NCBI GenBank assembly: GCA_027066435.1
Contig: JAMONX010000060.1
Coordinates: forward strand, 5,112 to 69,111
DNA from: Campylobacterales bacterium
Lineage (GTDB): Bacteria; Campylobacterota; Campylobacteria; Campylobacterales; QNZT01
Length of the DNA: 64,000 bases
Direction of reading: 5' to 3'
The position numbers and the translations under genes were made by a program. Positions within the stretch are counted from its first letter, which is position 1. Each line of letters opens with the position of its first letter. The notes beneath the pieces are model-generated. The model ran no database searches, was not told where the DNA came from, and was given only the letters and a program-made list of their open reading frames with translations. This document shows, piece after piece, positions 1 through 64,000 of the stretch.

Positions 1-2633
1 AACCTGTTGTTTCACTTGTTGTTACGACACCAGCAGGTCCTGAAACTTTTTTCATTAGAGATAAAGATTTTACCGAAATTGGACCGTTTGTTTTTTATCT
101 AAATCAAAAACCGATTAAAAGTAATAGATACATTCATATTTATAATAGAGATGATAAATTTTATTTTATCTCAAATAGAGATATAGATTGGTTTAAAATG
201 GCTACTCAGAAAAAAGGTACAATGAAGGCAAATATTGAACATGAATTTCAATCCAAGATGCTTTACACGATTGATGGTGTAAACTTTGTTCCAAAAGAGA
301 TTTATAAAAAAGGTGCTGTTAAAATTGTCTCTAAAGATAGAGAAAGTGATAAGGTAGATTTAAAGACACAAGATGGTTTATCTGCACTTATAGTAAATGT
401 TGAATACAAGGATAAAGTAAAAGAGGTTGCTTTGATGGGTATGGGGCAGAGATTCAAAGGTTATGCTTCAAATATAAAAATGGATGATTTGGACTTGACA
501 TTGGAGTGGGGTTCAAAAGAGTTGTATTTACCTTTTTCACTTAAATTAGAGGAGTTTGTAATGGATAAGTATGCTGGGTCTATGAGTCCATCTTCTTATA
601 AAAGTAAAGTGGTTTTAATAGACAAGGAAAATGGTATAAATATGCCATATGAAATATATATGAATAATACACTTTCATATGGAGGATATAAATTTTTTCA
701 ATCCTCTTATGATCAAGATGAAAAGGGTACGATTTTATCAGTAAATCATGACCCTGGAAAATGGCCCACATATATTGGTTATACACTTTTAGCTATAGGA
801 TTTTTCTTAAACTTGATAAGTCCTTATAGTAGATTTGGAAAATTGGCTCGTACTAGATATGGTAATATTGGCGGTTTTGTTATGATTGCCTCATTGTTGT
901 CATTATTGTCTTTTGCACAGCCCTTACAAGCACAAGGAAATGGACAGAGTGTACTAACTCAAGAAGAAATTGTAGAGTATATAACTAAAGTTGACGCAGA
1001 TCATGCTAAAAATTTCGGAACCATAATTATACAAGATAGAGGAGGGCGGATGAAGCCTATTGATACTATCTCAACCGATGTAATAAATAAAATATCTGGA
1101 AAATCATCATTTTTTGGGCTTAATCATAATCAAGTTTTACTAGGTATGCTTTCAAAAGCCCAATATTGGCAGAATGTAGATATGATAAAAGCCACTCATC
1201 CTGAAGTAAAATCTCTTTTTGGTATGAGTGAAGATCAAAAATATTTTGCTTTTAACGATATATTTAATGCAAAAGGTGAGTATAAAATAGGGGACGCGGT
1301 AAGTGATGCCCATAGAAAAAAACCAGCCGAAAGAGATAAATTTGATAAAGATCTTATTAAAGTAGACGAAAGAGTTAATGTAGCATATATGGTTTATCAA
1401 GGAGATATGCTAAGAGCGTTTCCTTATGAAAATGCTCACAACAATAAGTGGCATACACCAGCAGAGATTGTAAAAGATATTTCTGCTGGTACAAGAAAAA
1501 CATTACAAACTCTATTGTCAAATTATTTTCATGGCATCTCAGAAGGTATGGATAAAGGTAATTGGAATAGTGCTGATAAAGCAGTTGAAGCAATTAAAGA
1601 GTATCAGTCAAGAGTTGGTTCGGAGGTAATGCCTGGTGACTTAAGAGTTAAATTAGAGGTTTTATATAATAGCCTTGATATTTTTAATAAGTTAACACCT
1701 GTATATCTTATCTCTGGACTTATACTGTTGATGTTTATTTTTGTAAGATTAGTAAGACCAAAACTTAATACAAAGTTTATAACAAAAGTTATCATAATTA
1801 TTATGACACTTGGCTTTATAGCTCATACTATAAACCTTGGACTTAGATGGTATATTGGGGCTCATGCACCTTGGAGTAATGGATATGAAGCTATGCTATA
1901 TATTTCATGGACAACCGTTCTTGCAGGATTGTCTTTTGCAAGGCAGTCTGATTTTTCTGTTGCTACAACTGCAATTTTTGCAGGTTTGACACTTTTTACA
2001 GCACATTTAAGTTGGCTTGATCCGCAAATAACAAATATTGTTCCAGTGTTAAAATCATATTGGTTAACAATTCATGTTTCAGTAATTACCGCAAGTTATG
2101 GGTTTTTGGGACTTAGTACACTTTTAGGTTTTATTACTCTTATTCTTTTTATTATGATGAGTAAAAAAGGTTCGGCAGAAGTTAGGGAACAAATTGTAAT
2201 GAATATTAAAGAGGCAACAAGAATCAATGAAATGTCTATGATACTAGGTATCTCTCTTTTAACTGTAGGTAACTTCTTAGGAGGTGTTTGGGCAAATGAA
2301 AGTTGGGGTAGATATTGGGGCTGGGATCCAAAAGAGACTTGGACTTTGGTGACAATTTTTGTTTATGTTATTGTTCTCCACCTTAGATTTGTACCAAAAT
2401 TAAGTACCCCGTATATATTTGCTGTTGCATCTGTAGTATCATATTCCTCTGTTATTATGACTTACTTTGGGGTAAACTATTATCTTGCAGGGATGCACTC
2501 ATACGCTGGCGGTGATCCTGTACCAATTCCTACTTGGATATTTTATGTGATAGCAACTATTGCAGTAATTTCTATGTTGGCATATGGCAAAACTGGACTC
2601 TATAAAAGTGTAAAGGTTAAAAAGGTAAATTAA
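1..2633 (+). CDS. ccsBA: Cytochrome c biogenesis system II synthase, fused ResB/CcsB-CcsA (CcsBA); 5' end cut by window edge
   Basis: The frame of the 198..2633 ORF stays open with no stop back to nt 3, so the gene begins upstream of the window. The C-terminal half is polytopic and carries the CcsA tryptophan-rich WWD motif (WANESWGRYWGWDPKETW). A single fused polypeptide is typical of Campylobacterota. Confidence 0.85.
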   Translation, partial: PVVSLVVTTPAGPETFFIRDKDFTEIGPFVFYLNQKPIKSNRYIHIYNRDDKFYFISNRDIDWFKMATQKKGTMKANIEHEFQSKMLYTIDGVNFVPKEIYKKGAVKIVSKDRESDKVDLKTQDGLSALIVNVEYKDKVKEVALMGMGQRFKGYASNIKMDDLDLTLEWGSKELYLPFSLKLEEFVMDKYAGSMSPSSYKSKVVLIDKENGINMPYEIYMNNTLSYGGYKFFQSSYDQDEKGTILSVNHDPGKWPTYIGYTLLAIGFFLNLISPYSRFGKLARTRYGNIGGFVMIASLLSLLSFAQPLQAQGNGQSVLTQEEIVEYITKVDADHAKNFGTIIIQDRGGRMKPIDTISTDVINKISGKSSFFGLNHNQVLLGMLSKAQYWQNVDMIKATHPEVKSLFGMSEDQKYFAFNDIFNAKGEYKIGDAVSDAHRKKPAERDKFDKDLIKVDERVNVAYMVYQGDMLRAFPYENAHNNKWHTPAEIVKDISAGTRKTLQTLLSNYFHGISEGMDKGNWNSADKAVEAIKEYQSRVGSEVMPGDLRVKLEVLYNSLDIFNKLTPVYLISGLILLMFIFVRLVRPKLNTKFITKVIIIIMTLGFIAHTINLGLRWYIGAHAPWSNGYEAMLYISWTTVLAGLSFARQSDFSVATTAIFAGLTLFTAHLSWLDPQITNIVPVLKSYWLTIHVSVITASYGFLGLSTLLGFITLILFIMMSKKGSAEVREQIVMNIKEATRINEMSMILGISLLTVGNFLGGVWANESWGRYWGWDPKETWTLVTIFVYVIVLHLRFVPKLSTPYIFAVASVVSYSSVIMTYFGVNYYLAGMHSYAGGDPVPIPTWIFYVIATIAVISMLAYGKTGLYKSVKVKKVN

Positions 2634-2647
2634 TTATATAGAAAATA

Positions 2648-2687
2648 GGCAAGATATGGTGATATGCCATACCTTGTTTCTTGTTTT
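2648..2687 (+). terminator. Putative rho-independent terminator of ccsBA
   Basis: Hairpin GGCAAGATATGG / CCATACCTTGTT (about 10 bp with one mismatch, 7-nt loop) starts 15 nt after the ccsBA stop. It is followed by the T-rich run TTTCTTGTTTTC. Confidence 0.5.
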
Positions 2688-2692
2688 CGATG

Positions 2693-2724
2693 ATGAGCCT
2701 CACAAAAAGCTAGATGAGGCTCAT
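2693..2724. terminator. Perfect 10-bp inverted repeat between convergent genes (possible terminator for the cytochrome operon)
   Basis: ATGAGCCTCA (2693-2702) and TGAGGCTCAT (2715-2724) with a 12-nt loop, lying between the ccsBA stop and the minus-strand cytochrome stop at 2769. There is no clear U-tract on the minus strand, so the function is uncertain. Confidence 0.35.
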
Positions 2725-2768
2725 TAAGTTTAATCTCTCTTATGTTAAGAATTTATACTTTTATTAAA

Positions 2769-3734
2769 TCACTCTAACCATAATCCTCTAGGTTTATCTT
2801 TCTTCTTATCTTGACGACCTGGTTCATAAAAATATGGTTTATCAGATGCATGAGGGTTATGACATTTTACACAACTACTTTCGCTAGAAGCTGCACAATT
2901 TGTACCTTCTTTTTTAGTTGTTCGTCCTTTTCCTTCATGACAACTTGTACATAGTTTGTTTGGAGTAAGTCTTATGAAGTATTTATTTGGTGAGGAGTGT
3001 GGGTTATGACATCTATCGCATATACCTATAATTACTGGATCGTGCTTATATTTTTTTGACCTAAATGATTGCTGAAACTTTTTATGACAATGTATGCAAG
3101 CTTTATTGATTTCTAATGGGACAGGGTATTTTGTTAGCTTTGAATGTGTTTTTTCATGACAAGTACTGCATACCCAATTTACCGCAGGTGCATGGGCATC
3201 TTGGTATTTTAATAAACTTTGATGACAATTGTAGCAATTTGACTCTTTAGGATCTAAAAATGCAAATCCTTTTTTTTCATTAGAATTCATTTTATGGCAT
3301 TTTTTACATGCTTTTTCATTTTTTGTTGTATGAAAATAGTTGTTTTCATAACCTTTTGGTGAATATTTATATCTTTTATAGACAGGAAATTTATAATATG
3401 ATTCTATTAGCGATTCAAATCTCTTTTTTCCTTTTGAATAAGCCCTTACAAATATTGTATTTTCACCAAAATCTAGAGATACTAATGTGCAATAGGTATC
3501 TCTCTTTTTTGTAATATTATTTTCATAAATAGTACCATTATTTGAATATATTTTTATCTTATCAATGTTCTTATCAATTATTTTAACAACAACTGTAAGA
3601 GTGTTTTTTTGAAAAACTGTATTAGTTTGTGGTTCTAATATTTTTATGGGTTGAGTCTCTTTAGCATTTATATTTAAAAGCAGGGCAAACATAAATAAAA
3701 CTAAATATTTTCCCAAAATTTTTTCTTTTATCAC
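2769..3734 (-). CDS. Periplasmic heptahaem c-type cytochrome with beta-rich N-terminal domain
   Basis: N-terminal signal peptide (MIKEKILGKYLVLFMFALLLNINA). Seven CXXCH motifs (CKKCH, CYNCH, CSTCH, CIHCH, CDRCH, CTSCH, CVKCH), several in the CxxCHNPH context. The first ~100 aa have no haem motif and show an alternating beta-strand-like pattern. Confidence 0.85.
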   Translation of the reverse strand: MIKEKILGKYLVLFMFALLLNINAKETQPIKILEPQTNTVFQKNTLTVVVKIIDKNIDKIKIYSNNGTIYENNITKKRDTYCTLVSLDFGENTIFVRAYSKGKKRFESLIESYYKFPVYKRYKYSPKGYENNYFHTTKNEKACKKCHKMNSNEKKGFAFLDPKESNCYNCHQSLLKYQDAHAPAVNWVCSTCHEKTHSKLTKYPVPLEINKACIHCHKKFQQSFRSKKYKHDPVIIGICDRCHNPHSSPNKYFIRLTPNKLCTSCHEGKGRTTKKEGTNCAASSESSCVKCHNPHASDKPYFYEPGRQDKKKDKPRGLWLE

Positions 3735-3744
3735 GCTTTTCCCT

Positions 3745-5331
3745 TTATCTTTTTATACCAATTGGATTAACCCTATCGTAAGAAAATTTCTTATGACATG
3801 CTGGTTGACACGATCCTCCATTTTTAGTTTCTATATATCTTAGTGGAAATTTTACTCCGCCAAATACTGTATAGTCTCTTATCAGCTTTGGATGCTTAGA
3901 CGCATGTTCATCATGACAAGCTCTACAGGTTCTGCCTTTTCTATCATTAATATGTAAAAAGTGAAGATTTACCTTTCCATCTCTAAATTTTGTACTTTTT
4001 GTAGTGAACTCTTTTTTTATTTTATCAATCTTGTGACATTTAAAGCAGATAAAACCTTTTTTTGAAAAATCACCATAAAACTTTTTAGTATATGACTCTT
4101 TTAGAATACTAAAGTGGTTTGAACCGTGAGGATTATGACATCCTGCACATCCACCCTCTTTTTCTACATCAGATATTGGTTTATGCCAATTCTTATGGGT
4201 TTTTAAATGTTCAGCCATATTCATCATCATTTGACCATCTTCATCAGATTTTAAAGATTTATTATGACACTCAAGACAGGTTTTAACTTGATCTTTTTTT
4301 AATATATTTTTATGATTTGATGCATGTGGATCATGACATTCTAAACATTTCTTACCTTTTCCTACTATCGCACCGTGTTGATATTTTACATTTTTGTAAT
4401 TTATCCATTTTTTATCCATTTTTCTTTTGTTGTGGCATTTCATACAAAGCCCTAAATTCCCATCTTTGGATTTTAAGAGTTTTTTATATTTTGAATTATG
4501 ATGTTCATGACACTCTAAGCAATTTTTTTCAACAGGTTTATGTATATATTTTTTATTTAAATTTATAGTTTTCTTCATATCTTTAACTGACTTATTTTTG
4601 TCATGACATTTAAGACATAGATTATTAACAGATTTCCCTTTTAGTAAAACTTTAGTATTTGATTGATGTGGATCGTGACATTTAAAACATTTACCGTCTT
4701 CCACAGGTTTATGTTTATATTGTTGTTTATCTTTTCGAGGATGACACTTATAACAAAGTGCGACTATATTCTTTTTTGTTACAAGTTTTCCAGGTTCTGC
4801 ACTGTTTCCATCATGACAAATGAGACATGCTCCCTTTTTGAAAGGCTCGTGAAGATATTTTTTGAGAGGTTTAAACTTTTGCGGTAAATCTTCTAATTTT
4901 ACAAGTTCTGTAACTTTTGCATCGATTTTTGAGTGATGCAACATCTTTTCTTCGGTTGCATGCTCTTGCATCGCTATTACTTCTTGTTCTTCTTGTAACT
5001 TTGCAAGTTCGCTATCTAACTTATTTTTTGAAGCAAGCTTAATTTCTAATTCTTTAACCTTTTCTAATAATCCTTCAATTTTTTCTCTCTGCCCAGTTTT
5101 AAAATCTTCAGCAATTTTTGTAATATTAATATCTCTTAACTCTTCTTCACTTACATCTAAATCTATACCTTCGGTGTAATATGAGTGAGGATCTTTTTGT
5201 AAATTTGTCATAATATTTCCCATTATGACTACAAATTTACCAAATTTTGTTCCAACATCATATTTTATAAAAAATATAACTGAAAAAACTATTATTAGAG
5301 TTAAAATGATTAATTTAATATTTTTTGCCAT
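3745..5331 (-). CDS. Membrane-anchored dodecahaem c-type cytochrome (11 CXXCH + 1 CX3CH)
   Basis: N-terminal hydrophobic anchor (IKLIILTLIIVFSVIFFI), then a charged coiled-coil-like stretch (EKIEGLLEKVKELEIKLASKNKLDSELAKLQEEQE). Motifs: CLICH, CYKCH, CFKCH, CLKCH, CLECH, CMKCH, CLECH, CLECH, CAGCH, CFKCH, CRACH and a terminal CQPACH. Confidence 0.85.
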   Translation of the reverse strand: MAKNIKLIILTLIIVFSVIFFIKYDVGTKFGKFVVIMGNIMTNLQKDPHSYYTEGIDLDVSEEELRDINITKIAEDFKTGQREKIEGLLEKVKELEIKLASKNKLDSELAKLQEEQEVIAMQEHATEEKMLHHSKIDAKVTELVKLEDLPQKFKPLKKYLHEPFKKGACLICHDGNSAEPGKLVTKKNIVALCYKCHPRKDKQQYKHKPVEDGKCFKCHDPHQSNTKVLLKGKSVNNLCLKCHDKNKSVKDMKKTINLNKKYIHKPVEKNCLECHEHHNSKYKKLLKSKDGNLGLCMKCHNKRKMDKKWINYKNVKYQHGAIVGKGKKCLECHDPHASNHKNILKKDQVKTCLECHNKSLKSDEDGQMMMNMAEHLKTHKNWHKPISDVEKEGGCAGCHNPHGSNHFSILKESYTKKFYGDFSKKGFICFKCHKIDKIKKEFTTKSTKFRDGKVNLHFLHINDRKGRTCRACHDEHASKHPKLIRDYTVFGGVKFPLRYIETKNGGSCQPACHKKFSYDRVNPIGIKR

Positions 5332-5364
5332 AAGCTATCCTATCTACTAAAGAGCAAAAGCTCT

Positions 5365-5913
5365 TTAGTGAATACTTCTTTTTTCTCTTTTTATTGTAGT
5401 CCCTGTTGGATCTTGAAATTCACCAGCTGGACACTCCTCTTCAATAACCTTATTTCTTACTAGTTTTTTCTTGTCAGCATGATGAGGGCTATGGCATTTG
5501 TTACAATTTAGCTCCCTATCTACCTTCTTCACTGGTGGGTGACATTTGTAGCAAAGACTTTCAACTGTTTTTGTAACTAGTGCAGCAACTTTATCTTTCT
5601 TAGGGGCATGGCAGACATGACAAGCTCCCTGACCAAAAGGCGGATGAATGACTTCTTTAAAAGGTTGAAAAGCTTGAGGAAGCTCTTTTTCCTTTATCAT
5701 ATTGGTTGTCCCAGTATTATTTTTAATATACTCTTTAGTCATACTATCCTCATGCCCTTCATCATGATAGAATGAGTGAGGATCTTTTGCTAAATTTGTT
5801 GCGATATTTTTATTTATCTCAAAAAACTTTCCTATTTTATCACCGCCAAAAATGACAGTTATGGCTATAAGGACTACTACTACAATTAGTGCTATTTTTA
5901 GTGTTTTATTCAT
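5365..5913 (-). CDS. Membrane-anchored trihaem c-type cytochrome
   Basis: N-terminal TM anchor (LKIALIVVVVLIAITVIFGG). Three CXXCH motifs (CHVCH, CYKCH, CNKCH). The N-terminal module is paralogous to that of the 528-aa cytochrome. Confidence 0.8.
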   Translation of the reverse strand: MNKTLKIALIVVVVLIAITVIFGGDKIGKFFEINKNIATNLAKDPHSFYHDEGHEDSMTKEYIKNNTGTTNMIKEKELPQAFQPFKEVIHPPFGQGACHVCHAPKKDKVAALVTKTVESLCYKCHPPVKKVDRELNCNKCHSPHHADKKKLVRNKVIEEECPAGEFQDPTGTTIKREKRSIH

Positions 5914-5926
5914 AATCTAATCCTTC

Positions 5927-6691
5927 CTATTCTGCATAATCTGAAGTATCTTCAATTGGAGCTGGAAGATGCTTCTCTAGTTCATAATGTCCGACATACT
6001 TATGACAATCAACACATTGGGCTTTTTTCCACTCTTTGCCATCTCTAACTTTTAACTTACCAGCAAAATATGCTTTATGTGCAATAAATGGTTTGCTTTT
6101 TAGTTTAGTGGCTCGAAGTAGATTTTCATGACAGTGGAGGCATCCTGAGTCATATACAAATTTTCTCTTATGTTCTCTTTTTTCATGCCAGTCAATTTTT
6201 GAAGTATCGTGAGTTGTTTCAACCCAAAGATCCCACATTCCTGATTTACCCTTTTGTACAAGATATCCAAGTAAAGAGTCATGTGGAAGGTGACAGTCTG
6301 CACATTTTGCAACAACTCCACTTTCTCCAAAACCACCGTGAACACTATTTCTATAAGCTTTTGCCATTGGTTCCATAGAGTGGCATGCACTACAAAATTG
6401 AAGTCCAGATGTTTGCTTAATAGCAATTGCGGAGATAAAAGATATAAACATACCAAGAGCTATAAAACCAAGTGCTAAAAGAAGGTAAAATAGTTTACTC
6501 TTTCCACTTTTTTCCACTTTTTTATCGGTTTTTAAAGTGCTTTTTTTATAATCCTTTGCACCTACCTGCTGTTTTGTTGTATCTTGTTTAGGCACAGGTT
6601 TTGAATTACTCGCCTCTTTGGGCTTTATTTTTTGCCCTTGTGCCTTTAGCTTGGCATCCTCGATGCTCTTTTGTATATCCTTCTTCTCCAT
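5927..6691 (-). CDS. NapC/NirT-family tetrahaem cytochrome c (membrane quinol dehydrogenase type)
   Basis: One TM helix (LFYLLLALGFIALGMFISFISAIAI) is followed directly by CSACH, then CADCH, CLHCH and CVDCH, with NapC/NirT-like spacing. A good SD (AAAGGA) lies 6 nt upstream of the ATG at 6691. The Lys-rich N-terminal tail is unusually long, at 76 aa. Confidence 0.8.
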   Translation of the reverse strand: MEKKDIQKSIEDAKLKAQGQKIKPKEASNSKPVPKQDTTKQQVGAKDYKKSTLKTDKKVEKSGKSKLFYLLLALGFIALGMFISFISAIAIKQTSGLQFCSACHSMEPMAKAYRNSVHGGFGESGVVAKCADCHLPHDSLLGYLVQKGKSGMWDLWVETTHDTSKIDWHEKREHKRKFVYDSGCLHCHENLLRATKLKSKPFIAHKAYFAGKLKVRDGKEWKKAQCVDCHKYVGHYELEKHLPAPIEDTSDYAE

Positions 6692-6985
6692 TCACAATCC
6701 TTTCTAAATTAGTGTAAGGTTTCACGCATATCACAAGAAGTAATTTAATTATTTTAATTAATTCACAACAGCTCAGATTGGTCTACCTATTCGCCTCCAC
6801 GCGAGATAAAATTGTAACATAAAAATAATAAAAAAGAAAAGTTATTATAATTTTTATAAGAAAAGTAAAGAATAACTTTAATGATTTTTTAACGAAATAT
6901 AACTTATAATAATAATTGATAAGGGGTTGTTGTTGAATATGATAATGCAAAATTTAATTCTCTTAGCTTTCAAAATGAGTGATTT

Positions 6986-8134
6986 TTGAAAAAAATTGTT
7001 TTAGTATGTAATACATCTTGGGGAATGATGATGTTTCGAAAAGGTATTATGATAAATTTTTTAAAAGAGGGTCATGAAGTTTTTGTTTTAGCTCCATATG
7101 ATGATTATTCAAAGCAGATTGAAGAGTTAGGGTGTCAGTATATTGAAGTGCCAATGGATAACAAGGGTGCAAGTATATTTAAAGACTTGTTACTTTTACG
7201 AAGACTATATAAGCACTATAAGAAAATTTTACCAGATTTAATATTTCATTATACAATTAAACCAAATATTTTTGGAACTATGGCTGCACACTATGCAAAA
7301 ACAAAATCTATCGCTGTTATTACTGGACTTGGATATACATTTATAAATCAAGGACTTGCTGCAAAGGCTGCTAAACAACTCTACAAGTTGGCTTTACCAA
7401 AGAGTAGAAAAGTATGGTTTATAAATCATGAAGACAGAAAAATGTTTATAAAAGAGGGGTTACTCTCTAGAGACCTTATTGAGATTTTGCCAGGTGAAGG
7501 TGTTGATATGGTTAAATATTCACCTATTGAGAAATCTAGGAATGATGGTAAATTTGTTTTTGTATTAATTGCGAGGCTTCTTTGGGATAAGGGAGTAGGT
7601 GAGTTTGTTCAAGCAGCAAAAGAGATAAAGAAAACTTATCAAAATACAGAGTTTCAGTTAGTTGGTTTTGTTGATGTAAAAAATCCACAAGCTATTTCAA
7701 AAGAGCAAGTTCTCTATTGGGTTGAAAAAGGTTGGATTACTTATAAAGGCTCTACTAATGATGTACGAGATTTTATAAGTTCTGCTGATTGTGTAGTTCT
7801 TCCATCATATAGAGAGGGGATAAGTAAAATACTTTTAGAATCTGCTTCTATGAAGAAGCCGATTATTGCATCTAATGTTCCAGGTTGCAGAGATGTTGTG
7901 GAGAATGCTGGTAGTGGTTATTTATGTAAAGTTAAAAATACAAATGATTTAATTTTAAAAATGGAAAAGATGCTTACTCTAAGCAAAAGTGAGCTTTTGA
8001 ATATGGGGGAGAAGGGTAGAAATCTTGTAAAAGATGAATTTGATGAAAATATTATAATTAAAAAATATAGCCAATCTATTAAATACCATACTTTAAAAGG
8101 TGAAGAAAATGGTGGTTTTGTAAAGAAATATTAA
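6986..8134 (+). CDS. Glycosyltransferase, GT-B fold group 1 / family 4
   Basis: C-terminal EX7E-type region (YREGISKILLESASMKKPIIASNVPGCRDVV) and overall GT4 length and layout. TTG start. Confidence 0.75.
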   Translation: MKKIVLVCNTSWGMMMFRKGIMINFLKEGHEVFVLAPYDDYSKQIEELGCQYIEVPMDNKGASIFKDLLLLRRLYKHYKKILPDLIFHYTIKPNIFGTMAAHYAKTKSIAVITGLGYTFINQGLAAKAAKQLYKLALPKSRKVWFINHEDRKMFIKEGLLSRDLIEILPGEGVDMVKYSPIEKSRNDGKFVFVLIARLLWDKGVGEFVQAAKEIKKTYQNTEFQLVGFVDVKNPQAISKEQVLYWVEKGWITYKGSTNDVRDFISSADCVVLPSYREGISKILLESASMKKPIIASNVPGCRDVVENAGSGYLCKVKNTNDLILKMEKMLTLSKSELLNMGEKGRNLVKDEFDENIIIKKYSQSIKYHTLKGEENGGFVKKY

Positions 8135-8178
8135 TAATAGTCGATTATAGGTGAATATACTATTTTCAAGGGTTACAT

Positions 8179-10509
8179 ATGCAACTTGAGTTTGAAGGCA
8201 ACTCACTAAGTTTAAAAAAAATTATAGCTTCATTTTTTAAATACAAATGGATTAATCTTCTTATAATATTCTGTACTATTTTTTTAGGCTTATTTAATTA
8301 TTACAAAAGTGTGCTTGTTTATGAATCTTGGGCTACTGTAGAGATTAGTACAAATCCATTGGATAATAGGGTTGATTTTTTTGGTAATCAAATTGGAAGA
8401 CCTGCCGCTTTAGAGACTGAGATAGATATTTTAAAATCAGAATTTTTACTAAAAAAAACACTTCACTCTATTGATCTGAGTGTTGAATACTATAAAACAA
8501 AAAGTTATAAAACTACAAGAGTTTATGAACAAAGACCTTTTATAGTTAGGAATTTATATGTCAAAAAAAGCAAAATTTATGGAAAAATGTTTAATATAAA
8601 ACATCTAAATAAATTTCAATATGAACTTTCGATGCAAAACTCATTTATGCAAGATTTATTTTCTCTATTTCCAGAACAAATTATGCCTTCATTTTTAAAA
8701 CCTTCTAAAAGAGAGATATATCGTTATGGGGAGAAAGTTTCGTTAGATAACTGCTCTTTTGTAATTGAAAAAAATGCAAATTTCCAAAGAGCTAAATATA
8801 GCTTTGTTTTAAATTCTTATGAAAATATTGTAAAAAGTATCAAAAGTAATTTAAGTATTAAACCTGCATCTTTTAAGTCCTCAGTTCTTAAAATTACATA
8901 TAAAGATAATATTGCTTCAAGAGCTAAAGATTTTTTAAACTCTTATCTTCAAAACTATCTTCTTTATAGTGAAAAAAGTTTAGTTGAAGCAGATACTAGA
9001 ACACTTGATTTTATTAATGAACAATTACAACTCATAAGTGGAAAATTAAAAGAGTCTGAAGATAGACTGCAAGGTTATAAAAGTAGCAATAATATTACAG
9101 ATATTGAGACTCAAAAGAGAGAAGTAGCTCAAAAAATTAATGATTTTCATAATCAATTAAATGATGCCAAGATTGAACTTAGAGTTGTAAATAAACTTTA
9201 TGCGGAAACTAAAAAAGGAAATTACAACATAATCAGTTCAATTGCCAAAGAGTATCCAGTCTTAAATACAATGCTTGAAAACTTAGAAGACTCAAAGCTT
9301 GAATTTGAGAGGAAGTCAGCACTCTTAACAATAAATCATCCTGAAATTATAAGTTTGACCACTGCTATTAAAAATATCGAAGGGGGAATTTTAGATATTT
9401 CCAAAGGAATCTTAGAGAGATCAAAAGAGCGGGTCAACTCTCTTAAAGGTATGATTAGAGATTATATATCAGAAATTAAAAAACTTCCAGAAATTGAAAA
9501 AGAGTTAGTAAAACATGAAAGAATTTTTGCAGTAAATGATAAAGTCTATAACTATTTATTAAATAAACAGTCTGAATTATCTATTGAAAAAGCTTCAACT
9601 AAGCCAGATAAAAAAGTGCTTGATTTTGCAAAAAAATCATCTACCCCTTTGAGTCCTAAGCTTAGTATTGCACTAGCAATTAGTACTTTTTTAGGTCTTG
9701 TCTTTGCACTACTTCATACGTTAATTAGACTCAAGCTTGATACAAAAATAAAAGATAAAAATGATATTTATGCTTTAACTGATATTCCAATTTTTGGTAT
9801 GATTCCATTTGTTAAAGATTCGGAAAAATATAACTCGGCTTATGTGTTAGATGAGCCAAATTCTATAACCAGTGAAGCATTTAGAAATATAAAAAATAAT
9901 TTAGAATATACAGTAACTAACAATAAGTGTAAAGTCATCTTAGTAACTTCAACTGTACCAAATGAAGGGAAAACTACAATTTCAGCAAATCTTTCTGCAA
10001 TATTGGGAATGGGTGAGAAAAAAGCTATATTACTCTCTTTAGATCTTCGTCGTCCAGAATTACATTATAAGTTTGCACTATCAAACAAAATTGGAATTAG
10101 TGATGTTCTCTCAAATCGAGTTAGCATAAAAGAGGTTATTTGGGAAAATGAAAACTTTAAGAATCTTAATATTGTAACTTCTGGAAAAATCCCACCAAAC
10201 CCAGCAGAACTTCTGGCATCAACTCGCATGAAAGATTTGATAAATGAGCTTAGTGATAAATATGATTATATCATTTTAGATACTCCTCCTTTTGAATATG
10301 TATCAGATGCTTTGAGTTTAGTGAAATATGCAGATGTAACATTATTTGTGTTAAAATCTGAATTTTCAGAAGATAAATATATAAAAGAAATTGATAAAAT
10401 AGTTAAAAAACTTGGTATTGAGAATCCAGGTATTATTTTAAACTCTGTAAAAGAAAAAAATTATGTAACTAAAAAATTTGATTATAAATATATCTATCAT
10501 GAAGCTTGA
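8179..10509 (+). CDS. Polysaccharide co-polymerase / tyrosine autokinase (Wzc-like)
   Basis: Two TM helices flank a long coiled-coil periplasmic domain (Wzz-like). The C-terminal P-loop ATPase has Walker A (PNEGKTT) and Walker B (YIILDTPP) plus a Tyr-rich tail (KKFDYKYIYHEA). Confidence 0.8.
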   Translation: MQLEFEGNSLSLKKIIASFFKYKWINLLIIFCTIFLGLFNYYKSVLVYESWATVEISTNPLDNRVDFFGNQIGRPAALETEIDILKSEFLLKKTLHSIDLSVEYYKTKSYKTTRVYEQRPFIVRNLYVKKSKIYGKMFNIKHLNKFQYELSMQNSFMQDLFSLFPEQIMPSFLKPSKREIYRYGEKVSLDNCSFVIEKNANFQRAKYSFVLNSYENIVKSIKSNLSIKPASFKSSVLKITYKDNIASRAKDFLNSYLQNYLLYSEKSLVEADTRTLDFINEQLQLISGKLKESEDRLQGYKSSNNITDIETQKREVAQKINDFHNQLNDAKIELRVVNKLYAETKKGNYNIISSIAKEYPVLNTMLENLEDSKLEFERKSALLTINHPEIISLTTAIKNIEGGILDISKGILERSKERVNSLKGMIRDYISEIKKLPEIEKELVKHERIFAVNDKVYNYLLNKQSELSIEKASTKPDKKVLDFAKKSSTPLSPKLSIALAISTFLGLVFALLHTLIRLKLDTKIKDKNDIYALTDIPIFGMIPFVKDSEKYNSAYVLDEPNSITSEAFRNIKNNLEYTVTNNKCKVILVTSTVPNEGKTTISANLSAILGMGEKKAILLSLDLRRPELHYKFALSNKIGISDVLSNRVSIKEVIWENENFKNLNIVTSGKIPPNPAELLASTRMKDLINELSDKYDYIILDTPPFEYVSDALSLVKYADVTLFVLKSEFSEDKYIKEIDKIVKKLGIENPGIILNSVKEKNYVTKKFDYKYIYHEA

Positions 10510-10531
10510 TTAGGTATAGGAGTGTGTATAT

Positions 10532-12433
10532 ATGTGTGGTATCGCTGGTTTTATAGATTTTTCTCAAAAGTCATCTAATGATATTTTAGAAAAGATGACA
10601 GATGTTTTACATCACAGAGGGCCAGATGATAGTGGGTATTTTTTTGACACAGAAGAAAATGCACAAATTGGTTTAGGGCATAGAAGGCTTTCTATCTTAG
10701 ATTTAAGCTCCCACGGTCATCAACCTATGAATTTTGATGATATAGAAATTGTCTACAATGGAGAAGTTTATAATTTTGTAGAGATAAAAAAAGAGTTAGA
10801 GAGATTTGGTTATATCTTTAGTTCACACACTGATACAGAAGTTATTTTAAAAGCTTATCATAAGTGGGGATTAGAGGCTCTTTCCAAACTTAATGGCATG
10901 TTTTCTATCTCAATATATGATAAAAGAATTTCAAAAGTTTTTTTAATTCGTGATCGTGCAGGTATTAAGCCTTTATATTGGTATTATGAAAATTCTATGC
11001 TTCTATATGCAAGTGAACTTAAAAGTTTTCATCAGCATCCAAATTTTAAAAAAGAGATAAACTTAGATGCACTCTCTCTTTTTTTACAATTTCAATATAT
11101 TCCTGAGCCTTACTCTATCTTTAATAATGCCCATAAACTTAGAGCTGGACATATCTTAGAGATAGATTTAAAAACAAAAGATGTCAGAGAGAGAGAGTAT
11201 TGGAGTGCAATAGAACATTATAATAAGCCAAAGCTTGATATTAGCGAAGATGAAGCAATTTTGGAGGTTGAAAAACTTTTAAAGTCATCATTCTCTTATC
11301 GTTTAGTTTCAGATGTTCCTGTCGGGATATTTTTGAGTGGTGGTTATGATAGCTCTCTTGTAACTGCACTTTTACAAAGCCAAAGGGCTGAAAAATTAAA
11401 AACTTTTACCATAGGGTTTTATGAAAAAGGTTTTGATGAAGCACCGTATGCTAAAAAAGTTGCTTCATATCTTGGCACAGAGCATTGTCAATACTATTGT
11501 ACACAAAAAGATGCGCTAGAAATTATTCCAAAATTACCAACTATCTATGATGAACCTTTTGCAGATGCATCTGCAATTCCAACAATATTAGTAAGCACTT
11601 TAGCAAAAAAAGAGGTAACAGTGACTCTTAGTGCTGATGGGGGAGATGAACTATTTGCTGGATATGAAAAATATACAAGAAGTGTAAATTATTATAAAAA
11701 ATTCTCTTATATTCCAAATTTTATAAAAACTCCTTTAGCATCTATGATGAGTAGCCTAAACCCATCTTCAATTCCTCTATTTAGGGATACATACAATTTT
11801 ACGACTAGATATGAGAAGATGCAAAATATGTTAAGCTCAAATAATCCATGTGAGATAATGAAATATGCATCTTTATACTCAACTTTCAATGAATCAAATA
11901 ATCTTTTAAAAAATAGGGTACAAACCCTGATAACAAATTTTGATAAAGGGTCTCTTTTAAATGAGTATAATGATGATATCAACAAGATGTTAGCAATTGA
12001 TTATAAAACTTATATGGTTGATGGAGTATTGACAAAAGTTGATAGAGCGACTATGAGTCTATCTCTTGAAGGTAGAGAGCCATTTTTAGATTATCGCCTT
12101 ATTGAATTTGTAGCAACCTTGCCGTCGCATCTTAAATATAAAAACGGTGTACAAAAACATCTTTTAAAAGAGATTACTCACAAATATTTGCCAAAAGAGT
12201 TGATGGATAGACCTAAGATGGGGTTTGGAGTACCGATGCAAGAGTGGTTTAAAGATGAGTTAAAAGATTATTTTTTACACTATTTAGATGCAAAGAGATT
12301 GAAAAAAGAGGGAATTTTTGATGAAAATGAAGTTGTTAAATTAAGAGATAATTATCTAAATGGAAAAAAACAGAATGTAGATACACTTTGGTCAATATTA
12401 ATGTTTGAGATGTGGTATGAGAGGTGGATGTAA
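10532..12433 (+). CDS. asnB: Asparagine synthase (glutamine-hydrolysing) family amidotransferase
   Basis: N-terminal MCGIAG nucleophile (class II glutamine amidotransferase) and the SGGYDSS PP-loop motif. 633 aa. Its position next to polysaccharide genes could mean a sugar amidotransferase role rather than Asn synthesis. Confidence 0.8.
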   Translation: MCGIAGFIDFSQKSSNDILEKMTDVLHHRGPDDSGYFFDTEENAQIGLGHRRLSILDLSSHGHQPMNFDDIEIVYNGEVYNFVEIKKELERFGYIFSSHTDTEVILKAYHKWGLEALSKLNGMFSISIYDKRISKVFLIRDRAGIKPLYWYYENSMLLYASELKSFHQHPNFKKEINLDALSLFLQFQYIPEPYSIFNNAHKLRAGHILEIDLKTKDVREREYWSAIEHYNKPKLDISEDEAILEVEKLLKSSFSYRLVSDVPVGIFLSGGYDSSLVTALLQSQRAEKLKTFTIGFYEKGFDEAPYAKKVASYLGTEHCQYYCTQKDALEIIPKLPTIYDEPFADASAIPTILVSTLAKKEVTVTLSADGGDELFAGYEKYTRSVNYYKKFSYIPNFIKTPLASMMSSLNPSSIPLFRDTYNFTTRYEKMQNMLSSNNPCEIMKYASLYSTFNESNNLLKNRVQTLITNFDKGSLLNEYNDDINKMLAIDYKTYMVDGVLTKVDRATMSLSLEGREPFLDYRLIEFVATLPSHLKYKNGVQKHLLKEITHKYLPKELMDRPKMGFGVPMQEWFKDELKDYFLHYLDAKRLKKEGIFDENEVVKLRDNYLNGKKQNVDTLWSILMFEMWYERWM

Positions 12434-12461
12434 AACTACCTTATAACAGTAGTTCCACCTC
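12421..12461. terminator. Imperfect hairpin spanning the abutting stops of convergent asnB and lnt
   Basis: GAGGTGG...CCACCTC outer stem and AACTAC/GTAGTT inner stem surround the two stop codons (12431-33 and 12436-38). No obvious U-tract. Confidence 0.3.
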
Positions 12462-13725
12462 TATTTGCACTATGGTAGATGACAGTCTTGTATTTGATAG
12501 AAAAATAACGAAGTAAAAGTTTTTGCAGTGTTGGCTCGATTGAAGGTGTAAACCAAGCATTATTGCTAGTTGCTATCATAAATTTTGGGTTTTTAACATA
12601 TAATTCTTCTCTAGTTGCTTCATAACAGATTGCATTTCTAAAGATTTCACCTTTTATATCGATATCAGTTGGGTTATCTGCGGTTTTATAATCTTCTGCA
12701 CCATTATAAAAAAAATCATTAATTAATTTATTTAGAAACTTAGGAAGTGGTATCTGTTCACCAAATGGAACTAAAATGACTTTATTGGCAATTTTTACCT
12801 TTGTATTTACAAAATAGTATGTAGAGTTATATGAGTCATAGCCATCACTATAAAGAGCTCCAGTGACTATTGTGATTTCTTGGGAAAGTTCTTTTAATTT
12901 TTCCATTAAAATTGGCTCTTGATTTAAAAATAGAGCAAATGCACTCTCACTCAAAACTACGATATCATACTTTTGTTTTATCGCTTTATATATAATATTT
13001 AAATTATTTTGTATCGATTCTTCTGCATAATAATCTTTCCATTTTATATCTTGAGAAAGATTTGTATCTGAGAGATAAATTTTCTGGTTTGAGAGTGGAA
13101 GAGAATTGTTTGGTGTAAAATTTATACTTACAATTAAAACTAAAAGTGCAATTATTCTCCACCAGGATTTCAGTGTTATAAAAAGAGCAATTGAGAGTAA
13201 AAAAAGTCCAAACTGCCACTTTGAAATTCCAAAAAAAGTATCTATGAGTGTAAGTTCGGGTATCATCCAGTTAAAATTTAATGGATGCACAAAACTAAGC
13301 CCTAAAAAGAGTAAACCTCGCATAAATGGACTTTGAAATATACCTATAATCCAAAATATTATCCCATACCCAAGTCCGACAAAAAGCACCATAAGCGGTA
13401 TGACAAACATCGCATCATAATACCTAAAAGAGAATCCAATCCAATAAAACCAAAAAACTCCTATAAAAAATCCACTCCAAAAAAGAGCTCTTTTATCACC
13501 TTTTAAAAGCATATAAAAGCCAAATATTACATTTATTGAATTTATAATTTTTAAAACTATTTCAGAAAATAGTTCATAATGTGAAAGATATATAAAAATT
13601 GAAAGAGCAAGAGCTGTTAAAAAGCCTTCTATTATAATAGAAGTGCTAAGATATCCCCTTAAATTTTTAACCTTAAAGGATGGATATGCAAGAGTCAGGA
13701 AGTGTGATAGCATCATTGTTACCAT
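12436..13725 (-). CDS. lnt: Apolipoprotein N-acyltransferase
   Basis: Polytopic N-terminal membrane domain followed by a carbon-nitrogen hydrolase-like C-terminal domain (LSESAF, ICYEAT containing the catalytic Cys context). The size and architecture fit Lnt. Confidence 0.7.
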   Translation of the reverse strand: MVTMMLSHFLTLAYPSFKVKNLRGYLSTSIIIEGFLTALALSIFIYLSHYELFSEIVLKIINSINVIFGFYMLLKGDKRALFWSGFFIGVFWFYWIGFSFRYYDAMFVIPLMVLFVGLGYGIIFWIIGIFQSPFMRGLLFLGLSFVHPLNFNWMIPELTLIDTFFGISKWQFGLFLLSIALFITLKSWWRIIALLVLIVSINFTPNNSLPLSNQKIYLSDTNLSQDIKWKDYYAEESIQNNLNIIYKAIKQKYDIVVLSESAFALFLNQEPILMEKLKELSQEITIVTGALYSDGYDSYNSTYYFVNTKVKIANKVILVPFGEQIPLPKFLNKLINDFFYNGAEDYKTADNPTDIDIKGEIFRNAICYEATREELYVKNPKFMIATSNNAWFTPSIEPTLQKLLLRYFSIKYKTVIYHSANRGGTTVIR

Positions 13726-13964
13726 TAGTTGTTTTATTTGGAATTTTTTATTTTTTAATCATTCGCCCTCAGCAAAAACAGGCTAAGCAACACAAAGAGA
13801 TGCTCGAATCACTTAAAAAAGGTGATAAGATAGTCACAAGTGGCGGTCTATATTGCGAAGTGATAAAAACTGAAGAGGATTTTATCAAAGCAAAGCTTAA
13901 TGGAGATACTACTGTAAAAATTTCAAGAGATTTTATCTCAAGAAAATTGGAAGATCAGGCATAA
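13680..13964 (+). CDS. yajC: Preprotein translocase subunit YajC
   Basis: Single TM helix followed by the IRPQQKQAKQHKEML and KGDKIVTSGG motifs. Lies immediately upstream of secD-secF. Confidence 0.85.
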   Translation: MDMQESGSVIASLLPLVVLFGIFYFLIIRPQQKQAKQHKEMLESLKKGDKIVTSGGLYCEVIKTEEDFIKAKLNGDTTVKISRDFISRKLEDQA

Positions 13965-13968
13965 GAGA

Positions 13969-15537
13969 ATGAATTATAGACTAATAATTTTTATTGTTGC
14001 TATAATTTTTGGCGTAGGAATGTCTATGCCTTCATTTTTGCAGACTGAAAAAGGTTCCAAAATATCTCTAGGACTTGATCTTCAAGGTGGACTTTATATG
14101 CTTCTTGGAGTTAAAACGGATGAAGCAGTTAAATCAAAGATGAAATCAATAGCTTCTAGTATTAAATTTTCAACCGATGATAATGATATTATTATTGATG
14201 ATTTAAAGATTCATGATGGATTTGTATCGTTTGAGCTTTTAGATGCAGATGAAGTAGAATATATTGATAAGATGATTAGTGATATCGAAGGTCTACAAGT
14301 AGCTAAAAATGGTTTGAAATATGAAGTATCATTAACAGAGTTAGAGACTCAAAATGTAAAAGAGTATGCTGTCAAACAAGCTGTTGATACGATTAGAAAT
14401 AGATTAGATCAATTTGGATTAGCTGAACCAAATGTTGCAAAACAAGGTGTTAATCAAATCATGGTAGAACTTCCTGGTATTAAAACACTAGAAGATGAAA
14501 AGAGAGCAAAAGAGCTTATTGCAAAACCAGCTTATCTTCAAATGATGGCTGTTGATGAAAAAAGAGCAGATCAAGTTTATACATTGAGTGAGGCTGAGGC
14601 TTCCGAGTATGGTGATGTAATATTGCCTGATATCAATAAAGTTGATAAACATATACTAAAAGAGGTACCAATCCTTGATGGTAGTATGTTAACAGATGCA
14701 AGAGTCGCTTTTAATGAATCCAATCAAGCCATAATAAACTTTACACTAAACAGTGAAGGTGCTAAGATATTTGGTAACTTTTCAGGAGACAATGTTGGAA
14801 ATAGAATGGCAGTAGTTCTTGATGGTATTGTCTATTCAGCTCCTGTAATTCGAGAGAGAATTGGTGGTGGAAGTGGTCAGATTAGTGGAGGATTTTCTAT
14901 AGCAGAGGCTCATGATGTTGCAATTGCATTAAGATCTGGAGCACTTTTAGCTCCAGTTGAGCTTTTAGAACAAAAAAGTGTTGGTCCCTCTTTGGGAGCT
15001 GATAGTATTAAAGCTAGTATGATTGCACTAATATCAGGATTTGCTTTAGTCTTTTTGTTTATGATTTTCTATTATGGATATGCTGGAGTGGTTTCTGATA
15101 TTGCTTTAGTTGCAAATCTTTTTATAATTATTGCAGTTATGGCTATGTTTGGAGCAACACTCACACTTCCAGGAATGGCTGGTATAGTTTTAACAGTTGG
15201 TATGGCAGTAGATGCAAATGTTATCATAAATGAGCGGATTCGTGAACTCTTAAAAAGTGGTGCTACCATAAAGACTGCTATTAGTAAAGGTTATTCAAAT
15301 GCCTTGACTGCAATTTTAGATGCAAATATCACAACCTTGATAGTTGCCGTGATACTTTATGCTTATGGTACAGGACCTATTAAAGGTTTTGCTTTGACTA
15401 TTAGTATTGGTATTTTAGCTTCAATGCTTACAGCTATTATGGGAACACATGGTGTTTATGAAGCCTTATACTCTCGTATAAATAAGAGTAAAGACTTAAG
15501 AAAATGGTTTGGTATTAGAATAGAGAAGGAGAAATAG
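13969..15537 (+). CDS. secD: Protein translocase subunit SecD
   Basis: Large periplasmic domain then six C-terminal TM helices, with conserved LGLDLQGG and VGPSLG motifs. yajC-secD-secF synteny. Confidence 0.95.
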   Translation: MNYRLIIFIVAIIFGVGMSMPSFLQTEKGSKISLGLDLQGGLYMLLGVKTDEAVKSKMKSIASSIKFSTDDNDIIIDDLKIHDGFVSFELLDADEVEYIDKMISDIEGLQVAKNGLKYEVSLTELETQNVKEYAVKQAVDTIRNRLDQFGLAEPNVAKQGVNQIMVELPGIKTLEDEKRAKELIAKPAYLQMMAVDEKRADQVYTLSEAEASEYGDVILPDINKVDKHILKEVPILDGSMLTDARVAFNESNQAIINFTLNSEGAKIFGNFSGDNVGNRMAVVLDGIVYSAPVIRERIGGGSGQISGGFSIAEAHDVAIALRSGALLAPVELLEQKSVGPSLGADSIKASMIALISGFALVFLFMIFYYGYAGVVSDIALVANLFIIIAVMAMFGATLTLPGMAGIVLTVGMAVDANVIINERIRELLKSGATIKTAISKGYSNALTAILDANITTLIVAVILYAYGTGPIKGFALTISIGILASMLTAIMGTHGVYEALYSRINKSKDLRKWFGIRIEKEK

Positions 15538-16508
15538 TGGAATTTTTTAAATCAGAAAAAACATATAATTTTATGGGTATGAGTAAGATATTTATTGTAA
15601 TTTCTACTATTATGATATTGGCATCTTGGGTACTTATCTTTACTAAAGGTTTAAATTACGGTATAGATTTTGCGGGTGGAACTGTTGTTCAAGTTCAGTA
15701 TGAAACAAAAGCACCAGTTACAAAAATTAGAGAAGTAGTGACGAGTGTAAAAGAGTATAGTAGTGCTACTGTAACGGAGTTTGGTTCACCACAAGAGGTA
15801 GTTATAAAATTTCCAACAAGTAGCAGTTCTGTAAGTACAGATATTGGGGATGAAATTAAAAAATTACTTGAAGGTACTGGTAATTTTGAGATAAGAAGAG
15901 TTGATATGGTAGGACCAAAAGTAGGAAGTGAACTTCGTGAAAAAGGTCTCTTAGCTATGGGATTTTCAATTCTAGCTATACTTATCTATATTGCTCTTCG
16001 TTTTGAGTGGCGTTTTGGTGTAGCTTCTGTTTTTGCATTAGTTCACGATGTATCTATTGCTCTTGGTATGATAGTACTATTTGAAGTTGATGTAAACCTT
16101 GATATTTTAGCAGCAATTTTAACTATAATGGGTTATTCTCTAAATGATACAATTATTGTTTTTGATAGAATTAGAGAAGGGATTAGAGAGTCAAAAATTT
16201 ATGATTTGTTTAAAATCATAAATGAATCAATTACTAAAACATTGTCTCGTACTACCCTTACATCATTAACTACATTTTTTGTGGTATTGACACTATTTTT
16301 ATTTGGTGGAGAGATTATTCACGGTTTTGGTTTTACAATGCTTGTAGGTATCGTTGTTGGGACATATAGTTCGATTTTTATAGCTTCACCATTTTTAAAA
16401 TGGCTTGGATTTGATGTAGAAGGTTATAAATTAAATGAAGCTAGAAAAGAGAAAATTAGAAAAGAGAAAGAGAAACTAAGAGCCCAATTTGAAGGTGGAG
16501 TAATTTAA
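15537..16508 (+). CDS. secF: Protein translocase subunit SecF
   Basis: GTG start overlaps the secD stop. YGIDFAGGT motif and a SecF-type membrane domain (GYSLNDTIVVFDRIRE). Confidence 0.95.
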   Translation: MEFFKSEKTYNFMGMSKIFIVISTIMILASWVLIFTKGLNYGIDFAGGTVVQVQYETKAPVTKIREVVTSVKEYSSATVTEFGSPQEVVIKFPTSSSSVSTDIGDEIKKLLEGTGNFEIRRVDMVGPKVGSELREKGLLAMGFSILAILIYIALRFEWRFGVASVFALVHDVSIALGMIVLFEVDVNLDILAAILTIMGYSLNDTIIVFDRIREGIRESKIYDLFKIINESITKTLSRTTLTSLTTFFVVLTLFLFGGEIIHGFGFTMLVGIVVGTYSSIFIASPFLKWLGFDVEGYKLNEARKEKIRKEKEKLRAQFEGGVI

Positions 16509-16542
16509 ATTATGAAGATATTTAAGATATAAAGGGGTCATT

Positions 16543-16881
16543 GTGGATTGGGGAAGAGTAATATTTATATTTTTTGCATTGATGAGTTTGACAACAACAG
16601 CAGGTTTTCTGTATGAACATAATACAACAGCACTATTTTTAGCTGCAAGTATTAATCTTGTTTCAACGCTTTTAAAAATTGGTGTCAAAAATGTACTTTC
16701 AGCTGAGCTTTTTGCATCCTCTTTGGTCGCAGATTTGCATCTCATACCTGCTTTTGTATATGCCCAGTTATTAGGTGATACACAAACTGCTATTGCTTTG
16801 GCAATTGGTGGAGTTATTGCAAATATGTTTTCAATGGCATTGGTTCTCATTGAATCTTCAAAAACAAGAGATGAATTTTAG
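16543..16881 (+). CDS. Small integral membrane protein, unknown function
   Basis: 112-aa ORF with 3-4 hydrophobic helices and a GTG start, lying between secF and leuS. The antisense ORF 16476..16850 is judged a shadow. Confidence 0.45.
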
Positions 16882-16889
16882 GAGAAAAA

Positions 16890-19331
16890 ATGGAATACAA
16901 TCCGTTAACAATTGAAAAAAAATGGCAGAAAACTTGGAGTGATGAAGAACTTTTTGAGCCGAGCACTGATAAAAGTAAACCTAAAAAATATATCTTAAGT
17001 ATGTTTCCATATCCTAGTGGAAAAATCCACATGGGTCATGTTAGAAATTATACAATCTCAGATGCAATAGCAAGGCATTATAGAAATAGTGGTTTTAATG
17101 TTTTGCATCCTATTGGTTGGGATAGTTTTGGAATGCCTGCTGAAAATGCTGCTATAAAACACTCATTGCACCCAAAGAGTTGGACATATGAAAATATTGA
17201 TTATATGAGGGCGGAGTTAAATTCTCTTGGATTGTCATTTTCAAAAAAAAGAGAGTTTGCAACGAGTGATAATTTATATACAAAGTTTGAACAAGAGTTT
17301 GTTATCAAGATGTATGAAAAAGGACTTTTATACAAAAAAAATCAAATTGTAAATTGGTGTGAAAATTGTCATACAGTTTTAGCAAATGAGCAAGTTGTAG
17401 AGGGGTGTTGTTGGCGTTGTGAAAATGAGATAGAACATAAAAACATGCCAGGATTTTATATAAAAATCACAAAATATGCACAAGAACTTTTAAATAATTT
17501 AAAAACTTTAGAAGATGGTTGGCCAAAGCAAGTATTGACCATGCAAGAGAATTGGATAGGAAGGAGTGAAGGTTTAGAGTTTTCACTATCTTTTGCTTCT
17601 GAATCTAAAGAGAGAGTTGATAATAAATTTGATGGTTTTACAGTCTTTACAACAAGACCTGACACAATTTATGGTGTAAGTTATACAGCACTTGCTCCCG
17701 AACATGAGATAGTAGATTATTTAATAGAGCATAATCTTTTAAATCAGCATAAAATTGATGCAATTAAAAAGATGAAGAGTATAAGTGATAGAGATAGAGC
17801 GACTTGTGAAAAAGAGGGGATTTATCTTGAACTTGATGTTTTACATCCTATTAATGGAGAAAAGATTGAAGTTTGGGTCGCAAATTTTGTTCTAATTGGA
17901 TATGGAGGAGGGGCTGTGATGGCTGTTCCTTCACATGACCAAAGAGATTATGAGTTTGCTAAAAAGTATAGACTTCCACTTATTGAAGTAATATATAGTG
18001 AAGATAGTAAACTTGATGAGTGTGCATATACAGGTGATGGACTTCTTATAAATAGTGATACATTTAATGGGCTTGATAATGAAGAGGCAAAAACAAAAGT
18101 TATAGATTATTTCCAAAAAAATCATCTTGGTAAAAAAGTTGTTAATTATAAATTAAGAGATTGGGGAATTAGTCGCCAGAGATATTGGGGATCTCCTCTT
18201 CCTTTTGTGCATTGTCCATCTTGTGGATTAGTGCCTGAAAAGATTGAAAACCTCCCTATTACCCTTCCCTTTGATGTAGAGATAACAGGTGAGGGTAATC
18301 CACTAGATTCTCATAAAAGTTGGAAATCTTGCTCTTGTCCAAAATGTGGGGAGGATGCAATAAGAGAGACTGATACAATGGATACTTTTGTACAGAGTTC
18401 TTGGTACTTTTTAAGATACTGTACACCAAACTCTACGACAAGTGCATTTGATAGAGAAGATGTAAAGTATTGGATGGGAGTTGATCACTATATTGGAGGA
18501 ATTGAGCATGCGATTTTACATCTTTTGTATGCTAGGTTTTTTACAAAAGCTCTTAGGGATTTAGGATATGTAGATATAAATGAGCCTTTTATAAATCTTT
18601 TAACACAAGGAATGGTTCTAAAAGATGGCTCAAAGATGAGTAAATCAAAAGGAAATGTAGTAGCCCCTGATGAAATTATAAAAAAGTATGGAGCAGATAC
18701 AGCGAGACTTTTTATACTTTTTGCTGCTCCTCCTGTAAAAGAGCTAGAGTGGAATGATAGTGCAATTGAGGGTGCTTTTAAATTTATAAAAAAACTTACA
18801 AATAGAGCATCAAATGTGCAAAAACAGACTTCTCTTGTAAAAATTTCTCACGATACTTTAGAAAAAAATGAAAAACTAGCTAGAGCAAAAGTCTATCAAG
18901 CTTTAAAAAAATCAAATGAAGTTTATGGTGGTAGCTTTGCTTTTAATACAGTCATAGCCGCTTGTATGGAAGCTTTAAATGCTTTAAGTGACCAGAAAAA
19001 TATTGATGTTTGGAGTGAAGGGTACTTTGTACTACTTAATGTACTAGAACCTATTATTCCACATATTTGTTGGGAGCTAAGTAGTGAACTTTTTGAGTTG
19101 GAAAACTTTAAAAAGATTGAGATTATAAAAGAGGTTTTTGAAGATGACCAAATGCTTTTAATAATCACGATAAATGGGAAAAAAAGAGAGGAAATTGAAG
19201 TCTCAAAAGAGCTTTCTAAGGAAGATATTTTATCTCAAGCTAAAGAAGTTTGTGAAAAGTGGCTTGAAGGGAAAGAGATTATTAAAGAGATTTATGTAGA
19301 TAATAAACTTGTAAATTTTGTAGCAAAGTAG
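16890..19331 (+). CDS. leuS: Leucine--tRNA ligase
   Basis: Class I HIGH-type motif (PSGKIHMGH), KMSKS motif and CP1 editing domain. 813 aa. Confidence 0.97.
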
Positions 19332-19337
19332 AAAGAG

Positions 19338-19835
19338 GTGAAAACTTTCCTATTACTCATAACCATATCTTTTTTCATATCTTGTGGATATAAACCTACT
19401 TCAATTTATACAAAAGAGGTTTTAGGGGAGAAGATTTATACAGAAGTTACAATTTCGGTTGAAGATCCTGAAAATAGTGTTTTAATAAAAGATGCAGTAA
19501 ATGAAGCTGTTGTAAAACAGTTTCATTCAGAGCTTACTTCAAAAGAGGACGCTGATAGTTTTTTCCATCTGACTCTAAATTCTGTCTCATTTGTTCCAAT
19601 TAAATATGATCTAAATGGTTACATAGTTGCTTATAAAACTTATATTGGTCTAAAAACATTATATACTGATAAAAATGGTAATAAACAAGTTATCAATACA
19701 ACAGGTGATTATGATTTTCTTATAGAGTCTAATTCTCTGATATCTGATACAAAAAGATTTGAAGCGATTAAATTTGCAAGTCAAAAAGCCCTTGATGGGC
19801 TTCGTTCTAAAATTGCAATAAAAGGGATAAAATGA
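19338..19835 (+). CDS. lptE: LPS-assembly lipoprotein LptE-like
   Basis: Lipobox (FFISC). About 165 aa. Directly downstream of leuS, as in the conserved leuS-lptE arrangement. GTG start. Confidence 0.55.
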   Translation: MKTFLLLITISFFISCGYKPTSIYTKEVLGEKIYTEVTISVEDPENSVLIKDAVNEAVVKQFHSELTSKEDADSFFHLTLNSVSFVPIKYDLNGYIVAYKTYIGLKTLYTDKNGNKQVINTTGDYDFLIESNSLISDTKRFEAIKFASQKALDGLRSKIAIKGIK

Positions 19836-21373
19836 CAATAAATGACATTGTTAGAGAGACTTTAAAAGTTCTAAACACAAATAAAACACCTTTAACTCCT
19901 GATAACTATCATAAAATGTTTTGTTCTATTGCCAAAAAAAGAGGCTTTAGCCTGCTTGATTGTAATAAACTTGATAAATTTAAAGAGAAACTCAACCCTT
20001 TTTTAAAAGAGGATATGGCAAAGTATAATGTAAATACAGTTGATGAATTTTTAACTTATCTTGTGGCGACACTGAACCGTGTAGCAGGACAGGAAAAAAA
20101 CAAACAAAATTTAATTCTTATCACTTTAGTCAAGCGACTTCTTCAATCTATAACACTATTACACAATAAAAAAGCAACACTACTTGCAAATGCTTCTATT
20201 GAGCGAATAGAGTATCTATCTGATTATAATAGTTTTGAAATTATTAAAGATAAGTGGTTTGATTTTTTAACCTCTTATGATGATGAATTTTTAAAAGCTC
20301 TTAATGATTATATCAAAGTAAACTCTTCAGATTTAGAAGATATAGTAAGTGAAATTATAAAAGCTTTAAGCAAAAGTAATGAAAATCAAACTATAGAGGT
20401 TATGGTCTCAATGATTATTTCATCTCTAACTCCCTCTCTTGCCCAAAATTTAGATGATGAGTTAGCAACTCTTAGTTATGAACTTAAAAATGCACCTCAT
20501 ATTATTAATACAAAAGAGACTCAAAAACGAATTAAAGATATGGTTATTAAGCGTATAGAAATTGATAAAGAAGAGGTTAAAAATAGAGTTTTATCTTTGG
20601 ATGAGCTTTTAGGAACTGTATCAGATCATATAGTAAATCTTGTGGATAAAAGCAATTTAAGCCAAAAGAGAATAGCTGATATAAAAAATGAGTTGCAGAA
20701 TTTTAGTCAAGATAGAGAGAGTTTTGAAACAATAAAAGAGAGATTGATTAAAATCGCTAAGTCACTAGAAGTTGAGACAGATCTTTTAAGTGTCAAGATG
20801 CAAGAAGATGATAAAGTAGTAAGAATACTTCAAGAGAAAAATAGAAAACTTCAAGCTGCTTTGGCAGTTGCAAAAAAAGAGAGTAGAAAAGATTTTTTAA
20901 CGTCATTAGTTTCTAAGAGAGGATTAGATGATGAGTTAAATAGAGTTGATAAAAGTTATATAAGATATAAAATAGAGTACTCTATCTGTTTTTTTGATAT
21001 TGACCACTTCAAGATGATAAATGATACTTATGGGCATGAAGCGGGTGATGTAATACTCAAACAAATGGGAGCAATATTTTCAGAATTAAAAAGAGATGTT
21101 GATATTATTGGTAGATATGGTGGTGAAGAATTTTTAGCAATTTTGCCAAATACTCCGCTAGTTGGTGCATTGATATTTGCCCAAAAAGTTAGAAAGAAAG
21201 TTGAAGAGTTTAATTTCTTATATAAAGATAAAAAAATTTCTGTGACAATTTCTGTAGGTGTATCTCATTGTAGTGAACATAAAAATCAAAAAGATCTTAT
21301 ATCAAATGCAGATAGTGAACTCTATAAAGCAAAACAAGCAGGAAGGAACAGGGTATTTCCCCAAAAAGATTGA
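19832..21373 (+). CDS. Diguanylate cyclase (GGDEF domain) with long helical N-terminal region
   Basis: C-terminal GGDEF domain with a GGEEF active site, and an RxxD I-site (RDVD) exactly 5 residues upstream. The ~340-aa coiled-coil-rich N-terminal region has no domain I recognise. Confidence 0.85.
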   Translation: MTINDIVRETLKVLNTNKTPLTPDNYHKMFCSIAKKRGFSLLDCNKLDKFKEKLNPFLKEDMAKYNVNTVDEFLTYLVATLNRVAGQEKNKQNLILITLVKRLLQSITLLHNKKATLLANASIERIEYLSDYNSFEIIKDKWFDFLTSYDDEFLKALNDYIKVNSSDLEDIVSEIIKALSKSNENQTIEVMVSMIISSLTPSLAQNLDDELATLSYELKNAPHIINTKETQKRIKDMVIKRIEIDKEEVKNRVLSLDELLGTVSDHIVNLVDKSNLSQKRIADIKNELQNFSQDRESFETIKERLIKIAKSLEVETDLLSVKMQEDDKVVRILQEKNRKLQAALAVAKKESRKDFLTSLVSKRGLDDELNRVDKSYIRYKIEYSICFFDIDHFKMINDTYGHEAGDVILKQMGAIFSELKRDVDIIGRYGGEEFLAILPNTPLVGALIFAQKVRKKVEEFNFLYKDKKISVTISVGVSHCSEHKNQKDLISNADSELYKAKQAGRNRVFPQKD

Positions 21374-22533
21374 GAGAATTAGAGATATTTTTAGCTAAAA
21401 AACCACTTTACTATAAAAAGATTGATTATACAAGAATGCCCAAAGTTTGGGCGAGTGTAGAGGAATATTTTAGACTTCCAAAAATTATTCATATTGTTGG
21501 AACCAATGGCAAAGGAAGTACAGGACGATTTTTAGCACACTTTTTGTATAAATCTAATGTAAAAGTTGGACACTATAGCTCTCCTCATATTTTAAAATTT
21601 AACGAACGAATCTGGATTGATGGAGATAATATCAGCGATGAAGAGCTTGAGGTAAATCATAAAAAATTGCTTAAGATTTTAAGTAAAGAAGCTCAAGAGT
21701 CGCTATCGTATTTTGAATATACAACACTTTTAGCAATGTTGTCTTTTAGCAATTGTGAATATGTTGTGCTTGAAGCTGGGCTTGGTGGTGAATATGATGC
21801 AACTGCAATTTTTGAAAGTGATTTGACCCTTGTAACTCCAATATCATATGATCATCAAGAGTTTTTAGGAGATGATATACAAGAGATTGCTAAGACTAAA
21901 TTAAAGGCAGTTCGTAAGTTTGCTGTATTGGCAAAACAGGATTATTTGGAGGTTTATAAAGTCTCAAAAAAATTAGCAAGAATGGACTCTCTTGAGATAT
22001 TTAGATATGATTATTTCTTTGGATTTGATGAAGTTTTAGAGGCAAATGAGCTTATAAAAAAGCTACAAATGGCAGAGTTTTTTGTTGATAATCTTCTTTT
22101 AGCAATGGCAGGAGCAAAATTCTTTGGATTTGAAATCGACTTTAAAAAGTTACAAGATTTAAAAATTTTTGGAAGATGTCAAAAGATAAATTCAAATATA
22201 ACAATAGATGTAGGACACAACAGTGCCGCTGCAACTGCACTCTTAAAACACTTTAAGAATCAAAAAATTATCTTGGTATATAACACCTATGCAGATAAGG
22301 ATTATAAAGAAATTTTACAAATTTTGCATCCAGTTATTAAAAGAGTTGAAATTTTGCCGATATTAAGTGAAAGAGTTGAACAAAAAGAGATTTTGCAAAA
22401 GAGGTTAGACTCTTTACAAATTGAGTTTAACGATTTTATAAAAATTGATAAACAAGAGCAATATCTAGTATTTGGTTCTTTTTTAGTTGTAGAGGAGTTT
22501 TTAAAAAATTATTATGTGGAGAGTAAAAGGTAA
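21370..22533 (+). CDS. folC: Folylpolyglutamate synthase / dihydrofolate synthase
   Basis: Mur-ligase-type P-loop GTNGKGST, with size and layout of FolC. TTG start overlaps the upstream stop. Confidence 0.8.
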   Translation: MRELEIFLAKKPLYYKKIDYTRMPKVWASVEEYFRLPKIIHIVGTNGKGSTGRFLAHFLYKSNVKVGHYSSPHILKFNERIWIDGDNISDEELEVNHKKLLKILSKEAQESLSYFEYTTLLAMLSFSNCEYVVLEAGLGGEYDATAIFESDLTLVTPISYDHQEFLGDDIQEIAKTKLKAVRKFAVLAKQDYLEVYKVSKKLARMDSLEIFRYDYFFGFDEVLEANELIKKLQMAEFFVDNLLLAMAGAKFFGFEIDFKKLQDLKIFGRCQKINSNITIDVGHNSAAATALLKHFKNQKIILVYNTYADKDYKEILQILHPVIKRVEILPILSERVEQKEILQKRLDSLQIEFNDFIKIDKQEQYLVFGSFLVVEEFLKNYYVESKR

Positions 22534-23317
22534 AAAACTAAACAATTTATATGTCATTATACTTTCAACAATTGCTGCAGTTTTTGTTATTGTAGCTATT
22601 GTATCAATCTTTTTTACATCAAAAATTAGTGAATTAAAAAAAGAGCAATTAAATTTTACTCAGTCTACTGCTTATATGGAAGAGACAGATTTTGAATATT
22701 TGAGAAAAGAGAATCAATTTGATGAAATTACAGAGTTGATTGGACAAAATGTTAAAATTAAAAATCTTCTTAGTGGGCTTTCTCGTTCATCAAAAGCATT
22801 GATTGTTAGTAGTATTCCCAGCGGATATCCTGTAAATTTAAATAGAGTAACTTCATCATTTGGATATAGAATGCATCCAATATACAAAAAAAGAAAATTT
22901 CACCACGGCATAGATTTTGGTGGAAAATCTGGCACTCCAATAGTCGCAACAGCTGATGGAATAGTAGCATTTTCTGGTTATGACTCTGGATATGGTAATT
23001 TTGTTAGAATTTCTCATAACTTTGGTTTTAAAACAGCTTATGGTCATATGTTAAAAAAGCTAAAAGTAAAAAAAGGCGATTTTATCAAAAAAGGTGATGT
23101 TATTGGATATTTGGGAAATAGTGGAGTTTCAACAGGACCGCATCTTCATTATGAGGTAAAATATCTTAATAGCTCACTAGATCCAAAGAATTTTTTAACT
23201 TTTAATGAAAAAAATTTTGAAACACTTTTTTCTATAGAAAAACATGTAGCTTGGGATAGTTTGATATGGGCAATCACGAGTCAGTACTCAAAAGTAGGGT
23301 TAGCTAGGTTGTATTAA
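22514..23317 (+). CDS. M23 family metallopeptidase (peptidoglycan DD-endopeptidase type)
   Basis: N-terminal TM anchor. HHGIDF and GPHLHYEV zinc-ligand motifs. Confidence 0.85.
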   Translation: MWRVKGKKLNNLYVIILSTIAAVFVIVAIVSIFFTSKISELKKEQLNFTQSTAYMEETDFEYLRKENQFDEITELIGQNVKIKNLLSGLSRSSKALIVSSIPSGYPVNLNRVTSSFGYRMHPIYKKRKFHHGIDFGGKSGTPIVATADGIVAFSGYDSGYGNFVRISHNFGFKTAYGHMLKKLKVKKGDFIKKGDVIGYLGNSGVSTGPHLHYEVKYLNSSLDPKNFLTFNEKNFETLFSIEKHVAWDSLIWAITSQYSKVGLARLY

Positions 23318-23458
23318 TTTAGATTAAATGAGTAAAATTTGTAAGATTTTAGCCCTAATTTGGTAAATAATAAGTATATTTTTCTATCTAAATTGATTTT
23401 TTAGATGAATTTGACTAGAATATCCTTTATTATTATATATTTGGAGAATCTAACTTAC

Positions 23459-24787
23459 ATGAAAAACAAAAATTTTATAGCATTAGGCTTTATATCAACT
23501 TTCGTTGCAACTGCTCTTTTATTATCTTCATCACTTTTTGCAAAGAGCAATGAACCATTAAATTCACAAATTGGTGGGGATAGACTTAATGCTTTAGCAA
23601 AATATACAAAAGTTATACAAGCTGTTGAACAATATTATGTTGATGACCAAAATATATCAGATATTATTGATATGTCGCTTGAGGGACTTTTGACAAATTT
23701 AGATGCTCACTCTTCATTTATGAATAAAAAGAAATTTAAAGATATGAAGATTCAAACCGAAGGTGAATTTGGGGGACTTGGTATCACTGTTGGTATGAGG
23801 GATGGGGCTTTAACAGTAATTGCTCCTATTGAAGGTACTCCAGCTGATAAAGCAGGGATGAAATCTGAAGACATAATTTTAAAAATTGATGACAAATCAA
23901 CACTCAATATGACAATTGATGAAGCCGTATCTTTAATGAGAGGAAAACCAAAAACAAAAATTAACCTTACGATTGTGAGAAAAAGCGAAACAAAACCACT
24001 AAATATAGAAATAATTAGAGATATTATAAAAATAGATTCTGTTTATACTAAAAAGATTGAAGATAGTGGAGTTCTCTATATTCGAGTAACTAGTTTTGAT
24101 AAAAAAGTAACAGATGAAGTTAAAAAAGCTCTTATAAAGAACAAAGGTTCAATGAAAGGGTTGATTTTAGATCTTAGAAATAATCCAGGTGGATTATTAA
24201 ACCAAGCTGTTGGATTATCTGATCTGTTTATTGATGAGGGTATTATTGTTTCACAAAAAGGGAAGTTAGAGAGAGAAAATCAAGTATTTAATGCTACAAA
24301 AGCAGGAACATTTAAAGATATTCCTTTGGTTGTTCTTATAAATGGTGGAAGTGCGAGTGCGAGTGAAATTGTAAGTGGAGCGCTTCAAGATCATAAGAGA
24401 GCAGTTGTTGTTGGAAATAAGAGCTTTGGTAAAGGTTCAGTTCAAGTAATACTTCCTATTGGAAACGAAGAAGCGTTAAGACTTACAGTTGCTAGATATT
24501 ATCTTCCAAATGGTAGAACTATACAAGCAAAAGGCGTAGAACCTGATATAGAAGTGCATCCGGGTGAAGTTGTTGTAGATAAAGATGATTTTTCTATAAA
24601 AGAGAGCGATTTAAAAAAACATTTAGAAGGACAACTTGAAAAACTTGAAGGTAAAAAGAAGAGTGATAAAAAAGAGGATAAAAAAGATAAAAAACTAATA
24701 ACAAAAGAGGATATTTTAAAAGATATTCAGCTCAAAACTGCAATTGATACAATTAAAGTTTTAACAATTACAAATGGATTTCATTAG
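23459..24787 (+). CDS. Carboxy-terminal processing peptidase, S41 family
   Basis: Signal peptide after Met19 ([24 protein letters not shown]), a PDZ region, the [16 protein letters not shown] Ser motif and a catalytic Lys region. GGAG lies 12 nt upstream of the ATG at 23459, so the 23405 start is less likely. Confidence 0.85.
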
Positions 24788-24795
24788 GAGATAAA

Positions 24796-25515
24796 ATGGA
24801 AAAAAAAGAACTTTTATATGAGGGTAAAGCAAAAAAATTATATAAGTGTCAGGATGATGATAAGCTTATAGCAGAGTTCAAAGATGACTTAACCGCATTT
24901 AATGCCCAAAAAAAGGGAAGTGAATTAGGAAAAGGTGCATTAAATTGTAAAATAAGCACAGAACTATTTGCACTTTTAGAAGCAAATGGTGTAAAAACCC
25001 ATATGGTAGAGACTTTGGATGATAATCATCAGTTAGTAAAAAAAGTTGATATTATAGCTATTGAAGTTGTAGTTAGAAATACTGCAACGGGTTCACTTAG
25101 TAGAAGGTTGGGCATAGAAGATGGATTAGTTTTACCATTTACTCTTGTTGAGTTTTATCTTAAAGATGATGACCTTGATGATCCGATTATCACAGATGAC
25201 CATTGTATGCTTTTGGAACTTGTAGATGATAGAAGAAAACTTGATATTTTAAGAGAAAAAGGTTTACAAATCAACAGAATTTTAAAAGAGTTCTTTAGCC
25301 AAAGAAGATTGAACCTTGTTGATTTTAAGGTTGAGTTTGGAATTGATAGTGAGGGTGAAATTCTTCTTAGTGATGAGATAAGTCCTGATAGTTGTAGATT
25401 TTGGGATATGGATAGTGGTGAAAAATTAGATAAAGATCGTTTTCGTCAAAATCTTGGAAATGTAAAAGTAGCTTATGAAGAGGTATTAAAAAGAGTTTTA
25501 GGAGATGCTTTATGA
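24796..25515 (+). CDS. purC: Phosphoribosylaminoimidazole-succinocarboxamide (SAICAR) synthase
   Basis: N-terminal [10 protein letters not shown] signature. purC-purS-purQ order. Confidence 0.95.
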
Positions 25516-25754
25516 AAGCCATTGTAAATGTTGGTTTAAAAGAGGGTGTATTAGATCCTGCAGGAAAGGCGGTTCATCACGCTCTTTTAGCTCTTCGTTT
25601 CTCAAATATCAATGGTGTAAGAATTGGTAAGCAGATTGTAATTGATTTAGATGAAAATGATGAAAAAAAAGCTAAAGAAGACCTTGAAAAGATGTGTGAA
25701 GAGCTTTTAGCAAATACTGTTATAGAAGATTATAATATAGAGATTGTTAAATGA
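25512..25754 (+). CDS. purS: FGAM synthase subunit PurS
   Basis: 80-aa protein with [10 protein letters not shown] motif, overlapping purC and purQ by 4 nt each. Confidence 0.9.
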
Positions 25755-26422
25755 AAATAGCAGTTATCCTTTATCCTGGAACAAACTGTGAGTATGATAG
25801 TAAATATGCATATGAGATGTTAAATCAAAATGTAGAGCTGATTTGGCATAAAGAGACAAAATTACCACAAAATTTAGACTTAGTGGTAATTGCTGGTGGA
25901 TTTAGTTACGGAGATGCACTTAGAAGTGGAGCTATTGCTAAGTTTTCACCAATAACTAAAGCCATTGTTGAGTATGCCAATAGTGGTGGAAAAGTTTTAG
26001 GAATTTGCAATGGATTTCAGATACTTTTAGAGGCAAATTTACTTCCAGGAGCTATGAAACACAATAAAAATGTACATTTTATCTCAAAATATCATCACTT
26101 AAAAGTAGAAAATAGTGAAAATGATTTTTTAAAAGAGTTAAAAAAAGGAGATATTGTAAATATACCAATTTCCCATGGTGAGGGAAATTATTATATTGAT
26201 TCAGATGCACTTGATGAACTTTATGATAATAATCAAATTCTTTTAACTTATTGTGATGAAAATGGCAAAATTCTAAATCCTAATGGTTCAGTAGATTCAA
26301 TCGCAGGAATCTGCAATAAAAATAGAAATGTATTTGGCTTAATGCCTCACCCTGAGAGAGCAATGGAAAAATTACTAGGTTCAGATGATGGTATAAAAAT
26401 GTTACAGGGTTTGATTAGTTGA
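25751..26422 (+). CDS. purQ: FGAM synthase glutamine amidotransferase subunit PurQ
   Basis: Class I GATase motifs: GICNGFQ nucleophile elbow and MPHPER. Confidence 0.95.
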   Translation: MKIAVILYPGTNCEYDSKYAYEMLNQNVELIWHKETKLPQNLDLVVIAGGFSYGDALRSGAIAKFSPITKAIVEYANSGGKVLGICNGFQILLEANLLPGAMKHNKNVHFISKYHHLKVENSENDFLKELKKGDIVNIPISHGEGNYYIDSDALDELYDNNQILLTYCDENGKILNPNGSVDSIAGICNKNRNVFGLMPHPERAMEKLLGSDDGIKMLQGLIS

Positions 26423-27708
26423 AAGTAAAACTATTTTTTATTTTAACACTTCTAACACTATTTTCACTACAATCTAATGCTGGTCTGTTTGATAATCTGT
26501 TTGGAGGAGGTAAAGAGGCTCCTCAAATCAGACAAGAAGAAGCTATTATCATAGAAGATGAGGAGATTATCTCTGCTGAGGATTATCTAAATAGTACAGA
26601 TGCACCTACAAATATAGAAGTTTTTCCAAATGATGAAGTTTCCTCACAGGCATTTGATGATGCTGAAGAGTTCATTGATGATAGTGATTTTGAAGATCCT
26701 TTGGTTCGAGCACAAAGTATCTTTCTCTCTTTTTCAGACGCACCAAAAAAGATATATCTTTCACAAAGAGTAGTTATAAAATTAAAAGCAGTTGTTACAA
26801 ATGAAAATGTTACATTTTTGAAAACCTCATTTCTAAAAGCAAAAGATATTCAAATTTTAAATAAAAGTGCTTCTTGGAAAAAAACTTCACCAAACTCTTA
26901 TGAAATTTCATATATTCTTAAATTCTTTTCAACGGTCGGTAAGTTACCTGATTTTAAAGTAACAACATATTCAGATGGTAGAGTTTTAAGTAGTGAAACG
27001 CTCTTTGCATACAAACCTAAAATTATTGCTCTTCGTGAAGATAAAGAGTTTTCTTTAGTTCTGTCAAAAGATTTTACTCTCCAAAGTCATAATGAAAAGA
27101 AGTATGATGAAAAATCCAATATTGTAGTTTTAGAGTTAAATGCAACTGAAGCAAATCTTGAAGATTTCCATATACCTTATGCCATAAAAGATGGTATATA
27201 TGATATAAAAGAGTATGGTTTAAATCAAAGTATCTACTATTTTGCAATAATTCCAAATGATATAAAGGTCTTCAAATTTAAATATTTTGACCTTATTAGC
27301 AATAAATATCACATAGTGACTTTTCCTATTTTATTACAAGATAGTAGTATTAGCACACAGACAGATTTAAACCCTCAAAAAAGCAGATTTGCTCTTTATA
27401 AAGCTATAGCTTTAATAGTTTTGGCTTTTATAATATTTCTTTTTTATATAAAAACAAGAGCTTTATATCTTTTGGTTCTTACTTTTGCAGTACTTGCATT
27501 TGTTCTTTATAAGCAGATTCCTATAAGTAAAGTAACATTAGAAAAAGGGGTAAATTTAAGAATTTTGCCAACAGAAAATTCAACTATATTTTATGTCACA
27601 CAAGAGAAAACCCAAGCAGATATGTTACTTAAAAAAGATGGATATATAAAATTGTTACTTCCAAATAAAAAAATCGGATGGATAAATGAAGATTCTACAA
27701 AAAATTAA
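26419..27708 (+). CDS. Membrane protein with acidic N-terminal region and C-terminal SH3-like segment; function unknown
   Basis: Signal peptide, Asp/Glu-rich stretch, two TM helices near residue 330-365, and a C-terminal ~60 aa resembling bacterial SH3 (GVNLRILPTENSTIFY...GWINE). TTG start overlaps the purQ stop. Confidence 0.5.
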   Translation: MKVKLFFILTLLTLFSLQSNAGLFDNLFGGGKEAPQIRQEEAIIIEDEEIISAEDYLNSTDAPTNIEVFPNDEVSSQAFDDAEEFIDDSDFEDPLVRAQSIFLSFSDAPKKIYLSQRVVIKLKAVVTNENVTFLKTSFLKAKDIQILNKSASWKKTSPNSYEISYILKFFSTVGKLPDFKVTTYSDGRVLSSETLFAYKPKIIALREDKEFSLVLSKDFTLQSHNEKKYDEKSNIVVLELNATEANLEDFHIPYAIKDGIYDIKEYGLNQSIYYFAIIPNDIKVFKFKYFDLISNKYHIVTFPILLQDSSISTQTDLNPQKSRFALYKAIALIVLAFIIFLFYIKTRALYLLVLTFAVLAFVLYKQIPISKVTLEKGVNLRILPTENSTIFYVTQEKTQADMLLKKDGYIKLLLPNKKIGWINEDSTKN

Positions 27709-28387
27709 AGCAATTTCAATCTTCATACAGTTTGTAATAACTGTAACAATTGTAATAATTTGTATGAAATTATTTAAGAAAAATATTTGGAAGATAAGAA
27801 GAACTTGGGCTAAGATGCAAGTTTGGTTTATTGGGTATGATTTGGAGATAGAAGGAACTCCTGATAAAGATGCACAAATGTTGATTTTAAATCATCAGAG
27901 TTTGCTTGATATTATATTATTAGAAGCAACAAGCCAGAAAGATATCGCATGGGTAGCAAAAAAAGAGATTGCAGATATGAAATTTTTTGGACAAATCATA
28001 ACGCTTCCAGAGATGATTTCTATCAATAGAGAAGATAAAAAATCACTTTTAAAGCTTTTTGCTGATTCAAAAAAGAGAATTGACGAGGGAAGAGTTATCG
28101 CAATATTCCCAGAAGGAACAAGAGGAGATGGAAAGAAATTAGCACCTTTTAAAGCTGGAACAAAATTAATAGCTTCAAAGTTAAAATTAAAAGTTCAGCC
28201 AATTGTAGTAGTAAATACAAAGAATGTTTTAGATTCTCAAGATTTTGTAGCAAAAAGTGGTAAAGTTAAACTTATATATCTTGATAGCTTTTATGTAAAA
28301 GAGAATAAAAACTGGTTTGAAGATATACAGGTAAATATGCAAGCTACTCTTGATAATGAATTAAAAAAAGGTATAGATACAAACTAA
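27686..28387 (+). CDS. plsC: 1-acyl-sn-glycerol-3-phosphate acyltransferase
   Basis: HX4D acyltransferase motif (NHQSLLD) and the FPEGTR motif, with an N-terminal TM helix. Confidence 0.85.
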   Translation: MKILQKIKAISIFIQFVITVTIVIICMKLFKKNIWKIRRTWAKMQVWFIGYDLEIEGTPDKDAQMLILNHQSLLDIILLEATSQKDIAWVAKKEIADMKFFGQIITLPEMISINREDKKSLLKLFADSKKRIDEGRVIAIFPEGTRGDGKKLAPFKAGTKLIASKLKLKVQPIVVVNTKNVLDSQDFVAKSGKVKLIYLDSFYVKENKNWFEDIQVNMQATLDNELKKGIDTN

Positions 28388-28390
28388 CAG

Positions 28391-30487
28391 CTATTCATCC
28401 AACATCCAATAGAGAAAACTAGGAATATCATTTATCCCTATATAGATATAATTATTTTTGCCTCTATAGTCATTTCGTTTTGTATATGTTATGCGTAGGA
28501 TGTTTAAAAAATCTAGATATACATTGTTACCAAAACCGATATTTTTGTCGATGGGGCTATCTAAATCCTGATATATTGACGCTCCAAGACCAAGTGTTAT
28601 CATATCTTTTTTTAATTCATAGTTTAAATTTATATCAGCTCTTAAAAAATGTTCTTGATTATTTTGATTTTGTATTACATAAGAGAGTGATGGTTTAACC
28701 TCAATCGCTTTTGGGATTAAAAAACTAAGAGAGTTATTATCAATATAGTAGTAGTTTTCATATCCAATAGAGAGAATATTTTTTGCATAAGAGAGTTCAT
28801 AAGGAAAATATTGTATCCATAGTTTTTTATTATTAATTGGTGCTGAGATTGGGTTGTAAGTATACCCACTTTTAGTTTTATAAAATGTTCCTGTAGTATA
28901 TGCCGCAATAGATGCAAATGGTTTTGTAAGGTTGTTTGAATTCTCTTTTTCAAGTGTTACGATACGCTGCACTATGCTTGAAAGGGGTCTTCTGTACCAG
29001 TTATCTGGATGCGAAAGAGTATGTTTTAGGTAACTATTGGTAGCTTTATAATTATATTTATTAAGTTTATTTATAAAAGTATAAAACTCTTCCATATTTT
29101 GAAAATTTAGATCTTTTATCGATTCAAATATTGCAAATAAATCATACTGTTTTAGATAATCTTTTTCTTCAAATCTATATCCAAATTCCTCAAAACTTAA
29201 AAGGTTAAGTATATATTTTGCTCTATCTGACTCTTTTGATAGCAGTTTATAGATACTTTTTCTTGCAACTTTTTGACATCTTTGATTTTTTAACTCATTA
29301 TCTGTTCTCTCACTGCAAAGATATTTTGTACTATCTATAATTGCATCATAAACACCTACATAATAGTCATATTGGCGAAAACCTTTATCTAAAAAGGCTC
29401 CAAAATGTTCTAAAAATTTACCTGTTATTGGAAAGTATCTTGAAGAGATTTGGATTTCTTTTTGAGTATTGCCAAACTCTTGAGCTAGTGTATTATAAAG
29501 GATACTAGATTCAGATGCACTATAGATATCTCCAATCAAATCTATAGCACTGTTGATTGGGCTTTGTGTTTGCTTCAATACTCTAAGAGATTTTTTTTGA
29601 TGCTCTTTTCGCATATGTTTTGGATCCATAAATATATAATTTTTTGCTCTATATTTTGAAAGCCTTATAGCAAAATCCAAAGGAACATTATCAAAAACAC
29701 CACCATCCAAAAAGAGAGCCTTTTCAAATTTTCCATGATGCAAATATTCAAGCTCCACCTGTTCAAAAGCAATTGGAAATGCACTAGATGCATAAAGTGC
29801 TTTTAAAACTTGCTCTTTTGAAGGATTACCTCCACTTGAGAGATGAATGATATTATCACGGGAGAGATCAAAATTATCTTCTATTTTTGCTTTTTTGGAG
29901 TCATCGACACTAAGATAAAGTGGTATATGAAACAGCTTATTGGAAATTTTAATATTTTGGATTTTAGAAATCTTTGGTTCAACTCTAGTAACTGCAAATC
30001 CAAATGCTATTTTGCATCCAGGCTCATAATATGGCTTATCAAGTGCTAAAAAAGCTTCTGTTGCTAATTTTTCAATTTTTGTTCTACTAAAAAGTGATGT
30101 TTGATTTGATGGGTCATCAGTCCCAAACTCTTTATCTATAAAAAGATCTTCAAAATCGATCTCAGTCCACATATGATAAAAAAGATTATCATCAATAAGA
30201 TTTTCACGATCTGCCATCTCTTGGCTTCTACACCAAGACAAAGAAGAGAGTAGGGCATTGATGGCTCCAGCAGATGCACCAGTAATTGAGTGCATCTGAA
30301 TATCTACTTTTTTCTCATGGTGCTTGAGGTGATTTAAATACTTTAAAAGCCCCCAATTATAACCAGCCTCATAAGCACCAAGAGAGATACCACCACTGAT
30401 AATCAACGAGAAATCCTTCTCTTTATCATATGCAAAAAGAGGAAAAGAGAACATAAACAGTATAAATGATAAAAATATTTTTTTCAT
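28391..30487 (-). CDS. Secreted patatin-like phospholipase with ~350-aa C-terminal extension
   Basis: Signal peptide (MKKIFLSFILFMFSFPLFA). Patatin motifs: glycine-rich GGISLGAYEAG, GASAG serine lipase motif and catalytic-Asp DGG. The C-terminal third is rich in alternating aromatic/polar beta-strand-like segments. Confidence 0.8.
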   Translation of the reverse strand: MKKIFLSFILFMFSFPLFAYDKEKDFSLIISGGISLGAYEAGYNWGLLKYLNHLKHHEKKVDIQMHSITGASAGAINALLSSLSWCRSQEMADRENLIDDNLFYHMWTEIDFEDLFIDKEFGTDDPSNQTSLFSRTKIEKLATEAFLALDKPYYEPGCKIAFGFAVTRVEPKISKIQNIKISNKLFHIPLYLSVDDSKKAKIEDNFDLSRDNIIHLSSGGNPSKEQVLKALYASSAFPIAFEQVELEYLHHGKFEKALFLDGGVFDNVPLDFAIRLSKYRAKNYIFMDPKHMRKEHQKKSLRVLKQTQSPINSAIDLIGDIYSASESSILYNTLAQEFGNTQKEIQISSRYFPITGKFLEHFGAFLDKGFRQYDYYVGVYDAIIDSTKYLCSERTDNELKNQRCQKVARKSIYKLLSKESDRAKYILNLLSFEEFGYRFEEKDYLKQYDLFAIFESIKDLNFQNMEEFYTFINKLNKYNYKATNSYLKHTLSHPDNWYRRPLSSIVQRIVTLEKENSNNLTKPFASIAAYTTGTFYKTKSGYTYNPISAPINNKKLWIQYFPYELSYAKNILSIGYENYYYIDNNSLSFLIPKAIEVKPSLSYVIQNQNNQEHFLRADINLNYELKKDMITLGLGASIYQDLDSPIDKNIGFGNNVYLDFLNILRITYTKRNDYRGKNNYIYIGINDIPSFLYWMLDE

Positions 30488-30612
30488 AAGATTAAGTATA
30501 GCAAATATTATTAATATAATTAGCTTTTATGTGAGACTAAAGTCACACTTTTTAGGTAATTTAAATTAAATCTTATATAATACTAATAATTAAAATTATT
30601 CAAGGTTATTAA

Positions 30613-32328
30613 ATGAATCACTCTTTTGGTTTCGATGCTTATGTTTCTAGTATATCAAACCAAATTAGAGCAAATTTTCAAAAGATAGACCGTGCTTTTG
30701 ATGATTGTAAAATTTCAAAAGATGAAAAGCCCCAAGCTATTCTTAAATCAAGTAAGCTTATTCAAATGGCTCATGATTGTAGTCAATATCGTAAAATCGA
30801 TCCTTTGAGCATCGGTATTTTTGGTGAGTGGGGAAGTGGTAAGACAAAACTTCTTCGAGGGATAGAAAACCATTTCTTTGTGGATGAAAAAATAATCCCT
30901 ATATTTTTCAATGCTTGGCGTTATGAAAAAGATGAACATATCATCATACCTCTTTTTAAAACAGTTCTTCATCAGCTAAAAAAAGATAAAGATAAAACTC
31001 TGTATGAGAACTTTAGAATACTTACTTTTTCACTTTTGAGTGGTTTCAGTGCTGAATTTTTGGGATTGAAGTTTGATGCAAATAGTGTGATATCAAGATT
31101 GTTTGAGATGCAAAAAGATGAAGAAATTGATGAACTTGATTTGATGGAGCGTATAGAGTCTGTATATTTTAATATACCTCAAAAATTAGAGGAACTTACA
31201 CTCGAACATGAAGTAAGATTTGTTTTTCTCATAGATGATCTTGATCGTTGTTTGCCTGAAAATACTTTGAAGATGCTAGAGAGTATCAAACTGTTTTTAG
31301 ATATTCCTGGATGTGCATTTGTTTTGGCTATAGATGACGATATCGTTGAGAGAGGAGTGGAGCATCATTACAAAGATTATATCAAAAATGAAATCCATAT
31401 AAATAATGGCAAAAAAGAGGAGCCGACCGAAAAATCTCCTGTACAAAATATTCCCATAACAGGAAGTGAATATCTTGAAAAGATGATACAACTGCCTTTT
31501 GCACTTCCCATACTTCATAAAAGTGATGTTGAAACATTTTTAAGAGAAAATTATCGTGAAATTTTTGAGACAATGATAAAACATGAGTTAAGAGAACAAG
31601 AGAGAAAATCATTTGATGAACAGTTTTTAAAACTATTTACAAAGATAATTCCGCCAATTCCTAGAAAATTGATTCGTACTATTGAAGTTTTTAAACTTAA
31701 ATCTGAACTTATAGATATAGATAAAAATGATTTGTTAAAGTTAATTGCTTTAGAGCTTTTTGCCCCATCTCTCTTTAGGCTTACAAAACAAAACTTCCCA
31801 AAACAAAATATCTTTAATATACTCAATGGTTGGATGGAGAAAGTAACGATATATGAGTTTGAAAAAATTGAAGAAAATATTATAGGCAAATCTTCAAGTG
31901 AGATGATAAAAAGATTGTATAGTGATATACTTTTTATCCTAAAAAAAGAGGATTTAAGTCGTGTGAAGTTTGATATGGATACAGTTTTTCAAAAACCTAT
32001 CTCAAAAAACTCGATAGAGAGATATCTCTACCTAGACAATAAAATCTCCCAAACAACTTATAATAAAAATAGTATCTCTCCACTCGCTTCAAGTAAACTA
32101 GAAAATCTTTTAAAATCCTTGGCAAGTGACGATGAAAAAGAGTGGCAAATAGCACTAAATGAGCTTGAAGGTGGAGTTTTAAGCTCTGTAGATGTGGATA
32201 AAATCATAGAGAAAGATATAGATATAACAAACTCTTGGCTTCAAACTATTGCTCCAAATTTAGATGAAGATGATTTTATAAAAGTCATCAAAGCATCAAA
32301 ACTATTAAAAGAGGTTGCAAATGAGTAA
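30613..32328 (+). CDS. KAP-family P-loop NTPase (soluble variant)
   Basis: Walker A in the KAP-typical form GIFGEWGSGKT. Walker B in the KAP-typical form VFLIDDLDRCLPE. About 125 residues lie between them, with no convincing TM insertion. 571 aa with a long helical C-terminal region. Confidence 0.85.
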   Translation: MNHSFGFDAYVSSISNQIRANFQKIDRAFDDCKISKDEKPQAILKSSKLIQMAHDCSQYRKIDPLSIGIFGEWGSGKTKLLRGIENHFFVDEKIIPIFFNAWRYEKDEHIIIPLFKTVLHQLKKDKDKTLYENFRILTFSLLSGFSAEFLGLKFDANSVISRLFEMQKDEEIDELDLMERIESVYFNIPQKLEELTLEHEVRFVFLIDDLDRCLPENTLKMLESIKLFLDIPGCAFVLAIDDDIVERGVEHHYKDYIKNEIHINNGKKEEPTEKSPVQNIPITGSEYLEKMIQLPFALPILHKSDVETFLRENYREIFETMIKHELREQERKSFDEQFLKLFTKIIPPIPRKLIRTIEVFKLKSELIDIDKNDLLKLIALELFAPSLFRLTKQNFPKQNIFNILNGWMEKVTIYEFEKIEENIIGKSSSEMIKRLYSDILFILKKEDLSRVKFDMDTVFQKPISKNSIERYLYLDNKISQTTYNKNSISPLASSKLENLLKSLASDDEKEWQIALNELEGGVLSSVDVDKIIEKDIDITNSWLQTIAPNLDEDDFIKVIKASKLLKEVANE

Positions 32329-34450
32329 AGATAAAAAACTACAAGAGACAATCTCAATAATCACAAACAAAATCAACCCATTGCATAAAAAGGAGATAAG
32401 AGATTTAAAAGATTTAATATCTGTAGAAAAGTTGGAAAAAAAGCTAGACAAAAATGAAGGTTTAAATTTAAGAGGTACTAACTTAAATCCAAATGAGTTT
32501 AAAAATGCAGATATATCAAATAAAATAGATGGAGAGTTTACACTTCAAATCAACTATGCTTTAAATGATATTGTAAATGATATCGTATATCTTGATTGTG
32601 TAACAGTTGCAGTTGCAGGAAGTTGTGGTATCTACATTTATAATAGTTTGAAAAATGTAGTTTTATACTTTATTCCTATTATGGAAGGTGTAATAGCTAT
32701 TATCAAATTGGATGAAGAGAGAATCGCTTTTGGTGGAAGTGATAAAAAAGTAACAATTTTTAATTATAAAACAAAAAAGATATTACATGAACAACCAGTT
32801 TCTGACAATGTGGAAGCTATTATCAAATTGGATGAAGAGAGAATCGCTTTTGGTGGAAGTGATAAAAAAGTAACAATTTTTAATTATAAAACAAAAAAGA
32901 TATTACATGAACAACCAGTTTCTGATAATGTGGAAGCTATTAGCAAATTGGATGAAGAGAGGATTGCTTTTAGTGGAAGGGATAAAAAAGTAACAATTTT
33001 TAATTATAAAACAAAAAAGATATTACATGAACAACCAGTTTCTGACAATATGAATGCTATTATCAAATTGGATAAAGAGAGAATTGCTTTTGGTGGGTGG
33101 GATAAAAAAGTAACAATTTTTAATTATAAAACAAAAAAGATATTACATGAACAATCAGCCTCTAGCTCTGTGAATGCTATTATCAAATTGGATGAAGAGA
33201 GAATCGCTTTTGGTGGATGGGATGAAAAAGTAACAATTTTTAATTATAAAATAAAAAAGATATTACATGAACAACCAGTTTCTAACAATGTGAATGCTCT
33301 TACCAAATTGGACGAAGAGAGGATTGCTTTTGGTGGATGGGATGAAAAAGTAACAATTTTTAATTATAAAATAAAAAAGATATTACATAAACAACCAGTC
33401 TCTAGCTCTGTGTATGCTATTATCAAATTGGATGAAGAGAGAATTGCTTTTGGTGGAAATGGTAAAAAAGTAACAATTTTTAATTATAAAACAAGAAAGA
33501 TATTACATGAACAACCAGTTTCTGACAATGTGGAAGCTATTATCAAATTGGATGAAGAGAGGATTGCTTTTGGTGGAGATAAAAAAGTAACAATTTTTAA
33601 TTATAAAACAAAAAAGATATTACATGAACAACCAGTCTCTATCTATGTGCATGCTATTATCAAATTGGATGAAGAGAGAATTGCTTTTGGTGGGTGGGAT
33701 AAAAAAGTAACAATTTTTAATTATAAAACAAAAAAGATATTATATGAACAACCAGTCTCTATCTCTGTGAAAGCTATTACTAAATTGGATGAAGAGAGAA
33801 TTGCTTTTGGTGGAAATGGTAAAAAAGTAACAATTTTTAATTATAAAACAAAAAAGATATTACATGAACAACCAGTCTCTAGCTCTGTGGATGCTATTAT
33901 CAAATTGGATGAAGAGAGAATTGCTTTTGGTGGAAATGATAAAAAAGTAACAATTTTTAATTATAAAACAAAAAAGATATTATATGAACAACCAGTCTCT
34001 ATCTCTGTGAAAACTATTACTAAATTGGATGAAGAGAGAATTGCTTTTGGTGGGTGGGATAAAAAAGTAACAATTTTTAATTATAAAACAAAAAAGATAT
34101 TATATGAACAACCAGTTTCTGGCTTTGTGAATGCTATTATCAAATTGGATGAAGAGAGAATTGCTTTTGGTGAGTTTAATGGAAAAGTAACAATTCTTAA
34201 ATGGAAAGATAAAAAGAATATTATCTTAGAAGTAAAAAGTTTTGATGATGGAATTGTTTCAAGTTATGAGCCAACAGCAAATCAGCTAACACTTATAAAC
34301 ACAAAAGGAGACTTTACTCCAAACAACGACCCTATATTGTACCGCCATGCTTGGTATGTCAATAAATCAAATCGAATTGAACCATATTTTAAATTTCCAA
34401 ATAGATGGGAATTTGATGAAGAAGAGGCAAATAAAATAGTTTTAAGATAA
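32321..34450 (+). CDS. WD40-like beta-propeller repeat protein (13 near-identical + 1 degenerate 40-aa blades)
   Basis: The ATG at 32321 overlaps the KAP stop by 8 nt (ATGAGTAA), with SD AAGAGG 6 nt upstream. The TTG at 32315 is an alternative start. The repeat unit AIIKLDEERIAFGGxDKKVTIFNYKTKKILHEQPVSxxVx matches the WD40 pattern (His at the GH position, GGxD turn, hydrophobic strand ending in an aromatic). Confidence 0.85.
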   Translation: MSKDKKLQETISIITNKINPLHKKEIRDLKDLISVEKLEKKLDKNEGLNLRGTNLNPNEFKNADISNKIDGEFTLQINYALNDIVNDIVYLDCVTVAVAGSCGIYIYNSLKNVVLYFIPIMEGVIAIIKLDEERIAFGGSDKKVTIFNYKTKKILHEQPVSDNVEAIIKLDEERIAFGGSDKKVTIFNYKTKKILHEQPVSDNVEAISKLDEERIAFSGRDKKVTIFNYKTKKILHEQPVSDNMNAIIKLDKERIAFGGWDKKVTIFNYKTKKILHEQSASSSVNAIIKLDEERIAFGGWDEKVTIFNYKIKKILHEQPVSNNVNALTKLDEERIAFGGWDEKVTIFNYKIKKILHKQPVSSSVYAIIKLDEERIAFGGNGKKVTIFNYKTRKILHEQPVSDNVEAIIKLDEERIAFGGDKKVTIFNYKTKKILHEQPVSIYVHAIIKLDEERIAFGGWDKKVTIFNYKTKKILYEQPVSISVKAITKLDEERIAFGGNGKKVTIFNYKTKKILHEQPVSSSVDAIIKLDEERIAFGGNDKKVTIFNYKTKKILYEQPVSISVKTITKLDEERIAFGGWDKKVTIFNYKTKKILYEQPVSGFVNAIIKLDEERIAFGEFNGKVTILKWKDKKNIILEVKSFDDGIVSSYEPTANQLTLINTKGDFTPNNDPILYRHAWYVNKSNRIEPYFKFPNRWEFDEEEANKIVLR
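32696..34252 (+). repeat. In-frame 120-bp tandem repeat array, 13 units (one of 117 bp)
   Basis: Units start at 32696, 32816, 32936, 33056, 33176, 33296, 33416, 33536 (117 bp), 33653, 33773, 33893, 34013 and 34133. Units 1 and 2 differ at 1 of 120 nt. The last unit degenerates in its second half. A more divergent blade precedes the array at about 32576-32695. Confidence 0.95.
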
Positions 34451-34472
34451 AATATGGTAAAAGGTTTAATAA

Positions 34473-34964
34473 ATGAAAGAGTTATATCTCATAAGACATG
34501 CCAAATCAGACTGGAGCCAAGAAAAAAGCGATTTTGAACGAGGTTTAAACAAAAGAGGAAATAATGATGCACCTTTGATGGGTGAAGTTTTAAACTCTTT
34601 GGGTGTGATGCCCGATCTCATCATATCAAGCCCAGCAAAGAGAGCCATTTTAACTGCAAATATAATTAGCCAAAAGGTAGGATATGAGAAAGATAAAATC
34701 CAAAAAGAGGAGTCATTATATCTTGCATCTGAAGCTACATTTTATAAGTATACCAACAATATAAACGACAAACAAAACAAAGTTTTTATATTTTCTCACA
34801 ATCCTGGCATCACAGAGTTTGCTGAATCTTTAACAGATACTTTTATAGGCAATATCCCAACAACCGGCATCTGTCATATTTTATTAGATGTTGATAGTTG
34901 GGAAAATATAAGAGAGGGTGATGGAAAGCTTCTGTCTTTTGATTTTCCTAAAAATCATAAGTAA
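34473..34964 (+). CDS. Histidine phosphatase superfamily protein, SixA-like
   Basis: N-terminal RHAKS (RHG-type) motif and a second catalytic His in FIFSHNPGI. 163 aa. Lies 22 nt downstream of the WD40 gene. Confidence 0.7.
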   Translation: MKELYLIRHAKSDWSQEKSDFERGLNKRGNNDAPLMGEVLNSLGVMPDLIISSPAKRAILTANIISQKVGYEKDKIQKEESLYLASEATFYKYTNNINDKQNKVFIFSHNPGITEFAESLTDTFIGNIPTTGICHILLDVDSWENIREGDGKLLSFDFPKNHK

Positions 34965-37592
34965 TTAACTAAGCGATTTTAACTCACTCTCTACCTTATC
35001 AAGCTTGTTTTTTGCCCCTTTTAATAACTCCCTATTTTTTGTCAAGACATCCTCTGGTGCATTTGTGACAAATTTTTCATTATTTAGCATCCCGTTTAAT
35101 TTACCAACCTCTTTTTCAAGTTTTAATTTTTGGGTATTTAACCTTTTGATGATAGGTTCTAAATCGATTCCTTCAAGTGAGATATAACACTCTAAATTAT
35201 CTCCAACATCAGCGACTGAATTTTCTACTTTTTTTGAAACTATATTTATCTTTTCTACTTTTGTAAGTTTTGAGATATATTTTATTCCGCTTGTTAGGTC
35301 GATATCTTTGTTTATTTTTATCGAAACGGTATCAACAGCTGAGCTTGGAAGGTCAAGTGTGGCTTTAGCTCTTCTTATGCCTACAATCGCTTCTTTGATG
35401 AGTTCAAATTGATTTTCTATGGATGCATCTTGTGAAGTTTGGCTTGGAAACTCTGCTACCATTATAGATGAACCGTTTTCTAGTGTTGTGCCACTAAGGG
35501 AGTGATAAAGATACTCACTGATAAATGGCATAAAAGGGTGGATAAGTTTTAGTGAATCTTTGTAAATTGAACCCAACTCTTTTACACTATCTTTATCAGC
35601 TTTACTAAGCTCAATTCCCCAATCACAAAACTCACCCCAAAAGAAACGGTAAATATCCATCGCTGCATCATTAAAACGATATGCATCTATGTTTGAGCGA
35701 ACACTTTTAGTTGCAACTCTATAACGGCTTAAGATATATCGTCCAAGGTCAGTTTTTATCTCTATATCTTTTAAATCATCAAACTTCTCTTCATTCATCA
35801 ATAAAAAACGAGATGCATTAAAGAGTTTATTTGTAAAGTTTCTATACTGTCCAAGACGGTTAGCACTTAGTTTGATATCTCTTCCTTGTACTGCGAGTGC
35901 AGCTAGAGTAAAGCGAAGAGTATCAGCTGAAAACTCCTCTATCATATCTAGTGGGTCGATTACATTTCCTTTGGATTTGCTCATCTTTGCTCCGTGTTCA
36001 TCTCTTACAAGTGCGTGAAGATAAACATCTCCAAAAGGAACCTCTTTTTGTTCATATACACCCATAAACATCATTCTAGAAACCCAGAAAAATATAATAT
36101 CAAAACCAGTAATCAACATAGAGTTTGGATAAAAATCTTTTAAATCATCTTCATTCCACAATTTGCCTTTACCAAACTCTCCATTTCCCCAACCAAGAGT
36201 TGAAAAAGACCAAAGACCAGAACTAAACCAAGTATCAAGTACATCAGGGTCTTGTTTGATATTTTTACTATTACATTTTATACAACTATTTGGTTCTTTA
36301 TCTTCAGATGCAAACTCTTTTCCACAATCATCACAATAAAAAACAGGGATTTGATGTCCCCACCAAAGTTGTCTTGAGATGCACCAATCTCTAAGTTCAC
36401 TCATCCAAGCATTAAACGAATTTATCCAGTGTGGTGGATAAAACTTCGTCTCACCTGCATTTACCTTCTCTATGGCTTTTGTGGCTATCTCTTTTTTGAC
36501 AAACCATTGCTTTGAGATATAAGGCTCTACTATATTATGGCATCTATAACAGTGTCCTACTTGATGAGAGTGTTCTTCTATCTTTTCAACAAAGCCACCT
36601 TTTTTTAAAGCTATAACGATTTGTTCTCTAGCTTCTAATCTCTCTAATCCTTCAAACTCACCGCACTCATTATTTAAAAAACCTTTTTCATCAAAACATG
36701 TTATAAACTCTAAGTTGTGTCTTTTTCCTACTTCATAATCATTTTGATCATGTGAAGGAGTGACTTTTACAATCCCTGTTCCAACTTCCATATCAACATG
36801 TGAATCAGTGATGATTTCAATCTCTCTATCGATTAACGGAAGTTTTACAAATTTACCGATAAGATTTTTATATCTTTTATCTTCTGGATGCACCATAATT
36901 GCACTATCACCAAAATATGTCTCAGGTCTAGTTGTAGCTACAGTAACAAAACCACTACCATCACTCAAAGGATACTTTATATGATAAAACTTACCCTGTA
37001 CATCTTCATGTTCTACCTCGATATCACTCAAAGCTCCATCATGTGTACACCAATTTACCATATAGTTATCTCTAACTATCAACCCATCATCATAAAGTTT
37101 TACAAATATCTTACGAACAGCACATGAGAGTCCCTCATCCATAGTAAATCGTTCACGACTCCAAGCAGGGGATGTTCCCATCTTTCGCATTTGTTTGAAA
37201 ATAGTTCCGCCACTTAGCTCTTTCCACTCCCAAACTTTTTTTAAAAATGCTTCTCGTCCTATCTCCTCTTTGTTTGTTCCCTCTGCTAAAAGTTGCTTTT
37301 CCACCACATTTTGTGTAGCAATTCCAGCGTGATCTAACCCAGGTTGCCATAAGGTCTTGTAGCCGTCCATTCTTTTGTAGCGAGTCATGATGTCTTGAAG
37401 TGTAAAAGTTAGTGCATGACCTATGTGAAGTCTTCCTGTAACATTTGGAGGAGGCATCATGATGGAGAAGTTTTTATCTTTTTTTTGAATTTCTCTATTT
37501 CCATCTATCTCAAAATAGCCTCTATCTTCCCAAATTTTATAAAATTTATCTTCAATATTTTTGGGGTCGTATGTATTGTTTTTTTCACTCAT
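34965..37592 (-). CDS. valS: Valine--tRNA ligase
   Basis: HIGH-type motif (PNVTGRLHIGH), KMSKS, and a C-terminal coiled coil. 875 aa. Confidence 0.97.
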   Translation of the reverse strand: MSEKNNTYDPKNIEDKFYKIWEDRGYFEIDGNREIQKKDKNFSIMMPPPNVTGRLHIGHALTFTLQDIMTRYKRMDGYKTLWQPGLDHAGIATQNVVEKQLLAEGTNKEEIGREAFLKKVWEWKELSGGTIFKQMRKMGTSPAWSRERFTMDEGLSCAVRKIFVKLYDDGLIVRDNYMVNWCTHDGALSDIEVEHEDVQGKFYHIKYPLSDGSGFVTVATTRPETYFGDSAIMVHPEDKRYKNLIGKFVKLPLIDREIEIITDSHVDMEVGTGIVKVTPSHDQNDYEVGKRHNLEFITCFDEKGFLNNECGEFEGLERLEAREQIVIALKKGGFVEKIEEHSHQVGHCYRCHNIVEPYISKQWFVKKEIATKAIEKVNAGETKFYPPHWINSFNAWMSELRDWCISRQLWWGHQIPVFYCDDCGKEFASEDKEPNSCIKCNSKNIKQDPDVLDTWFSSGLWSFSTLGWGNGEFGKGKLWNEDDLKDFYPNSMLITGFDIIFFWVSRMMFMGVYEQKEVPFGDVYLHALVRDEHGAKMSKSKGNVIDPLDMIEEFSADTLRFTLAALAVQGRDIKLSANRLGQYRNFTNKLFNASRFLLMNEEKFDDLKDIEIKTDLGRYILSRYRVATKSVRSNIDAYRFNDAAMDIYRFFWGEFCDWGIELSKADKDSVKELGSIYKDSLKLIHPFMPFISEYLYHSLSGTTLENGSSIMVAEFPSQTSQDASIENQFELIKEAIVGIRRAKATLDLPSSAVDTVSIKINKDIDLTSGIKYISKLTKVEKINIVSKKVENSVADVGDNLECYISLEGIDLEPIIKRLNTQKLKLEKEVGKLNGMLNNEKFVTNAPEDVLTKNRELLKGAKNKLDKVESELKSLS

Positions 37593-37722
37593 CTGTCTCT
37601 TGCCTTAGGGGTTGAAAATTTGCGAGATTTTAGCTAAAAATGAGTGAAAATGTACTGAAATATCGATAATTTAAATTATTATGATAAAATAGTTTTATAT
37701 TGTAAAATTTAGGGGAGTATCA

Positions 37723-39339
37723 ATGGATAATATTTTAGTAATTTTTCTTGCAACACTTTTTATTGCTACTATCATAAATGTATTTTTAAAAAAGATTGAT
37801 ATTCCTACAATTATAGGTTATATATTTTCTGGCTTGATTATTACCTACCTTTTTGATTTGCGACATATTGACAGGGTAACTCTCTCTCATATCGCTGAAT
37901 TTGGGATAGTCTTTTTGATGTTTACAATTGGGCTTGAATTTTCTGTAAAACATCTAAATAATATGAAAAAAGAGGTGTTCGTTTTTGGTGCTCTTCAAGT
38001 TATACTAAGTGGACTTGTATTTACTGCTATCTCCTATTTTCTTTTTGATCTGGAGATAAAAACGGCGATTATTTTAGGCTTTGCTCTATCTCTCTCTTCA
38101 ACTGCTATTGTTTTAAAAGTGTTAAATGAGAAGAGTCAGATTCATAGTGGATATGGACGGGCAACTCTTGGGATTTTGTTATTTCAAGATTTAGCAGTTA
38201 TTCCTATTCTTTTGATGATTTCTATTTTTACTTCAGATACACACTCCTTGTCTCAGCTTTTGCTGCAAACTTTTGGTTCTGCAGTAGTTGTTTTTATCAT
38301 TCTTTTTATTGGTGGAAAAATACTTTTAAATCGATTTTTTAACTGGGTTATCTCTACAAATTCTGATGAAATTTTTACGATTTCTATACTTTTCATTATT
38401 ATGAGTTCCTCTTATATCGCTCATGTATTTGGTTTTACTTACTCTCTTGGAGCTTTTATTGCAGGTATGATTATCGCTGAGACAAAGTTTAAGTATCGTG
38501 TTGAGGCTGATCTCATCCCGTTTCGTGATATTTTACTTGGTGTCTTTTTTGTTACAATTGGGATGCAGATAGATTTAAATACTATATTTGAGTATGGACA
38601 TATAATTTTAGGGCTTTTAGTTATGATTATGTCTCTAAAAGCTTTTTTGATTTTTGGAATTTTAAATACGATGCTTCAAAAAAGAACAAGTATAAAAACT
38701 GCACTTGCACTTTTTCAAGTGGGGGAGTTTTCACTAGCAATCATAGCTTTAGCAAATAACAATAAGCTTTTTTCAGATACGCATACTCAGATTTTTACAA
38801 TCACAATAGTTTTATCTATGATAATTACACCATTCGTTCTTAAAAACATCAAAAATATTGCTGACTTATTTACACCAGAAACTGAGGTTGATTGTGAAAA
38901 GATTGTTTCAACAGGGTATAAAAATCATATAATTTTATGTGGTTATGGCTCTTTGGGTCAGAAAATAGCTAAAAAATTTAAAAAACGAGGGCTTTGTTAT
39001 GTCATAATCGAACATGATATAAAACTTGTTAAACTAGGACGAAGCAATGATGAGCCTATAATATTAGCAAATGCTTCTAAAACTGATATATTAGAAGCAT
39101 TAGATATACGAGATGCAATGGCGGTAATAGTTGCGATTGACAATGCTGTTAAGCTTCGTCTAACATGTGAAGCAATAAGTTCAATAGATGAGAATATTAA
39201 CACGGTGGTAAAAGTAAAAAATAGAAGCCATCAAAATATCATAGAAGGATTTAATATAAATCATATCATAAATGAGAGTGATGAGATGGCAGAGATTTTA
39301 ACAAGGGAAGTGCTAAATTGCAAAATAAAAAATACATAA
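37723..39339 (+). CDS. Monovalent cation:proton antiporter-2 (CPA2) family, Kef-type, with C-terminal TrkA-N/RCK domain
   Basis: About 12 TM helices, then a Rossmann GYGSLG motif in the C-terminal soluble domain. Confidence 0.8.
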   Translation: MDNILVIFLATLFIATIINVFLKKIDIPTIIGYIFSGLIITYLFDLRHIDRVTLSHIAEFGIVFLMFTIGLEFSVKHLNNMKKEVFVFGALQVILSGLVFTAISYFLFDLEIKTAIILGFALSLSSTAIVLKVLNEKSQIHSGYGRATLGILLFQDLAVIPILLMISIFTSDTHSLSQLLLQTFGSAVVVFIILFIGGKILLNRFFNWVISTNSDEIFTISILFIIMSSSYIAHVFGFTYSLGAFIAGMIIAETKFKYRVEADLIPFRDILLGVFFVTIGMQIDLNTIFEYGHIILGLLVMIMSLKAFLIFGILNTMLQKRTSIKTALALFQVGEFSLAIIALANNNKLFSDTHTQIFTITIVLSMIITPFVLKNIKNIADLFTPETEVDCEKIVSTGYKNHIILCGYGSLGQKIAKKFKKRGLCYVIIEHDIKLVKLGRSNDEPIILANASKTDILEALDIRDAMAVIVAIDNAVKLRLTCEAISSIDENINTVVKVKNRSHQNIIEGFNINHIINESDEMAEILTREVLNCKIKNT

Positions 39340-39941
39340 TTTTTGATATGGATGGAACACTCATAGATAGCTCAACGGTTATCGCAAACTCAATAAACTA
39401 TGTACGAAAACAGATATCTCTTCCTACAATGGAAAATGAACATATTATAGCTTGTATAAACAATGTAAATATCCATGCTCCTAGCTTTTTTTATGAAACT
39501 GAAGTATTTGAGAAAGAGCATGAAGTGTGGTTTCAAGAGTATTATACAAACAATCATAAAAGGGATACCGTACTTTATAGAGGCATAGAAGAGTTACTAA
39601 ATAAACTTTCTCTTACACACTCCTTATCAGTTGCAACAAATGCCTATAAATTATCAGCTCATCAAATCTTAGATGCAAAAGATATAAAGAGACATTTTGA
39701 CATAGTTATGTGTGCGGATGAAGTTACTAACCCAAAACCTAACCGAGAAATGTTAGATGTGATAGTAGAGTATTATGGAGCTAAAAGAGATAAATTTGTA
39801 GTTATTGGAGATGGAGAACGAGATATAATGGCTGCCAAAAATGCTGGAATTGATTCTATCTTGGTTGATTGGGGATTTAGTGACCATAGTAAAGCAGTTA
39901 AAAGTGTAGAGGGGCTAGAAACTATTCTTCTAGCCCCATAA
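39318..39941 (+). CDS. HAD-superfamily hydrolase (phosphoglycolate phosphatase-like)
   Basis: DMDGTLIDS motif I, and GDGERD motif IV near the C-terminus. The TTG start is needed to retain the catalytic Asp. Confidence 0.75.
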   Translation: MQNKKYIIFDMDGTLIDSSTVIANSINYVRKQISLPTMENEHIIACINNVNIHAPSFFYETEVFEKEHEVWFQEYYTNNHKRDTVLYRGIEELLNKLSLTHSLSVATNAYKLSAHQILDAKDIKRHFDIVMCADEVTNPKPNREMLDVIVEYYGAKRDKFVVIGDGERDIMAAKNAGIDSILVDWGFSDHSKAVKSVEGLETILLAP

Positions 39942-39943
39942 AA

Positions 39944-41152
39944 TTAAAACTTATAAGATACGCCAAGAGTTGTTAAAAGTGCTGAAGAGTCAGTAAATTC
40001 ACCATCTACAGTCTCATTTTTTATACTTCTATCCTCTTTGTCTGTATAGGAGATAGCTCCACCAAATGAGACTTTATCACTATATTGATAAGTTATACCA
40101 CCTGTATATAGGATAGAGTCAGAATCAGGAGTTTCAAATCCTAAGTACTTCTCTTGAACAGGAGTTTTATCAAATGCAACTCCACCTAGAAGTACAATTT
40201 TTTTATTTAACTGATGAGTTACACCAAAACGATATGCATCTGCATCTTGCCAATATCTAGGTTTTGGGTCATCAAAAGCACCTACTAAGATATCTAATGG
40301 TACTTTGCTTTTAAAATTAAAATCTAAATTTTTATACTCTGACCAAAAAGTCCTATCATATTCAAACTCAACTACAGTAGCACCAAAATCATAAGAGATT
40401 GCAAGTGCTAAGATTGCAGGTAGGGTAACTTTTAGACTTGCCCCTCCATCATAGTACATATCTCCGCCTAGAAAAAGCTTTGCATTTCCCTCTTCATTGA
40501 TATCTACATTTGATCTATAAGTTGCGGCTAGATTTAAGTTGCTTATTGGTTTATATGTAAGTGCTACATTGTATCCAAACTCTAGGGCATCAGCTTCCAT
40601 CTCTCTTGCTATATTTTTTCCAACTCCTGAACCGTCACTCTTTATTTTTCCTTCACTGTAAATCAACCTAAGACCAACAGCCGCTGCAAAATTCTCACTT
40701 ACTTTGTACGCGACTGTTGGATTAAAATCTATAATCTTTAGAGCAAACTCTTGTGCATATGCTTTAGGGTAGGGGCTTTCCCATCTTTTAGTTAGTCCAG
40801 CAGGTACGATAACACTAAACCCATATCTTACTCCGTTATAATCTTTAGAGCTATAAAAAAATGTTGGAGCTAAGATGTTTTCTCTCTCTGATTCTCCATT
40901 AAATGCAGGATTTCTGTTATCTTTATATACAACAGGTGGAAGCCCGATGTTTGTTAATGCTCCTTCTATTTGGTGTACATCTTCGTCAAAAACCATATTT
41001 GCAGGGTTATAATATGCACTATCAGCACCTTTTGTATTTGCTACATAAGCTGCACCTAAGGCTACTGATTTTACAGATGATACAGGTAATCTATATCCAC
41101 TAGCTAATAGTAGTGAGCTTGATAATACACTTAGTAATACAATCTTTTTCAT
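39944..41152 (-). CDS. Outer-membrane transport protein, FadL/OmpP1/TodX family
   Basis: Signal peptide, beta-barrel-like alternation throughout, and a C-terminal aromatic residue (YKF). The N-terminal GAAYVANTKGADSAYYNPANM resembles the FadL family hatch region. Confidence 0.7.
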   Translation of the reverse strand: MKKIVLLSVLSSSLLLASGYRLPVSSVKSVALGAAYVANTKGADSAYYNPANMVFDEDVHQIEGALTNIGLPPVVYKDNRNPAFNGESERENILAPTFFYSSKDYNGVRYGFSVIVPAGLTKRWESPYPKAYAQEFALKIIDFNPTVAYKVSENFAAAVGLRLIYSEGKIKSDGSGVGKNIAREMEADALEFGYNVALTYKPISNLNLAATYRSNVDINEEGNAKLFLGGDMYYDGGASLKVTLPAILALAISYDFGATVVEFEYDRTFWSEYKNLDFNFKSKVPLDILVGAFDDPKPRYWQDADAYRFGVTHQLNKKIVLLGGVAFDKTPVQEKYLGFETPDSDSILYTGGITYQYSDKVSFGGAISYTDKEDRSIKNETVDGEFTDSSALLTTLGVSYKF

Positions 41153-42495
41153 TTTATCTCTCCCGTTCTAATTTTACTAAACCACTCAAGAGCTTTTGGA
41201 TATGTTTTTGTTCCACATGCTACATGAACAGAAGGTAGTGTACCATCTGGAATCTCATTTATAAGATCTAACTCTACACTTGTTGATCCATTTGCTGTAA
41301 ATCTTGCAAATGCTATGCGTGAAAGATCTGATGATATAACATCATCATTAGTGCAATGAAGTAGTTTTACTTTAGTTTTTGGAGACCAATCAAGCGGTGT
41401 ATTTTCTATAAAAGCTTGTTTCAAAGGATTGTTTGGGTTTGTTAAAAAATCATCTCTGTATGTTGGTTCAAAAAATTTAGTTAAATTTTCATCTAACTTT
41501 ACCTGGATATCAGCACTAGAATGTTCACTATCATAAAGAGTTGGTAATATCCCAGCATATGGTTCATTTAAAATATCAGTTAAATTAAAATTATATACAG
41601 ATGCATATGAATTGATAATCCCTCCGATAAAATCTGGTCTTGCCATAGTTGGCTGACTTAACACTCCCATACCAGTTGCATTTAAGTCATATGGTCCAGC
41701 CATAGGTGCAATACCCATCAAGTTTATATGTGGGTGGTTTGCCTCTATCTCTTTAGCTGCTGCTAAGGTCACATAACCACCTTCAGAGTAACCTGATAAA
41801 AAGACTTGTCCATTAAATGGCAGTTGATTATCACTTGCAAATTTCACAGTTGCTTTAATCAAATCAACAGTAGCTGAAGCTGAAGATTTTTCTAAAAGAT
41901 ATGGATGTGACCCCTTTGAAGCTCCATAACCTATATAATCAGGTTGAACAGTGATAAAACCACCAATTGCACTCATTAAAAAAGGAATAGGCGTACTTTT
42001 AGGTGCTTCTCTTCGTTGAATAGCAGCTAAAAACTCTGGAAACCCTGCTAAAGACATTGATGGTGATTCTTCATCTTTAAAAATTGTTCCGTGTTGATCA
42101 CTTAGAATTGACATTGAGTAAGTTTTTCCTACTGCTTCTAAACCTGCCAAAAATTCATCTGTAGGAATAGGAATAGTAATAAGTCCTGATGCATTCACAT
42201 CTGAACCATCTTCATTTGTTGTTGTATATATAATTTTATATGATTGTATTCCAAAAGCTATTTTATAATTAGGGTCTTCTGGTGATACTCCTGCATTTAT
42301 TGAACTTGCCAAAATATTTTGATTTGTTGAAGCATCATCAAGTCCTATTGATTGTTCTGGAGAAATACTAACAATCCTCACATCATTAAATGTTAATGCT
42401 CTATTTTCACCCTCATATCCTGCATCGCCACACCCTGTAAATAGTAATAATACCGTAGCGGTGGATATAATACTATACCTTGCAAACTTACCCAT
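41149..42495 (-). CDS. Lipoprotein alpha/beta-hydrolase, secretory-lipase-like
   Basis: Lipobox (LLFTGC) and GYSEGG nucleophile elbow. 448 aa. ATGA overlap with the downstream FadL-family gene. Confidence 0.65.
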   Translation of the reverse strand: MGKFARYSIISTATVLLLFTGCGDAGYEGENRALTFNDVRIVSISPEQSIGLDDASTNQNILASSINAGVSPEDPNYKIAFGIQSYKIIYTTTNEDGSDVNASGLITIPIPTDEFLAGLEAVGKTYSMSILSDQHGTIFKDEESPSMSLAGFPEFLAAIQRREAPKSTPIPFLMSAIGGFITVQPDYIGYGASKGSHPYLLEKSSASATVDLIKATVKFASDNQLPFNGQVFLSGYSEGGYVTLAAAKEIEANHPHINLMGIAPMAGPYDLNATGMGVLSQPTMARPDFIGGIINSYASVYNFNLTDILNEPYAGILPTLYDSEHSSADIQVKLDENLTKFFEPTYRDDFLTNPNNPLKQAFIENTPLDWSPKTKVKLLHCTNDDVISSDLSRIAFARFTANGSTSVELDLINEIPDGTLPSVHVACGTKTYPKALEWFSKIRTGEIK

Positions 42496-42550
42496 AAATC
42501 CTCCTTAATCTATTAATTACCTTCATTATAGATAAACTATGATTAAATCA

Positions 42551-43993
42551 TTACATAAAAGTAGGGGCATCATTTGAAAACAATACTAAATCTCCGGGCA
42601 TTGTCTCACTTGCTAAAGTTTCTTCAAGTTTATCTTTATCAAGTAAAAGGATTTTGTTGGCTTTATGAATATTTTCATAAAGTACATTTGCATTTACTTT
42701 TCCCGTGATGATTACAGTATTAAATACTTCATCAATTTTCTCAGCTAGTTTTATATTACTTTCACAATCACTCTCTAAAATTCCAGGAGTTATGATTATT
42801 TTCTTCCCCTTGTAACTGTTCATCAAATCATAAGAGCTTAGCATCCCTTCAAGATTTCCATTAAAGCTGTCATCAATGATTAGTTTTCCAGCTGACTCTA
42901 TTTTTTGTAAACGATGATTTACCTGTTTTAAGTTTTTGATAGCTTTTTGAATATCTTTGATATCAACTCCTATTTCACGAGCTACTAAAATGGCGGCTGT
43001 TAAATTTGTAGCATTAAACTCCCCTAAAAGTGGGGCTTGAAAATGATATACTTCTCCACTTATCTCTAAATCAAACTCTAAACCATCTAAATCTGCTTTG
43101 ATATTTTTTATATTATCACCAAACATAAAAACTTTATTATTAGGATTTACCATCGCACTTTTATGAATAAATGCTTTTTTAAGTTTTTCAGAGTTTAAAA
43201 GCTCCATCTTTGTATTTCGTATATTTTCCAATGTTTTAAAATACTCTATATGTTGAGGGCCTATGGTAGATACAATGGCATAGTCATGGTTTAAAAGCTT
43301 GGCTATATCGTTAATATCTCCTTTAACTCTAGCTCCAGCTTCCGCGATATAAACCTTGGTATCTTTTGGTAAATCATTATTTATATCTTTTACAAGTCCA
43401 CCTAGTGTATTTACACTTCTAGGAGTCATATAGGCTTTAGTGTGAGGAGAGATTATTTGATAGATGAAGTTTTTGATACTTGTTTTTCCATAACTTGCAG
43501 TTATGGCTATGATTTTAAGCTCTTTCATTGAAGAGAGTTTTTTTATAGCTTGTTTTTTATAACCGTTAAATTGCATCTTCTCAAAGATATAACTAGCTCC
43601 AAGTGCCACACCCATAGGAAGTAAAATTCCTAACAATTCACACCTTTGACTAAGCAGACATAACATATCTCCTACGACAACTGCAAATGCCAAAAAGATA
43701 AAAAATCTAATTACTCGAGGAGTAAAAACGAGTTTTTTGTCGATTCTTTTACTCCAAAAGAAGAGGGCTGGCAAAAGACCCAAATAGAAATATATCCAAT
43801 AATAACTACCAGCAACATAATATGCAAACACGGGCAATATAAAGTAGAGTATATGCCAAGAGTATCTTTTATGTTTAAAAATCACACGGCTTAATTTATA
43901 ATTGTACCATTGTAGATTTGTGATAAGATACCAACCAAGTATCATAACAAGCATAAAGTGTGAAAAAATTTCAAATATTTTAAAGTTGTCCAT
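42551..43993 (-). CDS. murF: UDP-N-acetylmuramoyl-tripeptide--D-alanyl-D-alanine ligase with hydrophobic N-terminal extension
   Basis: Mur ligase P-loop (ITASYGKTS) and C-terminal domain motifs (IDDSFNGN). The first ~150 aa form 4-5 hydrophobic helices. Confidence 0.8.
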   Translation of the reverse strand: MDNFKIFEIFSHFMLVMILGWYLITNLQWYNYKLSRVIFKHKRYSWHILYFILPVFAYYVAGSYYWIYFYLGLLPALFFWSKRIDKKLVFTPRVIRFFIFLAFAVVVGDMLCLLSQRCELLGILLPMGVALGASYIFEKMQFNGYKKQAIKKLSSMKELKIIAITASYGKTSIKNFIYQIISPHTKAYMTPRSVNTLGGLVKDINNDLPKDTKVYIAEAGARVKGDINDIAKLLNHDYAIVSTIGPQHIEYFKTLENIRNTKMELLNSEKLKKAFIHKSAMVNPNNKVFMFGDNIKNIKADLDGLEFDLEISGEVYHFQAPLLGEFNATNLTAAILVAREIGVDIKDIQKAIKNLKQVNHRLQKIESAGKLIIDDSFNGNLEGMLSSYDLMNSYKGKKIIITPGILESDCESNIKLAEKIDEVFNTVIITGKVNANVLYENIHKANKILLLDKDKLEETLASETMPGDLVLFSNDAPTFM

Positions 43994-44696
43994 TAAGTTC
44001 CTTTTCTATAAGTAGAGCATGTTGGAGGAAGAAATAGTGGTCACCATCAAGTGGATAAAAATGGCTATCTTCTATAAGCTCAGATATCATTTCTCCCGTA
44101 CAAATTGTAGTAGCAGTATCTTCTTTTCCCCAAAATATGAGAGTTTTACCCTTGTGGGATGCAAAGTTTTGACTAAAGTCTTCATCTACTACATTTTTAA
44201 AAGTTTCATACATGTTTTGTTTCATCCCACTCACATCTTTGGATGCAAACAGAGAGTAAAACTTCCCACCGCCAAAGTTTTTAAGAAGTTTAAAGACTCT
44301 TATCTTCAAACATACAGAAAATGGTTTAGGCATAACAATCCCAGAACTACTTAAAAGTACCAAAAGCTTAGGGTTTAAAAGTGTTGCAACTTTCCCACCA
44401 AACGAATGTCCAAAGATGATATCTTTCTTTGCATTTATAGCTTTTAAAAACTCTTCTATTATCTTTTTATAATCTTGTGTATAGAGAATATAATCATTGC
44501 TACTCTTTCCAAAACCTGGCATATCTATATAAATATGACGATGAGTTGGAAGAATTTCTGAAAATGCCTGTTTCATAATCTCTTTGTTACTTCCCCAACC
44601 GTGAAGAATTATCAAGTTCTTCTTATTCTTGGGATGCAAAATTTCATAATTTATCTCAAAATCTCTACTATTAAGATGTACTTTTTTAACTGCCAT
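43980..44696 (-). CDS. Alpha/beta hydrolase
   Basis: GHSFGG nucleophile elbow and HGWGSN oxyanion region. 238 aa. Overlaps the murF start by 14 nt. Confidence 0.7.
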   Translation of the reverse strand: MAVKKVHLNSRDFEINYEILHPKNKKNLIILHGWGSNKEIMKQAFSEILPTHRHIYIDMPGFGKSSNDYILYTQDYKKIIEEFLKAINAKKDIIFGHSFGGKVATLLNPKLLVLLSSSGIVMPKPFSVCLKIRVFKLLKNFGGGKFYSLFASKDVSGMKQNMYETFKNVVDEDFSQNFASHKGKTLIFWGKEDTATTICTGEMISELIEDSHFYPLDGDHYFFLQHALLIEKELNGQL

Positions 44697-44755
44697 TTTT
44701 GTATACTCCGTGAATGGACGATTTTACAAAAATAAAGCTTACTAGATGCAGTGGC

Positions 44756-47700
44756 TTATTTTTTTGCTACTATATCACGCCCTCTATAACTCCAGACAAA
44801 AACCATTGGTATAAAAACTAAAGTCAAAAATGTTCCAACCATTAATCCTCCAATCGCAACAGCTCCCAAAGGGGCAAGTCTCTCTAGTCCTATCGCCCAA
44901 CCAAGTGCTACTGGTATCATACCTGCCGATACTGCAAGTGCTGTCATCAAAACAGGTCTTGTTCTTATGCGTATACTCTCTTTCATAGCATCTACAACAT
45001 CCATCCCTTGTTCAATCTTCTCTAGTGCAAAGTGTATGAGTAAAATTGCATTATTTACAATAACACCAGAGAGAAGCATAAATCCCATCATAGCAGGCAT
45101 AGATGTGTGGTAGTTTAGCATAAGGAGTATCCACGCGGCACCTGCAATTGTGAGTGGGATTGACACGATGACAAGAAGTGATGATTTTACTGAGTTAAAC
45201 ATAGGTATGAGTGTAAAAAAGATTAAGATTACAGCAAAAATAATAGCTTGTACCATTCGTCCAGCTGAGTTTTTAAACTGTGCTTCATCTCCAAGTTTTA
45301 CAAGCTCTACACCTTGGGGAATAGTCATATCTTTTGAGGCTTCTTCATAACTTGCCATTATATGTGAGATAGAAGCTTTTTCTCTAAAGCCATAGATATC
45401 TAGGGTATATTGGAGATTTTCTCTAGTGATAACATTTGGTTCATAGACCTCTTTTAATGTTACAAAAGTTTTTAATGGAACTTTTCCTCTAGGAGTTTCA
45501 ATCAAGACAGAGTTTAAACTCTCAATGGAGTCGAAATTTTTAAACCAAACTCGAATCGAAAAATCTTTTGCATTTTGAAGTGGAAAGAAAGATACTTTGG
45601 CTCCTCGAAGAAGTAGTTGTAAATTTGTACTGATTTGTTCAGAGTTTATGCCGTAGCTTGAAGCTAACTTCTCATCTATTTGATAGGTATAAATTTTTTT
45701 ATCTTTATCCCAAGTTTTAGCGAGTGATACGATTCCTTGGGTGTTGTAAATAGCTTTTTCTACCGCTTCACCTGCAACTTGAAGTTTATCAAAATCGTCG
45801 CTTAATAACATGATATCAATATTTCCTCTGATGCTTGAAAGTGCTGATGCACCAGAGTCAAAAACTAATAGATATTTTATATTTGGCAAAGTTGCAATAT
45901 CTTCTCTTAACTCTCTTTGTATCTCCCAAATACTCTCTTTTCTATCAAATCTATTGACATAATTTGCGGTGATTGAGATGTGGTCTATGCCACTTCCACT
46001 TCCTATGCTCATTATTCCAGCTTCACTTCCAATAGATGCAGAGACCTTTTGGATATGCTTATTTTTATAGAGTATCTCATTTACTTGTTGCAATAACTCT
46101 TCACTTTTAGCAATTGGTAGATTTGCATCTGTTGTAATGTTGATTTTTACTGTACCTGTATCCATCGCAGGCATTAACTCTTGTCCAACAATTGGCATAA
46201 CTAGTTTTACACTTACGAAAAATAACCCAAAAAGAAGAACAAAATAACTAAAAGCAACTTTTTTACTATTTAATCCTTTTGTAACAATACCTAAGAAAAA
46301 ATCTTTTAAAGAGTCATTTATTTTTGTTGAGATTTTATGAAAAAACTCTTCAGACTTTAAGATCCAAGGGTACTCAAGAGTTAAAATTTTCATTGACAAA
46401 AGAGGTACCGCAGTTATAGATATAACATAAGAGGCTGCAAGTGCGATAAGTAGTGTTCCAACAAGTGGTTGGAAAATAGTTTGGGGGTAGCCACCGACAA
46501 ATAGCATCGGAGAGAGAGCTATCATAGTAGTAACAGTTCCTGAGAAATCAGCAAACATTATCTCTTTTGTACCATCTATCACCGCTTTTTGTATAGGTTG
46601 ATTTAGCTCCCTATAATGCCTCTCTATATTTTCAAGTACCACAACAGCATCATCTAAAAGTAGTCCAAGTGCTAAGATGATAGCAGTCAACCCAACAACA
46701 GAAAACTCCATCCCGATTCCCCACATGATAGCAATCGTCGTCGCATAAACCAAAGGAATAGTAAAAGTTACGATAAGCACTTGTCTAAATGAAGCCAAAA
46801 AGAAAAAGACTACAAGGGTTGACATGATGATTGCATCCCTTAGCGATTCAAACATATTTGAGATGCTTTGCTCGATAATCTCTTTTTGTGTGTCAGTTGT
46901 CTCAAATGTGATTCCAGGATATTTTTTAGATAATTCCTCTATTTTTGCTTCAACATTTTCTATGGTTTTGACTACATCTTCACTAATACCTCTTTGTACA
47001 GATATAGCTATAGCTTTTTTACCATTACCATAATAAAGAGCAGAGTTTTTGTAGTGTTCAAATTTTACTTTTGCTACATCTTTTAATTTTATATCTTTTG
47101 TGATAGAAAGATCTAAAAGTGCTTGAATACTATTTCGTTTTCCAATATTTTTTACTAAAAAACTACTCTCTTTTGAGTCTATAAAGCCTATGGCATAATC
47201 TTTATTATTATTTTTAAGTGCGTTTATAACTGCATTTATTGGGAGGTTATAGCGGTCAAGTAGTTTTTTATCAATCTCTATGCGAAGCTCTTTTTCATAT
47301 CCGCCAAATATATCTACATTTGCTACACCCTCAACTGTAAGAAGGGAGTTTTTTATCTCATTTTGGGCTATCTCTTTTATATCTTGCAAAGAGAGTTTAT
47401 CGCTACTTGCTCCAAAAACTATGACTGGAGCAGTTGCTGCTGATATTTTGTGGATTTGTGGTTCAAGAAGTTCACTTGGAAGTGATGATCTTATTTTATT
47501 GATGGAGTTTGTAACATCATTTGCCGCACTAGAGAGTTCTTTGCCATACTCAAATTCAACTCTTATAACGCTAACTTCATCGATAGTATTTGAATAAACT
47601 CGACGAACTCTATCTATGGAGTAGAACTCTTTTTCACTAGGTACAGCAATATTGGATGCGATATCTTTAGCAGAAGCTCCTGGCTGAATCATCACAACAG

Positions 47701-47848
47701 CAATTTCAGGGCGGTTAGAGTCAGGAAAAAGTTTTCTATCTATCTCTCCATAACCGATAATTCCCAAAAAGACAAATAGTGTCAAAAATGAGTATATAAA
47801 TGCAGGTCGTTTTAAAACCTTCTCTATAAATGAACTATTTTTCATCAA
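44756..47848 (-). CDS. RND efflux transporter, inner-membrane permease (AcrB/CzcA superfamily)
   Basis: 1030 aa with a 12-TM architecture and two large periplasmic loops. Last gene of the tolC-MFP-RND operon. Confidence 0.9.
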   Translation of the reverse strand: MMKNSSFIEKVLKRPAFIYSFLTLFVFLGIIGYGEIDRKLFPDSNRPEIAVVMIQPGASAKDIASNIAVPSEKEFYSIDRVRRVYSNTIDEVSVIRVEFEYGKELSSAANDVTNSINKIRSSLPSELLEPQIHKISAATAPVIVFGASSDKLSLQDIKEIAQNEIKNSLLTVEGVANVDIFGGYEKELRIEIDKKLLDRYNLPINAVINALKNNNKDYAIGFIDSKESSFLVKNIGKRNSIQALLDLSITKDIKLKDVAKVKFEHYKNSALYYGNGKKAIAISVQRGISEDVVKTIENVEAKIEELSKKYPGITFETTDTQKEIIEQSISNMFESLRDAIIMSTLVVFFFLASFRQVLIVTFTIPLVYATTIAIMWGIGMEFSVVGLTAIILALGLLLDDAVVVLENIERHYRELNQPIQKAVIDGTKEIMFADFSGTVTTMIALSPMLFVGGYPQTIFQPLVGTLLIALAASYVISITAVPLLSMKILTLEYPWILKSEEFFHKISTKINDSLKDFFLGIVTKGLNSKKVAFSYFVLLFGLFFVSVKLVMPIVGQELMPAMDTGTVKINITTDANLPIAKSEELLQQVNEILYKNKHIQKVSASIGSEAGIMSIGSGSGIDHISITANYVNRFDRKESIWEIQRELREDIATLPNIKYLLVFDSGASALSSIRGNIDIMLLSDDFDKLQVAGEAVEKAIYNTQGIVSLAKTWDKDKKIYTYQIDEKLASSYGINSEQISTNLQLLLRGAKVSFFPLQNAKDFSIRVWFKNFDSIESLNSVLIETPRGKVPLKTFVTLKEVYEPNVITRENLQYTLDIYGFREKASISHIMASYEEASKDMTIPQGVELVKLGDEAQFKNSAGRMVQAIIFAVILIFFTLIPMFNSVKSSLLVIVSIPLTIAGAAWILLMLNYHTSMPAMMGFMLLSGVIVNNAILLIHFALEKIEQGMDVVDAMKESIRIRTRPVLMTALAVSAGMIPVALGWAIGLERLAPLGAVAIGGLMVGTFLTLVFIPMVFVWSYRGRDIVAKK

Positions 47849-48893
47849 AAACTACTTTAATATTTTGAAGTATTGGAAGTCTTGATAGCTTGGATTCACT
47901 TCCTATCGCAACTGGTTCTGTTATAGGAGGAGAGATGATAGCGAATTGATCATTTGCCACATTTATCTCTACTCTTTCTTTAAAAAATTGACCATCTTTA
48001 TAAACCATAACATTTATATCCTTGTCATGTAAAAGAGCATTTAAAGGAACTGCCATACCTTTTTCACTTTTTAAAACCACTCTTATATCTACTGATGAAC
48101 CACTTGGCAGTTTCAAATCATTTTTTAGTAAGATTTCAGCATTAATGAGGCTGTTTTTGCTTGTTTGGTAAATTGAGGTAACTTCTTCTATAAAGCCATT
48201 TACTTCTACTTTTTGTCCTACTTTTATAGGAGTATTTGGAGCAAATGAAAATAGAAGCTGTTTTTGCTCCCCAACAATATCCATAATAGGTCGACTAGGA
48301 GCTGAAAGTGAACCCTCTTTTATAAATATAGTTCCTACTATTCCACTTAAGGGAGAGTGGATTTTTGTATAAGTTAAAAGGTTCTTTTTCGCTTTTATGC
48401 TTTCCTCAATTGTTGTCAATTTTGCTTTTTTGCCAGAAAGAGCAAGTTCTGCCATCTCATAAGACTCTTTTGAAATTCCTCCTATATCATAAAGTGCTTT
48501 TGCTCTTTTTAAACTTTTATAAGAGAGTGACAAATCTTGTTTTGCTAAATTTTTATTTGCCTTTAGACTCTCTATAGAGGAGATTATATCTCTATCATCA
48601 ACCTCTACTAATAAATCTCCTTTTTTTACACTTTGAGACTCTTTTACATATATTTTTTTAATATAAGCACTAACTTTTGAGCTGATTTTTGGTTGATTTA
48701 CAGCTCTTAGTGTCGCTAAAAATAGTTCACTTTGGTTAATCTTTTTGAGGGTTGGTTTATAAGCTTTGATAGTTGTTGCGATTATTTTTGCGGTAGGAGC
48801 ATCGGCAATCTCTTGTTTTCTTTTTTTGACAAGTATAACTGCAGATATAACAATCGCTATGACTACAATGAGTCCTATTATCTTTTTAATCAT
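47835..48893 (-). CDS. RND efflux periplasmic adaptor (membrane fusion protein)
   Basis: TM anchor MIKKIIGLIVVIAIVISAVILV, then lipoyl/barrel-sandwich hybrid motifs. I place the start at Met50 of the track ORF (48893), 4 nt after the tolC-like stop. The longer 49040 start would overlap the upstream gene by 143 nt. Confidence 0.8.
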   Translation of the reverse strand: MIKKIIGLIVVIAIVISAVILVKKRKQEIADAPTAKIIATTIKAYKPTLKKINQSELFLATLRAVNQPKISSKVSAYIKKIYVKESQSVKKGDLLVEVDDRDIISSIESLKANKNLAKQDLSLSYKSLKRAKALYDIGGISKESYEMAELALSGKKAKLTTIEESIKAKKNLLTYTKIHSPLSGIVGTIFIKEGSLSAPSRPIMDIVGEQKQLLFSFAPNTPIKVGQKVEVNGFIEEVTSIYQTSKNSLINAEILLKNDLKLPSGSSVDIRVVLKSEKGMAVPLNALLHDKDINVMVYKDGQFFKERVEINVANDQFAIISPPITEPVAIGSESKLSRLPILQNIKVVFDEK

Positions 48894-48897
48894 CTCT

Positions 48898-50139
48898 CTA
48901 TTCTCCGTTTTCTGTGATATATTTGTAGTGATAGATTGCACTTTGAAGTGCGTATTTTGCATTAATCTCTTTAGATAGTGTGTTTTGGTGACGGCTTTTT
49001 GAGAAGAGCAGGTCATATATTGTGCCAACTCCTTGAACATAACGCATCTCTTCTATTTTCATACTCTCTTTGACTAGTTCTAACTCTGTTTTGGCACTTT
49101 GAAGTTTAGTGACGGCTATATCAACTCTTAGTTTTGACTCTTTTAAATCTTTGGCAAGAGTAAGAGCTATCTTTTTTGTTTGAAGTGAACTTTGCAAACT
49201 CTCAATCTTTGCTTTTTGCACCATAGAACTACGAGAGCCAAAATCAAACAAAACCCAGTTTAAACCGATACCAACTTGCCAAATATCATCACTTTCACCT
49301 TCACCATAATTATTCCCATAGTAGCCATTTGCACTAAGTTTTGGATAGTAGGAGCTTTTTGCATTTTCTAGTTTTTTTTCACTCTGCTTTTGTGTCAAGA
49401 GGCTTAATTGATAACGGCTAAGAGATTTTATATCACTCGCATCTAAGTTAGCATTTGAGTTAATTTTAATATCTTCAATATTTGTAATCTCCTCTATACC
49501 TATGACAGATGCAAGTGTGGCTTTTAAAATATCTATATTTGATTCTAGCTCTTTTACTCCAGCATTTGCACTCTCTAAATCTGCTTTGATTTTCAATAAA
49601 TCAATTTTTGGTTTTTTTCCAACCTTTACACCTAAAGAGACAATTTTTTCAAGCTCTCGTAATGCATCTTGATAACTAAGTGCTGCATTTTTTTGTGATT
49701 TTAGTGAGAGGATTTTCAGATAGAGTGACCTGATATTGTAAATGAGCTGCTCCTTTGAGAGCTTAAGTGCAATCTTTGAAGCCTCTAGTGAGAGTGAAGC
49801 TATTTCAATATCTCTCATTCCAGAAAACCCACTAAAAAGTGCAACATCATAAGCAATACCCAAACTTCCTATATCTTTGCTTGTTGTGATATCTGGAGCA
49901 ATTGGAGGCACAATAGGTGTAAGAGTTCTTGGGATATTGTATCTCGTGTAACTACCTCTTAATGCAACATTGCCATAGTTTGAAGCTTTTTTTAGATTTT
50001 TTGCCTCTTTTGAGAGTAAGACTCTATTTTGTTGCATTAAAAAATCTGGATTGTTTTTAAGCCCCAACTTTACCGCATCTTCAAGTGAAATTGCTTGTAA
50101 AGTTAGAGCTGATAAAAGTATCAGTGTTGCTGTTTTCAT
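48898..50139 (-). CDS. TolC-family outer-membrane efflux channel
   Basis: Signal peptide, and two tandem coiled-coil/beta repeats typical of outer-membrane factor proteins. 413 aa. Confidence 0.85.
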   Translation of the reverse strand: MKTATLILLSALTLQAISLEDAVKLGLKNNPDFLMQQNRVLLSKEAKNLKKASNYGNVALRGSYTRYNIPRTLTPIVPPIAPDITTSKDIGSLGIAYDVALFSGFSGMRDIEIASLSLEASKIALKLSKEQLIYNIRSLYLKILSLKSQKNAALSYQDALRELEKIVSLGVKVGKKPKIDLLKIKADLESANAGVKELESNIDILKATLASVIGIEEITNIEDIKINSNANLDASDIKSLSRYQLSLLTQKQSEKKLENAKSSYYPKLSANGYYGNNYGEGESDDIWQVGIGLNWVLFDFGSRSSMVQKAKIESLQSSLQTKKIALTLAKDLKESKLRVDIAVTKLQSAKTELELVKESMKIEEMRYVQGVGTIYDLLFSKSRHQNTLSKEINAKYALQSAIYHYKYITENGE

Positions 50140-50209
50140 ATAAACCCCAATATGTAAGTGTCGTAATCTTACAAGAATAACATGAATTAAATATGAATTA
50201 TAAAAGAAA

Positions 50210-50917
50210 TTATTTTTGAGATATTATAAGTGTTGAAATATCCAATGAATAACCTTTGTCAACTTTTATATCAAAACCAATCTCTTTGAGTTCATCAATC
50301 AACATCTCTTTTGTTAAAAAACCTTCAATTGAGTTTGGTAGATAACTATATGCTTCATAATTTTTAGATAAAAGTCCTCCAACAAGTGGTAAGATCTTTT
50401 TCATATAAAAATCTCTCACTCTTGAAGCGATACTAGCCTTTTTGAGTTTTGTAAATTCTAAAATCACTAAAAGTCCTCCAGGTTTCAAAACTCTGTAAAA
50501 TTCTTCTAATCCCTCTTTTCTATCTATAACATTTCTAAGCCCGTAAGAGATACTTAAGATATCCACACTATCTGTTTCAAATGGAAGTTTTTTTGCCTCA
50601 GCTATTTGAAATTCTGCATTAAGATCTTTCTTTTTAGCTTCATTTAGCATTCCAGTTGATGGGTCAACACCAACAATTTTTTTTACTTTTACACTGTTTT
50701 TTTCTGCATGCTTATCCCAAAACTCGCACATATCGCCAGTTCCACAAGCTACATCTAAAATAATATCGATTGATTTTTGATTGTAAAGCTCATATGTTTT
50801 ATCACATGCATCTTTTCTCCAACTCTTATCAACTCCAAAACTAAGAACTCTATTGGCAACATCGTAAGTACCTGCTATATCGTCAAACATTGTGACTATT
50901 TTTTCTTGTTTACTCAA
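50210..50917 (-). CDS. ubiE: Demethylmenaquinone/ubiquinone C-methyltransferase
   Basis: N-terminal FDDIAGTYDVANRVLSFG signature and SAM-binding motif DVACGTGD. Confidence 0.9.
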   Translation of the reverse strand: MSKQEKIVTMFDDIAGTYDVANRVLSFGVDKSWRKDACDKTYELYNQKSIDIILDVACGTGDMCEFWDKHAEKNSVKVKKIVGVDPSTGMLNEAKKKDLNAEFQIAEAKKLPFETDSVDILSISYGLRNVIDRKEGLEEFYRVLKPGGLLVILEFTKLKKASIASRVRDFYMKKILPLVGGLLSKNYEAYSYLPNSIEGFLTKEMLIDELKEIGFDIKVDKGYSLDISTLIISQK

Positions 50918-50929
50918 AACTTTTTATCC

Positions 50930-51694
50930 CTATTTATAATATTTTAATGCTTTTGGAATAAGAGATTTTATCCTATTAATCCTATTTATGTCAGCTGGAT
51001 GCGTTGATAGAAACTCTGGTGGGTTTTTAGTATTTTGTTTTAATCTTCTCATATTATCCCAAAATCTTACAGCTTCATTTGGGTTATATCCAGCTTTTGT
51101 CATAAGATATAGACCAATTTCATCAGATTCATACTCAAACTTCCTACTAAATGGAAGTACCATACCATATGTTTCGCCAACACCATAAGCTTGATCTATG
51201 ATTTGTGAATATTGCCCTCCACCTAATGTTTTGGATGCGATCTCTTTACCCATCCTTCCGAGTTGAATCATGCTCATCCTCTCTGCCCCATGTCTTGCAA
51301 TGGCATGAGCTACTTCATGACCCATAACAACCGCTAATTGATCTTCATTTTGTACAGCTTTAAACAGACCTGTATATACAAATACTTTCCCTCCTGGTAG
51401 ACAAAAAGCATTTAAAACATCTTTATCAATTACAAAAAATTGCCATTTATAGCCTGGTTGATCAGCTGCTGCGGCAATTCTTTTTCCTACTCTTTGAACT
51501 AGAGCATTGATTCTTCTATCGTTACTGATTTTTTCTGTTTTTAATATTTGTTGGGCTGATTGGTATCCCATTTGTAACTCTTGTGCAGGAGAAAACATTA
51601 TCATTTGTTGCCTATTGGTATAGGGTGTTTTACTACAGGCTGAAAAAAAACTTGCAACCAAAACTAAAAAAGCAATATTTAAGAATCTCTTCAT
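50930..51694 (-). CDS. M48 family metallopeptidase lipoprotein
   Basis: Lipobox (SFFSAC) and HEVAHAIARH zinc motif. Confidence 0.85.
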   Translation of the reverse strand: MKRFLNIAFLVLVASFFSACSKTPYTNRQQMIMFSPAQELQMGYQSAQQILKTEKISNDRRINALVQRVGKRIAAAADQPGYKWQFFVIDKDVLNAFCLPGGKVFVYTGLFKAVQNEDQLAVVMGHEVAHAIARHGAERMSMIQLGRMGKEIASKTLGGGQYSQIIDQAYGVGETYGMVLPFSRKFEYESDEIGLYLMTKAGYNPNEAVRFWDNMRRLKQNTKNPPEFLSTHPADINRINRIKSLIPKALKYYK

Positions 51695-51750
51695 GCTAAA
51701 CCTTTTTTTGAGAGATTATATCAAAAAAATAAAAAAATTAGATGTAAAGA

Positions 51751-53163
51751 TTATTTATACAAAGTTTTTTGTTTTTTAAACTCGAGCATCGCATCTTTTA
51801 GTATTTGACTCTTCTCTAAAATAGCCTTATTACTCTCTTTTTCAACTATCTTTAGTATATCTTCATCTTTTGTCTCTATATTTTCTAAATAAGTCTTGGC
51901 AATTAAGCTTTTTTTCTTTAGTTTCTTAAAATCAGTCAATTTTGTTAATACTGCTTTTAGGCTTTTTTTCATTGCTTTATTTTTACTTTTTTCCATTGCC
52001 ATATCGAAATTTTTTAACAATATCTTTAATTTAACCATTGGTTTTTTTATTTTTTTATTATCTTGACATCCCTCAAGTTTTTCACATAATGATATAATCT
52101 TTTTATAATTTATAGATATTCTATTTTTAAGACTATCATTGATTGATATTTGTCCATCATTGGAAAAAAGTCTTTTGCTACTCTCTTTTAAAAGTAATTC
52201 GTACTGTTTAAAAATGATTGATACCTTACGGGTTGTAAAAAAATGTTCTATATTTGCTTTCTCAAAAGAGATAGATTTATCAATATTGCTTTGAATCATT
52301 TGCATTTTGTCTAGCTCAATAAGTGTATCCATTTTTTGAAGTTCATTTTTGATAAATTGAAGATCTTTTTCTTTTTTTAATGCCAAATCAAATAATTTTA
52401 GATGCACTTTTACTTTTTGAACAATATTTTTATCAAAAATATTATTATATTCATCTAATATAGCTCTACTATTTTTTAATGCATATTTAAAATCTTTCAA
52501 ACCTTCATTTAAATTCCCATGCAAAATGACATCATGGCTTATTTTTAAATCTATAAAGAGTTTATAAAGTACAATTCGTACTGCGTCTGATGTTTTCATT
52601 TTTTTAAAAATTATATTTTTAAGATTTACTATACGACCTAATTCAATATCCTTAAATATTGTATAGATATTATATGAACTATTTTCTGGATTATCAAATA
52701 GTGCTAAATTACTACTTTGATATAGTTTATCTCTTGTAACCTCTTTTATCATGAAGTTTTTAAAAATATCTGGAAGGACAAAATTTTGAGCATCTCTTCT
52801 TTTTTTAAAATCAATTTCTAGTATATAGATGTCTTCAAGATAATCGTTATATTTGTCTATAAAATATTTTTCACCGCTCTCTTGCAATAAATACCTATCT
52901 TTTGATATCAAACTGCCAACCATATTTTTCTCTTTTTTATGATATCGTTTTTTTGAAATCTCAGTAATTTTTTTATTTGTTGATCCGATAGAGCCTGTTT
53001 GAGTTATTTTAAAATATTTTGAATCAATACTACTGTATTTTACTTTTTTGCACACTCTTACAATTGTATAAAATTCTAAAATATTTTGTTTTGTTAACTG
53101 TAGGTCTTCTATTAATGTTTCAATACTCTTATTTAACAGATACTTTCTTTCAATCTTATACAT
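51751..53163 (-). CDS. Hypothetical protein, possible CYTH N-terminal domain plus helical (CHAD-like) C-terminal domain
   Basis: The N-terminus MYKIERKYLL resembles the CYTH ExExK signature. The remaining ~300 aa is Lys-rich and helical. Weak, by-eye assignment only. Confidence 0.35.
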   Translation of the reverse strand: MYKIERKYLLNKSIETLIEDLQLTKQNILEFYTIVRVCKKVKYSSIDSKYFKITQTGSIGSTNKKITEISKKRYHKKEKNMVGSLISKDRYLLQESGEKYFIDKYNDYLEDIYILEIDFKKRRDAQNFVLPDIFKNFMIKEVTRDKLYQSSNLALFDNPENSSYNIYTIFKDIELGRIVNLKNIIFKKMKTSDAVRIVLYKLFIDLKISHDVILHGNLNEGLKDFKYALKNSRAILDEYNNIFDKNIVQKVKVHLKLFDLALKKEKDLQFIKNELQKMDTLIELDKMQMIQSNIDKSISFEKANIEHFFTTRKVSIIFKQYELLLKESSKRLFSNDGQISINDSLKNRISINYKKIISLCEKLEGCQDNKKIKKPMVKLKILLKNFDMAMEKSKNKAMKKSLKAVLTKLTDFKKLKKKSLIAKTYLENIETKDEDILKIVEKESNKAILEKSQILKDAMLEFKKQKTLYK

Positions 53164-53287
53164 GGAACTCCTTTTAGGTATTATACAAAAAAAAGTAACT
53201 TTTAGTAAGATTTTTGATTAAAAAGTAAAGAAAAACATTATTTTACTCAAGTGTGTAGCAAAACTTCACTTTTATAGAAATATTTTA

Positions 53288-53311
53288 TTAAGTAGAGTTT
53301 ACTCTACTTAA
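53288..53311 (-). terminator. Perfect 10-bp hairpin directly after the stop of the 53315..54424 gene
   Basis: TTAAGTAGAG / CTCTACTTAA with a 4-nt loop, starting 4 nt downstream of the stop. The trailing sequence is A/T-rich but not a clean U-tract. Confidence 0.4.
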
Positions 53312-53314
53312 TAA

Positions 53315-54424
53315 TTAAAGACCTAAAGATTTTAGAGTCTCTTTTGTTAATGCACCGGTTGAAAGCTTATTTGCTCTTTGATATTTTTCTAAAGCTGCTC
53401 TTGTTCTCCATCCAAAAATACCGTCAATTGGACCTGGATTTATGCCAGCTGCTTTAAGTGCTCTTTGAACATCTCTTGTAGTTGCAGTAGTCATATTCGT
53501 TTTACAAAGTACACTTTGCCATTTAAGTTCTGCATCGCTTACTTTAACTTTTTTTGTAACTGTTTGATAAGTTTCTGGAATCAGATTTTTCTTTACAGAA
53601 GCAGGAGAAATCAGTTCTTTAACTTTTATTGTTTTATAAACAGCTGGAACAGGAACAGATTTTGTTGTAGCAGGAGTATCTAAAACGGTTCTAGTAACTG
53701 TTTTGTATTTTGCTGGAATTGGAATAGATTTTGTAGTAGCAGGAGTTTTTAAAATCCTTTTTGTAACGGTTCTATATTGTGCAGGTACATTTACTAAGCA
53801 TAAAATTTCACCTGTTAAGTTATTTAACTTTTCAACAGGACCTCTACCTTTTTTCCACGCTGTGTGTGCAGCTTTAACCAAGATTTTTTCAGTAACCGTT
53901 TCATAAGTAGCAGGAACTTTAACTAATCTCTCACTTGCTTCGCTTACGAGAACCTTTTCAGTTATCTTTTTGTAAGTAGCAGGAACTGGAACCAATCTCT
54001 CACTAGCTTCTCTTACCAATATTTTTTTCGTAACCATACCGTATTTAGCAGGAATTACTGTAATGTTTTCACCAGCCTCCCTTGAGAGAACTTTCTCTGT
54101 CTGTAACTGATATTTTGCAGGAATAAGCACTCTTGCATAACACTCTCCAGCTTTTGCATTTGGTGGATAAAGAGAGCTTGTACCAGGTACAACTACCTGT
54201 TTTACAATAGTTTTACCTTGTTTAGCTCTAGCTTCCAATATTGCGACTTGAAGAGCCTCAATTTGCTTGTCTTTATCATCTTGCATGTGAACAACATTTG
54301 TAACCTCGGGAGTAGAAGCAACCACAGGTGTATTACAACTTCTCTTTTCAGCACAGCCACTTATACTTAAAGCTACCGCCGCGGATAATAGTATCGGTAA
54401 ACTTTTTTTATTTTTAACAATCAT
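53315..54424 (-). CDS. Lipoprotein with internal ~24-aa repeats and C-terminal peptidoglycan-binding domain
   Basis: Lipobox (LSISGC). About eight repeats of P-A-x-Y-x-T-V-T-x-K-V-L type. The C-terminal VQRALKAAGINPGPIDGIFGWRTRAALEKYQ matches the PG_binding_1 signature. Confidence 0.7.
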   Translation of the reverse strand: MIVKNKKSLPILLSAAVALSISGCAEKRSCNTPVVASTPEVTNVVHMQDDKDKQIEALQVAILEARAKQGKTIVKQVVVPGTSSLYPPNAKAGECYARVLIPAKYQLQTEKVLSREAGENITVIPAKYGMVTKKILVREASERLVPVPATYKKITEKVLVSEASERLVKVPATYETVTEKILVKAAHTAWKKGRGPVEKLNNLTGEILCLVNVPAQYRTVTKRILKTPATTKSIPIPAKYKTVTRTVLDTPATTKSVPVPAVYKTIKVKELISPASVKKNLIPETYQTVTKKVKVSDAELKWQSVLCKTNMTTATTRDVQRALKAAGINPGPIDGIFGWRTRAALEKYQRANKLSTGALTKETLKSLGL

Positions 54425-54513
54425 CGTGAACTCCTTAAATTCAATAACTTGTATTATCTAATAAAATAATTGAGTATATGATAATAAAATATAATTAATA
54501 AGTCAATTTAATT

Positions 54514-54960
54514 TTAACTTAATAAATCTTTTACCTCCGTACTTATCCTTTTACCATCGGCACAAGTTCCTACTCTATCGACCACTAACTTCATAACAGC
54601 TCCCATCTCTTTCATACTACTCGCTTTACTTAGTAAAATAATTTCTTTAATTATTGCTCTTAACTCATCATCATTTAACTGTTTAGGAAGATACTCTTTT
54701 AAGAGATTTGCCTCGTTAATCTCTTTTTCGCTCAAATCTTCTCTTTGTGCTTCTTTATACTGTTTAGCTGCATCTTCTCGTTGTTTTATGGATTTTTGGA
54801 TTATTTTATATATATCATCATCTGTTAACTCTTTTCTTTCATCCACTTCAACTTGCTTTAGTGCTGCCATCAAAAATCTAATCGTATCTCTCTTGAAAAC
54901 ATCTTTTGATTTCATAGCAGTTTTTAAATCATCTTTTAATCTATTTTTTATTTCACTCAT
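54514..54960 (-). CDS. GatB/YqeY domain protein
   Basis: 148 aa with the typical N-terminal LKDDLKTAMKSKD and RxxxLRxLxAxxKQxEVD pattern. Confidence 0.8.
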   Translation of the reverse strand: MSEIKNRLKDDLKTAMKSKDVFKRDTIRFLMAALKQVEVDERKELTDDDIYKIIQKSIKQREDAAKQYKEAQREDLSEKEINEANLLKEYLPKQLNDDELRAIIKEIILLSKASSMKEMGAVMKLVVDRVGTCADGKRISTEVKDLLS

Positions 54961-55023
54961 TTATACTCATCCTTGGAACAAAATTTGCTACAAGTATAAC
55001 AAATTTATGATTTAGGATAAAAA

Positions 55024-55755
55024 ATGCAAAAAGTAGTAATTTTATTTGCAACATTAAGCTTGTTTTTATTAACAGGATGCACAACACACCAAGTTGAACC
55101 AAAAATGTCTATGACTCCTCCAGTGTATGTAAATCAAATTGCACAAAAGAGTTTAAATTCTTGTAGAACAAACTGTAGTAAAAATGAAGGTAGTATTTAT
55201 AGTAGTGGTGGTTCAAATGCTCTCTTTTCTGATAAAAAAGCGATGGGAATAAACGATATAGTAACTGTGGTTATAAACGAAAGTACATTTCAATCTTCTC
55301 AAGGAAATAAGAAAATTTCTGATACATCTGTTCATAATATTGGTGGAGGAGTTTTTACAGGAGCCCAAAAAGGTGGAATAGCAAGTGATATTGCAAATGG
55401 TTTAAATGCTATGACTGACATCGGATTTAAAACAAATTCTAATAGTAATTTTAATGGAACTGGTACACAATCAAGAAATGAAAAATTTACTTCAACAATA
55501 AGTGCAAGAGTAGTTAAAATATTGGAAAATGGAAACTATTTTATAGATGGAAGTAGGGCACTCTTACTAAATGGAACTAAACAAATGATAAGAATTACAG
55601 GAGTAATTAGACCTTATGATATCGATCAATTAAATACTATAGATTCTAAATATATTGCAGATGCAAAGATACACTATGAAACCCAAGGAGATATCAAAGA
55701 AGCGACTAGAAGACCTTGGGGTTCAAGGCTTGTTGATAGTGTTTGGCCATTTTAA
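55024..55755 (+). CDS. flgH: Flagellar basal-body L-ring protein
   Basis: Lipobox (LLTGC), NDIVTVVINES motif, and the C-terminal YETQGDIKEATRRPWGSRL region typical of FlgH. Confidence 0.9.
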   Translation: MQKVVILFATLSLFLLTGCTTHQVEPKMSMTPPVYVNQIAQKSLNSCRTNCSKNEGSIYSSGGSNALFSDKKAMGINDIVTVVINESTFQSSQGNKKISDTSVHNIGGGVFTGAQKGGIASDIANGLNAMTDIGFKTNSNSNFNGTGTQSRNEKFTSTISARVVKILENGNYFIDGSRALLLNGTKQMIRITGVIRPYDIDQLNTIDSKYIADAKIHYETQGDIKEATRRPWGSRLVDSVWPF

Positions 55756-55812
55756 TATTTCAATTTGAAATATAATTAGTCATATAAAGTCTATTTTTGT
55801 ATAATATGCTTT

Positions 55813-57048
55813 ATGACAACAGAATTTTTTCTTAACTTTTTTATCGGTTTTTTAAGTGCACTCTTTTTGAGTTTTATCTTTTTTTGGTCATTTTATAATA
55901 AAAATATCCAAAGATTAAAATTGCTTTTCTCCCATGCGTTAAAGGAGAAAAACGAAGAGAATAGGGGGCTTTCAAGCGAACTTGGGATGCTAAATATGGA
56001 GCATATTAGAGTTGTAGAAAAGTTAAATAATTTACAGCACAATACAAAACAGTTAAAAATAGAGTTTGAAAATATAGCAGAAGAGATTTTGGAAAAAAAG
56101 AGTCAGAAAATGCTTTCAGACAATCAAAATAGTTTAACAAATATCTTGCATCCATTTAAAGAAAACTTAAAAGAGTTCAATCAAAAAATAGAAAATTATT
56201 ATAAGGAAGAGAGTAACGAAAGATTTTCATTAACCAAAGAGATAGAAAAATTAAACTCTATAAATAGACAAATTTCTCAAGATGCCGTAAATCTTACAAA
56301 TGCACTAAAAGGAGATAACAAAGTTCAAGGTGATTGGGGTGAGTATATCTTGGAGCGAGTACTAGAGAGTTCTGGTCTTAAAAAGGGTAGGGAGTATGAT
56401 GTACAAAAAGAGTTTAAAGATGAACAAGGAAATAGACTCCGCCCAGATGTAATAGTTCATTTGCCAGATGAAAAAGATATCATAATTGACTCAAAATTAT
56501 CTCTAAATGCTTATGAAAAATACCACACAAGCCCTGATGAATTTAAAGATGAATACCTACAAAAACATTTAAACTCTATAAATACACATATAAAACAGTT
56601 AAGTTCAAAACGATATGAGAGTATAAAAAATATAAAAACTCTAGATTTTGTACTTATGTTTATACCTATTGAAGCTGCTTTTTTATTGGCAGTTCATTAT
56701 GATCAATCCCTTTATGAGAGAGCATACAGCCAAAACATAATCCTTGTATCACCATCAACTCTTTTAGCCGTACTAAGAACCATACAAAATAATTGGCGAC
56801 ACGAATATCAAAACAAAAATGCTCAAATTATTGCAAAAAAAGCGGGTGATATGCATGATAAATTTGTATCTTTTGTAGATGAACTACAACTTGTTGAAAT
56901 TGCCCTTCAAAAAGCACAAAATTCTTATACAGGAGCATTTAAAAAGCTAAGTAGCGGAAAAGGCAATCTTATAAGCAGATCAAAACAACTTAAAGAACTT
57001 GACGGTGTTTATTATAAAAAGAGTCAAAAAGAGTTATTGGAAGAGTAA
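55813..57048 (+). CDS. rmuC: DNA recombination protein RmuC
   Basis: N-terminal TM helix, long coiled coil, and a restriction-endonuclease-like C-terminal core (GDWGEYILERVLE...RPDVIVHLP...IIDSKLSL). Confidence 0.85.
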   Translation: MTTEFFLNFFIGFLSALFLSFIFFWSFYNKNIQRLKLLFSHALKEKNEENRGLSSELGMLNMEHIRVVEKLNNLQHNTKQLKIEFENIAEEILEKKSQKMLSDNQNSLTNILHPFKENLKEFNQKIENYYKEESNERFSLTKEIEKLNSINRQISQDAVNLTNALKGDNKVQGDWGEYILERVLESSGLKKGREYDVQKEFKDEQGNRLRPDVIVHLPDEKDIIIDSKLSLNAYEKYHTSPDEFKDEYLQKHLNSINTHIKQLSSKRYESIKNIKTLDFVLMFIPIEAAFLLAVHYDQSLYERAYSQNIILVSPSTLLAVLRTIQNNWRHEYQNKNAQIIAKKAGDMHDKFVSFVDELQLVEIALQKAQNSYTGAFKKLSSGKGNLISRSKQLKELDGVYYKKSQKELLEE

Positions 57049-57100
57049 CAGATATTTTCAAGAGAATATATATTATGTTAACCAAGGTATATAATGTTAT

Positions 57101-58444
57101 TTATTTACCCAAGCAGAAAGAGCCAAACATCTTATCTAGTATCTCGCTTCTCTCAAAGGAAGTTGTTATGGAAGCTATATGTTTAATTGATTCGTTGATA
57201 TTAAAAGCAAAAAGCTCTAATTCTCCATCTTTTAAAAAACTAAAGGAGTCATCTATATAGTTTAAAGCCTTAGTTACTTCATCTACCTGTCTTTTGCTGA
57301 TAAGTATAAGATCGTTGGCTGAACTCTTATAATCAAGTAGGGAGCTAATTTTCTCTTTTATGATTTGTACATTTTCTCTGCAAGAAATTTCTACTATTTC
57401 TAATGCATCTAACTCTTTTGTGATAATTTTTTTTTCTAAATCACTTTTGTTGATTGCAACAATTATCTTTTTTGATGATTTATAACTCTCTAAAAGTTTA
57501 ATAATTTTTTCATCATCTTGGTCGATTTCTTGACTCCCGTCAAATAGAGCTATTACGATATCAGACTCTTCTATCGCTTCTATTGATTTTTCTATGCCAA
57601 TTTTTTCTATACTTTCACTTGCATCTCTTATTCCTGCTGTGTCTATAAATTTAACCAAGTGAGTACCTATTTTTAGACTCTCTTCTACTGTATCTCTTGT
57701 TGTTCCAGCAATGGGACTTATAATCGCTCGGTCATACTTTAAAAGAGCATTTAAAAGTGAACTTTTGCCAACATTTGGTTTTCCGATGATTGAGATTTTA
57801 AATCCATCTATCAGCCCTTCTCTGCTTTTTGAGGTTTCTAGTGTATTTTCAAGTAGATTTTTTATATTAGTTAATCTATCGTTAATTTGGGTTAATAAAT
57901 CAAGGGGTAAGTCTTCTTCTGCATAGTCTATATTTACTTCAATAAAAGCTAGGATTTCTACTAAATCATTGCGAATTTTATTGACAAATTGTTGCAACTC
58001 ACCTTTTAATTGTCTTGAAAGTATTTTAGCAGAGTCTATACTTTTACTCTCTATAAGTTTTGCTGCAGCTTCAGCTCTTGTAAGATCAATTCTACCATTT
58101 AAAACCGCCCTTTTGGTGAATTCTCCAGCCTCAGATGCTCTTGCACCCTCTTTTAGACACTCATCTAAAATCATACTTGAAGCCATTATCCCGCCATGGC
58201 ACTGAAACTCTACTACATCTTCACAGGTAAAACTATATGGAGCTTTAAAATATATAACTATTGCTTCATCTATTATCTCTTTATTGTCTGTATAAACATT
58301 GCAAAGTGTTGCATAACGAGGTTTAAAAGATGAACGATTCGTTAATTTTTTTGCGATAGTAAGACTAAGTGAACCACTTAGTCTTACTATCGCTATCCCC
58401 CCTACTCCGTATGCTGTACTTATAGCACAAATTGTATCGTTTAT
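57101..58444 (-). CDS. mnmE: tRNA modification GTPase MnmE (TrmE)
   Basis: The track ORF (57101..58186) continues in frame, without stops, upstream through DTICAISTAYGVGGIAIVRLSGS, the conserved MnmE N-terminus. The G-domain (GKPNVGKSSLLN, DTAG) and C-terminal CxGK (FCLGK) are present. There is no ATG/GTG/TTG in that extension; the probable start is ATA at 58444. Confidence 0.85.
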   Translation of the reverse strand: MNDTICAISTAYGVGGIAIVRLSGSLSLTIAKKLTNRSSFKPRYATLCNVYTDNKEIIDEAIVIYFKAPYSFTCEDVVEFQCHGGIMASSMILDECLKEGARASEAGEFTKRAVLNGRIDLTRAEAAAKLIESKSIDSAKILSRQLKGELQQFVNKIRNDLVEILAFIEVNIDYAEEDLPLDLLTQINDRLTNIKNLLENTLETSKSREGLIDGFKISIIGKPNVGKSSLLNALLKYDRAIISPIAGTTRDTVEESLKIGTHLVKFIDTAGIRDASESIEKIGIEKSIEAIEESDIVIALFDGSQEIDQDDEKIIKLLESYKSSKKIIVAINKSDLEKKIITKELDALEIVEISCRENVQIIKEKISSLLDYKSSANDLILISKRQVDEVTKALNYIDDSFSFLKDGELELFAFNINESIKHIASITTSFERSEILDKMFGSFCLGK

Positions 58445-59163
58445 GAAGCACTCTTTTTAAATTCATTTACAACTATAATCTTTCGTTTATCACGAAGTGT
58501 TCTAATCGCTACATATTTATCAGGATAAGCTTCTCTAAGGGAACTTAACGCAATTTTTACCAAAATACCATCTAAAGGTTTTGTTTGTGCTCTTCCTTGT
58601 AAATCTACTTTCTCTTTAATGCCAATAAGATAATTTTGAATCATCTCCTCTTGATTTTTTAAAAATTCTGCAATTTCAAGTGATATTGACAAATTGTATT
58701 TGATTTTAATCCAATTATGAAGTGCATATGAGAGTGCTTTATATCTATATCCCTCTTTACCTATCAAGAGACCTACATCTTCACCATCTAATTTTATATA
58801 TACCATTTCATCATCAACCCTAAGTTCAATTAGGTCAATATTAAAACAACTTGTATCTAAGAGTTTGTTTATTCCCTCTTTGATTTCATATTTTATTTTG
58901 TTTTGTTTTGGCGAATCATTTTTTACCTCTTTAATCTTAGGGTTTTGTTTTGATTTTTGGCTTTTTTGTACTATTTCATCAGATTCAACATAATTCTCAT
59001 CTTTCAAAGTTGCTTTGATAATTGCAGGTTTTGAAAACATACCTAAAAAACCAGAACTTGGGTTTTGTAAAACCTCGATATCTAAATCTACAATAGATGC
59101 CTCTAACTCCTTTGCGGCTTTTGTGTATGCATCTTCAAGTGTATCTGCACTTACACGAATCAT
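58441..59163 (-). CDS. jag: Jag/KhpB-type RNA-binding protein (Jag_N, KH, R3H)
   Basis: Lies downstream of yidC in the conserved operon. Has a KH-like GKEGYRYKAL segment. 240 aa. Confidence 0.75.
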   Translation of the reverse strand: MIRVSADTLEDAYTKAAKELEASIVDLDIEVLQNPSSGFLGMFSKPAIIKATLKDENYVESDEIVQKSQKSKQNPKIKEVKNDSPKQNKIKYEIKEGINKLLDTSCFNIDLIELRVDDEMVYIKLDGEDVGLLIGKEGYRYKALSYALHNWIKIKYNLSISLEIAEFLKNQEEMIQNYLIGIKEKVDLQGRAQTKPLDGILVKIALSSLREAYPDKYVAIRTLRDKRKIIVVNEFKKSAS

Positions 59164-60803
59164 GACTGGGCTTCCTTTCTTGCTTTTTCTTTACTAAAAA
59201 TTGAATTTACATAATACTGCTGTGCCACTGAAAAGAGATTATTAACAAACCAATAAAGTGTTAGACCAGCAGGGAATGTTACAAAAAAGAATGTAAATAT
59301 TAATGGTAAAAATCTCATGATTTTTTCCTGCATAGGATCTGTAAAGTTTGTAGGAGTAATCCTCTGTTGCCAATACATTGAAGCACCCATAAGAATAGGC
59401 AATACATAATAAGGATCCATAACTGAAAGATCATTATACCAACCAATCCACTCAGCATGTTTTAATTCTATTGAATTTAAAAGAACTCTATATATCGCAA
59501 AAAATACTGGTATTTGAAGTATCATAGGAAGACAACCGCCCATTGGGTTGGCATTATGCTTTTTATACAATTCCATCATTTTTGCGTTCATTTTTTGAGG
59601 TTCACCCTTGTACTGCTTTTGAAGCTCTTTTATTTTAGGTTGAAGCTCTTTTAGTCTGTTCATAGAGACCATACCTTTATAGGTAAGAGGATAAAGTACA
59701 AATCTGATGATGATAGTAACAGCTACTATAGACCAACCCCAGTTTCCTATAAGTGAGTGAAGATATTTTAAAAATAAAAATACAGGTTTTGCTAAGAATG
59801 TAAAAAATCCATACTCAATGATATCAGTAAGTCTCTCATCAACTTCATGCAAAGTATCATACTCTTTTGGACCAATATAACCATTTACAGTGATATTATT
59901 AGTACCTTTTATGAAAGCTAAAGATCTATCTTCACTATCTTTTGAGATAAAAACATTTACCCTCTCATCAAAATTATAAAATGCAGTAGTATAATATCTA
60001 TCATTCATAGACAAAATACTAGAACCCATAAACACTTCAGTGCCTTCAGCATCTCCATCTTCAATTTTTTCAATAGTGCCATCAGCTTTTCGTATAAGCG
60101 CACCTTTAAATGTATACATATCTGCTGCGATATCTGGTCGAAATCCTGGGCTTAAAAAATACTCTGTAGGGGTTTTTAAAGTAACAGAAATGGAGTATGT
60201 CCCATTTGGATGAAATGTGATCTTTTTTATTATCTCATTTGTAGATAGCTTTTGAGTTAAAATAATTGTCTGAGATTTACCATTTAGTGAAACTTCTGAC
60301 TTATCAGCACTATAACTACTTTTAAATGCTTCATTATTAAGTGTTGCATCTGAGAAACGAATTTCAAGTGGTTTTAAATTAAACTTAGGAGATACAAGGT
60401 TTGGATACGATCCATCTTTAGCTCGAAAACGCTCATTTAAAACTTCATAATTTGAAATTCTTCCAAGACCATCTATTGTGAGTTTAAAGTTTTTTGCATT
60501 TACCACTGCTATTGTATTTGAAGTTGAATCTGCAACAACAGGAGCAACATTTGTGTTAACTGTGTTAACAATAGCAGTATTGTTATTATTTGGTACAGAA
60601 GATGCTACAGTTGTTGAAATTGCTGGAGCTGAAAATGGAGCGGCATTGCTCTCTTGTACAACTTGTGGATTAGCCTGAGTTGTTATATTTTGATCTAGTG
60701 CTTTTGGCGGTTTAGGCATATAGTAGTCATAAGCGATAAAAAATATGAAACTTAGCACTAATGCTAATATCATTCTTTGTTGTTGTGTCATGTTGTCTAA
60801 CAA
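59160..60803 (-). CDS. yidC: Membrane protein insertase YidC
   Basis: N-terminal TM helix, large periplasmic domain, and the conserved C-terminal 5-TM core (GGCLPMILQIPVFFAIY, LTLYWFVNNLFS). Confidence 0.95.
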   Translation of the reverse strand: MLDNMTQQQRMILALVLSFIFFIAYDYYMPKPPKALDQNITTQANPQVVQESNAAPFSAPAISTTVASSVPNNNNTAIVNTVNTNVAPVVADSTSNTIAVVNAKNFKLTIDGLGRISNYEVLNERFRAKDGSYPNLVSPKFNLKPLEIRFSDATLNNEAFKSSYSADKSEVSLNGKSQTIILTQKLSTNEIIKKITFHPNGTYSISVTLKTPTEYFLSPGFRPDIAADMYTFKGALIRKADGTIEKIEDGDAEGTEVFMGSSILSMNDRYYTTAFYNFDERVNVFISKDSEDRSLAFIKGTNNITVNGYIGPKEYDTLHEVDERLTDIIEYGFFTFLAKPVFLFLKYLHSLIGNWGWSIVAVTIIIRFVLYPLTYKGMVSMNRLKELQPKIKELQKQYKGEPQKMNAKMMELYKKHNANPMGGCLPMILQIPVFFAIYRVLLNSIELKHAEWIGWYNDLSVMDPYYVLPILMGASMYWQQRITPTNFTDPMQEKIMRFLPLIFTFFFVTFPAGLTLYWFVNNLFSVAQQYYVNSIFSKEKARKEAQS

Positions 60804-61147
60804 GATTTAGTCCTTTTGAATGTTTTGATTAAGTAATATCTATTTTTGCTCTTTGGAACGAGCCAGAATTCTACAATAAAACTGTTTTTATTTTTGTTAT
60901 AGGGATAAACTCTTTTACAATTTAAGTTCTTTTTTACAATTGGATAGTCAATTCCACCGTCAAAGAGTTGATTGCATTTCAATATCCTAAGAAGTGAGTG
61001 CCAAAATGCTAAAATGAGATTATTTTTTTGAAATTGCCATTTCGCATATTCTGAACATGTTGGATAGTATCTACAACTACCAAATCCAATAACTGTAAAA
61101 AATTTTTGATAGATTTCTAATAATTTAAGCCATAGAGTTCTTAGCAT
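60797..61147 (-). CDS. yidD: Membrane protein insertion efficiency factor YidD
   Basis: CRYYPTCSEYA signature, located between rnpA and yidC. Confidence 0.9.
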   Translation of the reverse strand: MLRTLWLKLLEIYQKFFTVIGFGSCRYYPTCSEYAKWQFQKNNLILAFWHSLLRILKCNQLFDGGIDYPIVKKNLNCKRVYPYNKNKNSFIVEFWLVPKSKNRYYLIKTFKRTKSC

Positions 61148-61481
61148 TTGAGACTGCTCCTACCCTTTTAAGTGCATATTGAAAGTCATTTGAAAGTTTT
61201 GTAAAATCATAATCAAGTATCTCTTTTTTAGCGACAAATATATAAGTTCCATCTGTCAATTTATCACAATTTTTGATAAAAAGTGCTCTGAGTCGTCTCT
61301 TTGCGAAGTTCCGTTTTACTGCATTACCAATTTTCTTGCTTGCAGTAAAACCTATGCTTCTTTTTTCTGTCTTTTTGTAAAAAACAATAGCCCATTTGAG
61401 ATGCTGTCTTTTACTATTGTTATAAAAATAATTAAACTGTTTTGAGTTTTTTAAACTCTCATACTCTTTTAAACAGCTAAT
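61125..61481 (-). CDS. rnpA: Ribonuclease P protein component
   Basis: Not in the ORF track because the frame has no ATG/GTG/TTG near its 5' end. The translation is ...[65 protein letters not shown]..., which carries the RnpA RNR-type motif ([17 protein letters not shown]). Position between rpmH and yidD supports the call. The 5' limit is a stop at 61488-61490; the proposed start is ATT at 61481. Confidence 0.8.
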
Positions 61482-61603
61482 CTTTTTCTACCCTTTGCTC
61501 GTCTTGCTCTGATTACTCTGCGTCCACTTTTAGTTTTCATTCTTGTTCTAAAGCCGTGTGTTCTTTTTCTTGGTGTGTTGTGCGGTTGAAATGTTCTTTT
61601 CAT
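61469..61603 (-). CDS. rpmH: 50S ribosomal protein L34
   Basis: My own translation gives [44 protein letters not shown] (44 aa). It is below the track's length cut-off. AGGAAA lies upstream of the ATG. Confidence 0.95.
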
Positions 61604-61651
61604 AAAGTTTCCTAATGTTATTTTAAGTTGCGAATACTATCGAAATATGAC

Positions 61652-61891
61652 TTATTTTTTACTTACGCTCTCTTTTGCTTCTATTAATGATGCTATTAAG
61701 TCATCTAAATTTTCATACGGTATGTGTGCTTTCCAATCTGGTTCTTCATCATTTCCTTTTAAAGAAATCCCGATACTTACAACTGCTGCTGACTCTTTTC
61801 CATATGGCTCATCTATACTTGATACTGAAATAGTACCATCTTTTGTTCCTGCTAATTTAAATGATTTTAACAATACATTTTTTCCACTCAT
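61652..61891 (-). CDS. Small hypothetical protein (79 aa)
   Basis: Strong SD (AAGAGGAG) 6 nt upstream of the ATG, 17 nt downstream of the lpxD stop. The composition looks protein-like. The antisense ORF 61647..61922 is judged a shadow. Confidence 0.55.
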   Translation of the reverse strand: MSGKNVLLKSFKLAGTKDGTISVSSIDEPYGKESAAVVSIGISLKGNDEEPDWKAHIPYENLDDLIASLIEAKESVSKK

Positions 61892-61908
61892 TTTGTCTCC
61901 TCTTATAT

Positions 61909-62859
61909 CTACTTATTTTTAAAAAATTTTAATATTTTTGCTTGTAATTTTAACCAATCTTTATGTTTTAAAAGTGGATAACCAGAGTAGGTTTCTCCAC
62001 CTTTTATAGATTTTGTTACTCCGCCTCTTGCAGCAATTACTGCTCTATCACCTACTTTTATATGTCCTGCAACTGCACTTTGTCCACCCATCATGACATT
62101 TTTTCCTAATGTGGTAGATCCTGAAATTCCAGCTTGTGAAACTATGATGCAATGTTCGCCAATTTCAACATTGTGTCCTACTTGGACTAAATTATCTATT
62201 TTTGTCCCCTCTTTTATAAGAGTCTTGCCAAAAACTGCACGATCAACTGTGCTATTTGCACCAATTTCAACATTGTCTTCTAATACAACTTTTCCGTTAT
62301 GATGTATCTTTACGCAAGTACCTTCATTTGTATGTGCATAACCAAAACCATCACTTCCTATTACAGCTCCTGCATGAATTATGCAATGTTTACCTATGAT
62401 TGTATCGTTGTAAATTGTAACATTTGGATGTATTACACTCCCCTCACCTATCGTGACATCTTCACCGATAAATGCACCAGCCAATATAGTAACATCTTCA
62501 CCAATTTTAACACCATTTCCTATACTTACGCCCTCTTGAATAGTTGCACTTTTCGCAATATTTCTTTTATCTGTAATTCGTATCAAACCTTTGGCAAAAT
62601 ATTTACTAGCATTTGCCATGCTTAGATATGGATCATCACAGATGATTGCACTTGATTCTGCTGGTAAGTGGGATGCAAATTTTTCTCTTATAAAGACAGC
62701 TCCTGCTTTAGTATTCTTTAAAGAACTTAAATATTTTTCATTATCAAAAAATGAAATTTCATCTTCTGTTGCATCAGCTAAAGTATTGATACCTTTTATT
62801 TCAAACTCTTTTTGATTTTGGCAAATTTCAAGCTTACTTACTAAAACACTTAAAGTCAT
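61909..62859 (-). CDS. lpxD: UDP-3-O-acylglucosamine N-acyltransferase
   Basis: N-terminal uridine-binding domain followed by a long left-handed beta-helix of hexapeptide repeats. 316 aa. Confidence 0.9.
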   Translation of the reverse strand: MTLSVLVSKLEICQNQKEFEIKGINTLADATEDEISFFDNEKYLSSLKNTKAGAVFIREKFASHLPAESSAIICDDPYLSMANASKYFAKGLIRITDKRNIAKSATIQEGVSIGNGVKIGEDVTILAGAFIGEDVTIGEGSVIHPNVTIYNDTIIGKHCIIHAGAVIGSDGFGYAHTNEGTCVKIHHNGKVVLEDNVEIGANSTVDRAVFGKTLIKEGTKIDNLVQVGHNVEIGEHCIIVSQAGISGSTTLGKNVMMGGQSAVAGHIKVGDRAVIAARGGVTKSIKGGETYSGYPLLKHKDWLKLQAKILKFFKNK

Positions 62860-62861
62860 AA

Positions 62862-63332
62862 CTATTTCTCCATTGAGACTGAACCGCCCCTTACAATTTC
62901 TGTTGGTTTAAATTTTTTAATAATTTTTAAAAAATTCGATATCCTGTTTGAATCATCAACTGCCATCAAGATAAGTGAATCAGTTGTTGAGTTAGCTACT
63001 ATGCCGTTATAACCTTTTAAAATTGCATCTAAACCACTTAAGTTTCCTTCAAGTGGGATTTTAACTAGTGCCATCTCTTTTTCTACAACATCTTGAGTCT
63101 CAATTACCTTATAAGTAGGTATCAATTTATGAAGCTGTTTTGTTATCTGTTCCAACACTCTAGGACTGCCATTTGTAACAATTGTAAAACGGGAATATTC
63201 ACTCTCTGGAATTGGTGCGACAGTTAACGACTCTATATTATACCCTCTTCCTGCAAAAAGTCCAGAGATGCGAGATAAAACCCCATCTTCATTTATCACA
63301 ATAACTGAAATTACTTTTCTGATTTCGTTCAT
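62862..63332 (-). CDS. ilvN: Acetolactate synthase small (regulatory) subunit
   Basis: ACT domain start (ISVIVINEDGVLSRISGLFAGRGYNIESLTV). 4-nt overlap with the large subunit gene. Confidence 0.9.
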   Translation of the reverse strand: MNEIRKVISVIVINEDGVLSRISGLFAGRGYNIESLTVAPIPESEYSRFTIVTNGSPRVLEQITKQLHKLIPTYKVIETQDVVEKEMALVKIPLEGNLSGLDAILKGYNGIVANSTTDSLILMAVDDSNRISNFLKIIKKFKPTEIVRGGSVSMEK

Positions 63333-64000
63333 GACTGATCCTTATACTCTAACATCATATTATAAAGTGTTCCACCAGCTGGAACCATTGGTAATACATT
63401 TTCAAGCCTATCAACCACAACATCAATCATAGCAACCTTTTTTTGCTTTATGGCATCTTGAAGGGCTTTATCAAACTCCTCTTTAGTTTCAACTCTGTAA
63501 CCAATTCCGCCAAAACTTTCACTTAGTTTCACAAAATCAGGTTGAGTGCTTAAATCTGTTTCAGCATATCTTTTATCATAAAAGAATGTTTGCCATTGAC
63601 GAACCATGCCAAGATAATTGTTATTTAATATTATATTTATAACTGGTATTTTATGTTCAACTGAAGTCATAAGCTCTTGGATATTCATTAAAATTGAACC
63701 ATCACCTGTTATATTGATACTAACTTTATCAGGTTTTGCCTCAGCCGCTCCCATAGCTGCTGGAAAACCAAATCCCATAGTACCAAGTCCACCACTTGTA
63801 ATAAATTGTCTAGGGTATGAAAAAGGATAAAATTGAGCAGTCCACATTTGGTGCTGACCAACATCAGTTGAGATAACAGCTTTTTCGCCTAAAATCTCTC
63901 CAACCCTCTGTATTACCCATTGTGGTTTTAATTTATCACTATTGTTATCATATCCAAGAGGATGAATTTCATCATATCTTTTTAAAAGTGCTCTCCATCC
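63329..64000 (-). CDS. ilvB: Acetolactate synthase large subunit, C-terminal part (5' end beyond window)
   Basis: The frame stays open from the track ORF up to nt 64000 (...STDVGQHQMWTAQFY...). ThDP-binding motif GDGS...NN is present. Confidence 0.9.
   Translation of the reverse strand, partial: GWRALLKRYDEIHPLGYDNNSDKLKPQWVIQRVGEILGEKAVISTDVGQHQMWTAQFYPFSYPRQFITSGGLGTMGFGFPAAMGAAEAKPDKVSINITGDGSILMNIQELMTSVEHKIPVINIILNNNYLGMVRQWQTFFYDKRYAETDLSTQPDFVKLSESFGGIGYRVETKEEFDKALQDAIKQKKVAMIDVVVDRLENVLPMVPAGGTLYNMMLEYKDQS

Follow-up and report, generated by a model that had tools for sequence, protein, structure and literature searches.

The window analysed here is a 64,000-nt stretch of DNA, and one locus in it raises the question of where an operon that encodes only cytochromes might send its electrons. 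Four minus-strand open reading frames are present at positions 5927-6691, 5365-5913, 3745-5331, and 2769-3734 (g1, g2, g3, and g4, respectively). They are separated by 13, 33, and 10 nt, and each has an AGGA/AAGG-type ribosome-binding site ahead of it. All of the products are c-type cytochromes, with four, three, 11, and seven CXXCH motifs and one additional CX3CH motif (CQPACH) in g3, which makes 26 haem sites (4+3+12+7). This reproduced the coordinates and motif counts of the original prediction. The density of haem motifs is far above chance, because just two open reading frames in the remaining ~60 kb have CXXCH, one motif each. No CXXCK or CXnCH catalytic-type motif was found in g1 to g4, apart from a trivial overlap of two adjacent g2 sites.

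The divergent 294-nt spacer 5' of g1 (positions 6692-6985) is the sole long noncoding gap beside the operon and is presumed to be its promoter region. Sigma-70-like matches within it were not in excess of the shuffled expectation, and we do not claim a promoter. At the other end, a terminator-like hairpin followed by a T-run (positions 2650-2676, minus strand) lies ~93 nt past the g4 stop codon. Its 10-bp stem has four GC pairs and is a consensus match only, and four terminator-like sites were seen in the region versus 1.9 +/- 1.5 expected.

g1 encodes a membrane-anchored tetrahaem cytochrome of 254 amino acids. It matched the NapC/NirT family (PF03264) with 98.3 bits (cutoff 24.1) and aligned to Desulfovibrio vulgaris NrfH (2J7A_C; E = 6e-9), with which it shares the CXXCHXM motif of haem 1 (CSACHSM) and an aligned Asp. 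This agrees with the earlier proposal that a NapC/NirT-type quinol dehydrogenase heads the operon. Like NrfH, CymA, and NapC, g1 has four CXXCH motifs and one transmembrane helix (residues 71-89). However, it fell under the equivalog cutoffs for NrfH (75.6 versus 134.2 bits), NapC (37 versus 349 bits), and TorC (61 versus 455 bits). Unlike those proteins, it has a Lys-rich cytoplasmic extension of ~65 residues at its N terminus, and it is partnered by multihaem wires, not by NrfA, NapAB, or TorA. A 688-amino-acid protein, P0039, is a natural fusion of g1 and g3. We predict that g1 is a menaquinol dehydrogenase and the entry point of the wire.

The other three proteins all matched Paired_CXXCH_1 (47.6 bits for g2, 177.8 bits over six domains for g3, and 77 bits for g4), and nine haem sites of the operon have the CxxCH(N/D/S/E/L)PH context, in keeping with the paired-CXXCH character suggested for them originally. 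g3 is a signal-anchored 12-haem cytochrome of 528 amino acids, in which a transmembrane anchor is followed by a ~130-residue linker with a heptad-like helix and then by a 370-residue haem core. Residues ~81 to 148 have no Pro or Gly and have heptad character by a crude test. No plausible signal peptidase site was seen in the g3 anchor using a hydropathy heuristic. The trihaem protein g2 (182 amino acids) also has an N-terminal hydrophobic anchor, for which the same heuristic was ambiguous between cleavage and anchoring, and it matched Cytochrome_C7 at 25.9 bits (cutoff 24.8). A local alignment of g2 and g3 spans the anchor, a KDPHS.Y box, an LPQ.F.P box, and haems 1 to 3, but g2 does not have the helical linker. 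As judged from this alignment, g2 is a truncated paralogue of the g3 N terminus and first three haems. Both g2 and g3 are predicted to be held at the inner membrane.

The g3 core is present at at least 569 genome loci in many phyla, and GGSCxPxCH is near-invariant in the family. The g3-family profile matched MtrA (6r2q_A) at an E value of 3.5e-29, with the next match at 1e-6, and g3 itself scored 103.7 bits against the DmsE-family model TIGR03508 (under its cutoff of 192.2). By these profile comparisons, g3 is a distant MtrA/DmsE relative. The secreted heptahaem protein g4 (321 amino acids) scored 61.1 bits against the same model and has a signal peptide-like N terminus (..NINA|KE). Its first ~130 residues are haem free and probably include an Ig-like domain, with subthreshold Big_7/Glucodextran_B matches at residues 30 to 105. 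Most g4 homologues have a C-terminal eighth haem that is missing from the window copy. The family alignment of g3 has 12 invariant or near-invariant His residues outside the motifs, the same number as its haems. g4 has 14 His for seven haems, and five of its seven nonmotif His are invariant in its family. This bis-His inventory, together with the absence of a catalytic-type haem motif, supports the view that g1 to g4 are an electron transfer wire and not an enzyme, as had been proposed.

Convergent with the operon, and ending 135 nt from the g4 stop codon as originally described, is a plus-strand gene for a fused system II cytochrome c synthase (ccsBA; positions 1-2633; PF01578 and PF05140). 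It is cut by the edge of the window, which has 877 of its 1,061 codons, and the start listed for it at position 198 is an artefact of that edge. The full-length gene is at positions 12699-15884 (minus strand) of an ENA sequence of the same contig (L001), which has nine mismatches to the window in 15,331 nt and reaches 5,059 nt further. This extension encodes, on the strand of ccsBA and 5' of it, a C-terminal fragment of a tetrahaem cytochrome (window coordinates about -4917 to -5057), an NHL-propeller lipoprotein (about -3472 to -4665), a SurA-like peptidyl-prolyl isomerase (PPIase; about -2475 to -3422), and a 583-amino-acid outer membrane protein (OMP; about -692 to -2443). In this order, and with ccsBA last, they form a second operon. 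That it is a separate operon on the opposite strand, outside the window, counts against a conduit shared with g1 to g4. It also counts against it that relatives have, between the OMP gene and ccsBA, a further NHL gene and one for a decahaem protein, both of which this genome lacks. The adjacency of ccsBA, too, may in part come from a shared requirement for haem attachment and not from a single pathway.

An AlphaFold2 model of the OMP (pLDDT 91.2, pTM 0.73) has a signal helix, 28 strands, and a terminal ..RRVF, and it confidently predicts a 28-strand beta-barrel. The PDB structure with the highest TM-score was MtrB (0.49/0.45), whereas LptD, ushers, and TonB-dependent transporters scored 0.37 or less. 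There was no Pfam or MtrB-family match, and identity to MtrB was ~10%. The original prediction that no porin is present is therefore correct for the window, which has no gene for a porin, for an Fe-S, molybdopterin, or copper protein, or for a cytochrome beyond g1 to g4, but not for the contig, where a barrel is encoded 5' of ccsBA. The window has no porin gene because it begins inside ccsBA.

The linkage is conserved in other genomes. Of 49 loci of at least 15 kb, drawn from many phyla, 41 have NHL genes within 10 kb of g3-type genes. The barrel family, with 255 representatives among 1.84e9, is rare, and its members lie beside genes of the g3 type in Campylobacterota, Aquificota, Nitrospirota, Phycisphaerae, Betaproteobacteria, Geobacteraceae, and Aminicenantes. 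All five further barrel family members that were sampled are inside NHL-PPIase-OMP-NHL-multihaem clusters. In Campylobacterota, Aquificota, and some Nitrospirota, genes of the g4 family are always downstream of the one for the 12-haem protein, and in Sulfurimonas and Aquificota the g3 and g4 homologues share a strand and cluster with the barrel, NHL, and PPIase genes. The cultured Nitrosophilus alvini has the complete module in the same convergent architecture, and "Candidatus Sulfurimonas marisnigri," which respires MnO2 (PMC6589767), has it all on one strand. In the Sulfurimonas-type variant, a monohaem cytochrome c takes the place of g1 and g2. Relatives were found in chemolithoautotrophs of vents and redoxclines, and no catalytic partner gene was present at any locus examined.

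The original prediction could not assign this composition to a described pathway, but its parts parallel the uet (undecahaem electron transfer) cluster of "Candidatus Tenderia electrophaga," which is also reported from some Gallionella and Leptothrix (bioRxiv 10.1101/2022.05.06.490989; PMC10734462). That cluster encodes tetrahaem, PPIase, 28-strand barrel, trihaem, NHL, and 11- to 12-haem paired-CXXCH proteins, followed by ccsAB, and its role in electron uptake is a prediction. All of these kinds of part, including the SurA-like PPIase and a system II synthase, are shared with the module described here, a likeness of gene content as published. Only our module has a NapC/NirT quinol dehydrogenase and a heptahaem protein with a probable Ig-like domain. 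It has one trihaem protein rather than three, a single NHL gene, and no counterpart of the cupredoxin UetF. Its 12-haem protein has a predicted inner membrane anchor and helical linker, whereas that of uet is predicted to be extracellular. It also differs in being split into two convergent operons and in its Campylobacterota-like host.

With CymA and MtrCAB/MtoAB (Shewanella; PDB 6R2Q), the module shares the logic of a NapC/NirT dehydrogenase, a periplasmic multihaem rod, and a large barrel. However, g3 has 12 haems and MtrA has 10, the barrels have 28 and 26 strands, the module does not have an MtrC/OmcA-type surface decahaem lipoprotein, and Mtr does not have NHL and PPIase partners. Clusters of metal reducers and corroders (D. 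ferrophilus DFE_0448-0451 and DFE_0461-0465, Geoalkalibacter, Dethiobacter, and the Geobacter metallireducens Gmet_0556 region) also combine paired-CXXCH multihaem cytochromes with NHL beta-propeller proteins, and some of them encode a CymA-like protein as well. These are alike in kinds of genes, and no porin was recognised in the D. ferrophilus clusters, whereas our module has a barrel. Deletion of the D. ferrophilus NHL-cytochrome clusters did not abolish Fe(III) oxide reduction, which counts against a conduit.

Our favoured interpretation, which we consider probable, is that a conserved porin-cytochrome module in two parts crosses the whole envelope, with g1 to g4 as its inner membrane and periplasmic half. 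In the carrier order that we infer, NrfH/CymA-like g1 would oxidise menaquinol at the inner membrane and pass electrons to the tethered g2 and then to g3, a rod kept at the inner membrane by its helical tether, and g4. Either g3 or g4 would thread the barrel and deliver electrons to a surface cytochrome, which here would be the small tetrahaem protein and in relatives also a decahaem protein of ~700 amino acids. The NHL lipoprotein and PPIase might be assembly or scaffold factors, and CcsBA would attach the haems of the wire. By our own estimate, the flow is rather more likely to be outward, with inward or bidirectional flow a clearly smaller chance. The terminal acceptor would most plausibly be insoluble or extracellular, for instance an Mn(IV) or Fe(III) oxide or another mineral, or else an electrode or a partner cell.

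The same module might instead carry electrons inward, from a donor outside the cell (Fe(II)-bearing minerals, metal sulfides, a cathode, or a partner cell) to g1, which would then reduce menaquinone. Proteins of the NapC/NirT/CymA type are reversible. Uet, the nearest described system, was proposed for electron uptake in an electroautotroph, relatives of the module are found in vent and redoxcline chemolithoautotrophs, and the monohaem cytochrome c of the Sulfurimonas-type variant could supply an oxidase. Even so, we consider inward transfer unlikely. Direct entry through a quinol dehydrogenase, conserved alongside the tethered g3 and in P0039 even joined to it, is a hallmark of outward CymA-Mtr-type pathways, and menaquinone reduction from Fe(II)-level donors would be thermodynamically uphill. 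Also, MnO2 is reduced by S. marisnigri (PMC6589767), the sole carrier in culture whose phenotype bears on the question, although its variant has no g1.

Two other explanations would not need the barrel. A self-contained haem wire could end in the periplasm at a soluble or periplasmic partner encoded elsewhere, with the OMP, NHL, and PPIase genes unrelated in function. This would fit a g1-g4 operon with its own terminator-like hairpin, a barrel operon on the opposite strand, and the D. ferrophilus clusters. However, the single-strand clusters of Sulfurimonas and Aquificota, a barrel family seen only within cytochrome clusters at the loci sampled, and the relatedness of g3 to MtrA and resemblance of the barrel to MtrB make it improbable. 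Least credible, to the point of being very improbable, is a multihaem reductase or oxidase with one catalytic haem, acting on a soluble sulfur, nitrogen, or metalloid oxyanion. Octahaem nitrite reductases, octahaem tetrathionate reductase, NrfB, HmcA, and the cytochrome of the ExtN selenite/tellurite operon gave weak, subthreshold profile matches, but all of these were far under family cutoffs. The His inventories, the lack of CXXCK or another special catalytic motif, and the lack of a linked catalytic gene all argue against such an enzyme.

Because of the adjoining barrel, the conserved linkage, the match to uet, and the MtrAB logic, the porin-cytochrome module most likely crosses the outer membrane and does not end in the periplasm, where the original prediction had placed it. 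Its closest parallel is uet, from which it is set apart by a quinol dehydrogenase entry and a 12-haem rod tethered to the inner membrane. The module is most likely a wire for respiratory electrons from the quinol pool to the cell surface of a vent- or redoxcline-type bacterium.

The original prediction described an operon of c-type cytochromes, and its four minus-strand genes, g1 (5927-6691), g2 (5365-5913), g3 (3745-5331), and g4 (2769-3734), are present with gaps of 13, 33, and 10 nt. Each is preceded by a Shine-Dalgarno-like sequence. They encode 4, 3, 11 plus 1 (CQPACH), and 7 haem motifs, respectively, or 26 in all. In the rest of the 64-kb window, only two ORFs have a CXXCH motif, with one apiece. 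Therefore, the concentration in g1 to g4 is not due to chance. On the opposite strand, ccsBA converges on g4; the two are 135 nt apart, with a terminator-like hairpin in the spacer. Promoter-like matches equaled the shuffled expectation, so we do not claim a promoter, and an Rfam search of the window returned no match.

As had been proposed, g1 is a member of the NapC/NirT family. It matched PF03264 with 98.3 bits (gathering threshold, 24.1), and it has four CXXCH motifs and a transmembrane helix at residues 71-89. It also aligns (E = 6e-9) to the structurally solved quinol dehydrogenase NrfH, 2J7A_C, and the aligned positions include an Asp and the quinol-site CXXCHXM haem motif. It is not an NrfH, NapC, or TorC equivalog, because it scored below the NCBIfam cutoffs for all three (75.6 against 134.2, 37.1 against 349, and 60.8 against 455). 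Judged by its sequence, g1 belongs to an unassigned NapC/NirT subfamily. In a 688-aa homologous protein (P0039), the g1 NapC/NirT domain is naturally fused to the 12-haem protein g3. This is independent, Rosetta-stone-type evidence that g1 feeds g3 and that the two act jointly.

The other three proteins matched the Pfam profile of paired-CXXCH multihaem proteins. g2, the sole trihaem protein of the system (Cytochrome_C7, 25.9 bits), is paralogous to the N-terminal ~240 residues of g3 but lacks the helical linker. The two have in common an anchor, a KDPHS.Y box, an LPQ.F.P..K..H.PF..GAC..CH box, and the first three haems. The N-terminal anchor of g3 is hydrophobic and lacks an obvious signal peptidase site, and within the g3 linker, residues ~81-148 are free of Pro and Gly and heptad-like. 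g3 has six Paired_CXXCH_1 domains, with 11 CXXCH motifs and one CX3CH, and its 370-residue core has 12 invariant or near-invariant nonmotif histidines for its 12 haems. A profile of the g3 family matched MtrA, the cytochrome seated inside MtrB, with an E value of 3.5e-29, whereas the next PDB match was at 1e-6. At the level of these profiles, distant homology of the g3 family to MtrA is clear. Neither g3 nor g4 is a member of the DmsE/MtrA decahaem family itself (TIGR03508; 103.7 and 61.1 bits against a cutoff of 192.2), and they have 12 and 7 haems, not ten. Membership in the GSU2203 family was also rejected, on a score below the cutoff.

The twelfth haem site of g3 (GGSC-x-P-x-CH, a CX3CH motif; window 3745-3810, residues 505-513) is near invariant across phyla. 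A system II synthase (ccsBA or ccsAB) accompanies the module, including in hosts whose usual route is system I (bioRxiv 10.1101/2022.05.06.490989; PMC10734462), which hints that the module has a dedicated haem maturation requirement.

g4 has exactly 14 histidines and 7 haems. Most members of its family have an eighth haem site (C..CHKK) and an HPTKG segment, both of which are missing from the C terminus of the window copy (2769-2900). Two g4 paralogues occur in Nitrosophilus alvini and at two related loci (L003 and L085), and one L085 copy is an 8-haem lipoprotein. Because the histidine counts fit the haem counts (12 nonmotif histidines for 12 haems in g3, and 14 histidines in all for 7 haems in g4), the g1 to g4 proteins look like bis-His electron wires and not like enzymes. 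A catalytic multihaem enzyme was rejected on the absence of a special motif and the complete His inventory, and a mobile or foreign island was rejected on housekeeping flanks and uniform composition. With the family matches, the His inventory, and the NrfH alignment, the original assignment of a haem wire with quinol entry stands.

The same prediction held that the wire is periplasmic, that a porin is absent, and that the composition could not be assigned to a described pathway. The last two claims turned out to be artefacts of the window boundary. An exact look-up of g3 led to the ENA version of the source contig (L001). Its reverse complement has 9 mismatches to the window in 15,331 nt and reaches 5,059 nt past window coordinate 1, where we found an operon encoding an outer membrane barrel. 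Features at a window edge are not to be taken as complete, and here the edge made a porin-cytochrome system look porin-less. ccsBA itself was listed as an 811-aa ORF starting at 198 (window 198-2633), and its true start is 552 nt before the window, giving 1061 aa.

Upstream of ccsBA and on the same strand are four features. The contig breaks off within a cytochrome gene, leaving a C-terminal part (...CGTCHDPHS...CLTCHAK) that has homology with the C terminus of a tetrahaem protein, 219 aa long, encoded at L085. The others are a 397-aa NHL lipoprotein (NHL, 92 bits; lipobox FVAC), a SurA-like PPIase with SurA_N and Rotamase domains, and a 583-aa outer membrane protein (OMP) with a signal peptide, a terminal ...IRRVF, and no Pfam match. 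In the AlphaFold2 model of the OMP (pLDDT 91.2, pTM 0.73), 28 beta-strands follow a signal helix. Model confidence depended on alignment depth: pLDDT was 45 with 6 sequences and reached 91.2 with 60. When the model was compared with the PDB by Foldseek, the top matches were all large outer membrane barrels. By a clear margin, the highest TM-score was to MtrB of MtrCAB (0.49/0.45), whereas LptD, ushers, and TonB-dependent transporters scored no more than 0.37. The barrel family of the OMP is rare. An exhaustive profile HMM search found only 255 representative clusters among 1.84 billion, and word-indexed searches, with a single sequence or a 17-sequence alignment as the query, recovered only 5 or 6 proteins.

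In the source genome, the barrel and ccsBA genes are separated by only 139 nt (L001 15885-16023). Relatives have a second NHL gene there, a gene for a conserved protein of ~160-185 aa, and usually one for a decahaem protein of ~700 aa (N terminus ..IVNTKHNLS). Therefore, the module of the source genome is pared down. At L085, response regulator and histidine kinase genes (4932-6762) lie directly upstream of the tetrahaem-NHL-PPIase-OMP operon and are candidates for its regulator; L001 ends short of the corresponding region.

The linkage of these genes is conserved. The g3-type 12-haem core is encoded at no fewer than 569 genome loci, in Campylobacterota, Aquificota, Nitrospirota, Phycisphaerae, Acidobacteriota, Desulfobacterota, Myxococcota, Betaproteobacteria, and others. 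We took 80 of these loci for linkage counts, 49 of which were at least 15 kb long. NHL-repeat genes were within 10 kb of the g3-type gene at 41 of the 49, and PPIase genes at 24 of the 49. The barrel family adjoins g3-type genes at Sulfurimonas, Aquificota, Nitrospirota, Phycisphaerae, Betaproteobacteria, Geobacteraceae, and Aminicenantes loci, and it is under-detected because it diverges fast. All five further members whose neighborhoods were read are in clusters ordered small cytochrome, NHL, (PPIase), OMP, (PPIase), NHL, and large multihaem cytochrome. The conserved, genetically linked set consists of a quinol-dehydrogenase-type tetrahaem protein, three bis-His multihaem proteins (one MtrA related), an MtrB-like 28-strand barrel, an NHL lipoprotein, a PPIase, a small secreted tetrahaem protein, and CcsBA. 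With 28 modeled strands, MtrB as the best match, and linkage conserved across phyla, the set has the features of a putative porin-cytochrome conduit, in which a barrel wide enough for a cytochrome is genetically linked to periplasmic and surface multihaem cytochromes.

Campylobacterota have two arrangements of the module. Type A, that of the window, is g1-g2-g3(anchored)-g4 convergent with ...NHL-PPIase-OMP-(NHL-decahaem)-ccsBA. It is also found in cultured N. alvini, at L085 (45% barrel identity), and in an Aquificota MAG, where all genes are on one strand. Type B, in several Sulfurimonas and in "Ca. Sulfurimonas marisnigri," is on one strand in the order monohaem c, 12-haem (no anchor), g4-type, tetrahaem, NHL, PPIase, OMP, NHL, decahaem, small protein, and ccsBA. 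A single Campylobacterales MAG (CAYZMY01) holds both a quinol-linked g1-g2-g3-g4-g4' locus (L003) and an anchor-less 12-haem gene with a g4-type gene (L008). Therefore, the two variants are probably not redundant.

Among described systems, the uet cluster of Ca. Tenderia electrophaga is the nearest, likened here by component type and published description. It encodes UetA (tetrahaem), UetB (PPIase), UetC (28-strand barrel), UetD/E/G (trihaem), UetF (cupredoxin), UetH/I (NHL), and UetJ (undecahaem), followed by ccsAB, and its published support is comparative genomics and expression only (bioRxiv 10.1101/2022.05.06.490989; PMC10734462). Six component types are in common: an 11- to 12-haem paired-CXXCH cytochrome (UetJ and g3), a large barrel (28 predicted strands in UetC and 28 modeled strands in the OMP), a PPIase, NHL proteins, a tetrahaem protein, and adjacent ccsA/ccsB. 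The cluster is also reported from some Gallionella, and there the description of the UetJ cluster reads "doubled CXXCH motif protein, 11 and 12" haems (bioRxiv 10.1101/2022.05.06.490989; PMC10734462). A count of CXXCH motifs alone stops at eleven, a possible reason for the name undecahaem given to the Tenderia homologue. However, our system has a NapC/NirT entry point, a tethered 12-haem protein, an Ig-domain heptahaem protein, and a split into convergent units, and it has one trihaem c7 protein (g2) rather than three. The source genome has one NHL gene rather than two, although its relatives have two. We found no UetF-like cupredoxin in the window, on L001, or at related loci. Among distant barrel homologues, we sought the Tenderia-type order (three trihaem genes and a cupredoxin) and found only NHL-PPIase-OMP-NHL-multihaem. 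This is not a new principle; it is most likely a Uet-like/Mtr-like porin-cytochrome module, extended to Campylobacterota and Aquificota, with a distinctive inner membrane half. NHL and cytochrome clusters are known from other metal reducers too. In Desulfovibrio ferrophilus, such clusters could be deleted without an Fe(III) phenotype, and they have no recognized porin.

In the mechanism we propose, electrons would pass from menaquinol to g1, g2/g3, and g4, then through a barrel-inserted rod to a surface cytochrome and an extracellular acceptor, and the NHL and PPIase proteins might serve in assembly or scaffolding. As in the original prediction, we do not assign the terminal acceptor. The MtrCAB structure reportedly has 20 haems over about 185 Å. 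By that scale, we estimate that 26 haems could span roughly 230-240 Å, comparable to the periplasm plus the outer membrane.

We lean toward outward electron flow. A dedicated quinol dehydrogenase is a signature of CymA-Mtr-type pathways, and g1 is of this type. Reduction of menaquinone from Fe(II)-level donors would be uphill, and one type B carrier, cultured S. marisnigri, respires MnO2 (PMC6589767). However, Uet itself has been proposed to work inward (bioRxiv 10.1101/2022.05.06.490989; PMC10734462), and the type B variant, with its monohaem cytochrome c, would suit uptake. Inward flow is the less likely alternative to the outward flow that we favor. A more ambitious reading joins these elements. 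g3 would be anchored in the inner membrane and span the periplasm by its helical tether, with an MtrA-like 12-haem rod threaded in the 28-strand barrel. Together with g1, g2, g4, and the surface tetrahaem protein, it would form a continuous, tethered quinol-to-surface wire of ~30 haems, needing a CcsBA that is inherited with the module and serves specifically the twelfth haem site, the invariant C-x-P-x-C-H. Campylobacterota and Aquificota would thereby have their long-missing outer membrane conduit, and the same machinery would underlie MnO2-dependent sulfide oxidation in Sulfurimonas and vent mineral respiration. We consider this combination rather unlikely as a whole.

The remaining window genes are housekeeping (SecDF, LeuRS, ValRS, LptE, and purine biosynthesis), with exopolysaccharide genes adjoining the operon, and they add nothing to its function. 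Divergent and directly upstream of g1 (6986-12433) are genes for a group 1 glycosyltransferase, a Wzz/GNVR tyrosine-kinase-type polysaccharide co-polymerase, and an asparagine synthase, and a GGDEF diguanylate cyclase is encoded at 19832-21373. Surface polysaccharide and biofilm functions are thus neighbors of the putative surface electron conduit. An unusual pair at 30613-34450, a KAP-family P-loop NTPase gene overlapping a 711-aa WD40/beta-propeller repeat gene by a few bases, is possibly a defense or signaling module and appears unrelated to the operon. Two 429-aa ORFs (12436-13725, minus strand; 26419-27708, plus strand) had no Pfam match at E ≤ 1e-5. On L001, the region of the first has a shorter, 358-aa gene call that matches PF26365 (ApoNAT_membrane).

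In sulfidic redoxclines and at hydrothermal vents, Campylobacterota (among them Sulfurimonas, Sulfurovum, and Nitrosophilus) are dominant. To our knowledge, no outer membrane electron conduit has been identified in this phylum. The literature that we searched identifies no Mn(IV) reductase of S. marisnigri. In a 2024 study of a Sulfurimonas MAG, porin-cytochrome sets were noted to be incomplete, and "an undetected porin" was suggested, for which the barrel family is a candidate. It is a concrete one: a rare 28-strand family without a Pfam model, in cytochrome/NHL/PPIase clusters wherever neighborhoods were read, and now tied to a quinol dehydrogenase. The idea is testable in N. alvini and S. 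marisnigri, both cultured carriers. Uet-like modules, hitherto a bioinformatic description in a few Proteobacteria, are part of a much wider multiphylum family, and the system described here gives an ecologically dominant group a candidate for extracellular electron transfer that can be put to the test.

Follow-up and report, generated by a model that had tools for sequence, protein, structure and literature searches.

Two overlapping genes in the window (the whole 64-kb stretch of DNA analysed here) encode a KAP-family P-loop NTPase (gene 1) and a highly repetitive WD40-like propeller protein (gene 2; Table 1), which together probably form a two-chain sensor-switch module of the type known from NTPase-based (antiviral or anti-invader) conflict systems. 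As relatives of the KAP ATPase carry other fast-diversifying sensors, the pair looks like a two-chain, NLR-type sensor of invaders. An NTPase switch combined with a self-similar repeat sensor, built on KAP and split into two polypeptides, had been proposed in the initial annotation; the proposal gained substance from the recurrent coupling of the two genes, from fusions and sensor swaps among relatives, from a diversity-generating retroelement (DGR) shared with a NACHT protein, and from variation confined to binding hotspots.

Table 1. Features of the KAP-WD40 gene pair (positions are those of the window).
Feature	Position	Strand	Basis
Gene 1, KAP-family P-loop NTPase, cytoplasmic, 571 aa	30613-32328	+	Pfam PF07693, AF2, no TM
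N-terminal helical region specific to the subfamily, aa 1-60, with a long helix at 7-35	30613-30792	+	AF2, alignment A1
Walker A GEWGSGKT, aa 71-78	30823-30846	+	sequence; G74, G76, K77 invariant in alignment A1
Walker B VFLIDDLDR, aa 204-212	31222-31248	+	sequence; D208, D209, R212 invariant in 95 sequences
Conserved C-terminal helical region and beta-hairpin, aa ~300-571	31510-32325	+	conservation, AF2 high-confidence helices
Shine-Dalgarno-like AAGAGG inside gene 1, 6 nt before gene 2 ATG	32309-32314	+	sequence
8-nt overlap ATGAGTAA, gene 2 start/gene 1 stop	32321-32328	+	sequence
Gene 2, WD40-like propeller partner, 709 aa	32321-34450	+	propeller-family Pfam matches, AF2, Foldseek
Partner N-domain, aa 1-~90, motifs NP..KK.I and NLRG	32321-32590	+	conservation
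Degenerate first blade	32591-32695	+	AF2 strands 95-129; cross-matches to repeat units in HMM search
Array of 12 near-identical units of 120 nt (40 aa), except one of 117 nt; codons 15, 37, 38, and 40 hypervariable	32696-34132	+	TRF, unit table
Degenerate terminal unit AIIKLDEERIAFGEFNGKVTILKWKDKKNIILEVKSFDDG	34133-34252	+	unit dissection
Conserved C-terminal tail, LY.HAWYV ... PYF motif, plus stop	34253-34450	+	alignment, HMM

The gene 1 product was assigned to KAP_NTPase (PF07693) by Pfam (E=1.2e-34, 120.4 bits, cutoff 20), and its ATPase motifs are, judged by their residues, intact. Transmembrane (TM) helices, two or four, between Walker A and Walker B are typical of many KAP members but not obligatory. 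In gene 1, no TM segment was detected with a Kyte-Doolittle window of 19 residues: the maximum was 1.33 between the Walker motifs and 1.63 overall, the latter on the strand following Walker B. The insert was modelled as soluble helices with low pLDDT, and the initial description as a KAP NTPase without TM insertion was thus confirmed. Both proteins are cytoplasmic; neither has a signal peptide or a TM segment. No STAND family profile (NACHT, NB-ARC, or nSTAND) matched gene 1, only KAP_NTPase and, below threshold, AAA_22, which rules out its classification as a STAND NTPase. The best PDB fold matches of its AF2 model (pLDDT 86, pTM 0.81) were the heptameric ATPase RdrA and ORC/Cdc6. No Pfam domain was found in the N-terminal 60 residues; this region varies in length among relatives, and in alignment A1, F/Y/I/NF positions are conserved and insertions resembling coiled coils vary. 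Residues 330-571 had been considered a possible site of a hidden effector or adaptor; they turned out not to hide an effector but to be part of a helical region that is conserved throughout the family, in split and fused members alike, and that received high confidence in the model. A motif containing W542 ends this region. In fused relatives, the sensor is attached after this motif, and an FGE/C-type-lectin domain or the partner N-domain begins ∼6-25 residues past it (P0004/P0005 and L023).

The 8-nt overlap and the Shine-Dalgarno-like motif inside gene 1 were found at their annotated coordinates (gene 2 ATG at 32321; gene 1 stop codon TAA at 32326-32328). This arrangement recurs: approximately 20 full-length subfamily KAP members have a translationally coupled WD40 partner, the two reading frames overlapping there by 1-13 nt, and all 10 coupled partners tested were WD40/propeller proteins by Pfam. 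Complete partners in other genomes (L004, L022, L025, L096, and L125) comprise 725-850 aa. In two loci (L023 and L051), KAP and WD40 form a single polypeptide that contains the partner N-domain and tail, the order in L023 being KAP, partner N-domain (aa 563-683, a linker segment), WD40, and tail. The N-domain, of which only three representatives were found among 1.84 billion proteins, has N19, P20, R51, and G52 invariant across 13 aligned partners and is proposed as a candidate docking module for the KAP C-terminus. The tail could be aligned between the window, L002, L004, and L005, and HMM matches were obtained in L018, L022, L023 (aa 1070-1100), L026, and L039.

In gene 2, Tandem Repeats Finder detected 12.3 copies of a 120-nt period between 32696 and 34172 (91% matches). 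By dissection, 12 near-identical units (one of 39 aa) were distinguished, followed by a 13th that is degenerate and preceded, on the N-terminal side, by a likewise degenerate blade, amounting to ∼14 blades. Pairwise identity between the array units averaged 91% at the nucleotide and 84% at the amino acid level (minimum 72.5%), and the identity matrix is a patchwork of similarity between non-adjacent units. With these amino acid identities, and with diversity at hotspots, gene 2 falls within the HR/HIC WD40 proteins, whose definition requires repeats at least 0.7 identical to one another and diverse at hotspot sites (Hu et al. 2017). The blade count of the initial annotation agrees with this dissection, but PF00400 (WD40), one of the two profiles that had been suggested for searching, did not match gene 2, in contrast to KAP_NTPase and gene 1. 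GH and WD dipeptides are missing from its repeats, and the Pfam matches obtained were to propeller-family models only, mostly below their cutoffs; homologous partners match PF00400 at up to 5e-129. Structure prediction, also suggested initially, yielded ∼55 strands, four per 40-aa unit, and the top Foldseek match was a WD40 double propeller described as "highly repetitive propeller" (2ymu; E=3e-23). As the confidence of this model is moderate (pLDDT 61, termini below 50), closure of the propeller and the roles of N-domain and tail remain predictions.

Variation between the units is strongly localized. Codons 15, 37, 38, and 40 of each unit are hypervariable, and 5 of the 40 codons hold 66% of the non-synonymous differences, the breakdown of pN/pS by site class being post hoc. 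With V39-x40-A1-I2 as the bulge motif and Asp16 as the conserved Asp, the WD40 top-face hotspots R1, R1-2, and D-1 (Wu et al. 2012, PMC3419727) map to unit positions 40, 38, and 15, respectively. In the model, these positions are located in the D-A loop, at the start of strand A, and in the B-C turn; the A-B and C-D loops at the bottom are invariant among the units. Variation between blades is restricted to the top-face hotspots, and the same positions vary in the partners of L004, L022, L025, L006, and L023.

Members of sister lineages carry a different sensor on the same NTPase. In ∼24 loci, KAP is fused to an FGE/C-type-lectin domain in place of the WD40 partner; such fusions account for ∼68 of the 120 best protein matches and include the closest full-length relatives of the window's KAP protein (49-52% identity). 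The best match of their FGE part was the DGR protein TvpA. Genes for bAvd and a reverse transcriptase (RT), that is, a DGR, adjoin three KAP-FGE loci, and at two of these, template adenines account for 11 of 12 and 17 of 17 TR/VR mismatches. Subfamily members L020 and L030 were accordingly classified as DGR targets. In L030, a NACHT-FGE gene (the neighbor of KAP-FGE, matching NACHT at 2e-12) and a KAP-FGE gene lie in tandem, with one DGR common to both. On a neighbor-joining tree of KAP (without support values), the sensor types interleave. The window pair itself was rejected as a DGR target: Pfam found no FGE domain in its KAP protein, and neither RT nor Avd HMMs matched within the 64 kb.

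A search of 185,579 species genomes with two subfamily motifs yielded 112 confirmed stretches, a sporadic distribution. Members of the family are chromosomal and at times pseudogenized (L026, L039, and L018; one pseudogene has a stop codon within the P-loop), a sign of dispensability. One MAG contains two paralogous KAP-partner pairs, and no relatives were found on phages or plasmids. The neighborhood survey that the initial annotation had recommended revealed the recurrent linkage to a repeat gene described above but no defense islands: the window locus and those of L022, L023, L026, and L039 have housekeeping genes around them, in an order that is partly syntenic (glgA-KAP-WD-amtB-valS), and no defense island or mobile element; GC content is not anomalous. 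The annotated neighborhood was corrected in that a sixA-like gene (34473-34964) separates the pair from valS; the neighboring patatin gene is unrelated to the system. No third gene recurs across related loci, and in agreement with the initial annotation, no effector domain or linked effector gene was found.

From these data, a mode of action can be sketched. The WD40 partner would be the subunit that confers specificity and would dock, through its N-domain and perhaps also its tail, on the C-terminal helical arm of KAP. The top faces of the ∼14 blades, probably arranged in two propellers, would present a diversified surface to a foreign or otherwise variable protein, and binding of this ligand could free the KAP ATPase to assemble into an NTP-dependent oligomer, ring-like as in RdrA or ORC-type ATPases. 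As no effector gene or domain is linked to the pair, the output would most likely come from the ATPase assembly itself, in a hydrolysis-dependent manner as in validated single-gene KAP defense proteins; an effector encoded elsewhere is less likely. In-frame recombination among the 120-bp cassettes could re-sort the array and alter its specificity, parallel to DGR hypermutation of FGE sensors. Taken to its full extent (an effector-less two-chain analogue of NLRs, reprogrammed by cassette recombination, with a ligand-triggered KAP ring as executioner), this scheme has a low probability.

Other explanations were weighed against the conflict module. The pair could be a housekeeping or regulatory combination of ATPase and scaffold that remodels an ordinary complex, for example, in membrane-proximal signaling or related to the envelope, its repeats representing a young, stable scaffold. 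The housekeeping context with partial synteny across a Campylobacterales clade would agree with this, as would normal GC content and the lack of an effector, a mobile-element signature, and phage or plasmid relatives; moreover, WD40 proteins serve as scaffolds of a general kind, and bacteria commonly have highly repetitive ones (PMC5587647). Yet such a function appears unlikely in view of the sporadic distribution, the pseudogenes, genomic contexts changing from lineage to lineage, sister proteins that are DGR targets (one DGR even serving both a KAP and a NACHT protein), and variation only at binding hotspots above invariant bottom loops.

A sensor directed not at phages but at injected bacterial toxins or effectors, or one for kin or self/non-self recognition like fungal HET-E/D/R, is less probable still. 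Hotspot variation and DGR targeting fit such a sensor equally well, and according to record titles, the hosts are mat- and biofilm-forming Campylobacterota of vents and sulfidic sites. Highly self-similar WD40 sensors of fungi have a role in allorecognition. Kaur et al. tie such systems to social or multicellular habits (PMC8195603). However, both proteins are cytoplasmic, no secretion-system or toxin genes occur in the loci, and every experimentally tested KAP system is anti-phage.

That the array mostly reflects misassembly or a gene in decay, the 14-bladed protein not being made by the cell, is very improbable: two independent assemblies of the same species (L001 and L170) do break at the first repeat, so that the repeat number in the window rests on one assembly, metagenomic relatives have inconsistent repeat numbers beside identical KAP genes (differences that may be assembly artefacts), and the exact gene 2 protein was not found among 15 billion proteins, but the 2.1-kb reading frame is unbroken with all units in frame, including that of 117 nt, conserved N- and C-terminal parts flank the array as in the complete partners elsewhere, and the differences between units are structured, unlike those of collapsed copies.

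With this pair, the range of candidate immune receptors comes to include Campylobacterota of vents and sulfidic sites, which are poorly studied. Being split and effector-less, the pair offers a simple two-protein system for studying sensor signaling without nuclease, TIR, or protease. Should its function be confirmed, each blade, with three variable positions in a conserved framework, would be a scaffold naturally suited to engineered binders. A KAP ring acting as executioner would, if true, give NTPase immune sensors a new mechanism of output, besides a natural source of modular propeller binders.

Among known systems, the anti-phage KAP proteins (PifA, QatA, the PADLOC candidate PDC-S20, and EF_KAP with related single-gene systems) share the P-loop core (PADLOC: QatA, 1e-30; PifA, 9e-23; PDC-S20, 2e-20) and the principle that a variable module at the C-terminus is controlled by a KAP domain. 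Single-gene phage defense by KAP NTPases with diverse C-terminal regions has recently been validated, Walker B being needed in the tested cases (PMC13552941). The likeness is, however, confined to the NTPase core; the window protein lacks TM helices, and its C-terminal module is a separate WD40 protein. It is not part of QatABCD: the NCBIfam QatA score was 126 bits against a cutoff of 600, and its neighbors are the patatin gene, the WD40 partner, the sixA-like gene, and valS, with no QatB, QatC (QueC-like), or QatD (TatD) beside the pair. RdrA of RADAR (8hr8 and 8fnu), likewise a ring-forming defense ATPase, ranked second by E-value and first by TM-score against the gene 1 model (E ∼1e-5, TMq 0.39, ∼480 columns), but its sequence identity is only 12-14%, its modest TM-score is similar to those of ORC/Cdc6 AAA+ proteins, and no RdrB deaminase partner is present.

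With STAND/NLR proteins (HET-E/D/R NACHT-WD40, bacterial Apaf-1-like proteins, and the 14-repeat Nostoc protein 2ymu), whose sensors include WD40 and FGE types (PMC12803255), the pair shares an NTPase switch and near-identical blades that vary at hotspots, and in L030, a NACHT and a KAP protein use one DGR sensor interchangeably. The NTPase of the window is KAP rather than NACHT/NB-ARC, sensor and switch are separate chains in most members, and the repeats lack the GH/WD dipeptides; of the tripartite STAND layout, the pair has an NTPase with its helical arm as well as a sensor, but no N-terminal effector. NTPase-FGS systems including KAP versions have been predicted to be conflict systems (Kaur et al. 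2021, PMC8195603), and KAP-FGS/DGR systems were also described by Dore et al. 2024 (PMC10907252), so that the idea of a KAP-based sensor is less new than had been assumed. These systems have in common with the pair the NTPase, the helical arm, and a C-terminal diversifying sensor, and members of the subfamily are themselves DGR targets. The window differs in having a separate WD40 protein for the FGE sensor, no RT or Avd in the 64 kb, and no N-terminal effector-associated domain or effector; its diversification would proceed by repeat recombination instead of reverse transcription. One KAP chassis thus bears, in closely related lineages, two independent hypervariable surfaces, a DGR-mutagenized lectin and shuffled WD40 blades, and this convergence is strong comparative evidence that KAP can fill the role of STAND in innate immunity.

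Both genes reported in the initial annotation are real. The gene 1 protein matched the Pfam profile KAP_NTPase well over threshold (E=1.2e-34) and carries both Walker motifs. The two reading frames overlap (ATGAGTAA), gene 2 starting with the ATG at 32321 and gene 1 ending with the stop codon at 32326-32328; AAGAGG is located 6 nt 5′ of the ATG. As claimed, gene 1 lacks a transmembrane insertion: no transmembrane-grade hydrophobic stretch was found between Walker A and Walker B, where the 19-residue Kyte-Doolittle maximum was only 1.33. An AlphaFold2 model built with a 95-sequence alignment was confident (pLDDT 86, pTM 0.81) and consisted, in this order, of a long N-terminal helix, the P-loop core, a beta-hairpin, and an all-helical C-terminal region; a poorly ordered helical insert in the core lies at the site of the transmembrane helices in other KAP proteins. 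The whole architecture, residues 330-571 included, is conserved across the subfamily, and this last region is a structural arm and not the hidden effector that had been considered for it. Sequence searches detected no solved structure for the KAP part, and by fold the model came closest to RdrA, the ATPase of RADAR, which forms a heptameric ring (TMq 0.39), and to ORC/Cdc6 AAA+ proteins. With PADLOC and NCBIfam, similarity to QatA, PifA, and PDC-S20 was confined to the core, and membership in these groups was rejected for that reason (QatA, 126 bits vs a cutoff of 600). The ATPase belongs to the KAP NTPases; it is not a STAND NTPase, QatA, PifA, or the target of a diversity-generating retroelement (DGR). 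Rfam gave no match within the window, and a promoter/terminator scan gave no signal over chance (27 sites vs 25.8 expected in 31% GC DNA).

Features of the gene pair, of the array edge, and of the DGR-linked sister locus L030 (TR, template repeat; RT, reverse transcriptase; FGE, FGE-sulfatase domain)
Feature	Location	Strand	Description
Gene 1 (ORF1)	30613-32328	+	KAP NTPase, 571 aa
Gene 2 (ORF2)	32321-34450	+	propeller partner, co-oriented with ORF1
Walker A	aa 71-78 of gene 1 protein		GEWGSGKT
Walker B	aa 204-212 of gene 1 protein		VFLIDDLDR
Mismatch segment at array edge	window 32674-32703 vs L001:2066-2095		
L030 DGR	L030:1789-9992		TR 1789-1903; RT 8485-9651; Avd 9651-9992
L030 target	2051-5149		NACHT-FGE
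L030 target	5370-8432		KAP-FGE of the window's subfamily

The gene 2 protein comprises an N-domain of ~90 aa, a degenerate N-terminal blade, 12 near-identical units, a degenerate 13th unit, and a tail of ~65 aa. Tandem Repeats Finder placed the array at 32696-34172 (period 120 nt, 12.3 copies, 91% matches); dissected at the protein level, the 12 units are 40 aa long, except for one of 39 aa. Mean identity between units is 91% for nucleotides and 84% for amino acids; of the 40 positions, 22 are invariant. Most of the variation is carried by positions 15 (S/R/W/N), 37, 38, and 40 and, to a lesser extent, by position 3. Together, the five codons account for 66% of the non-synonymous differences and have a pN/pS of 2.2 vs 0.37 at the remaining codons, the site classes having been picked post hoc. 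AlphaFold2, run on the single sequence, predicted that each unit folds into four strands, A (39-4), B (9-14), C (18-23), and D (28-34); pLDDT was 61 for the whole model and 65-83 within the array, and the termini are unreliable. These strand boundaries put the variable residues in the D-A loop, in the B-C turn, and where strand A begins; there is little or no variation in the A-B (LDEE) and C-D (YKTK) loops. According to Wu et al (2012; PMC3419727), WD40 hotspots are located by the bulge motif (V/L/I)-R1-R2-(V/L/I) together with the B-C turn Asp, and by this rule positions 40, 38, and 15 correspond to R1, R1-2, and D-1, the three top-face interaction hotspots. Under random placement, the chance of the four most variable positions all landing in the eight top-face positions is about 8e-4. 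Partners from five other loci vary at identical unit positions, and such a hotspot pattern is general for "highly repetitive" WD40 proteins (Hu et al, 2017; PMC5587647). The structure prediction proposed as a check points to a probable propeller: besides the four strands per unit, the best PDB fold match was 2ymu, a double propeller of 14 repeats from Nostoc (E=3e-23), ranked before tandem double-propeller proteins and Apaf-1. The WD40-like identity is probable from the fold; as a correction to the initial annotation, PF00400 itself did not match the gene 2 protein. Apparent gene 2 domains of the types blaNDM, CO_deh_flav_C, LTI65/78 repeat, DUF7724, and PADLOC HEAT-ARM_XIII were dismissed as spurious, summed weak repeat matches.

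Among the 120 best homologues, a set that includes the query and spans 31-100% identity, ~68 were fusions of 780-960 aa, in which KAP is followed by a C-terminal FGE-sulfatase domain (FGE; C-type-lectin fold); the closest full-length relatives, P0004 (52% identity) and P0005 (49%), are of this type. In members without FGE, the next gene overlaps the KAP stop by 1-13 nt, and the overlapping partners share the conserved N-domain and C-tail around 41-45-aa repeats of high self-similarity. All 10 partners tested were WD40/propeller proteins by Pfam (PF00400 in eight, 4e-21 to 5e-129). The neighborhood survey that had been proposed did reveal recurrence of an adjacent high-identity repeat gene: ~20 distinct loci with a coupled WD40 partner occur in Campylobacterota, Gamma-/Betaproteobacteria, Zetaproteobacteria, and other phyla. 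Two loci encode KAP and WD40 in a single polypeptide. In one of these, L023 (1118 aa), KAP is joined to the partner's N-domain (aa 563-683) and tail (aa 1070-1100); as a Rosetta-stone fusion, it shows that the window's two proteins probably act as one unit. Members of the WD40 and FGE types interleave in a rough neighbor-joining tree of KAP cores, calculated without support values, and the FGE-fused P0004 and P0005 are sister to the window and locus L002. This interleaving suggests repeated exchange of the sensor module while the ATPase chassis stayed constant. An exhaustive phmmer search with aa 1-95 of gene 2 retrieved three representatives only, the N-domain being too divergent for single-sequence searches. 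A metagenome scan with a single KAP protein gave no match, and one with the KAP subfamily alignment gave mostly generic KAP cores. A putative N-terminal effector in locus L031 was rejected as a spurious high-GC ORF extension. Three loci (L043:12076-14391, L049:11992-14553, L063:12080-14449) carry a non-repetitive partner or C-terminal extension of 770-850 aa; two of these modules had no Pfam match and that of L043 had weak sub-threshold propeller hits only. They may be further sensor types.

Sister proteins are linked to DGRs. Directly 3′ of three KAP-FGE genes lie bAvd and a reverse transcriptase. At one of them (L020), a 118-nt variable repeat at the gene's 3′ end matches a template repeat downstream of the reverse transcriptase, with 11 of 12 mismatches at template adenines; at L030, it was 17 of 17. 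The latter DGR apparently serves two tandem targets, whose lectin domains are 92% identical over 990 nt. The best PDB match of the FGE profile was the DGR variable protein TvpA.

The window locus has unremarkable GC content. Upstream of the pair are genes for an S41 peptidase, purC/S/Q, an acyltransferase, and a secreted-type patatin, and downstream sixA-like, valS, and kefB-like genes. The housekeeping setting described initially was confirmed, except that the sixA-like gene intervenes before valS. The order glgA-KAP-WD-amtB-valS is common to four Campylobacterales MAGs; other KAP members lie in unrelated contexts, and no recurrent third gene was found at related KAP loci. The patatin was rejected as effector, since the gene is divergently oriented and no patatin or plsC homologue adjoins any of ~160 KAP loci, as was the sixA-like gene as part of the module (elsewhere found once only, 3 kb off, on the opposite strand). 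The patatin-like protein (28391-30487, minus strand; 698 aa) has an N-terminal hydrophobic leader and a C-terminal region of ~400 aa with no assigned domain; it had no NCBIfam match and no link to KAP genes elsewhere. A 429-aa ORF (26419-27708, plus strand) overlapping the purQ stop and the acyltransferase start had no hit in a Pfam scan; its N-terminal segment is signal-like, and a hydrophobic stretch lies close to its C-terminus.

The subfamily is distributed sporadically. Universal conservation of the pair, named beforehand as evidence against the proposal, was not seen, and there are decayed copies: a stop codon inside the KAP P-loop (G*WGSCKS) with a split partner (L026:3625-6400), a KAP frameshift (L039:5758-7433), and an in-frame stop (L018:9782-11782). 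All three loci have short partners (189-223 aa). No full-length subfamily relatives were present in phage, plasmid, or viral-contig collections. One Nitratifractor MAG harbors two paralogous KAP pairs. Their KAP genes (L011:429-2402 and L013:4098-5852) are 84% identical, and the conserved frame is open through Walker A with no ATG/GTG/TTG upstream of the motif, which suggests a non-canonical start codon.

We consider it rather likely that the pair forms a sensor-switch module of two chains, of the type found in NTPase conflict systems. In the inferred scheme, which extends to complex, ligand, oligomerization, output, and defense role, the WD40 partner would present a diversifiable top-face binding surface, its N-domain would dock on the helical arm of the ATPase, and binding of a ligand would bring about oligomerization that depends on NTP. 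Output by the ATPase assembly itself is favored over a trans-encoded effector because no effector is linked and because single-gene KAP NTPases with diverse C-terminal regions confer Walker-B-dependent phage protection (PMC13552941). The reading of the initial annotation, an NTPase switch with a repeat sensor, is supported at the comparative level by coupling, fusion, sensor swaps, and DGR sisters. A housekeeping scaffold would fit the genomic context but is unlikely, given the sporadic distribution, the decayed copies, the DGR-linked sisters, and the variation confined to hotspots. Less probable again is a role in non-phage conflict or kin recognition, and that the array is an assembly artifact is very improbable.

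The repeat count of the window cannot be cross-checked, as L001 and L170, from two other assemblies of the same species, both stop at the first repeat. L170 (ENA contig; 99.8% identical strain over 12 kb) ends inside this repeat; L001 (Logan contig) is identical over 2065 nt and then has six mismatches in its final 44 nt, at the array edge. This pattern reflects either population polymorphism or assembler path noise. Three loci from different samples (L005-L007) encode an identical 545-aa KAP protein, but the WD40 arrays differ in the number of units and in their order, that of L005 resembling a collapsed version of that in L006. Genuine unequal recombination and collapse during assembly would both fit, and these differences were not counted as variation because a repeat-collapsing assembler would give the same picture.

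A literature search found no description of a highly repetitive WD40 protein as the separate partner of a KAP NTPase. KAP ATPases can stand in for STAND NTPases in NTPase-FGS systems (Kaur et al, 2021; PMC8195603) and are among the listed DGR targets (Dore et al, 2024; PMC10907252); as KAP proteins are already known from such systems, the pair is less novel than initially assumed. Its working logic matches that of those NLR/STAND receptors that have WD40 sensors of high internal conservation, and that of the NTPase-FGS systems.

What the first reader, a model, noticed from the sequence alone, without database searches (positions are those of the whole stretch)
32696..34252. 120-bp coding tandem array: near-perfect DNA identity with variation confined to a few codons predicted to line the propeller top face
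Seen in sequence: there are 13 in-frame units. Units 1 and 2 differ by a single synonymous change (GAC at 32804-32806 versus GAT at 32924-32926). A ~45-nt core (AAAGTAACAATTTTTAATTATAAA..AAGATATTA) is almost invariant, even at synonymous sites, in units 1-12. Amino-acid changes cluster in codon 15 (S,S,R,W,W,W,N,deleted,W,N,N,W), codon 16 (D/G), codons 37-38 (DN,DN,DN,SS,NN,SS,DN,IY,IS,SS,IS,GF), codon 40 (E,E,N,N,N,Y,E,H,K,D,K,N) and codons 2-3 of the next unit (II, IS, LT, IT). Established knowledge: in the canonical WD40 blade, the residue just before the conserved Asp of the b-c turn and the residues at the entry of strand a point to the top, ligand-binding face. Highly conserved WD repeats with hypervariability at such positions are the signature of concerted evolution plus diversifying selection in the fungal HET-E/D/R recognition domains. 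Inference: the array is a rapidly evolving binding surface kept homogeneous by intragenic recombination or gene conversion, and it can expand or contract in frame.
Basis: partly seen in the sequence, partly recalled or inferred. Interest (0 to 1): 0.85.

Follow-up and report, generated by a model that had tools for sequence, protein, structure and literature searches.

The report
Hypervariable WD40 repeat sensor beside KAP ATPase
A bacterial gene holds twelve nearly identical 40-residue propeller-blade repeats that differ almost only at the three positions where WD40 propellers bind partners, and it sits directly behind a KAP-type ATPase, so it looks like a fast-evolving recognition module similar to those of fungal immune receptors.

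Summary
A 120-bp in-frame array lies at 32696-34252: 12 highly similar units plus a diverged 13th, and a cryptic 14th blade lies upstream at 32576-32695. Units 1-12 average 91% nucleotide but only 84% amino-acid identity.

Variation concentrates in codons 15, 38 and 40, which are the published WD40 top-face hotspots D-1, R1-2 and R1, and in adjacent codon 37. At the three hotspots there are at least 11 nonsynonymous changes against 2.3 expected from the array's own synonymous rate (P=3e-5).

Seven units fold as a 7-bladed WD40 propeller (pLDDT 96, TM 0.89). Fourteen blades imply a double propeller, and a distant relative with diverged blades also has 14.

The gene overlaps by 8 bp the end of a KAP-family P-loop NTPase gene. 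This pairing recurs in Campylobacterota. [quoted passage not shown]

In a sister locus, contigs identical over 6,980 nt differ only inside their array.

A diversity-generating retroelement is excluded. Short-read misassembly of copy number and order is not.

Best reading: a rapidly evolving ligand-binding surface maintained by unit exchange, serving as the sensor of an NLR-like KAP module. It is a new variant of a known kind, and its function is inferred.

The parts
30613..32328 (+). KAP-family P-loop NTPase gene (571 aa; Walker A GEWGSGKT, Walker B FLIDDLD). Its stop overlaps the ATG of the repeat gene by 8 bp.
   Evidence: Pfam KAP_NTPase E=1e-34. PADLOC hits to QatA, PifA and PDC-S20 models. 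NCBIfam QatA scores 126 bits against a cut-off of 600, so it is not a QatA equivalog. 1067 homologs were found, mostly Campylobacterota.
32321..34450 (+). Repeat-protein gene (709 aa from ATG 32321; an alternative TTG start lies at 32315). It encodes an N-terminal domain, 14 blades and a C-terminal domain.
   Evidence: ORF list and translation. Beta-propeller and WD40 Pfam families. With units 1-12 removed it is colinear with the 229-aa ortholog P0121 at 61% identity.
32321..32575 (+). N-terminal ~85-residue domain (conserved motifs TNKxNP..KKEI and NLRG), specific to this protein family. It has no Pfam match.
   Evidence: Conserved across family members. Helical but of low confidence in the AlphaFold model.
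32576..32695 (+). Blade 0: a diverged, cryptic 14th blade preceding the array.
   Evidence: Translation in the 120-bp register. Strands predicted at residues 95-118. Present in orthologs P0121, P0126, P0139 and L016.
32696..34132 (+). Twelve highly repetitive 40-codon units (unit 8 has 39 codons). The hypervariable codons are 15, 37, 38 and 40, with minor variation at 3 and 16.
   Evidence: TRF. Per-codon table. Diversity statistics. Seven units fold as a 7-bladed WD40 propeller with pLDDT 96.2 and pTM 0.91.
34133..34252 (+). Unit 13: the terminal blade. It is identical to the other units over its first ~38 nt and diverged after that.
   Evidence: It is the counterpart of the single conserved blade in the short orthologs.
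34253..34450 (+). C-terminal ~65-residue domain (motifs LY+HAWY and PYF) plus the stop codon. It is conserved family-wide and has no Pfam match.
   Evidence: Alignments. The same domain ends P0123, P0138, P0171 and the L016 and L017 proteins.
28391..30487 (-). Patatin-like phospholipase gene, divergent from the KAP gene across a 125-bp gap. It is a possible but unproven partner.
   Evidence: Pfam Patatin E=3e-22. A PLA2-like gene sits in the same divergent position next to a KAP-FGE gene in L012. The link was not tested further.

Best explanation
The array encodes 12 of the 14 blades of a WD40-like double beta-propeller (2 x 7 blades).

How the array evolves. The blades are kept nearly identical because units are repeatedly copied, exchanged and lost by homologous recombination, using the invariant core of the repeat as substrate. 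This could be unequal crossing-over, gene conversion or slippage. The three side chains per blade that point to the ligand-binding top face (D-1, R1-2, R1) and one neighbouring loop residue are driven apart by diversifying selection. The result is a surface of about 14 x 4 variable residues on a constant scaffold.

How the protein works. It is made from the same transcript as the KAP P-loop NTPase and is probably translationally coupled to it. It most likely acts as the NTPase's separate sensor subunit. Ligand binding on the propeller face would be relayed to the NTPase, presumably through the family-specific N- and C-terminal domains. The NTPase would then switch or oligomerise, as STAND/NLR proteins do with repeat sensors fused in cis. 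The most likely role is recognition of non-self, such as phage or another invader. The output step is unknown.

Shown: the array, the fold, hotspot-restricted variation, the nonsynonymous excess, the mosaic of markers, the conserved KAP linkage, and array-restricted differences in a sister locus.

Inferred: ongoing exchange at this locus, selection as the cause of the excess, the sensor role, and the immune function.
For: Array and per-codon pattern.

Diversity:
- Nucleotide identity is 91.1% but amino-acid identity is 84.1%. Hot codons are 21.5% identical against 90.7% elsewhere.
- The hotspots show at least 11 nonsynonymous changes against 2.3 expected (P=3e-5). Variable nucleotide columns number 7 of 9 in the hotspots against 23 of 111 elsewhere (P=8e-4).
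- 91 of 171 informative site pairs fail the four-gamete test. The B-C-loop and D-A-loop variants are reassorted among units; for example units 9 and 11 share IS.K but carry W and N at codon 15.

Hotspots and fold:
- Hotspot definition: PMC3419727.
- The units 1-7 model has pLDDT 96.2. It matches 7-bladed WD40 designs at TM 0.89 and WDR5 at TM 0.82.
- For the full-length model, the best PDB match is 2YMU, a 14-repeat 'highly repetitive propeller'.
- L016, a distant relative, has blade 0 plus 13 diverged blades, which is also 14.

KAP linkage:
- The window pair overlaps by 8 bp.
- The same pairing occurs in L002, L004, L006, L008, L014 and L015-L019.
- 68 of the best 120 KAP homologs carry a C-terminal FGE-sulfatase (CLec) domain in place of a downstream WD gene. 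That domain is a known sensor type on STAND and KAP NTPases (PMC10907252).

Independent arrays:
- Highly repetitive arrays in relatives vary at the same positions: P0149/L010, P0182, P0135, P0153 and L017-19.
- L017 and L018 have 0 differences over 6,980 nt and then differ only inside the array. Unit 1 of L017 is a chimera of units 1 and 2 of L018.

Precedent: highly repetitive WD40 proteins with variable hotspots in prokaryotes (PMC5587647); fungal NLR WD40 repeats of high internal conservation (PMC12222747, PMC4986451).
Against: - No effector domain was found in either protein, and the neighbours are housekeeping genes.
- No hit reaches the cut-off of any defence-system model.
- No relatives occur in phage/viral contigs or plasmids, so there is no sign of mobility.
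- The selection test rests on 12 units and 7 synonymous changes. It ignores recombination and possible codon bias.
- Copy-number or sequence polymorphism at this exact locus rests on one 44-nt contig tail (L001).
- Short-read assemblies may have produced the apparent differences among alleles and the 1-2-blade 'short forms'.
- The DHSW tetrad and the GH/WD dipeptides are absent, so the hotspot rule is applied to a non-canonical repeat.
Confidence: 0.6

Rival explanations
1. Recent neutral amplification. The unit was amplified recently by slippage or unequal recombination. The variable codons are simply the least constrained surface-loop positions drifting freely. There is no diversifying selection and no recognition role.
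For: The whole-unit pN/pS is 0.84, below 1. Loops are generally tolerant of substitution. The synonymous counts are tiny: 7 changes over 23.7 sites. Hu et al. interpret highly repetitive WD40 proteins mainly as evolutionarily young.
Against: Relaxed constraint gives omega near 1 at most, whereas the a-priori hotspots give about 4.7 (P=3e-5). Other loop positions on the opposite face (codons 5-8 and 24-27) are nearly invariant. The same three positions vary in independent arrays with different unit lengths of 123 and 129 bp. Marker reassortment argues for repeated exchange rather than a single burst.
Confidence: 0.15
2. Assembly artefact in the details. The array is real, but its copy number, unit order and some unit combinations are products of short-read assembly. 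The same would hold for the apparent allelic differences in related contigs.
For: A Logan assembly of SRR8439171 breaks exactly at the start of the array (L001). L010 ends inside its array in Nextera adapter sequence. Family members with 1-2 blades cannot form a propeller alone and may be collapsed arrays. Published tests show Illumina assemblies of 126-bp WD40 repeats of high internal conservation are unreliable. The window's protein is absent from the protein collection although its neighbours are present.
Against: The longest exact repeat inside the array is 111 nt and the next is 95 nt. The array is therefore unique at k>=112 or with 150-nt reads. The reading frame is intact through all units. 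The total of 14 blades equals that of the diverged, easily assembled relative L016. The hotspot pattern does not depend on unit order.
Confidence: 0.15
3. Housekeeping scaffold. The KAP NTPase and the propeller form an ordinary cellular machine, for example a regulatory or assembly scaffold, with no role in conflict. The variable residues tune an endogenous interaction.
For: The neighbours are housekeeping genes and GC content is unremarkable. There is no effector domain and no match in plasmids or viral contigs. WD40 propellers are generic scaffolds.
Against: The family is rare and patchy: one relative among 185,579 species genomes and 157 hits in 1.8 billion representative proteins, most of them generic repeats. 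Decayed copies occur, namely the L002 pseudogene and the split KAP in L014. Sensors are swapped within one KAP clade, FGE/CLec against WD40. Hotspot hypervariability and array-restricted polymorphism are typical of conflict genes, not of housekeeping scaffolds.
Confidence: 0.2
4. Targeted hypermutation. A diversity-generating retroelement or another site-directed mutator writes the variable codons.
For: Several hot codons look like NNC or NNT variants of AAC and AAT. KAP-CLec proteins can be targets of diversity-generating retroelements.
Against: No template-like copy of the unit exists elsewhere in the 64-kb window, and no reverse-transcriptase-like ORF is present. Variable columns are not enriched for adenine: 11 of 30 against 43% A in the unit. 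The two KAP-FGE loci inspected have no reverse transcriptase nearby.
Confidence: 0.02

Closest known systems
Highly-Repetitive (HR) prokaryotic WD40 proteins (Hu et al. 2017, PMC5587647); structural example Nostoc punctiforme Npun_R6612, PDB 2YMU
   Same: Internal repeat identity is above 0.7. There are 14 repeats, read as two propellers. Most sites are conserved while the predicted interaction hotspots are diverse. 2YMU is the best PDB match of the full-length model.
   Different: The units here lack the GH and WD dipeptides and the DHSW tetrad. The protein has its own N- and C-terminal domains and is encoded as the downstream partner of a KAP NTPase. The host is a ~30% GC member of the Campylobacterota, not a cyanobacterium or actinobacterium.
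Fungal HNWD NLRs (Podospora HET-E, HET-D, HET-R) and other NLRs with repeats of high internal conservation (PMC12222747, PMC4986451, PMC1805685)
   Same: WD40 units are 80-100% identical, with about four hypervariable codons per unit on the propeller's interaction surface. The units undergo concerted evolution by unequal crossing-over, show repeat-number polymorphism, and assemble poorly from short reads.
   Different: In fungi the repeats are fused in cis to a NACHT NTPase and a HET death domain. Here the NTPase is of the KAP family, lies on a separate polypeptide, and no effector domain is recognisable. The unit is 40 aa rather than 42. Function and allelic series are untested here.
Bacterial STAND/NLR-like antiviral NTPases (Avs, bNACHT) and KAP-type defence ATPases (QatA, PifA)
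   Same: A P-loop NTPase is combined with a variable repeat or CLec sensor. The KAP domain matches the QatA, PifA and PDC-S20 models. Sensor modules are interchangeable within one NTPase clade.
   Different: KAP is not a STAND NTPase. The QatA equivalog cut-off is missed by far (126 against 600 bits). No Pfam domain match among the flanking genes suggests QatBCD. No nuclease, protease or TIR effector was found. Anti-phage activity is not shown.
CLec (FGE-sulfatase) sensors on STAND/KAP NTPases diversified by diversity-generating retroelements (Dore et al. 2024, PMC10907252)
   Same: A hypervariable ligand-binding module is attached to a signalling NTPase. 68 of the best 120 relatives of this KAP carry an FGE/CLec domain.
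   Different: Diversity here arises among tandem repeat units without a retroelement. The two KAP-FGE loci inspected also lack a reverse transcriptase.

Membership tests
WD40 repeat beta-propeller | Unit of about 40 residues forming a four-stranded antiparallel blade | tested here: met
   DSSP on both AlphaFold models gives four strands per 40-aa unit: A at codons 39-4, B at 9-14, C at 18-23 and D at 28-34.
WD40 repeat beta-propeller | Closed propeller fold superposable on solved WD40 domains | tested here: met
   The units 1-7 model has pLDDT 96.2 and pTM 0.91. Foldseek gives TM 0.89/0.87 and rmsd 1.9 to the 7-bladed WRAP-T design (7bid), 0.82 to WDR5, and matches to Tup1, FBXW7/11 and PkwA. 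Caveat: the alignment used for the prediction was built from the array's own frames.
WD40 repeat beta-propeller | Sequence signature: GH and WD dipeptides and the D-H-S/T-W tetrad | tested here: not met
   The consensus unit AIIKLDEERIAFGGxDKKVTIFNYKTKKILHEQPVSxxVx keeps only the Asp (codon 16). There is no GH, and FNY stands where WD would be. The sister arrays L017-19 do have GH...WD.
WD40 repeat beta-propeller | Match to curated WD40 or propeller HMMs and to solved WD40 sequences | tested here: inconclusive
   There are many WD40 and beta-propeller Pfam hits with E from 1e-19 to 1e-33, but most fall below their whole-domain cut-offs. ANAPC4_WD40 (68.8 against 22.9 bits) and PQQ_2 are above theirs. 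PDB sequence hits are Tako8, FBXW7 and Apaf-1 WD40.
Highly-Repetitive WD40 (Hu et al. 2017) | Internal repeat identity of at least 0.7 | tested here: met
   Mean amino-acid identity of units 1-12 is 0.84, with a minimum of 0.725.
Highly-Repetitive WD40 (Hu et al. 2017) | Diversity concentrated at the predicted hotspots R1-2, R1 and D-1 | tested here: met
   Codons 38, 40 and 15 correspond to R1-2, R1 and D-1 by the rule of Wu et al. 2012. They carry 4, 6 and 4 amino-acid states (plus one deletion at codon 15), against 1-2 states at nearly all other codons (codon 37, adjacent in the D-A loop, has 5; codon 3 has 3). The excess gives P=3e-5.
NLR sensor with repeats of high internal conservation (fungal HNWD type) | Repeats more than 80% identical with a few codons under diversifying selection on the binding face | tested here: met
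   The selection test is small and not recombination-aware.
NLR sensor with repeats of high internal conservation (fungal HNWD type) | Repeat-number and repeat-order polymorphism among alleles | tested here: inconclusive
   At this locus the only evidence is the L001 tail: 6 differences in 44 nt after 2,065 identical nt. In the sister locus, L017, L018 and L019 differ only in their arrays. Family members range from 1 to about 14 or more blades. All of these are short-read assemblies.
NLR sensor with repeats of high internal conservation (fungal HNWD type) | Repeats fused in cis to a STAND (NACHT or NB-ARC) NTPase with an N-terminal effector domain | tested here: not met
   The NTPase is of the KAP family (PF07693; NACHT only at E=0.033). 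It is a separate gene overlapping by 8 bp, and no effector domain was detected.
Qat anti-phage system (QatABCD) | QatA equivalog score and neighbouring QatB, QatC and QatD genes | tested here: not met
   NCBIfam QatA scores 126 bits against a cut-off of 600. The flanking genes are patatin, an acyltransferase, a histidine phosphatase and ValRS.
Target of a diversity-generating retroelement | Nearby reverse transcriptase, a template repeat, and adenine-specific substitutions | tested here: not met
   No template-like copy and no reverse-transcriptase-like ORF in the window. No adenine bias at the variable columns.

The most novel reading that the evidence does not exclude
This would be the type example of an undescribed two-gene immune-like module of Campylobacterota. 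A soluble KAP NTPase would work with a separately encoded 14-blade double propeller. The propeller's recognition surface would be diversified by shuffling and conversion of near-identical blade cassettes. That would be a retroelement-free, germline 'repertoire' mechanism parallel to fungal HET-E/D/R. Within the same KAP clade the module would be evolutionarily interchangeable with a fused CLec/FGE sensor.
Probability: 0.35. Interest if true: 0.7.

Novelty: new variant of a known kind. Interest (0 to 1): 0.55.

Why it matters
Arrays of near-identical repeats with hypervariable contact residues are the hallmark of fast-evolving recognition domains in fungal NLRs. Such arrays have been catalogued in prokaryotes, but without functional context.

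Here the array sits in a conserved operon with a KAP NTPase. Its relatives swap the propeller for a C-type-lectin-fold sensor. Metagenomic contigs identical in their flanks differ only in the array.

If the module senses invaders, three things follow:
- NLR-like logic (NTPase plus a diversifying repeat sensor) would extend to the KAP family and to a split, two-protein format.
- It would show a way to generate receptor diversity without a retroelement.
- It would give a compact system for experiments: 12 x 4 variable residues on a constant scaffold that is predicted with high confidence.

There is also a practical warning. Short-read assemblies break or may collapse these genes, so the family is under-represented and mis-sized in databases.

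Tried and rejected
- Homology search with the whole repeat protein returned nothing usable: 8000 word-sharing candidates, none significant. The 229-aa ortholog found only itself in the word-indexed database. The exhaustive phmmer search was needed to find the family.
- The first genome-collection scan found nothing. An alignment of 13 diverse members was too divergent to search with. The second scan found a single MAG.
- The metagenome scan only re-found the L002 contig.
- Viral contigs and plasmids gave no relatives.
- A diversity-generating retroelement was rejected: no template repeat, no reverse transcriptase, no adenine bias. The two KAP-FGE loci inspected have no reverse transcriptase either.
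- Rfam and tRNA scans of the window found nothing.
- Promoter and terminator scans were at background level.
- GC content and skew show no island signature.
- Exact look-ups of the window protein with both possible starts were not in the collection.
- The full-length single-sequence AlphaFold model was only moderately confident (pLDDT 61). Its global superpositions are not meaningful (TM about 0.3), so I relied on the 7-unit model.
- I considered using the short ortholog L002 as the 'ancestral unexpanded' state. I downgraded this because its KAP gene is a pseudogene and collapse during assembly cannot be excluded.
Full report
OBSERVATION

Tandem Repeats Finder reports a single strong array at 32696-34172: period 120, 12.3 copies, 91% matches, no indels. 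It is the only large tandem repeat in the window.

The units lie in frame in an ORF of 709 aa that starts at ATG 32321 (or TTG 32315) and ends at 34450. Cutting the sequence in the 120-bp register gives twelve highly similar units (32696-34132) and a 13th, diverged unit (34133-34252). Unit 8 is 117 bp because it lacks codon 15.

Three refinements apply:
- Mean identity among units 1-12 is 91.1% at the nucleotide level (84-99%) but only 84.1% at the amino-acid level.
- A further, cryptic blade precedes the array at 32576-32695, so the protein has 14 blades.
- Over the whole unit pN/pS is 0.84. The nonsynonymous excess is local.

FOLD AND POSITION OF THE VARIABLE CODONS

Pfam gives many beta-propeller and WD40-type matches. 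PDB sequence searches hit the designed WD40 propeller Tako8, FBXW7 and Apaf-1.

A single-sequence AlphaFold model of the whole protein is moderate: pLDDT is 61 overall and 65-83 in the array. It shows four strands per unit, and its best PDB match is 2YMU, the 14-repeat 'highly repetitive propeller' of Nostoc.

Units 1-7, predicted with an alignment of the array's own 7-unit frames, give pLDDT 96.2 and pTM 0.91. The model superposes on 7-bladed WD40 propellers: WRAP-T at TM 0.89 and rmsd 1.9 A, WDR5 at TM 0.82, and also Tup1, FBXW11 and PkwA.

The strands are A (codons 39-4), B (9-14), C (18-23) and D (28-34). Codons 15-17 therefore form the B-C loop and codons 35-38 the D-A loop, the two loops that make the top face.

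Wu et al. 2012 derive the top-face hotspots from the primary sequence. R1 and R2 are enclosed by V/L/I, R1-2 lies two residues before R1, and D-1 precedes the tetrad Asp (PMC3419727). Here V39-E40-A1-I2 and x15-D16 fit this rule exactly:
- R1 is codon 40 (6 states).
- R1-2 is codon 38 (4 states).
- D-1 is codon 15 (4 states plus one deletion).
- Codon 37 (5 states) is the adjacent loop residue.

The opposite-face loops (codons 5-8 and 24-27) are almost invariant. The canonical GH/WD dipeptides and the DHSW tetrad are absent apart from Asp16, so the repeat is WD40-like by fold rather than by signature. I could not read model coordinates, so exposure is inferred from topology and the published rule, not measured.

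IS THE VARIATION MORE THAN CHANCE?

I counted the minimum number of changes per codon column. The three a-priori hotspots carry at least 11 nonsynonymous and 0 synonymous changes. From the array's own synonymous rate (7 changes over 23.7 sites), 2.3 nonsynonymous changes are expected. This gives Poisson P=3e-5 and omega about 4.7. The other 36 codons give omega about 0.6.

Variable nucleotide columns number 7 of 9 in the hotspots against 23 of 111 elsewhere (P=8e-4). Amino-acid identity is 21.5% at codons 15, 37, 38 and 40 and 90.7% elsewhere.

Ninety-one of 171 pairs of informative sites fail the four-gamete test. The two variable clusters are reassorted among units; for instance units 9 and 11 share IS.K but differ at codon 15, and units 7 and 10 share NG but differ in the D-A loop. 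This fits exchange between units with breakpoints in the invariant core.

No synonymous change falls in codons 17-34 (P about 0.03).

These tests are small and do not model recombination.

CONTEXT

The gene immediately upstream (30613-32328) is a KAP-family P-loop NTPase (Pfam E=1e-34). Its stop overlaps the ATG of the repeat gene by 8 bp.

The KAP protein matches the PADLOC models QatA, PifA and PDC-S20 and weakly matches NCBIfam QatA (126 bits against a cut-off of 600). It is therefore a KAP protein but not a Qat system.

The flanking genes are housekeeping: an acyltransferase, a histidine phosphatase, ValRS, a Na/H exchanger and a PurQ-like amidotransferase. GC content is uniform.

A patatin-like phospholipase is divergent from the KAP gene. 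A PLA2-like gene occupies the same position next to a KAP-FGE gene in L012. This is noted as a possible effector link but was not followed up.

Homologs of the KAP protein are almost all from Campylobacterota (Sulfurovum, Nitratifractor, Caminibacter). Sixty-eight of the best 120 carry a C-terminal FGE-sulfatase (C-type-lectin-fold) domain in place of a downstream gene. That domain is known as a variable sensor on STAND and KAP NTPases (PMC10907252). The two such loci I inspected have no reverse transcriptase nearby.

THE PROTEIN FAMILY

An exhaustive phmmer search with the 229-aa ortholog P0121 defined a small family with three parts: a specific N-terminal domain, a variable number of blades, and a specific C-terminal domain.

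Wherever the upstream sequence is present, the upstream gene is a KAP NTPase. This holds for L002, L004, L006, L008, L014 and L015-L019. P0175 is even a KAP N-terminus fused to such a protein.

With units 1-12 removed, the window protein is colinear with P0121 at 61% identity.

L016 is a distant relative whose KAP is 38% identical and which lies on a 77-kb contig. It has blade 0 plus 13 diverged 43-residue blades. That is 14 blades, the same as the window. This argues that 14 (2 x 7) is the functional number and that the window's copy number is real.

Several relatives carry independent highly repetitive arrays with other unit lengths: 129 bp in L010 and 123 bp with canonical GH...WD in L017-19. 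In all of them the units differ at R1-2, R1 and D-1.

POLYMORPHISM

L001 is a Logan contig identical to the window over 2,065 nt. It has 6 differences in its last 44 nt, changing codons 33, 38 and 40 of blade 0 and codon 3 of unit 1 (plus one synonymous change in codon 39), and it ends at the start of the array.

In the sister locus, L017 and L018 come from two different samples. They have 0 differences over 6,980 nt and then diverge only inside the array. L017 has four units and a complete 349-aa protein, while L018 has at least six. Unit 1 of L017 is a chimera of units 1 and 2 of L018. This is the expected product of an in-frame unequal crossover, or of collapse during assembly.

Short-read assemblies of such arrays are known to be unreliable (PMC12222747). 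Examples appear here as well: L010 ends in Nextera adapter sequence, and many family members have only 1-2 blades.

For the window itself, the longest exact internal repeat is 111 nt and the next is 95 nt. The array is therefore unique at k>=112, so a correct assembly is plausible but unverified. The window protein is not in the protein collection although its neighbours are, and I cannot explain this.

ALTERNATIVES

- A diversity-generating retroelement is excluded. There is no template-like copy, no reverse-transcriptase-like ORF and no adenine bias.
- Neutral recent amplification with relaxed loops does not explain omega well above 1 at exactly the a-priori hotspots. Nor does it explain the conserved loops on the opposite face or the recurrence of the pattern in independent arrays.
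- A housekeeping scaffold role is not excluded. It fits poorly with the family's rarity (one relative among 185,579 species genomes), with decayed copies (L002 pseudogene, split KAP in L014) and with sensor swapping.

COMPARISON WITH KNOWN SYSTEMS AND VERDICT

The phenomenon itself is known. Near-identical WD40 units with hypervariable hotspot residues are described as Highly-Repetitive WD40 proteins of prokaryotes (PMC5587647). They are also described as the WD40 sensors of high internal conservation in the fungal NLRs HET-E, HET-D and HET-R (PMC12222747, PMC4986451).

This locus works like those systems, but it fails the membership test for an NLR:
- The NTPase is of the KAP family, not STAND.
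- It is a separate polypeptide.
- No effector domain is present.

I found no paper linking KAP NTPases with WD40 arrays. The only co-mention is incidental.

I therefore classify it as a new variant of a known kind. The evolutionary reading of the array has confidence about 0.8. The role as sensor of a KAP-based conflict system has confidence about 0.45. Interest is 0.55.

Noticed in passing
L002/L005 positions 385-438 and 300-560 (contig VAPK010043695.1): The KAP ortholog (69% identical) is a pseudogene. A 23-bp tandem duplication sits inside the Walker-A coding stretch (which reads GEWGSDKT), and the frame changes several times. Its downstream partner has only two blades.
   Followed up: partly
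L010 end (about 1050-1068), protein P0149: The contig ends inside a 129-bp-period highly repetitive array in Nextera adapter sequence (translated LSLIHI). The array was cut by the assembler, and the database protein carries adapter-derived residues.
   Followed up: yes
window 28391-30487 (-) and L012 7222-7884 (-): A patatin-like phospholipase is divergent from the KAP gene in the window. A PLA2-like 220-aa gene is divergent from a KAP-FGE gene in L012. This may be an effector association or a coincidence.
   Followed up: no
protein P0175 (304 aa; no locus fetched): A KAP N-terminus with an intact Walker A is fused directly to the N-domain, one blade and C-domain of the partner family. This is either a deletion product or an assembly chimera.
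   Followed up: no
window 53643-53789 and 53886-54016: Two 69-bp-period tandem repeats (about 2 copies each, 75-83% matches) lie inside ORF 53315-54424 on the minus strand.
   Followed up: no
window 32321-34447 (protein) versus the protein collection: The repeat protein is absent from the 15-billion-protein collection with either start codon. KAP and ValRS of the same 97,590-bp contig are present.
   Followed up: partly
L014 6004-8004 (Campylobacterales MAG Dive100_bin4.86): The KAP gene is split into 409-aa and 245-aa ORFs and is followed by a 189-aa one-blade family member. This is the only relative found in the GTDB species genomes.
   Followed up: partly
protein P0271 (ENA contig of 14,287 bp, not fetched): A KAP variant 99.5% identical (568 of 571 residues) to the window's exists in another assembly.
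   Followed up: no
window 26419-27708 (+): A 429-aa ORF between the PurQ-like amidotransferase and the acyltransferase has no Pfam match at E<=0.01.
   Followed up: no
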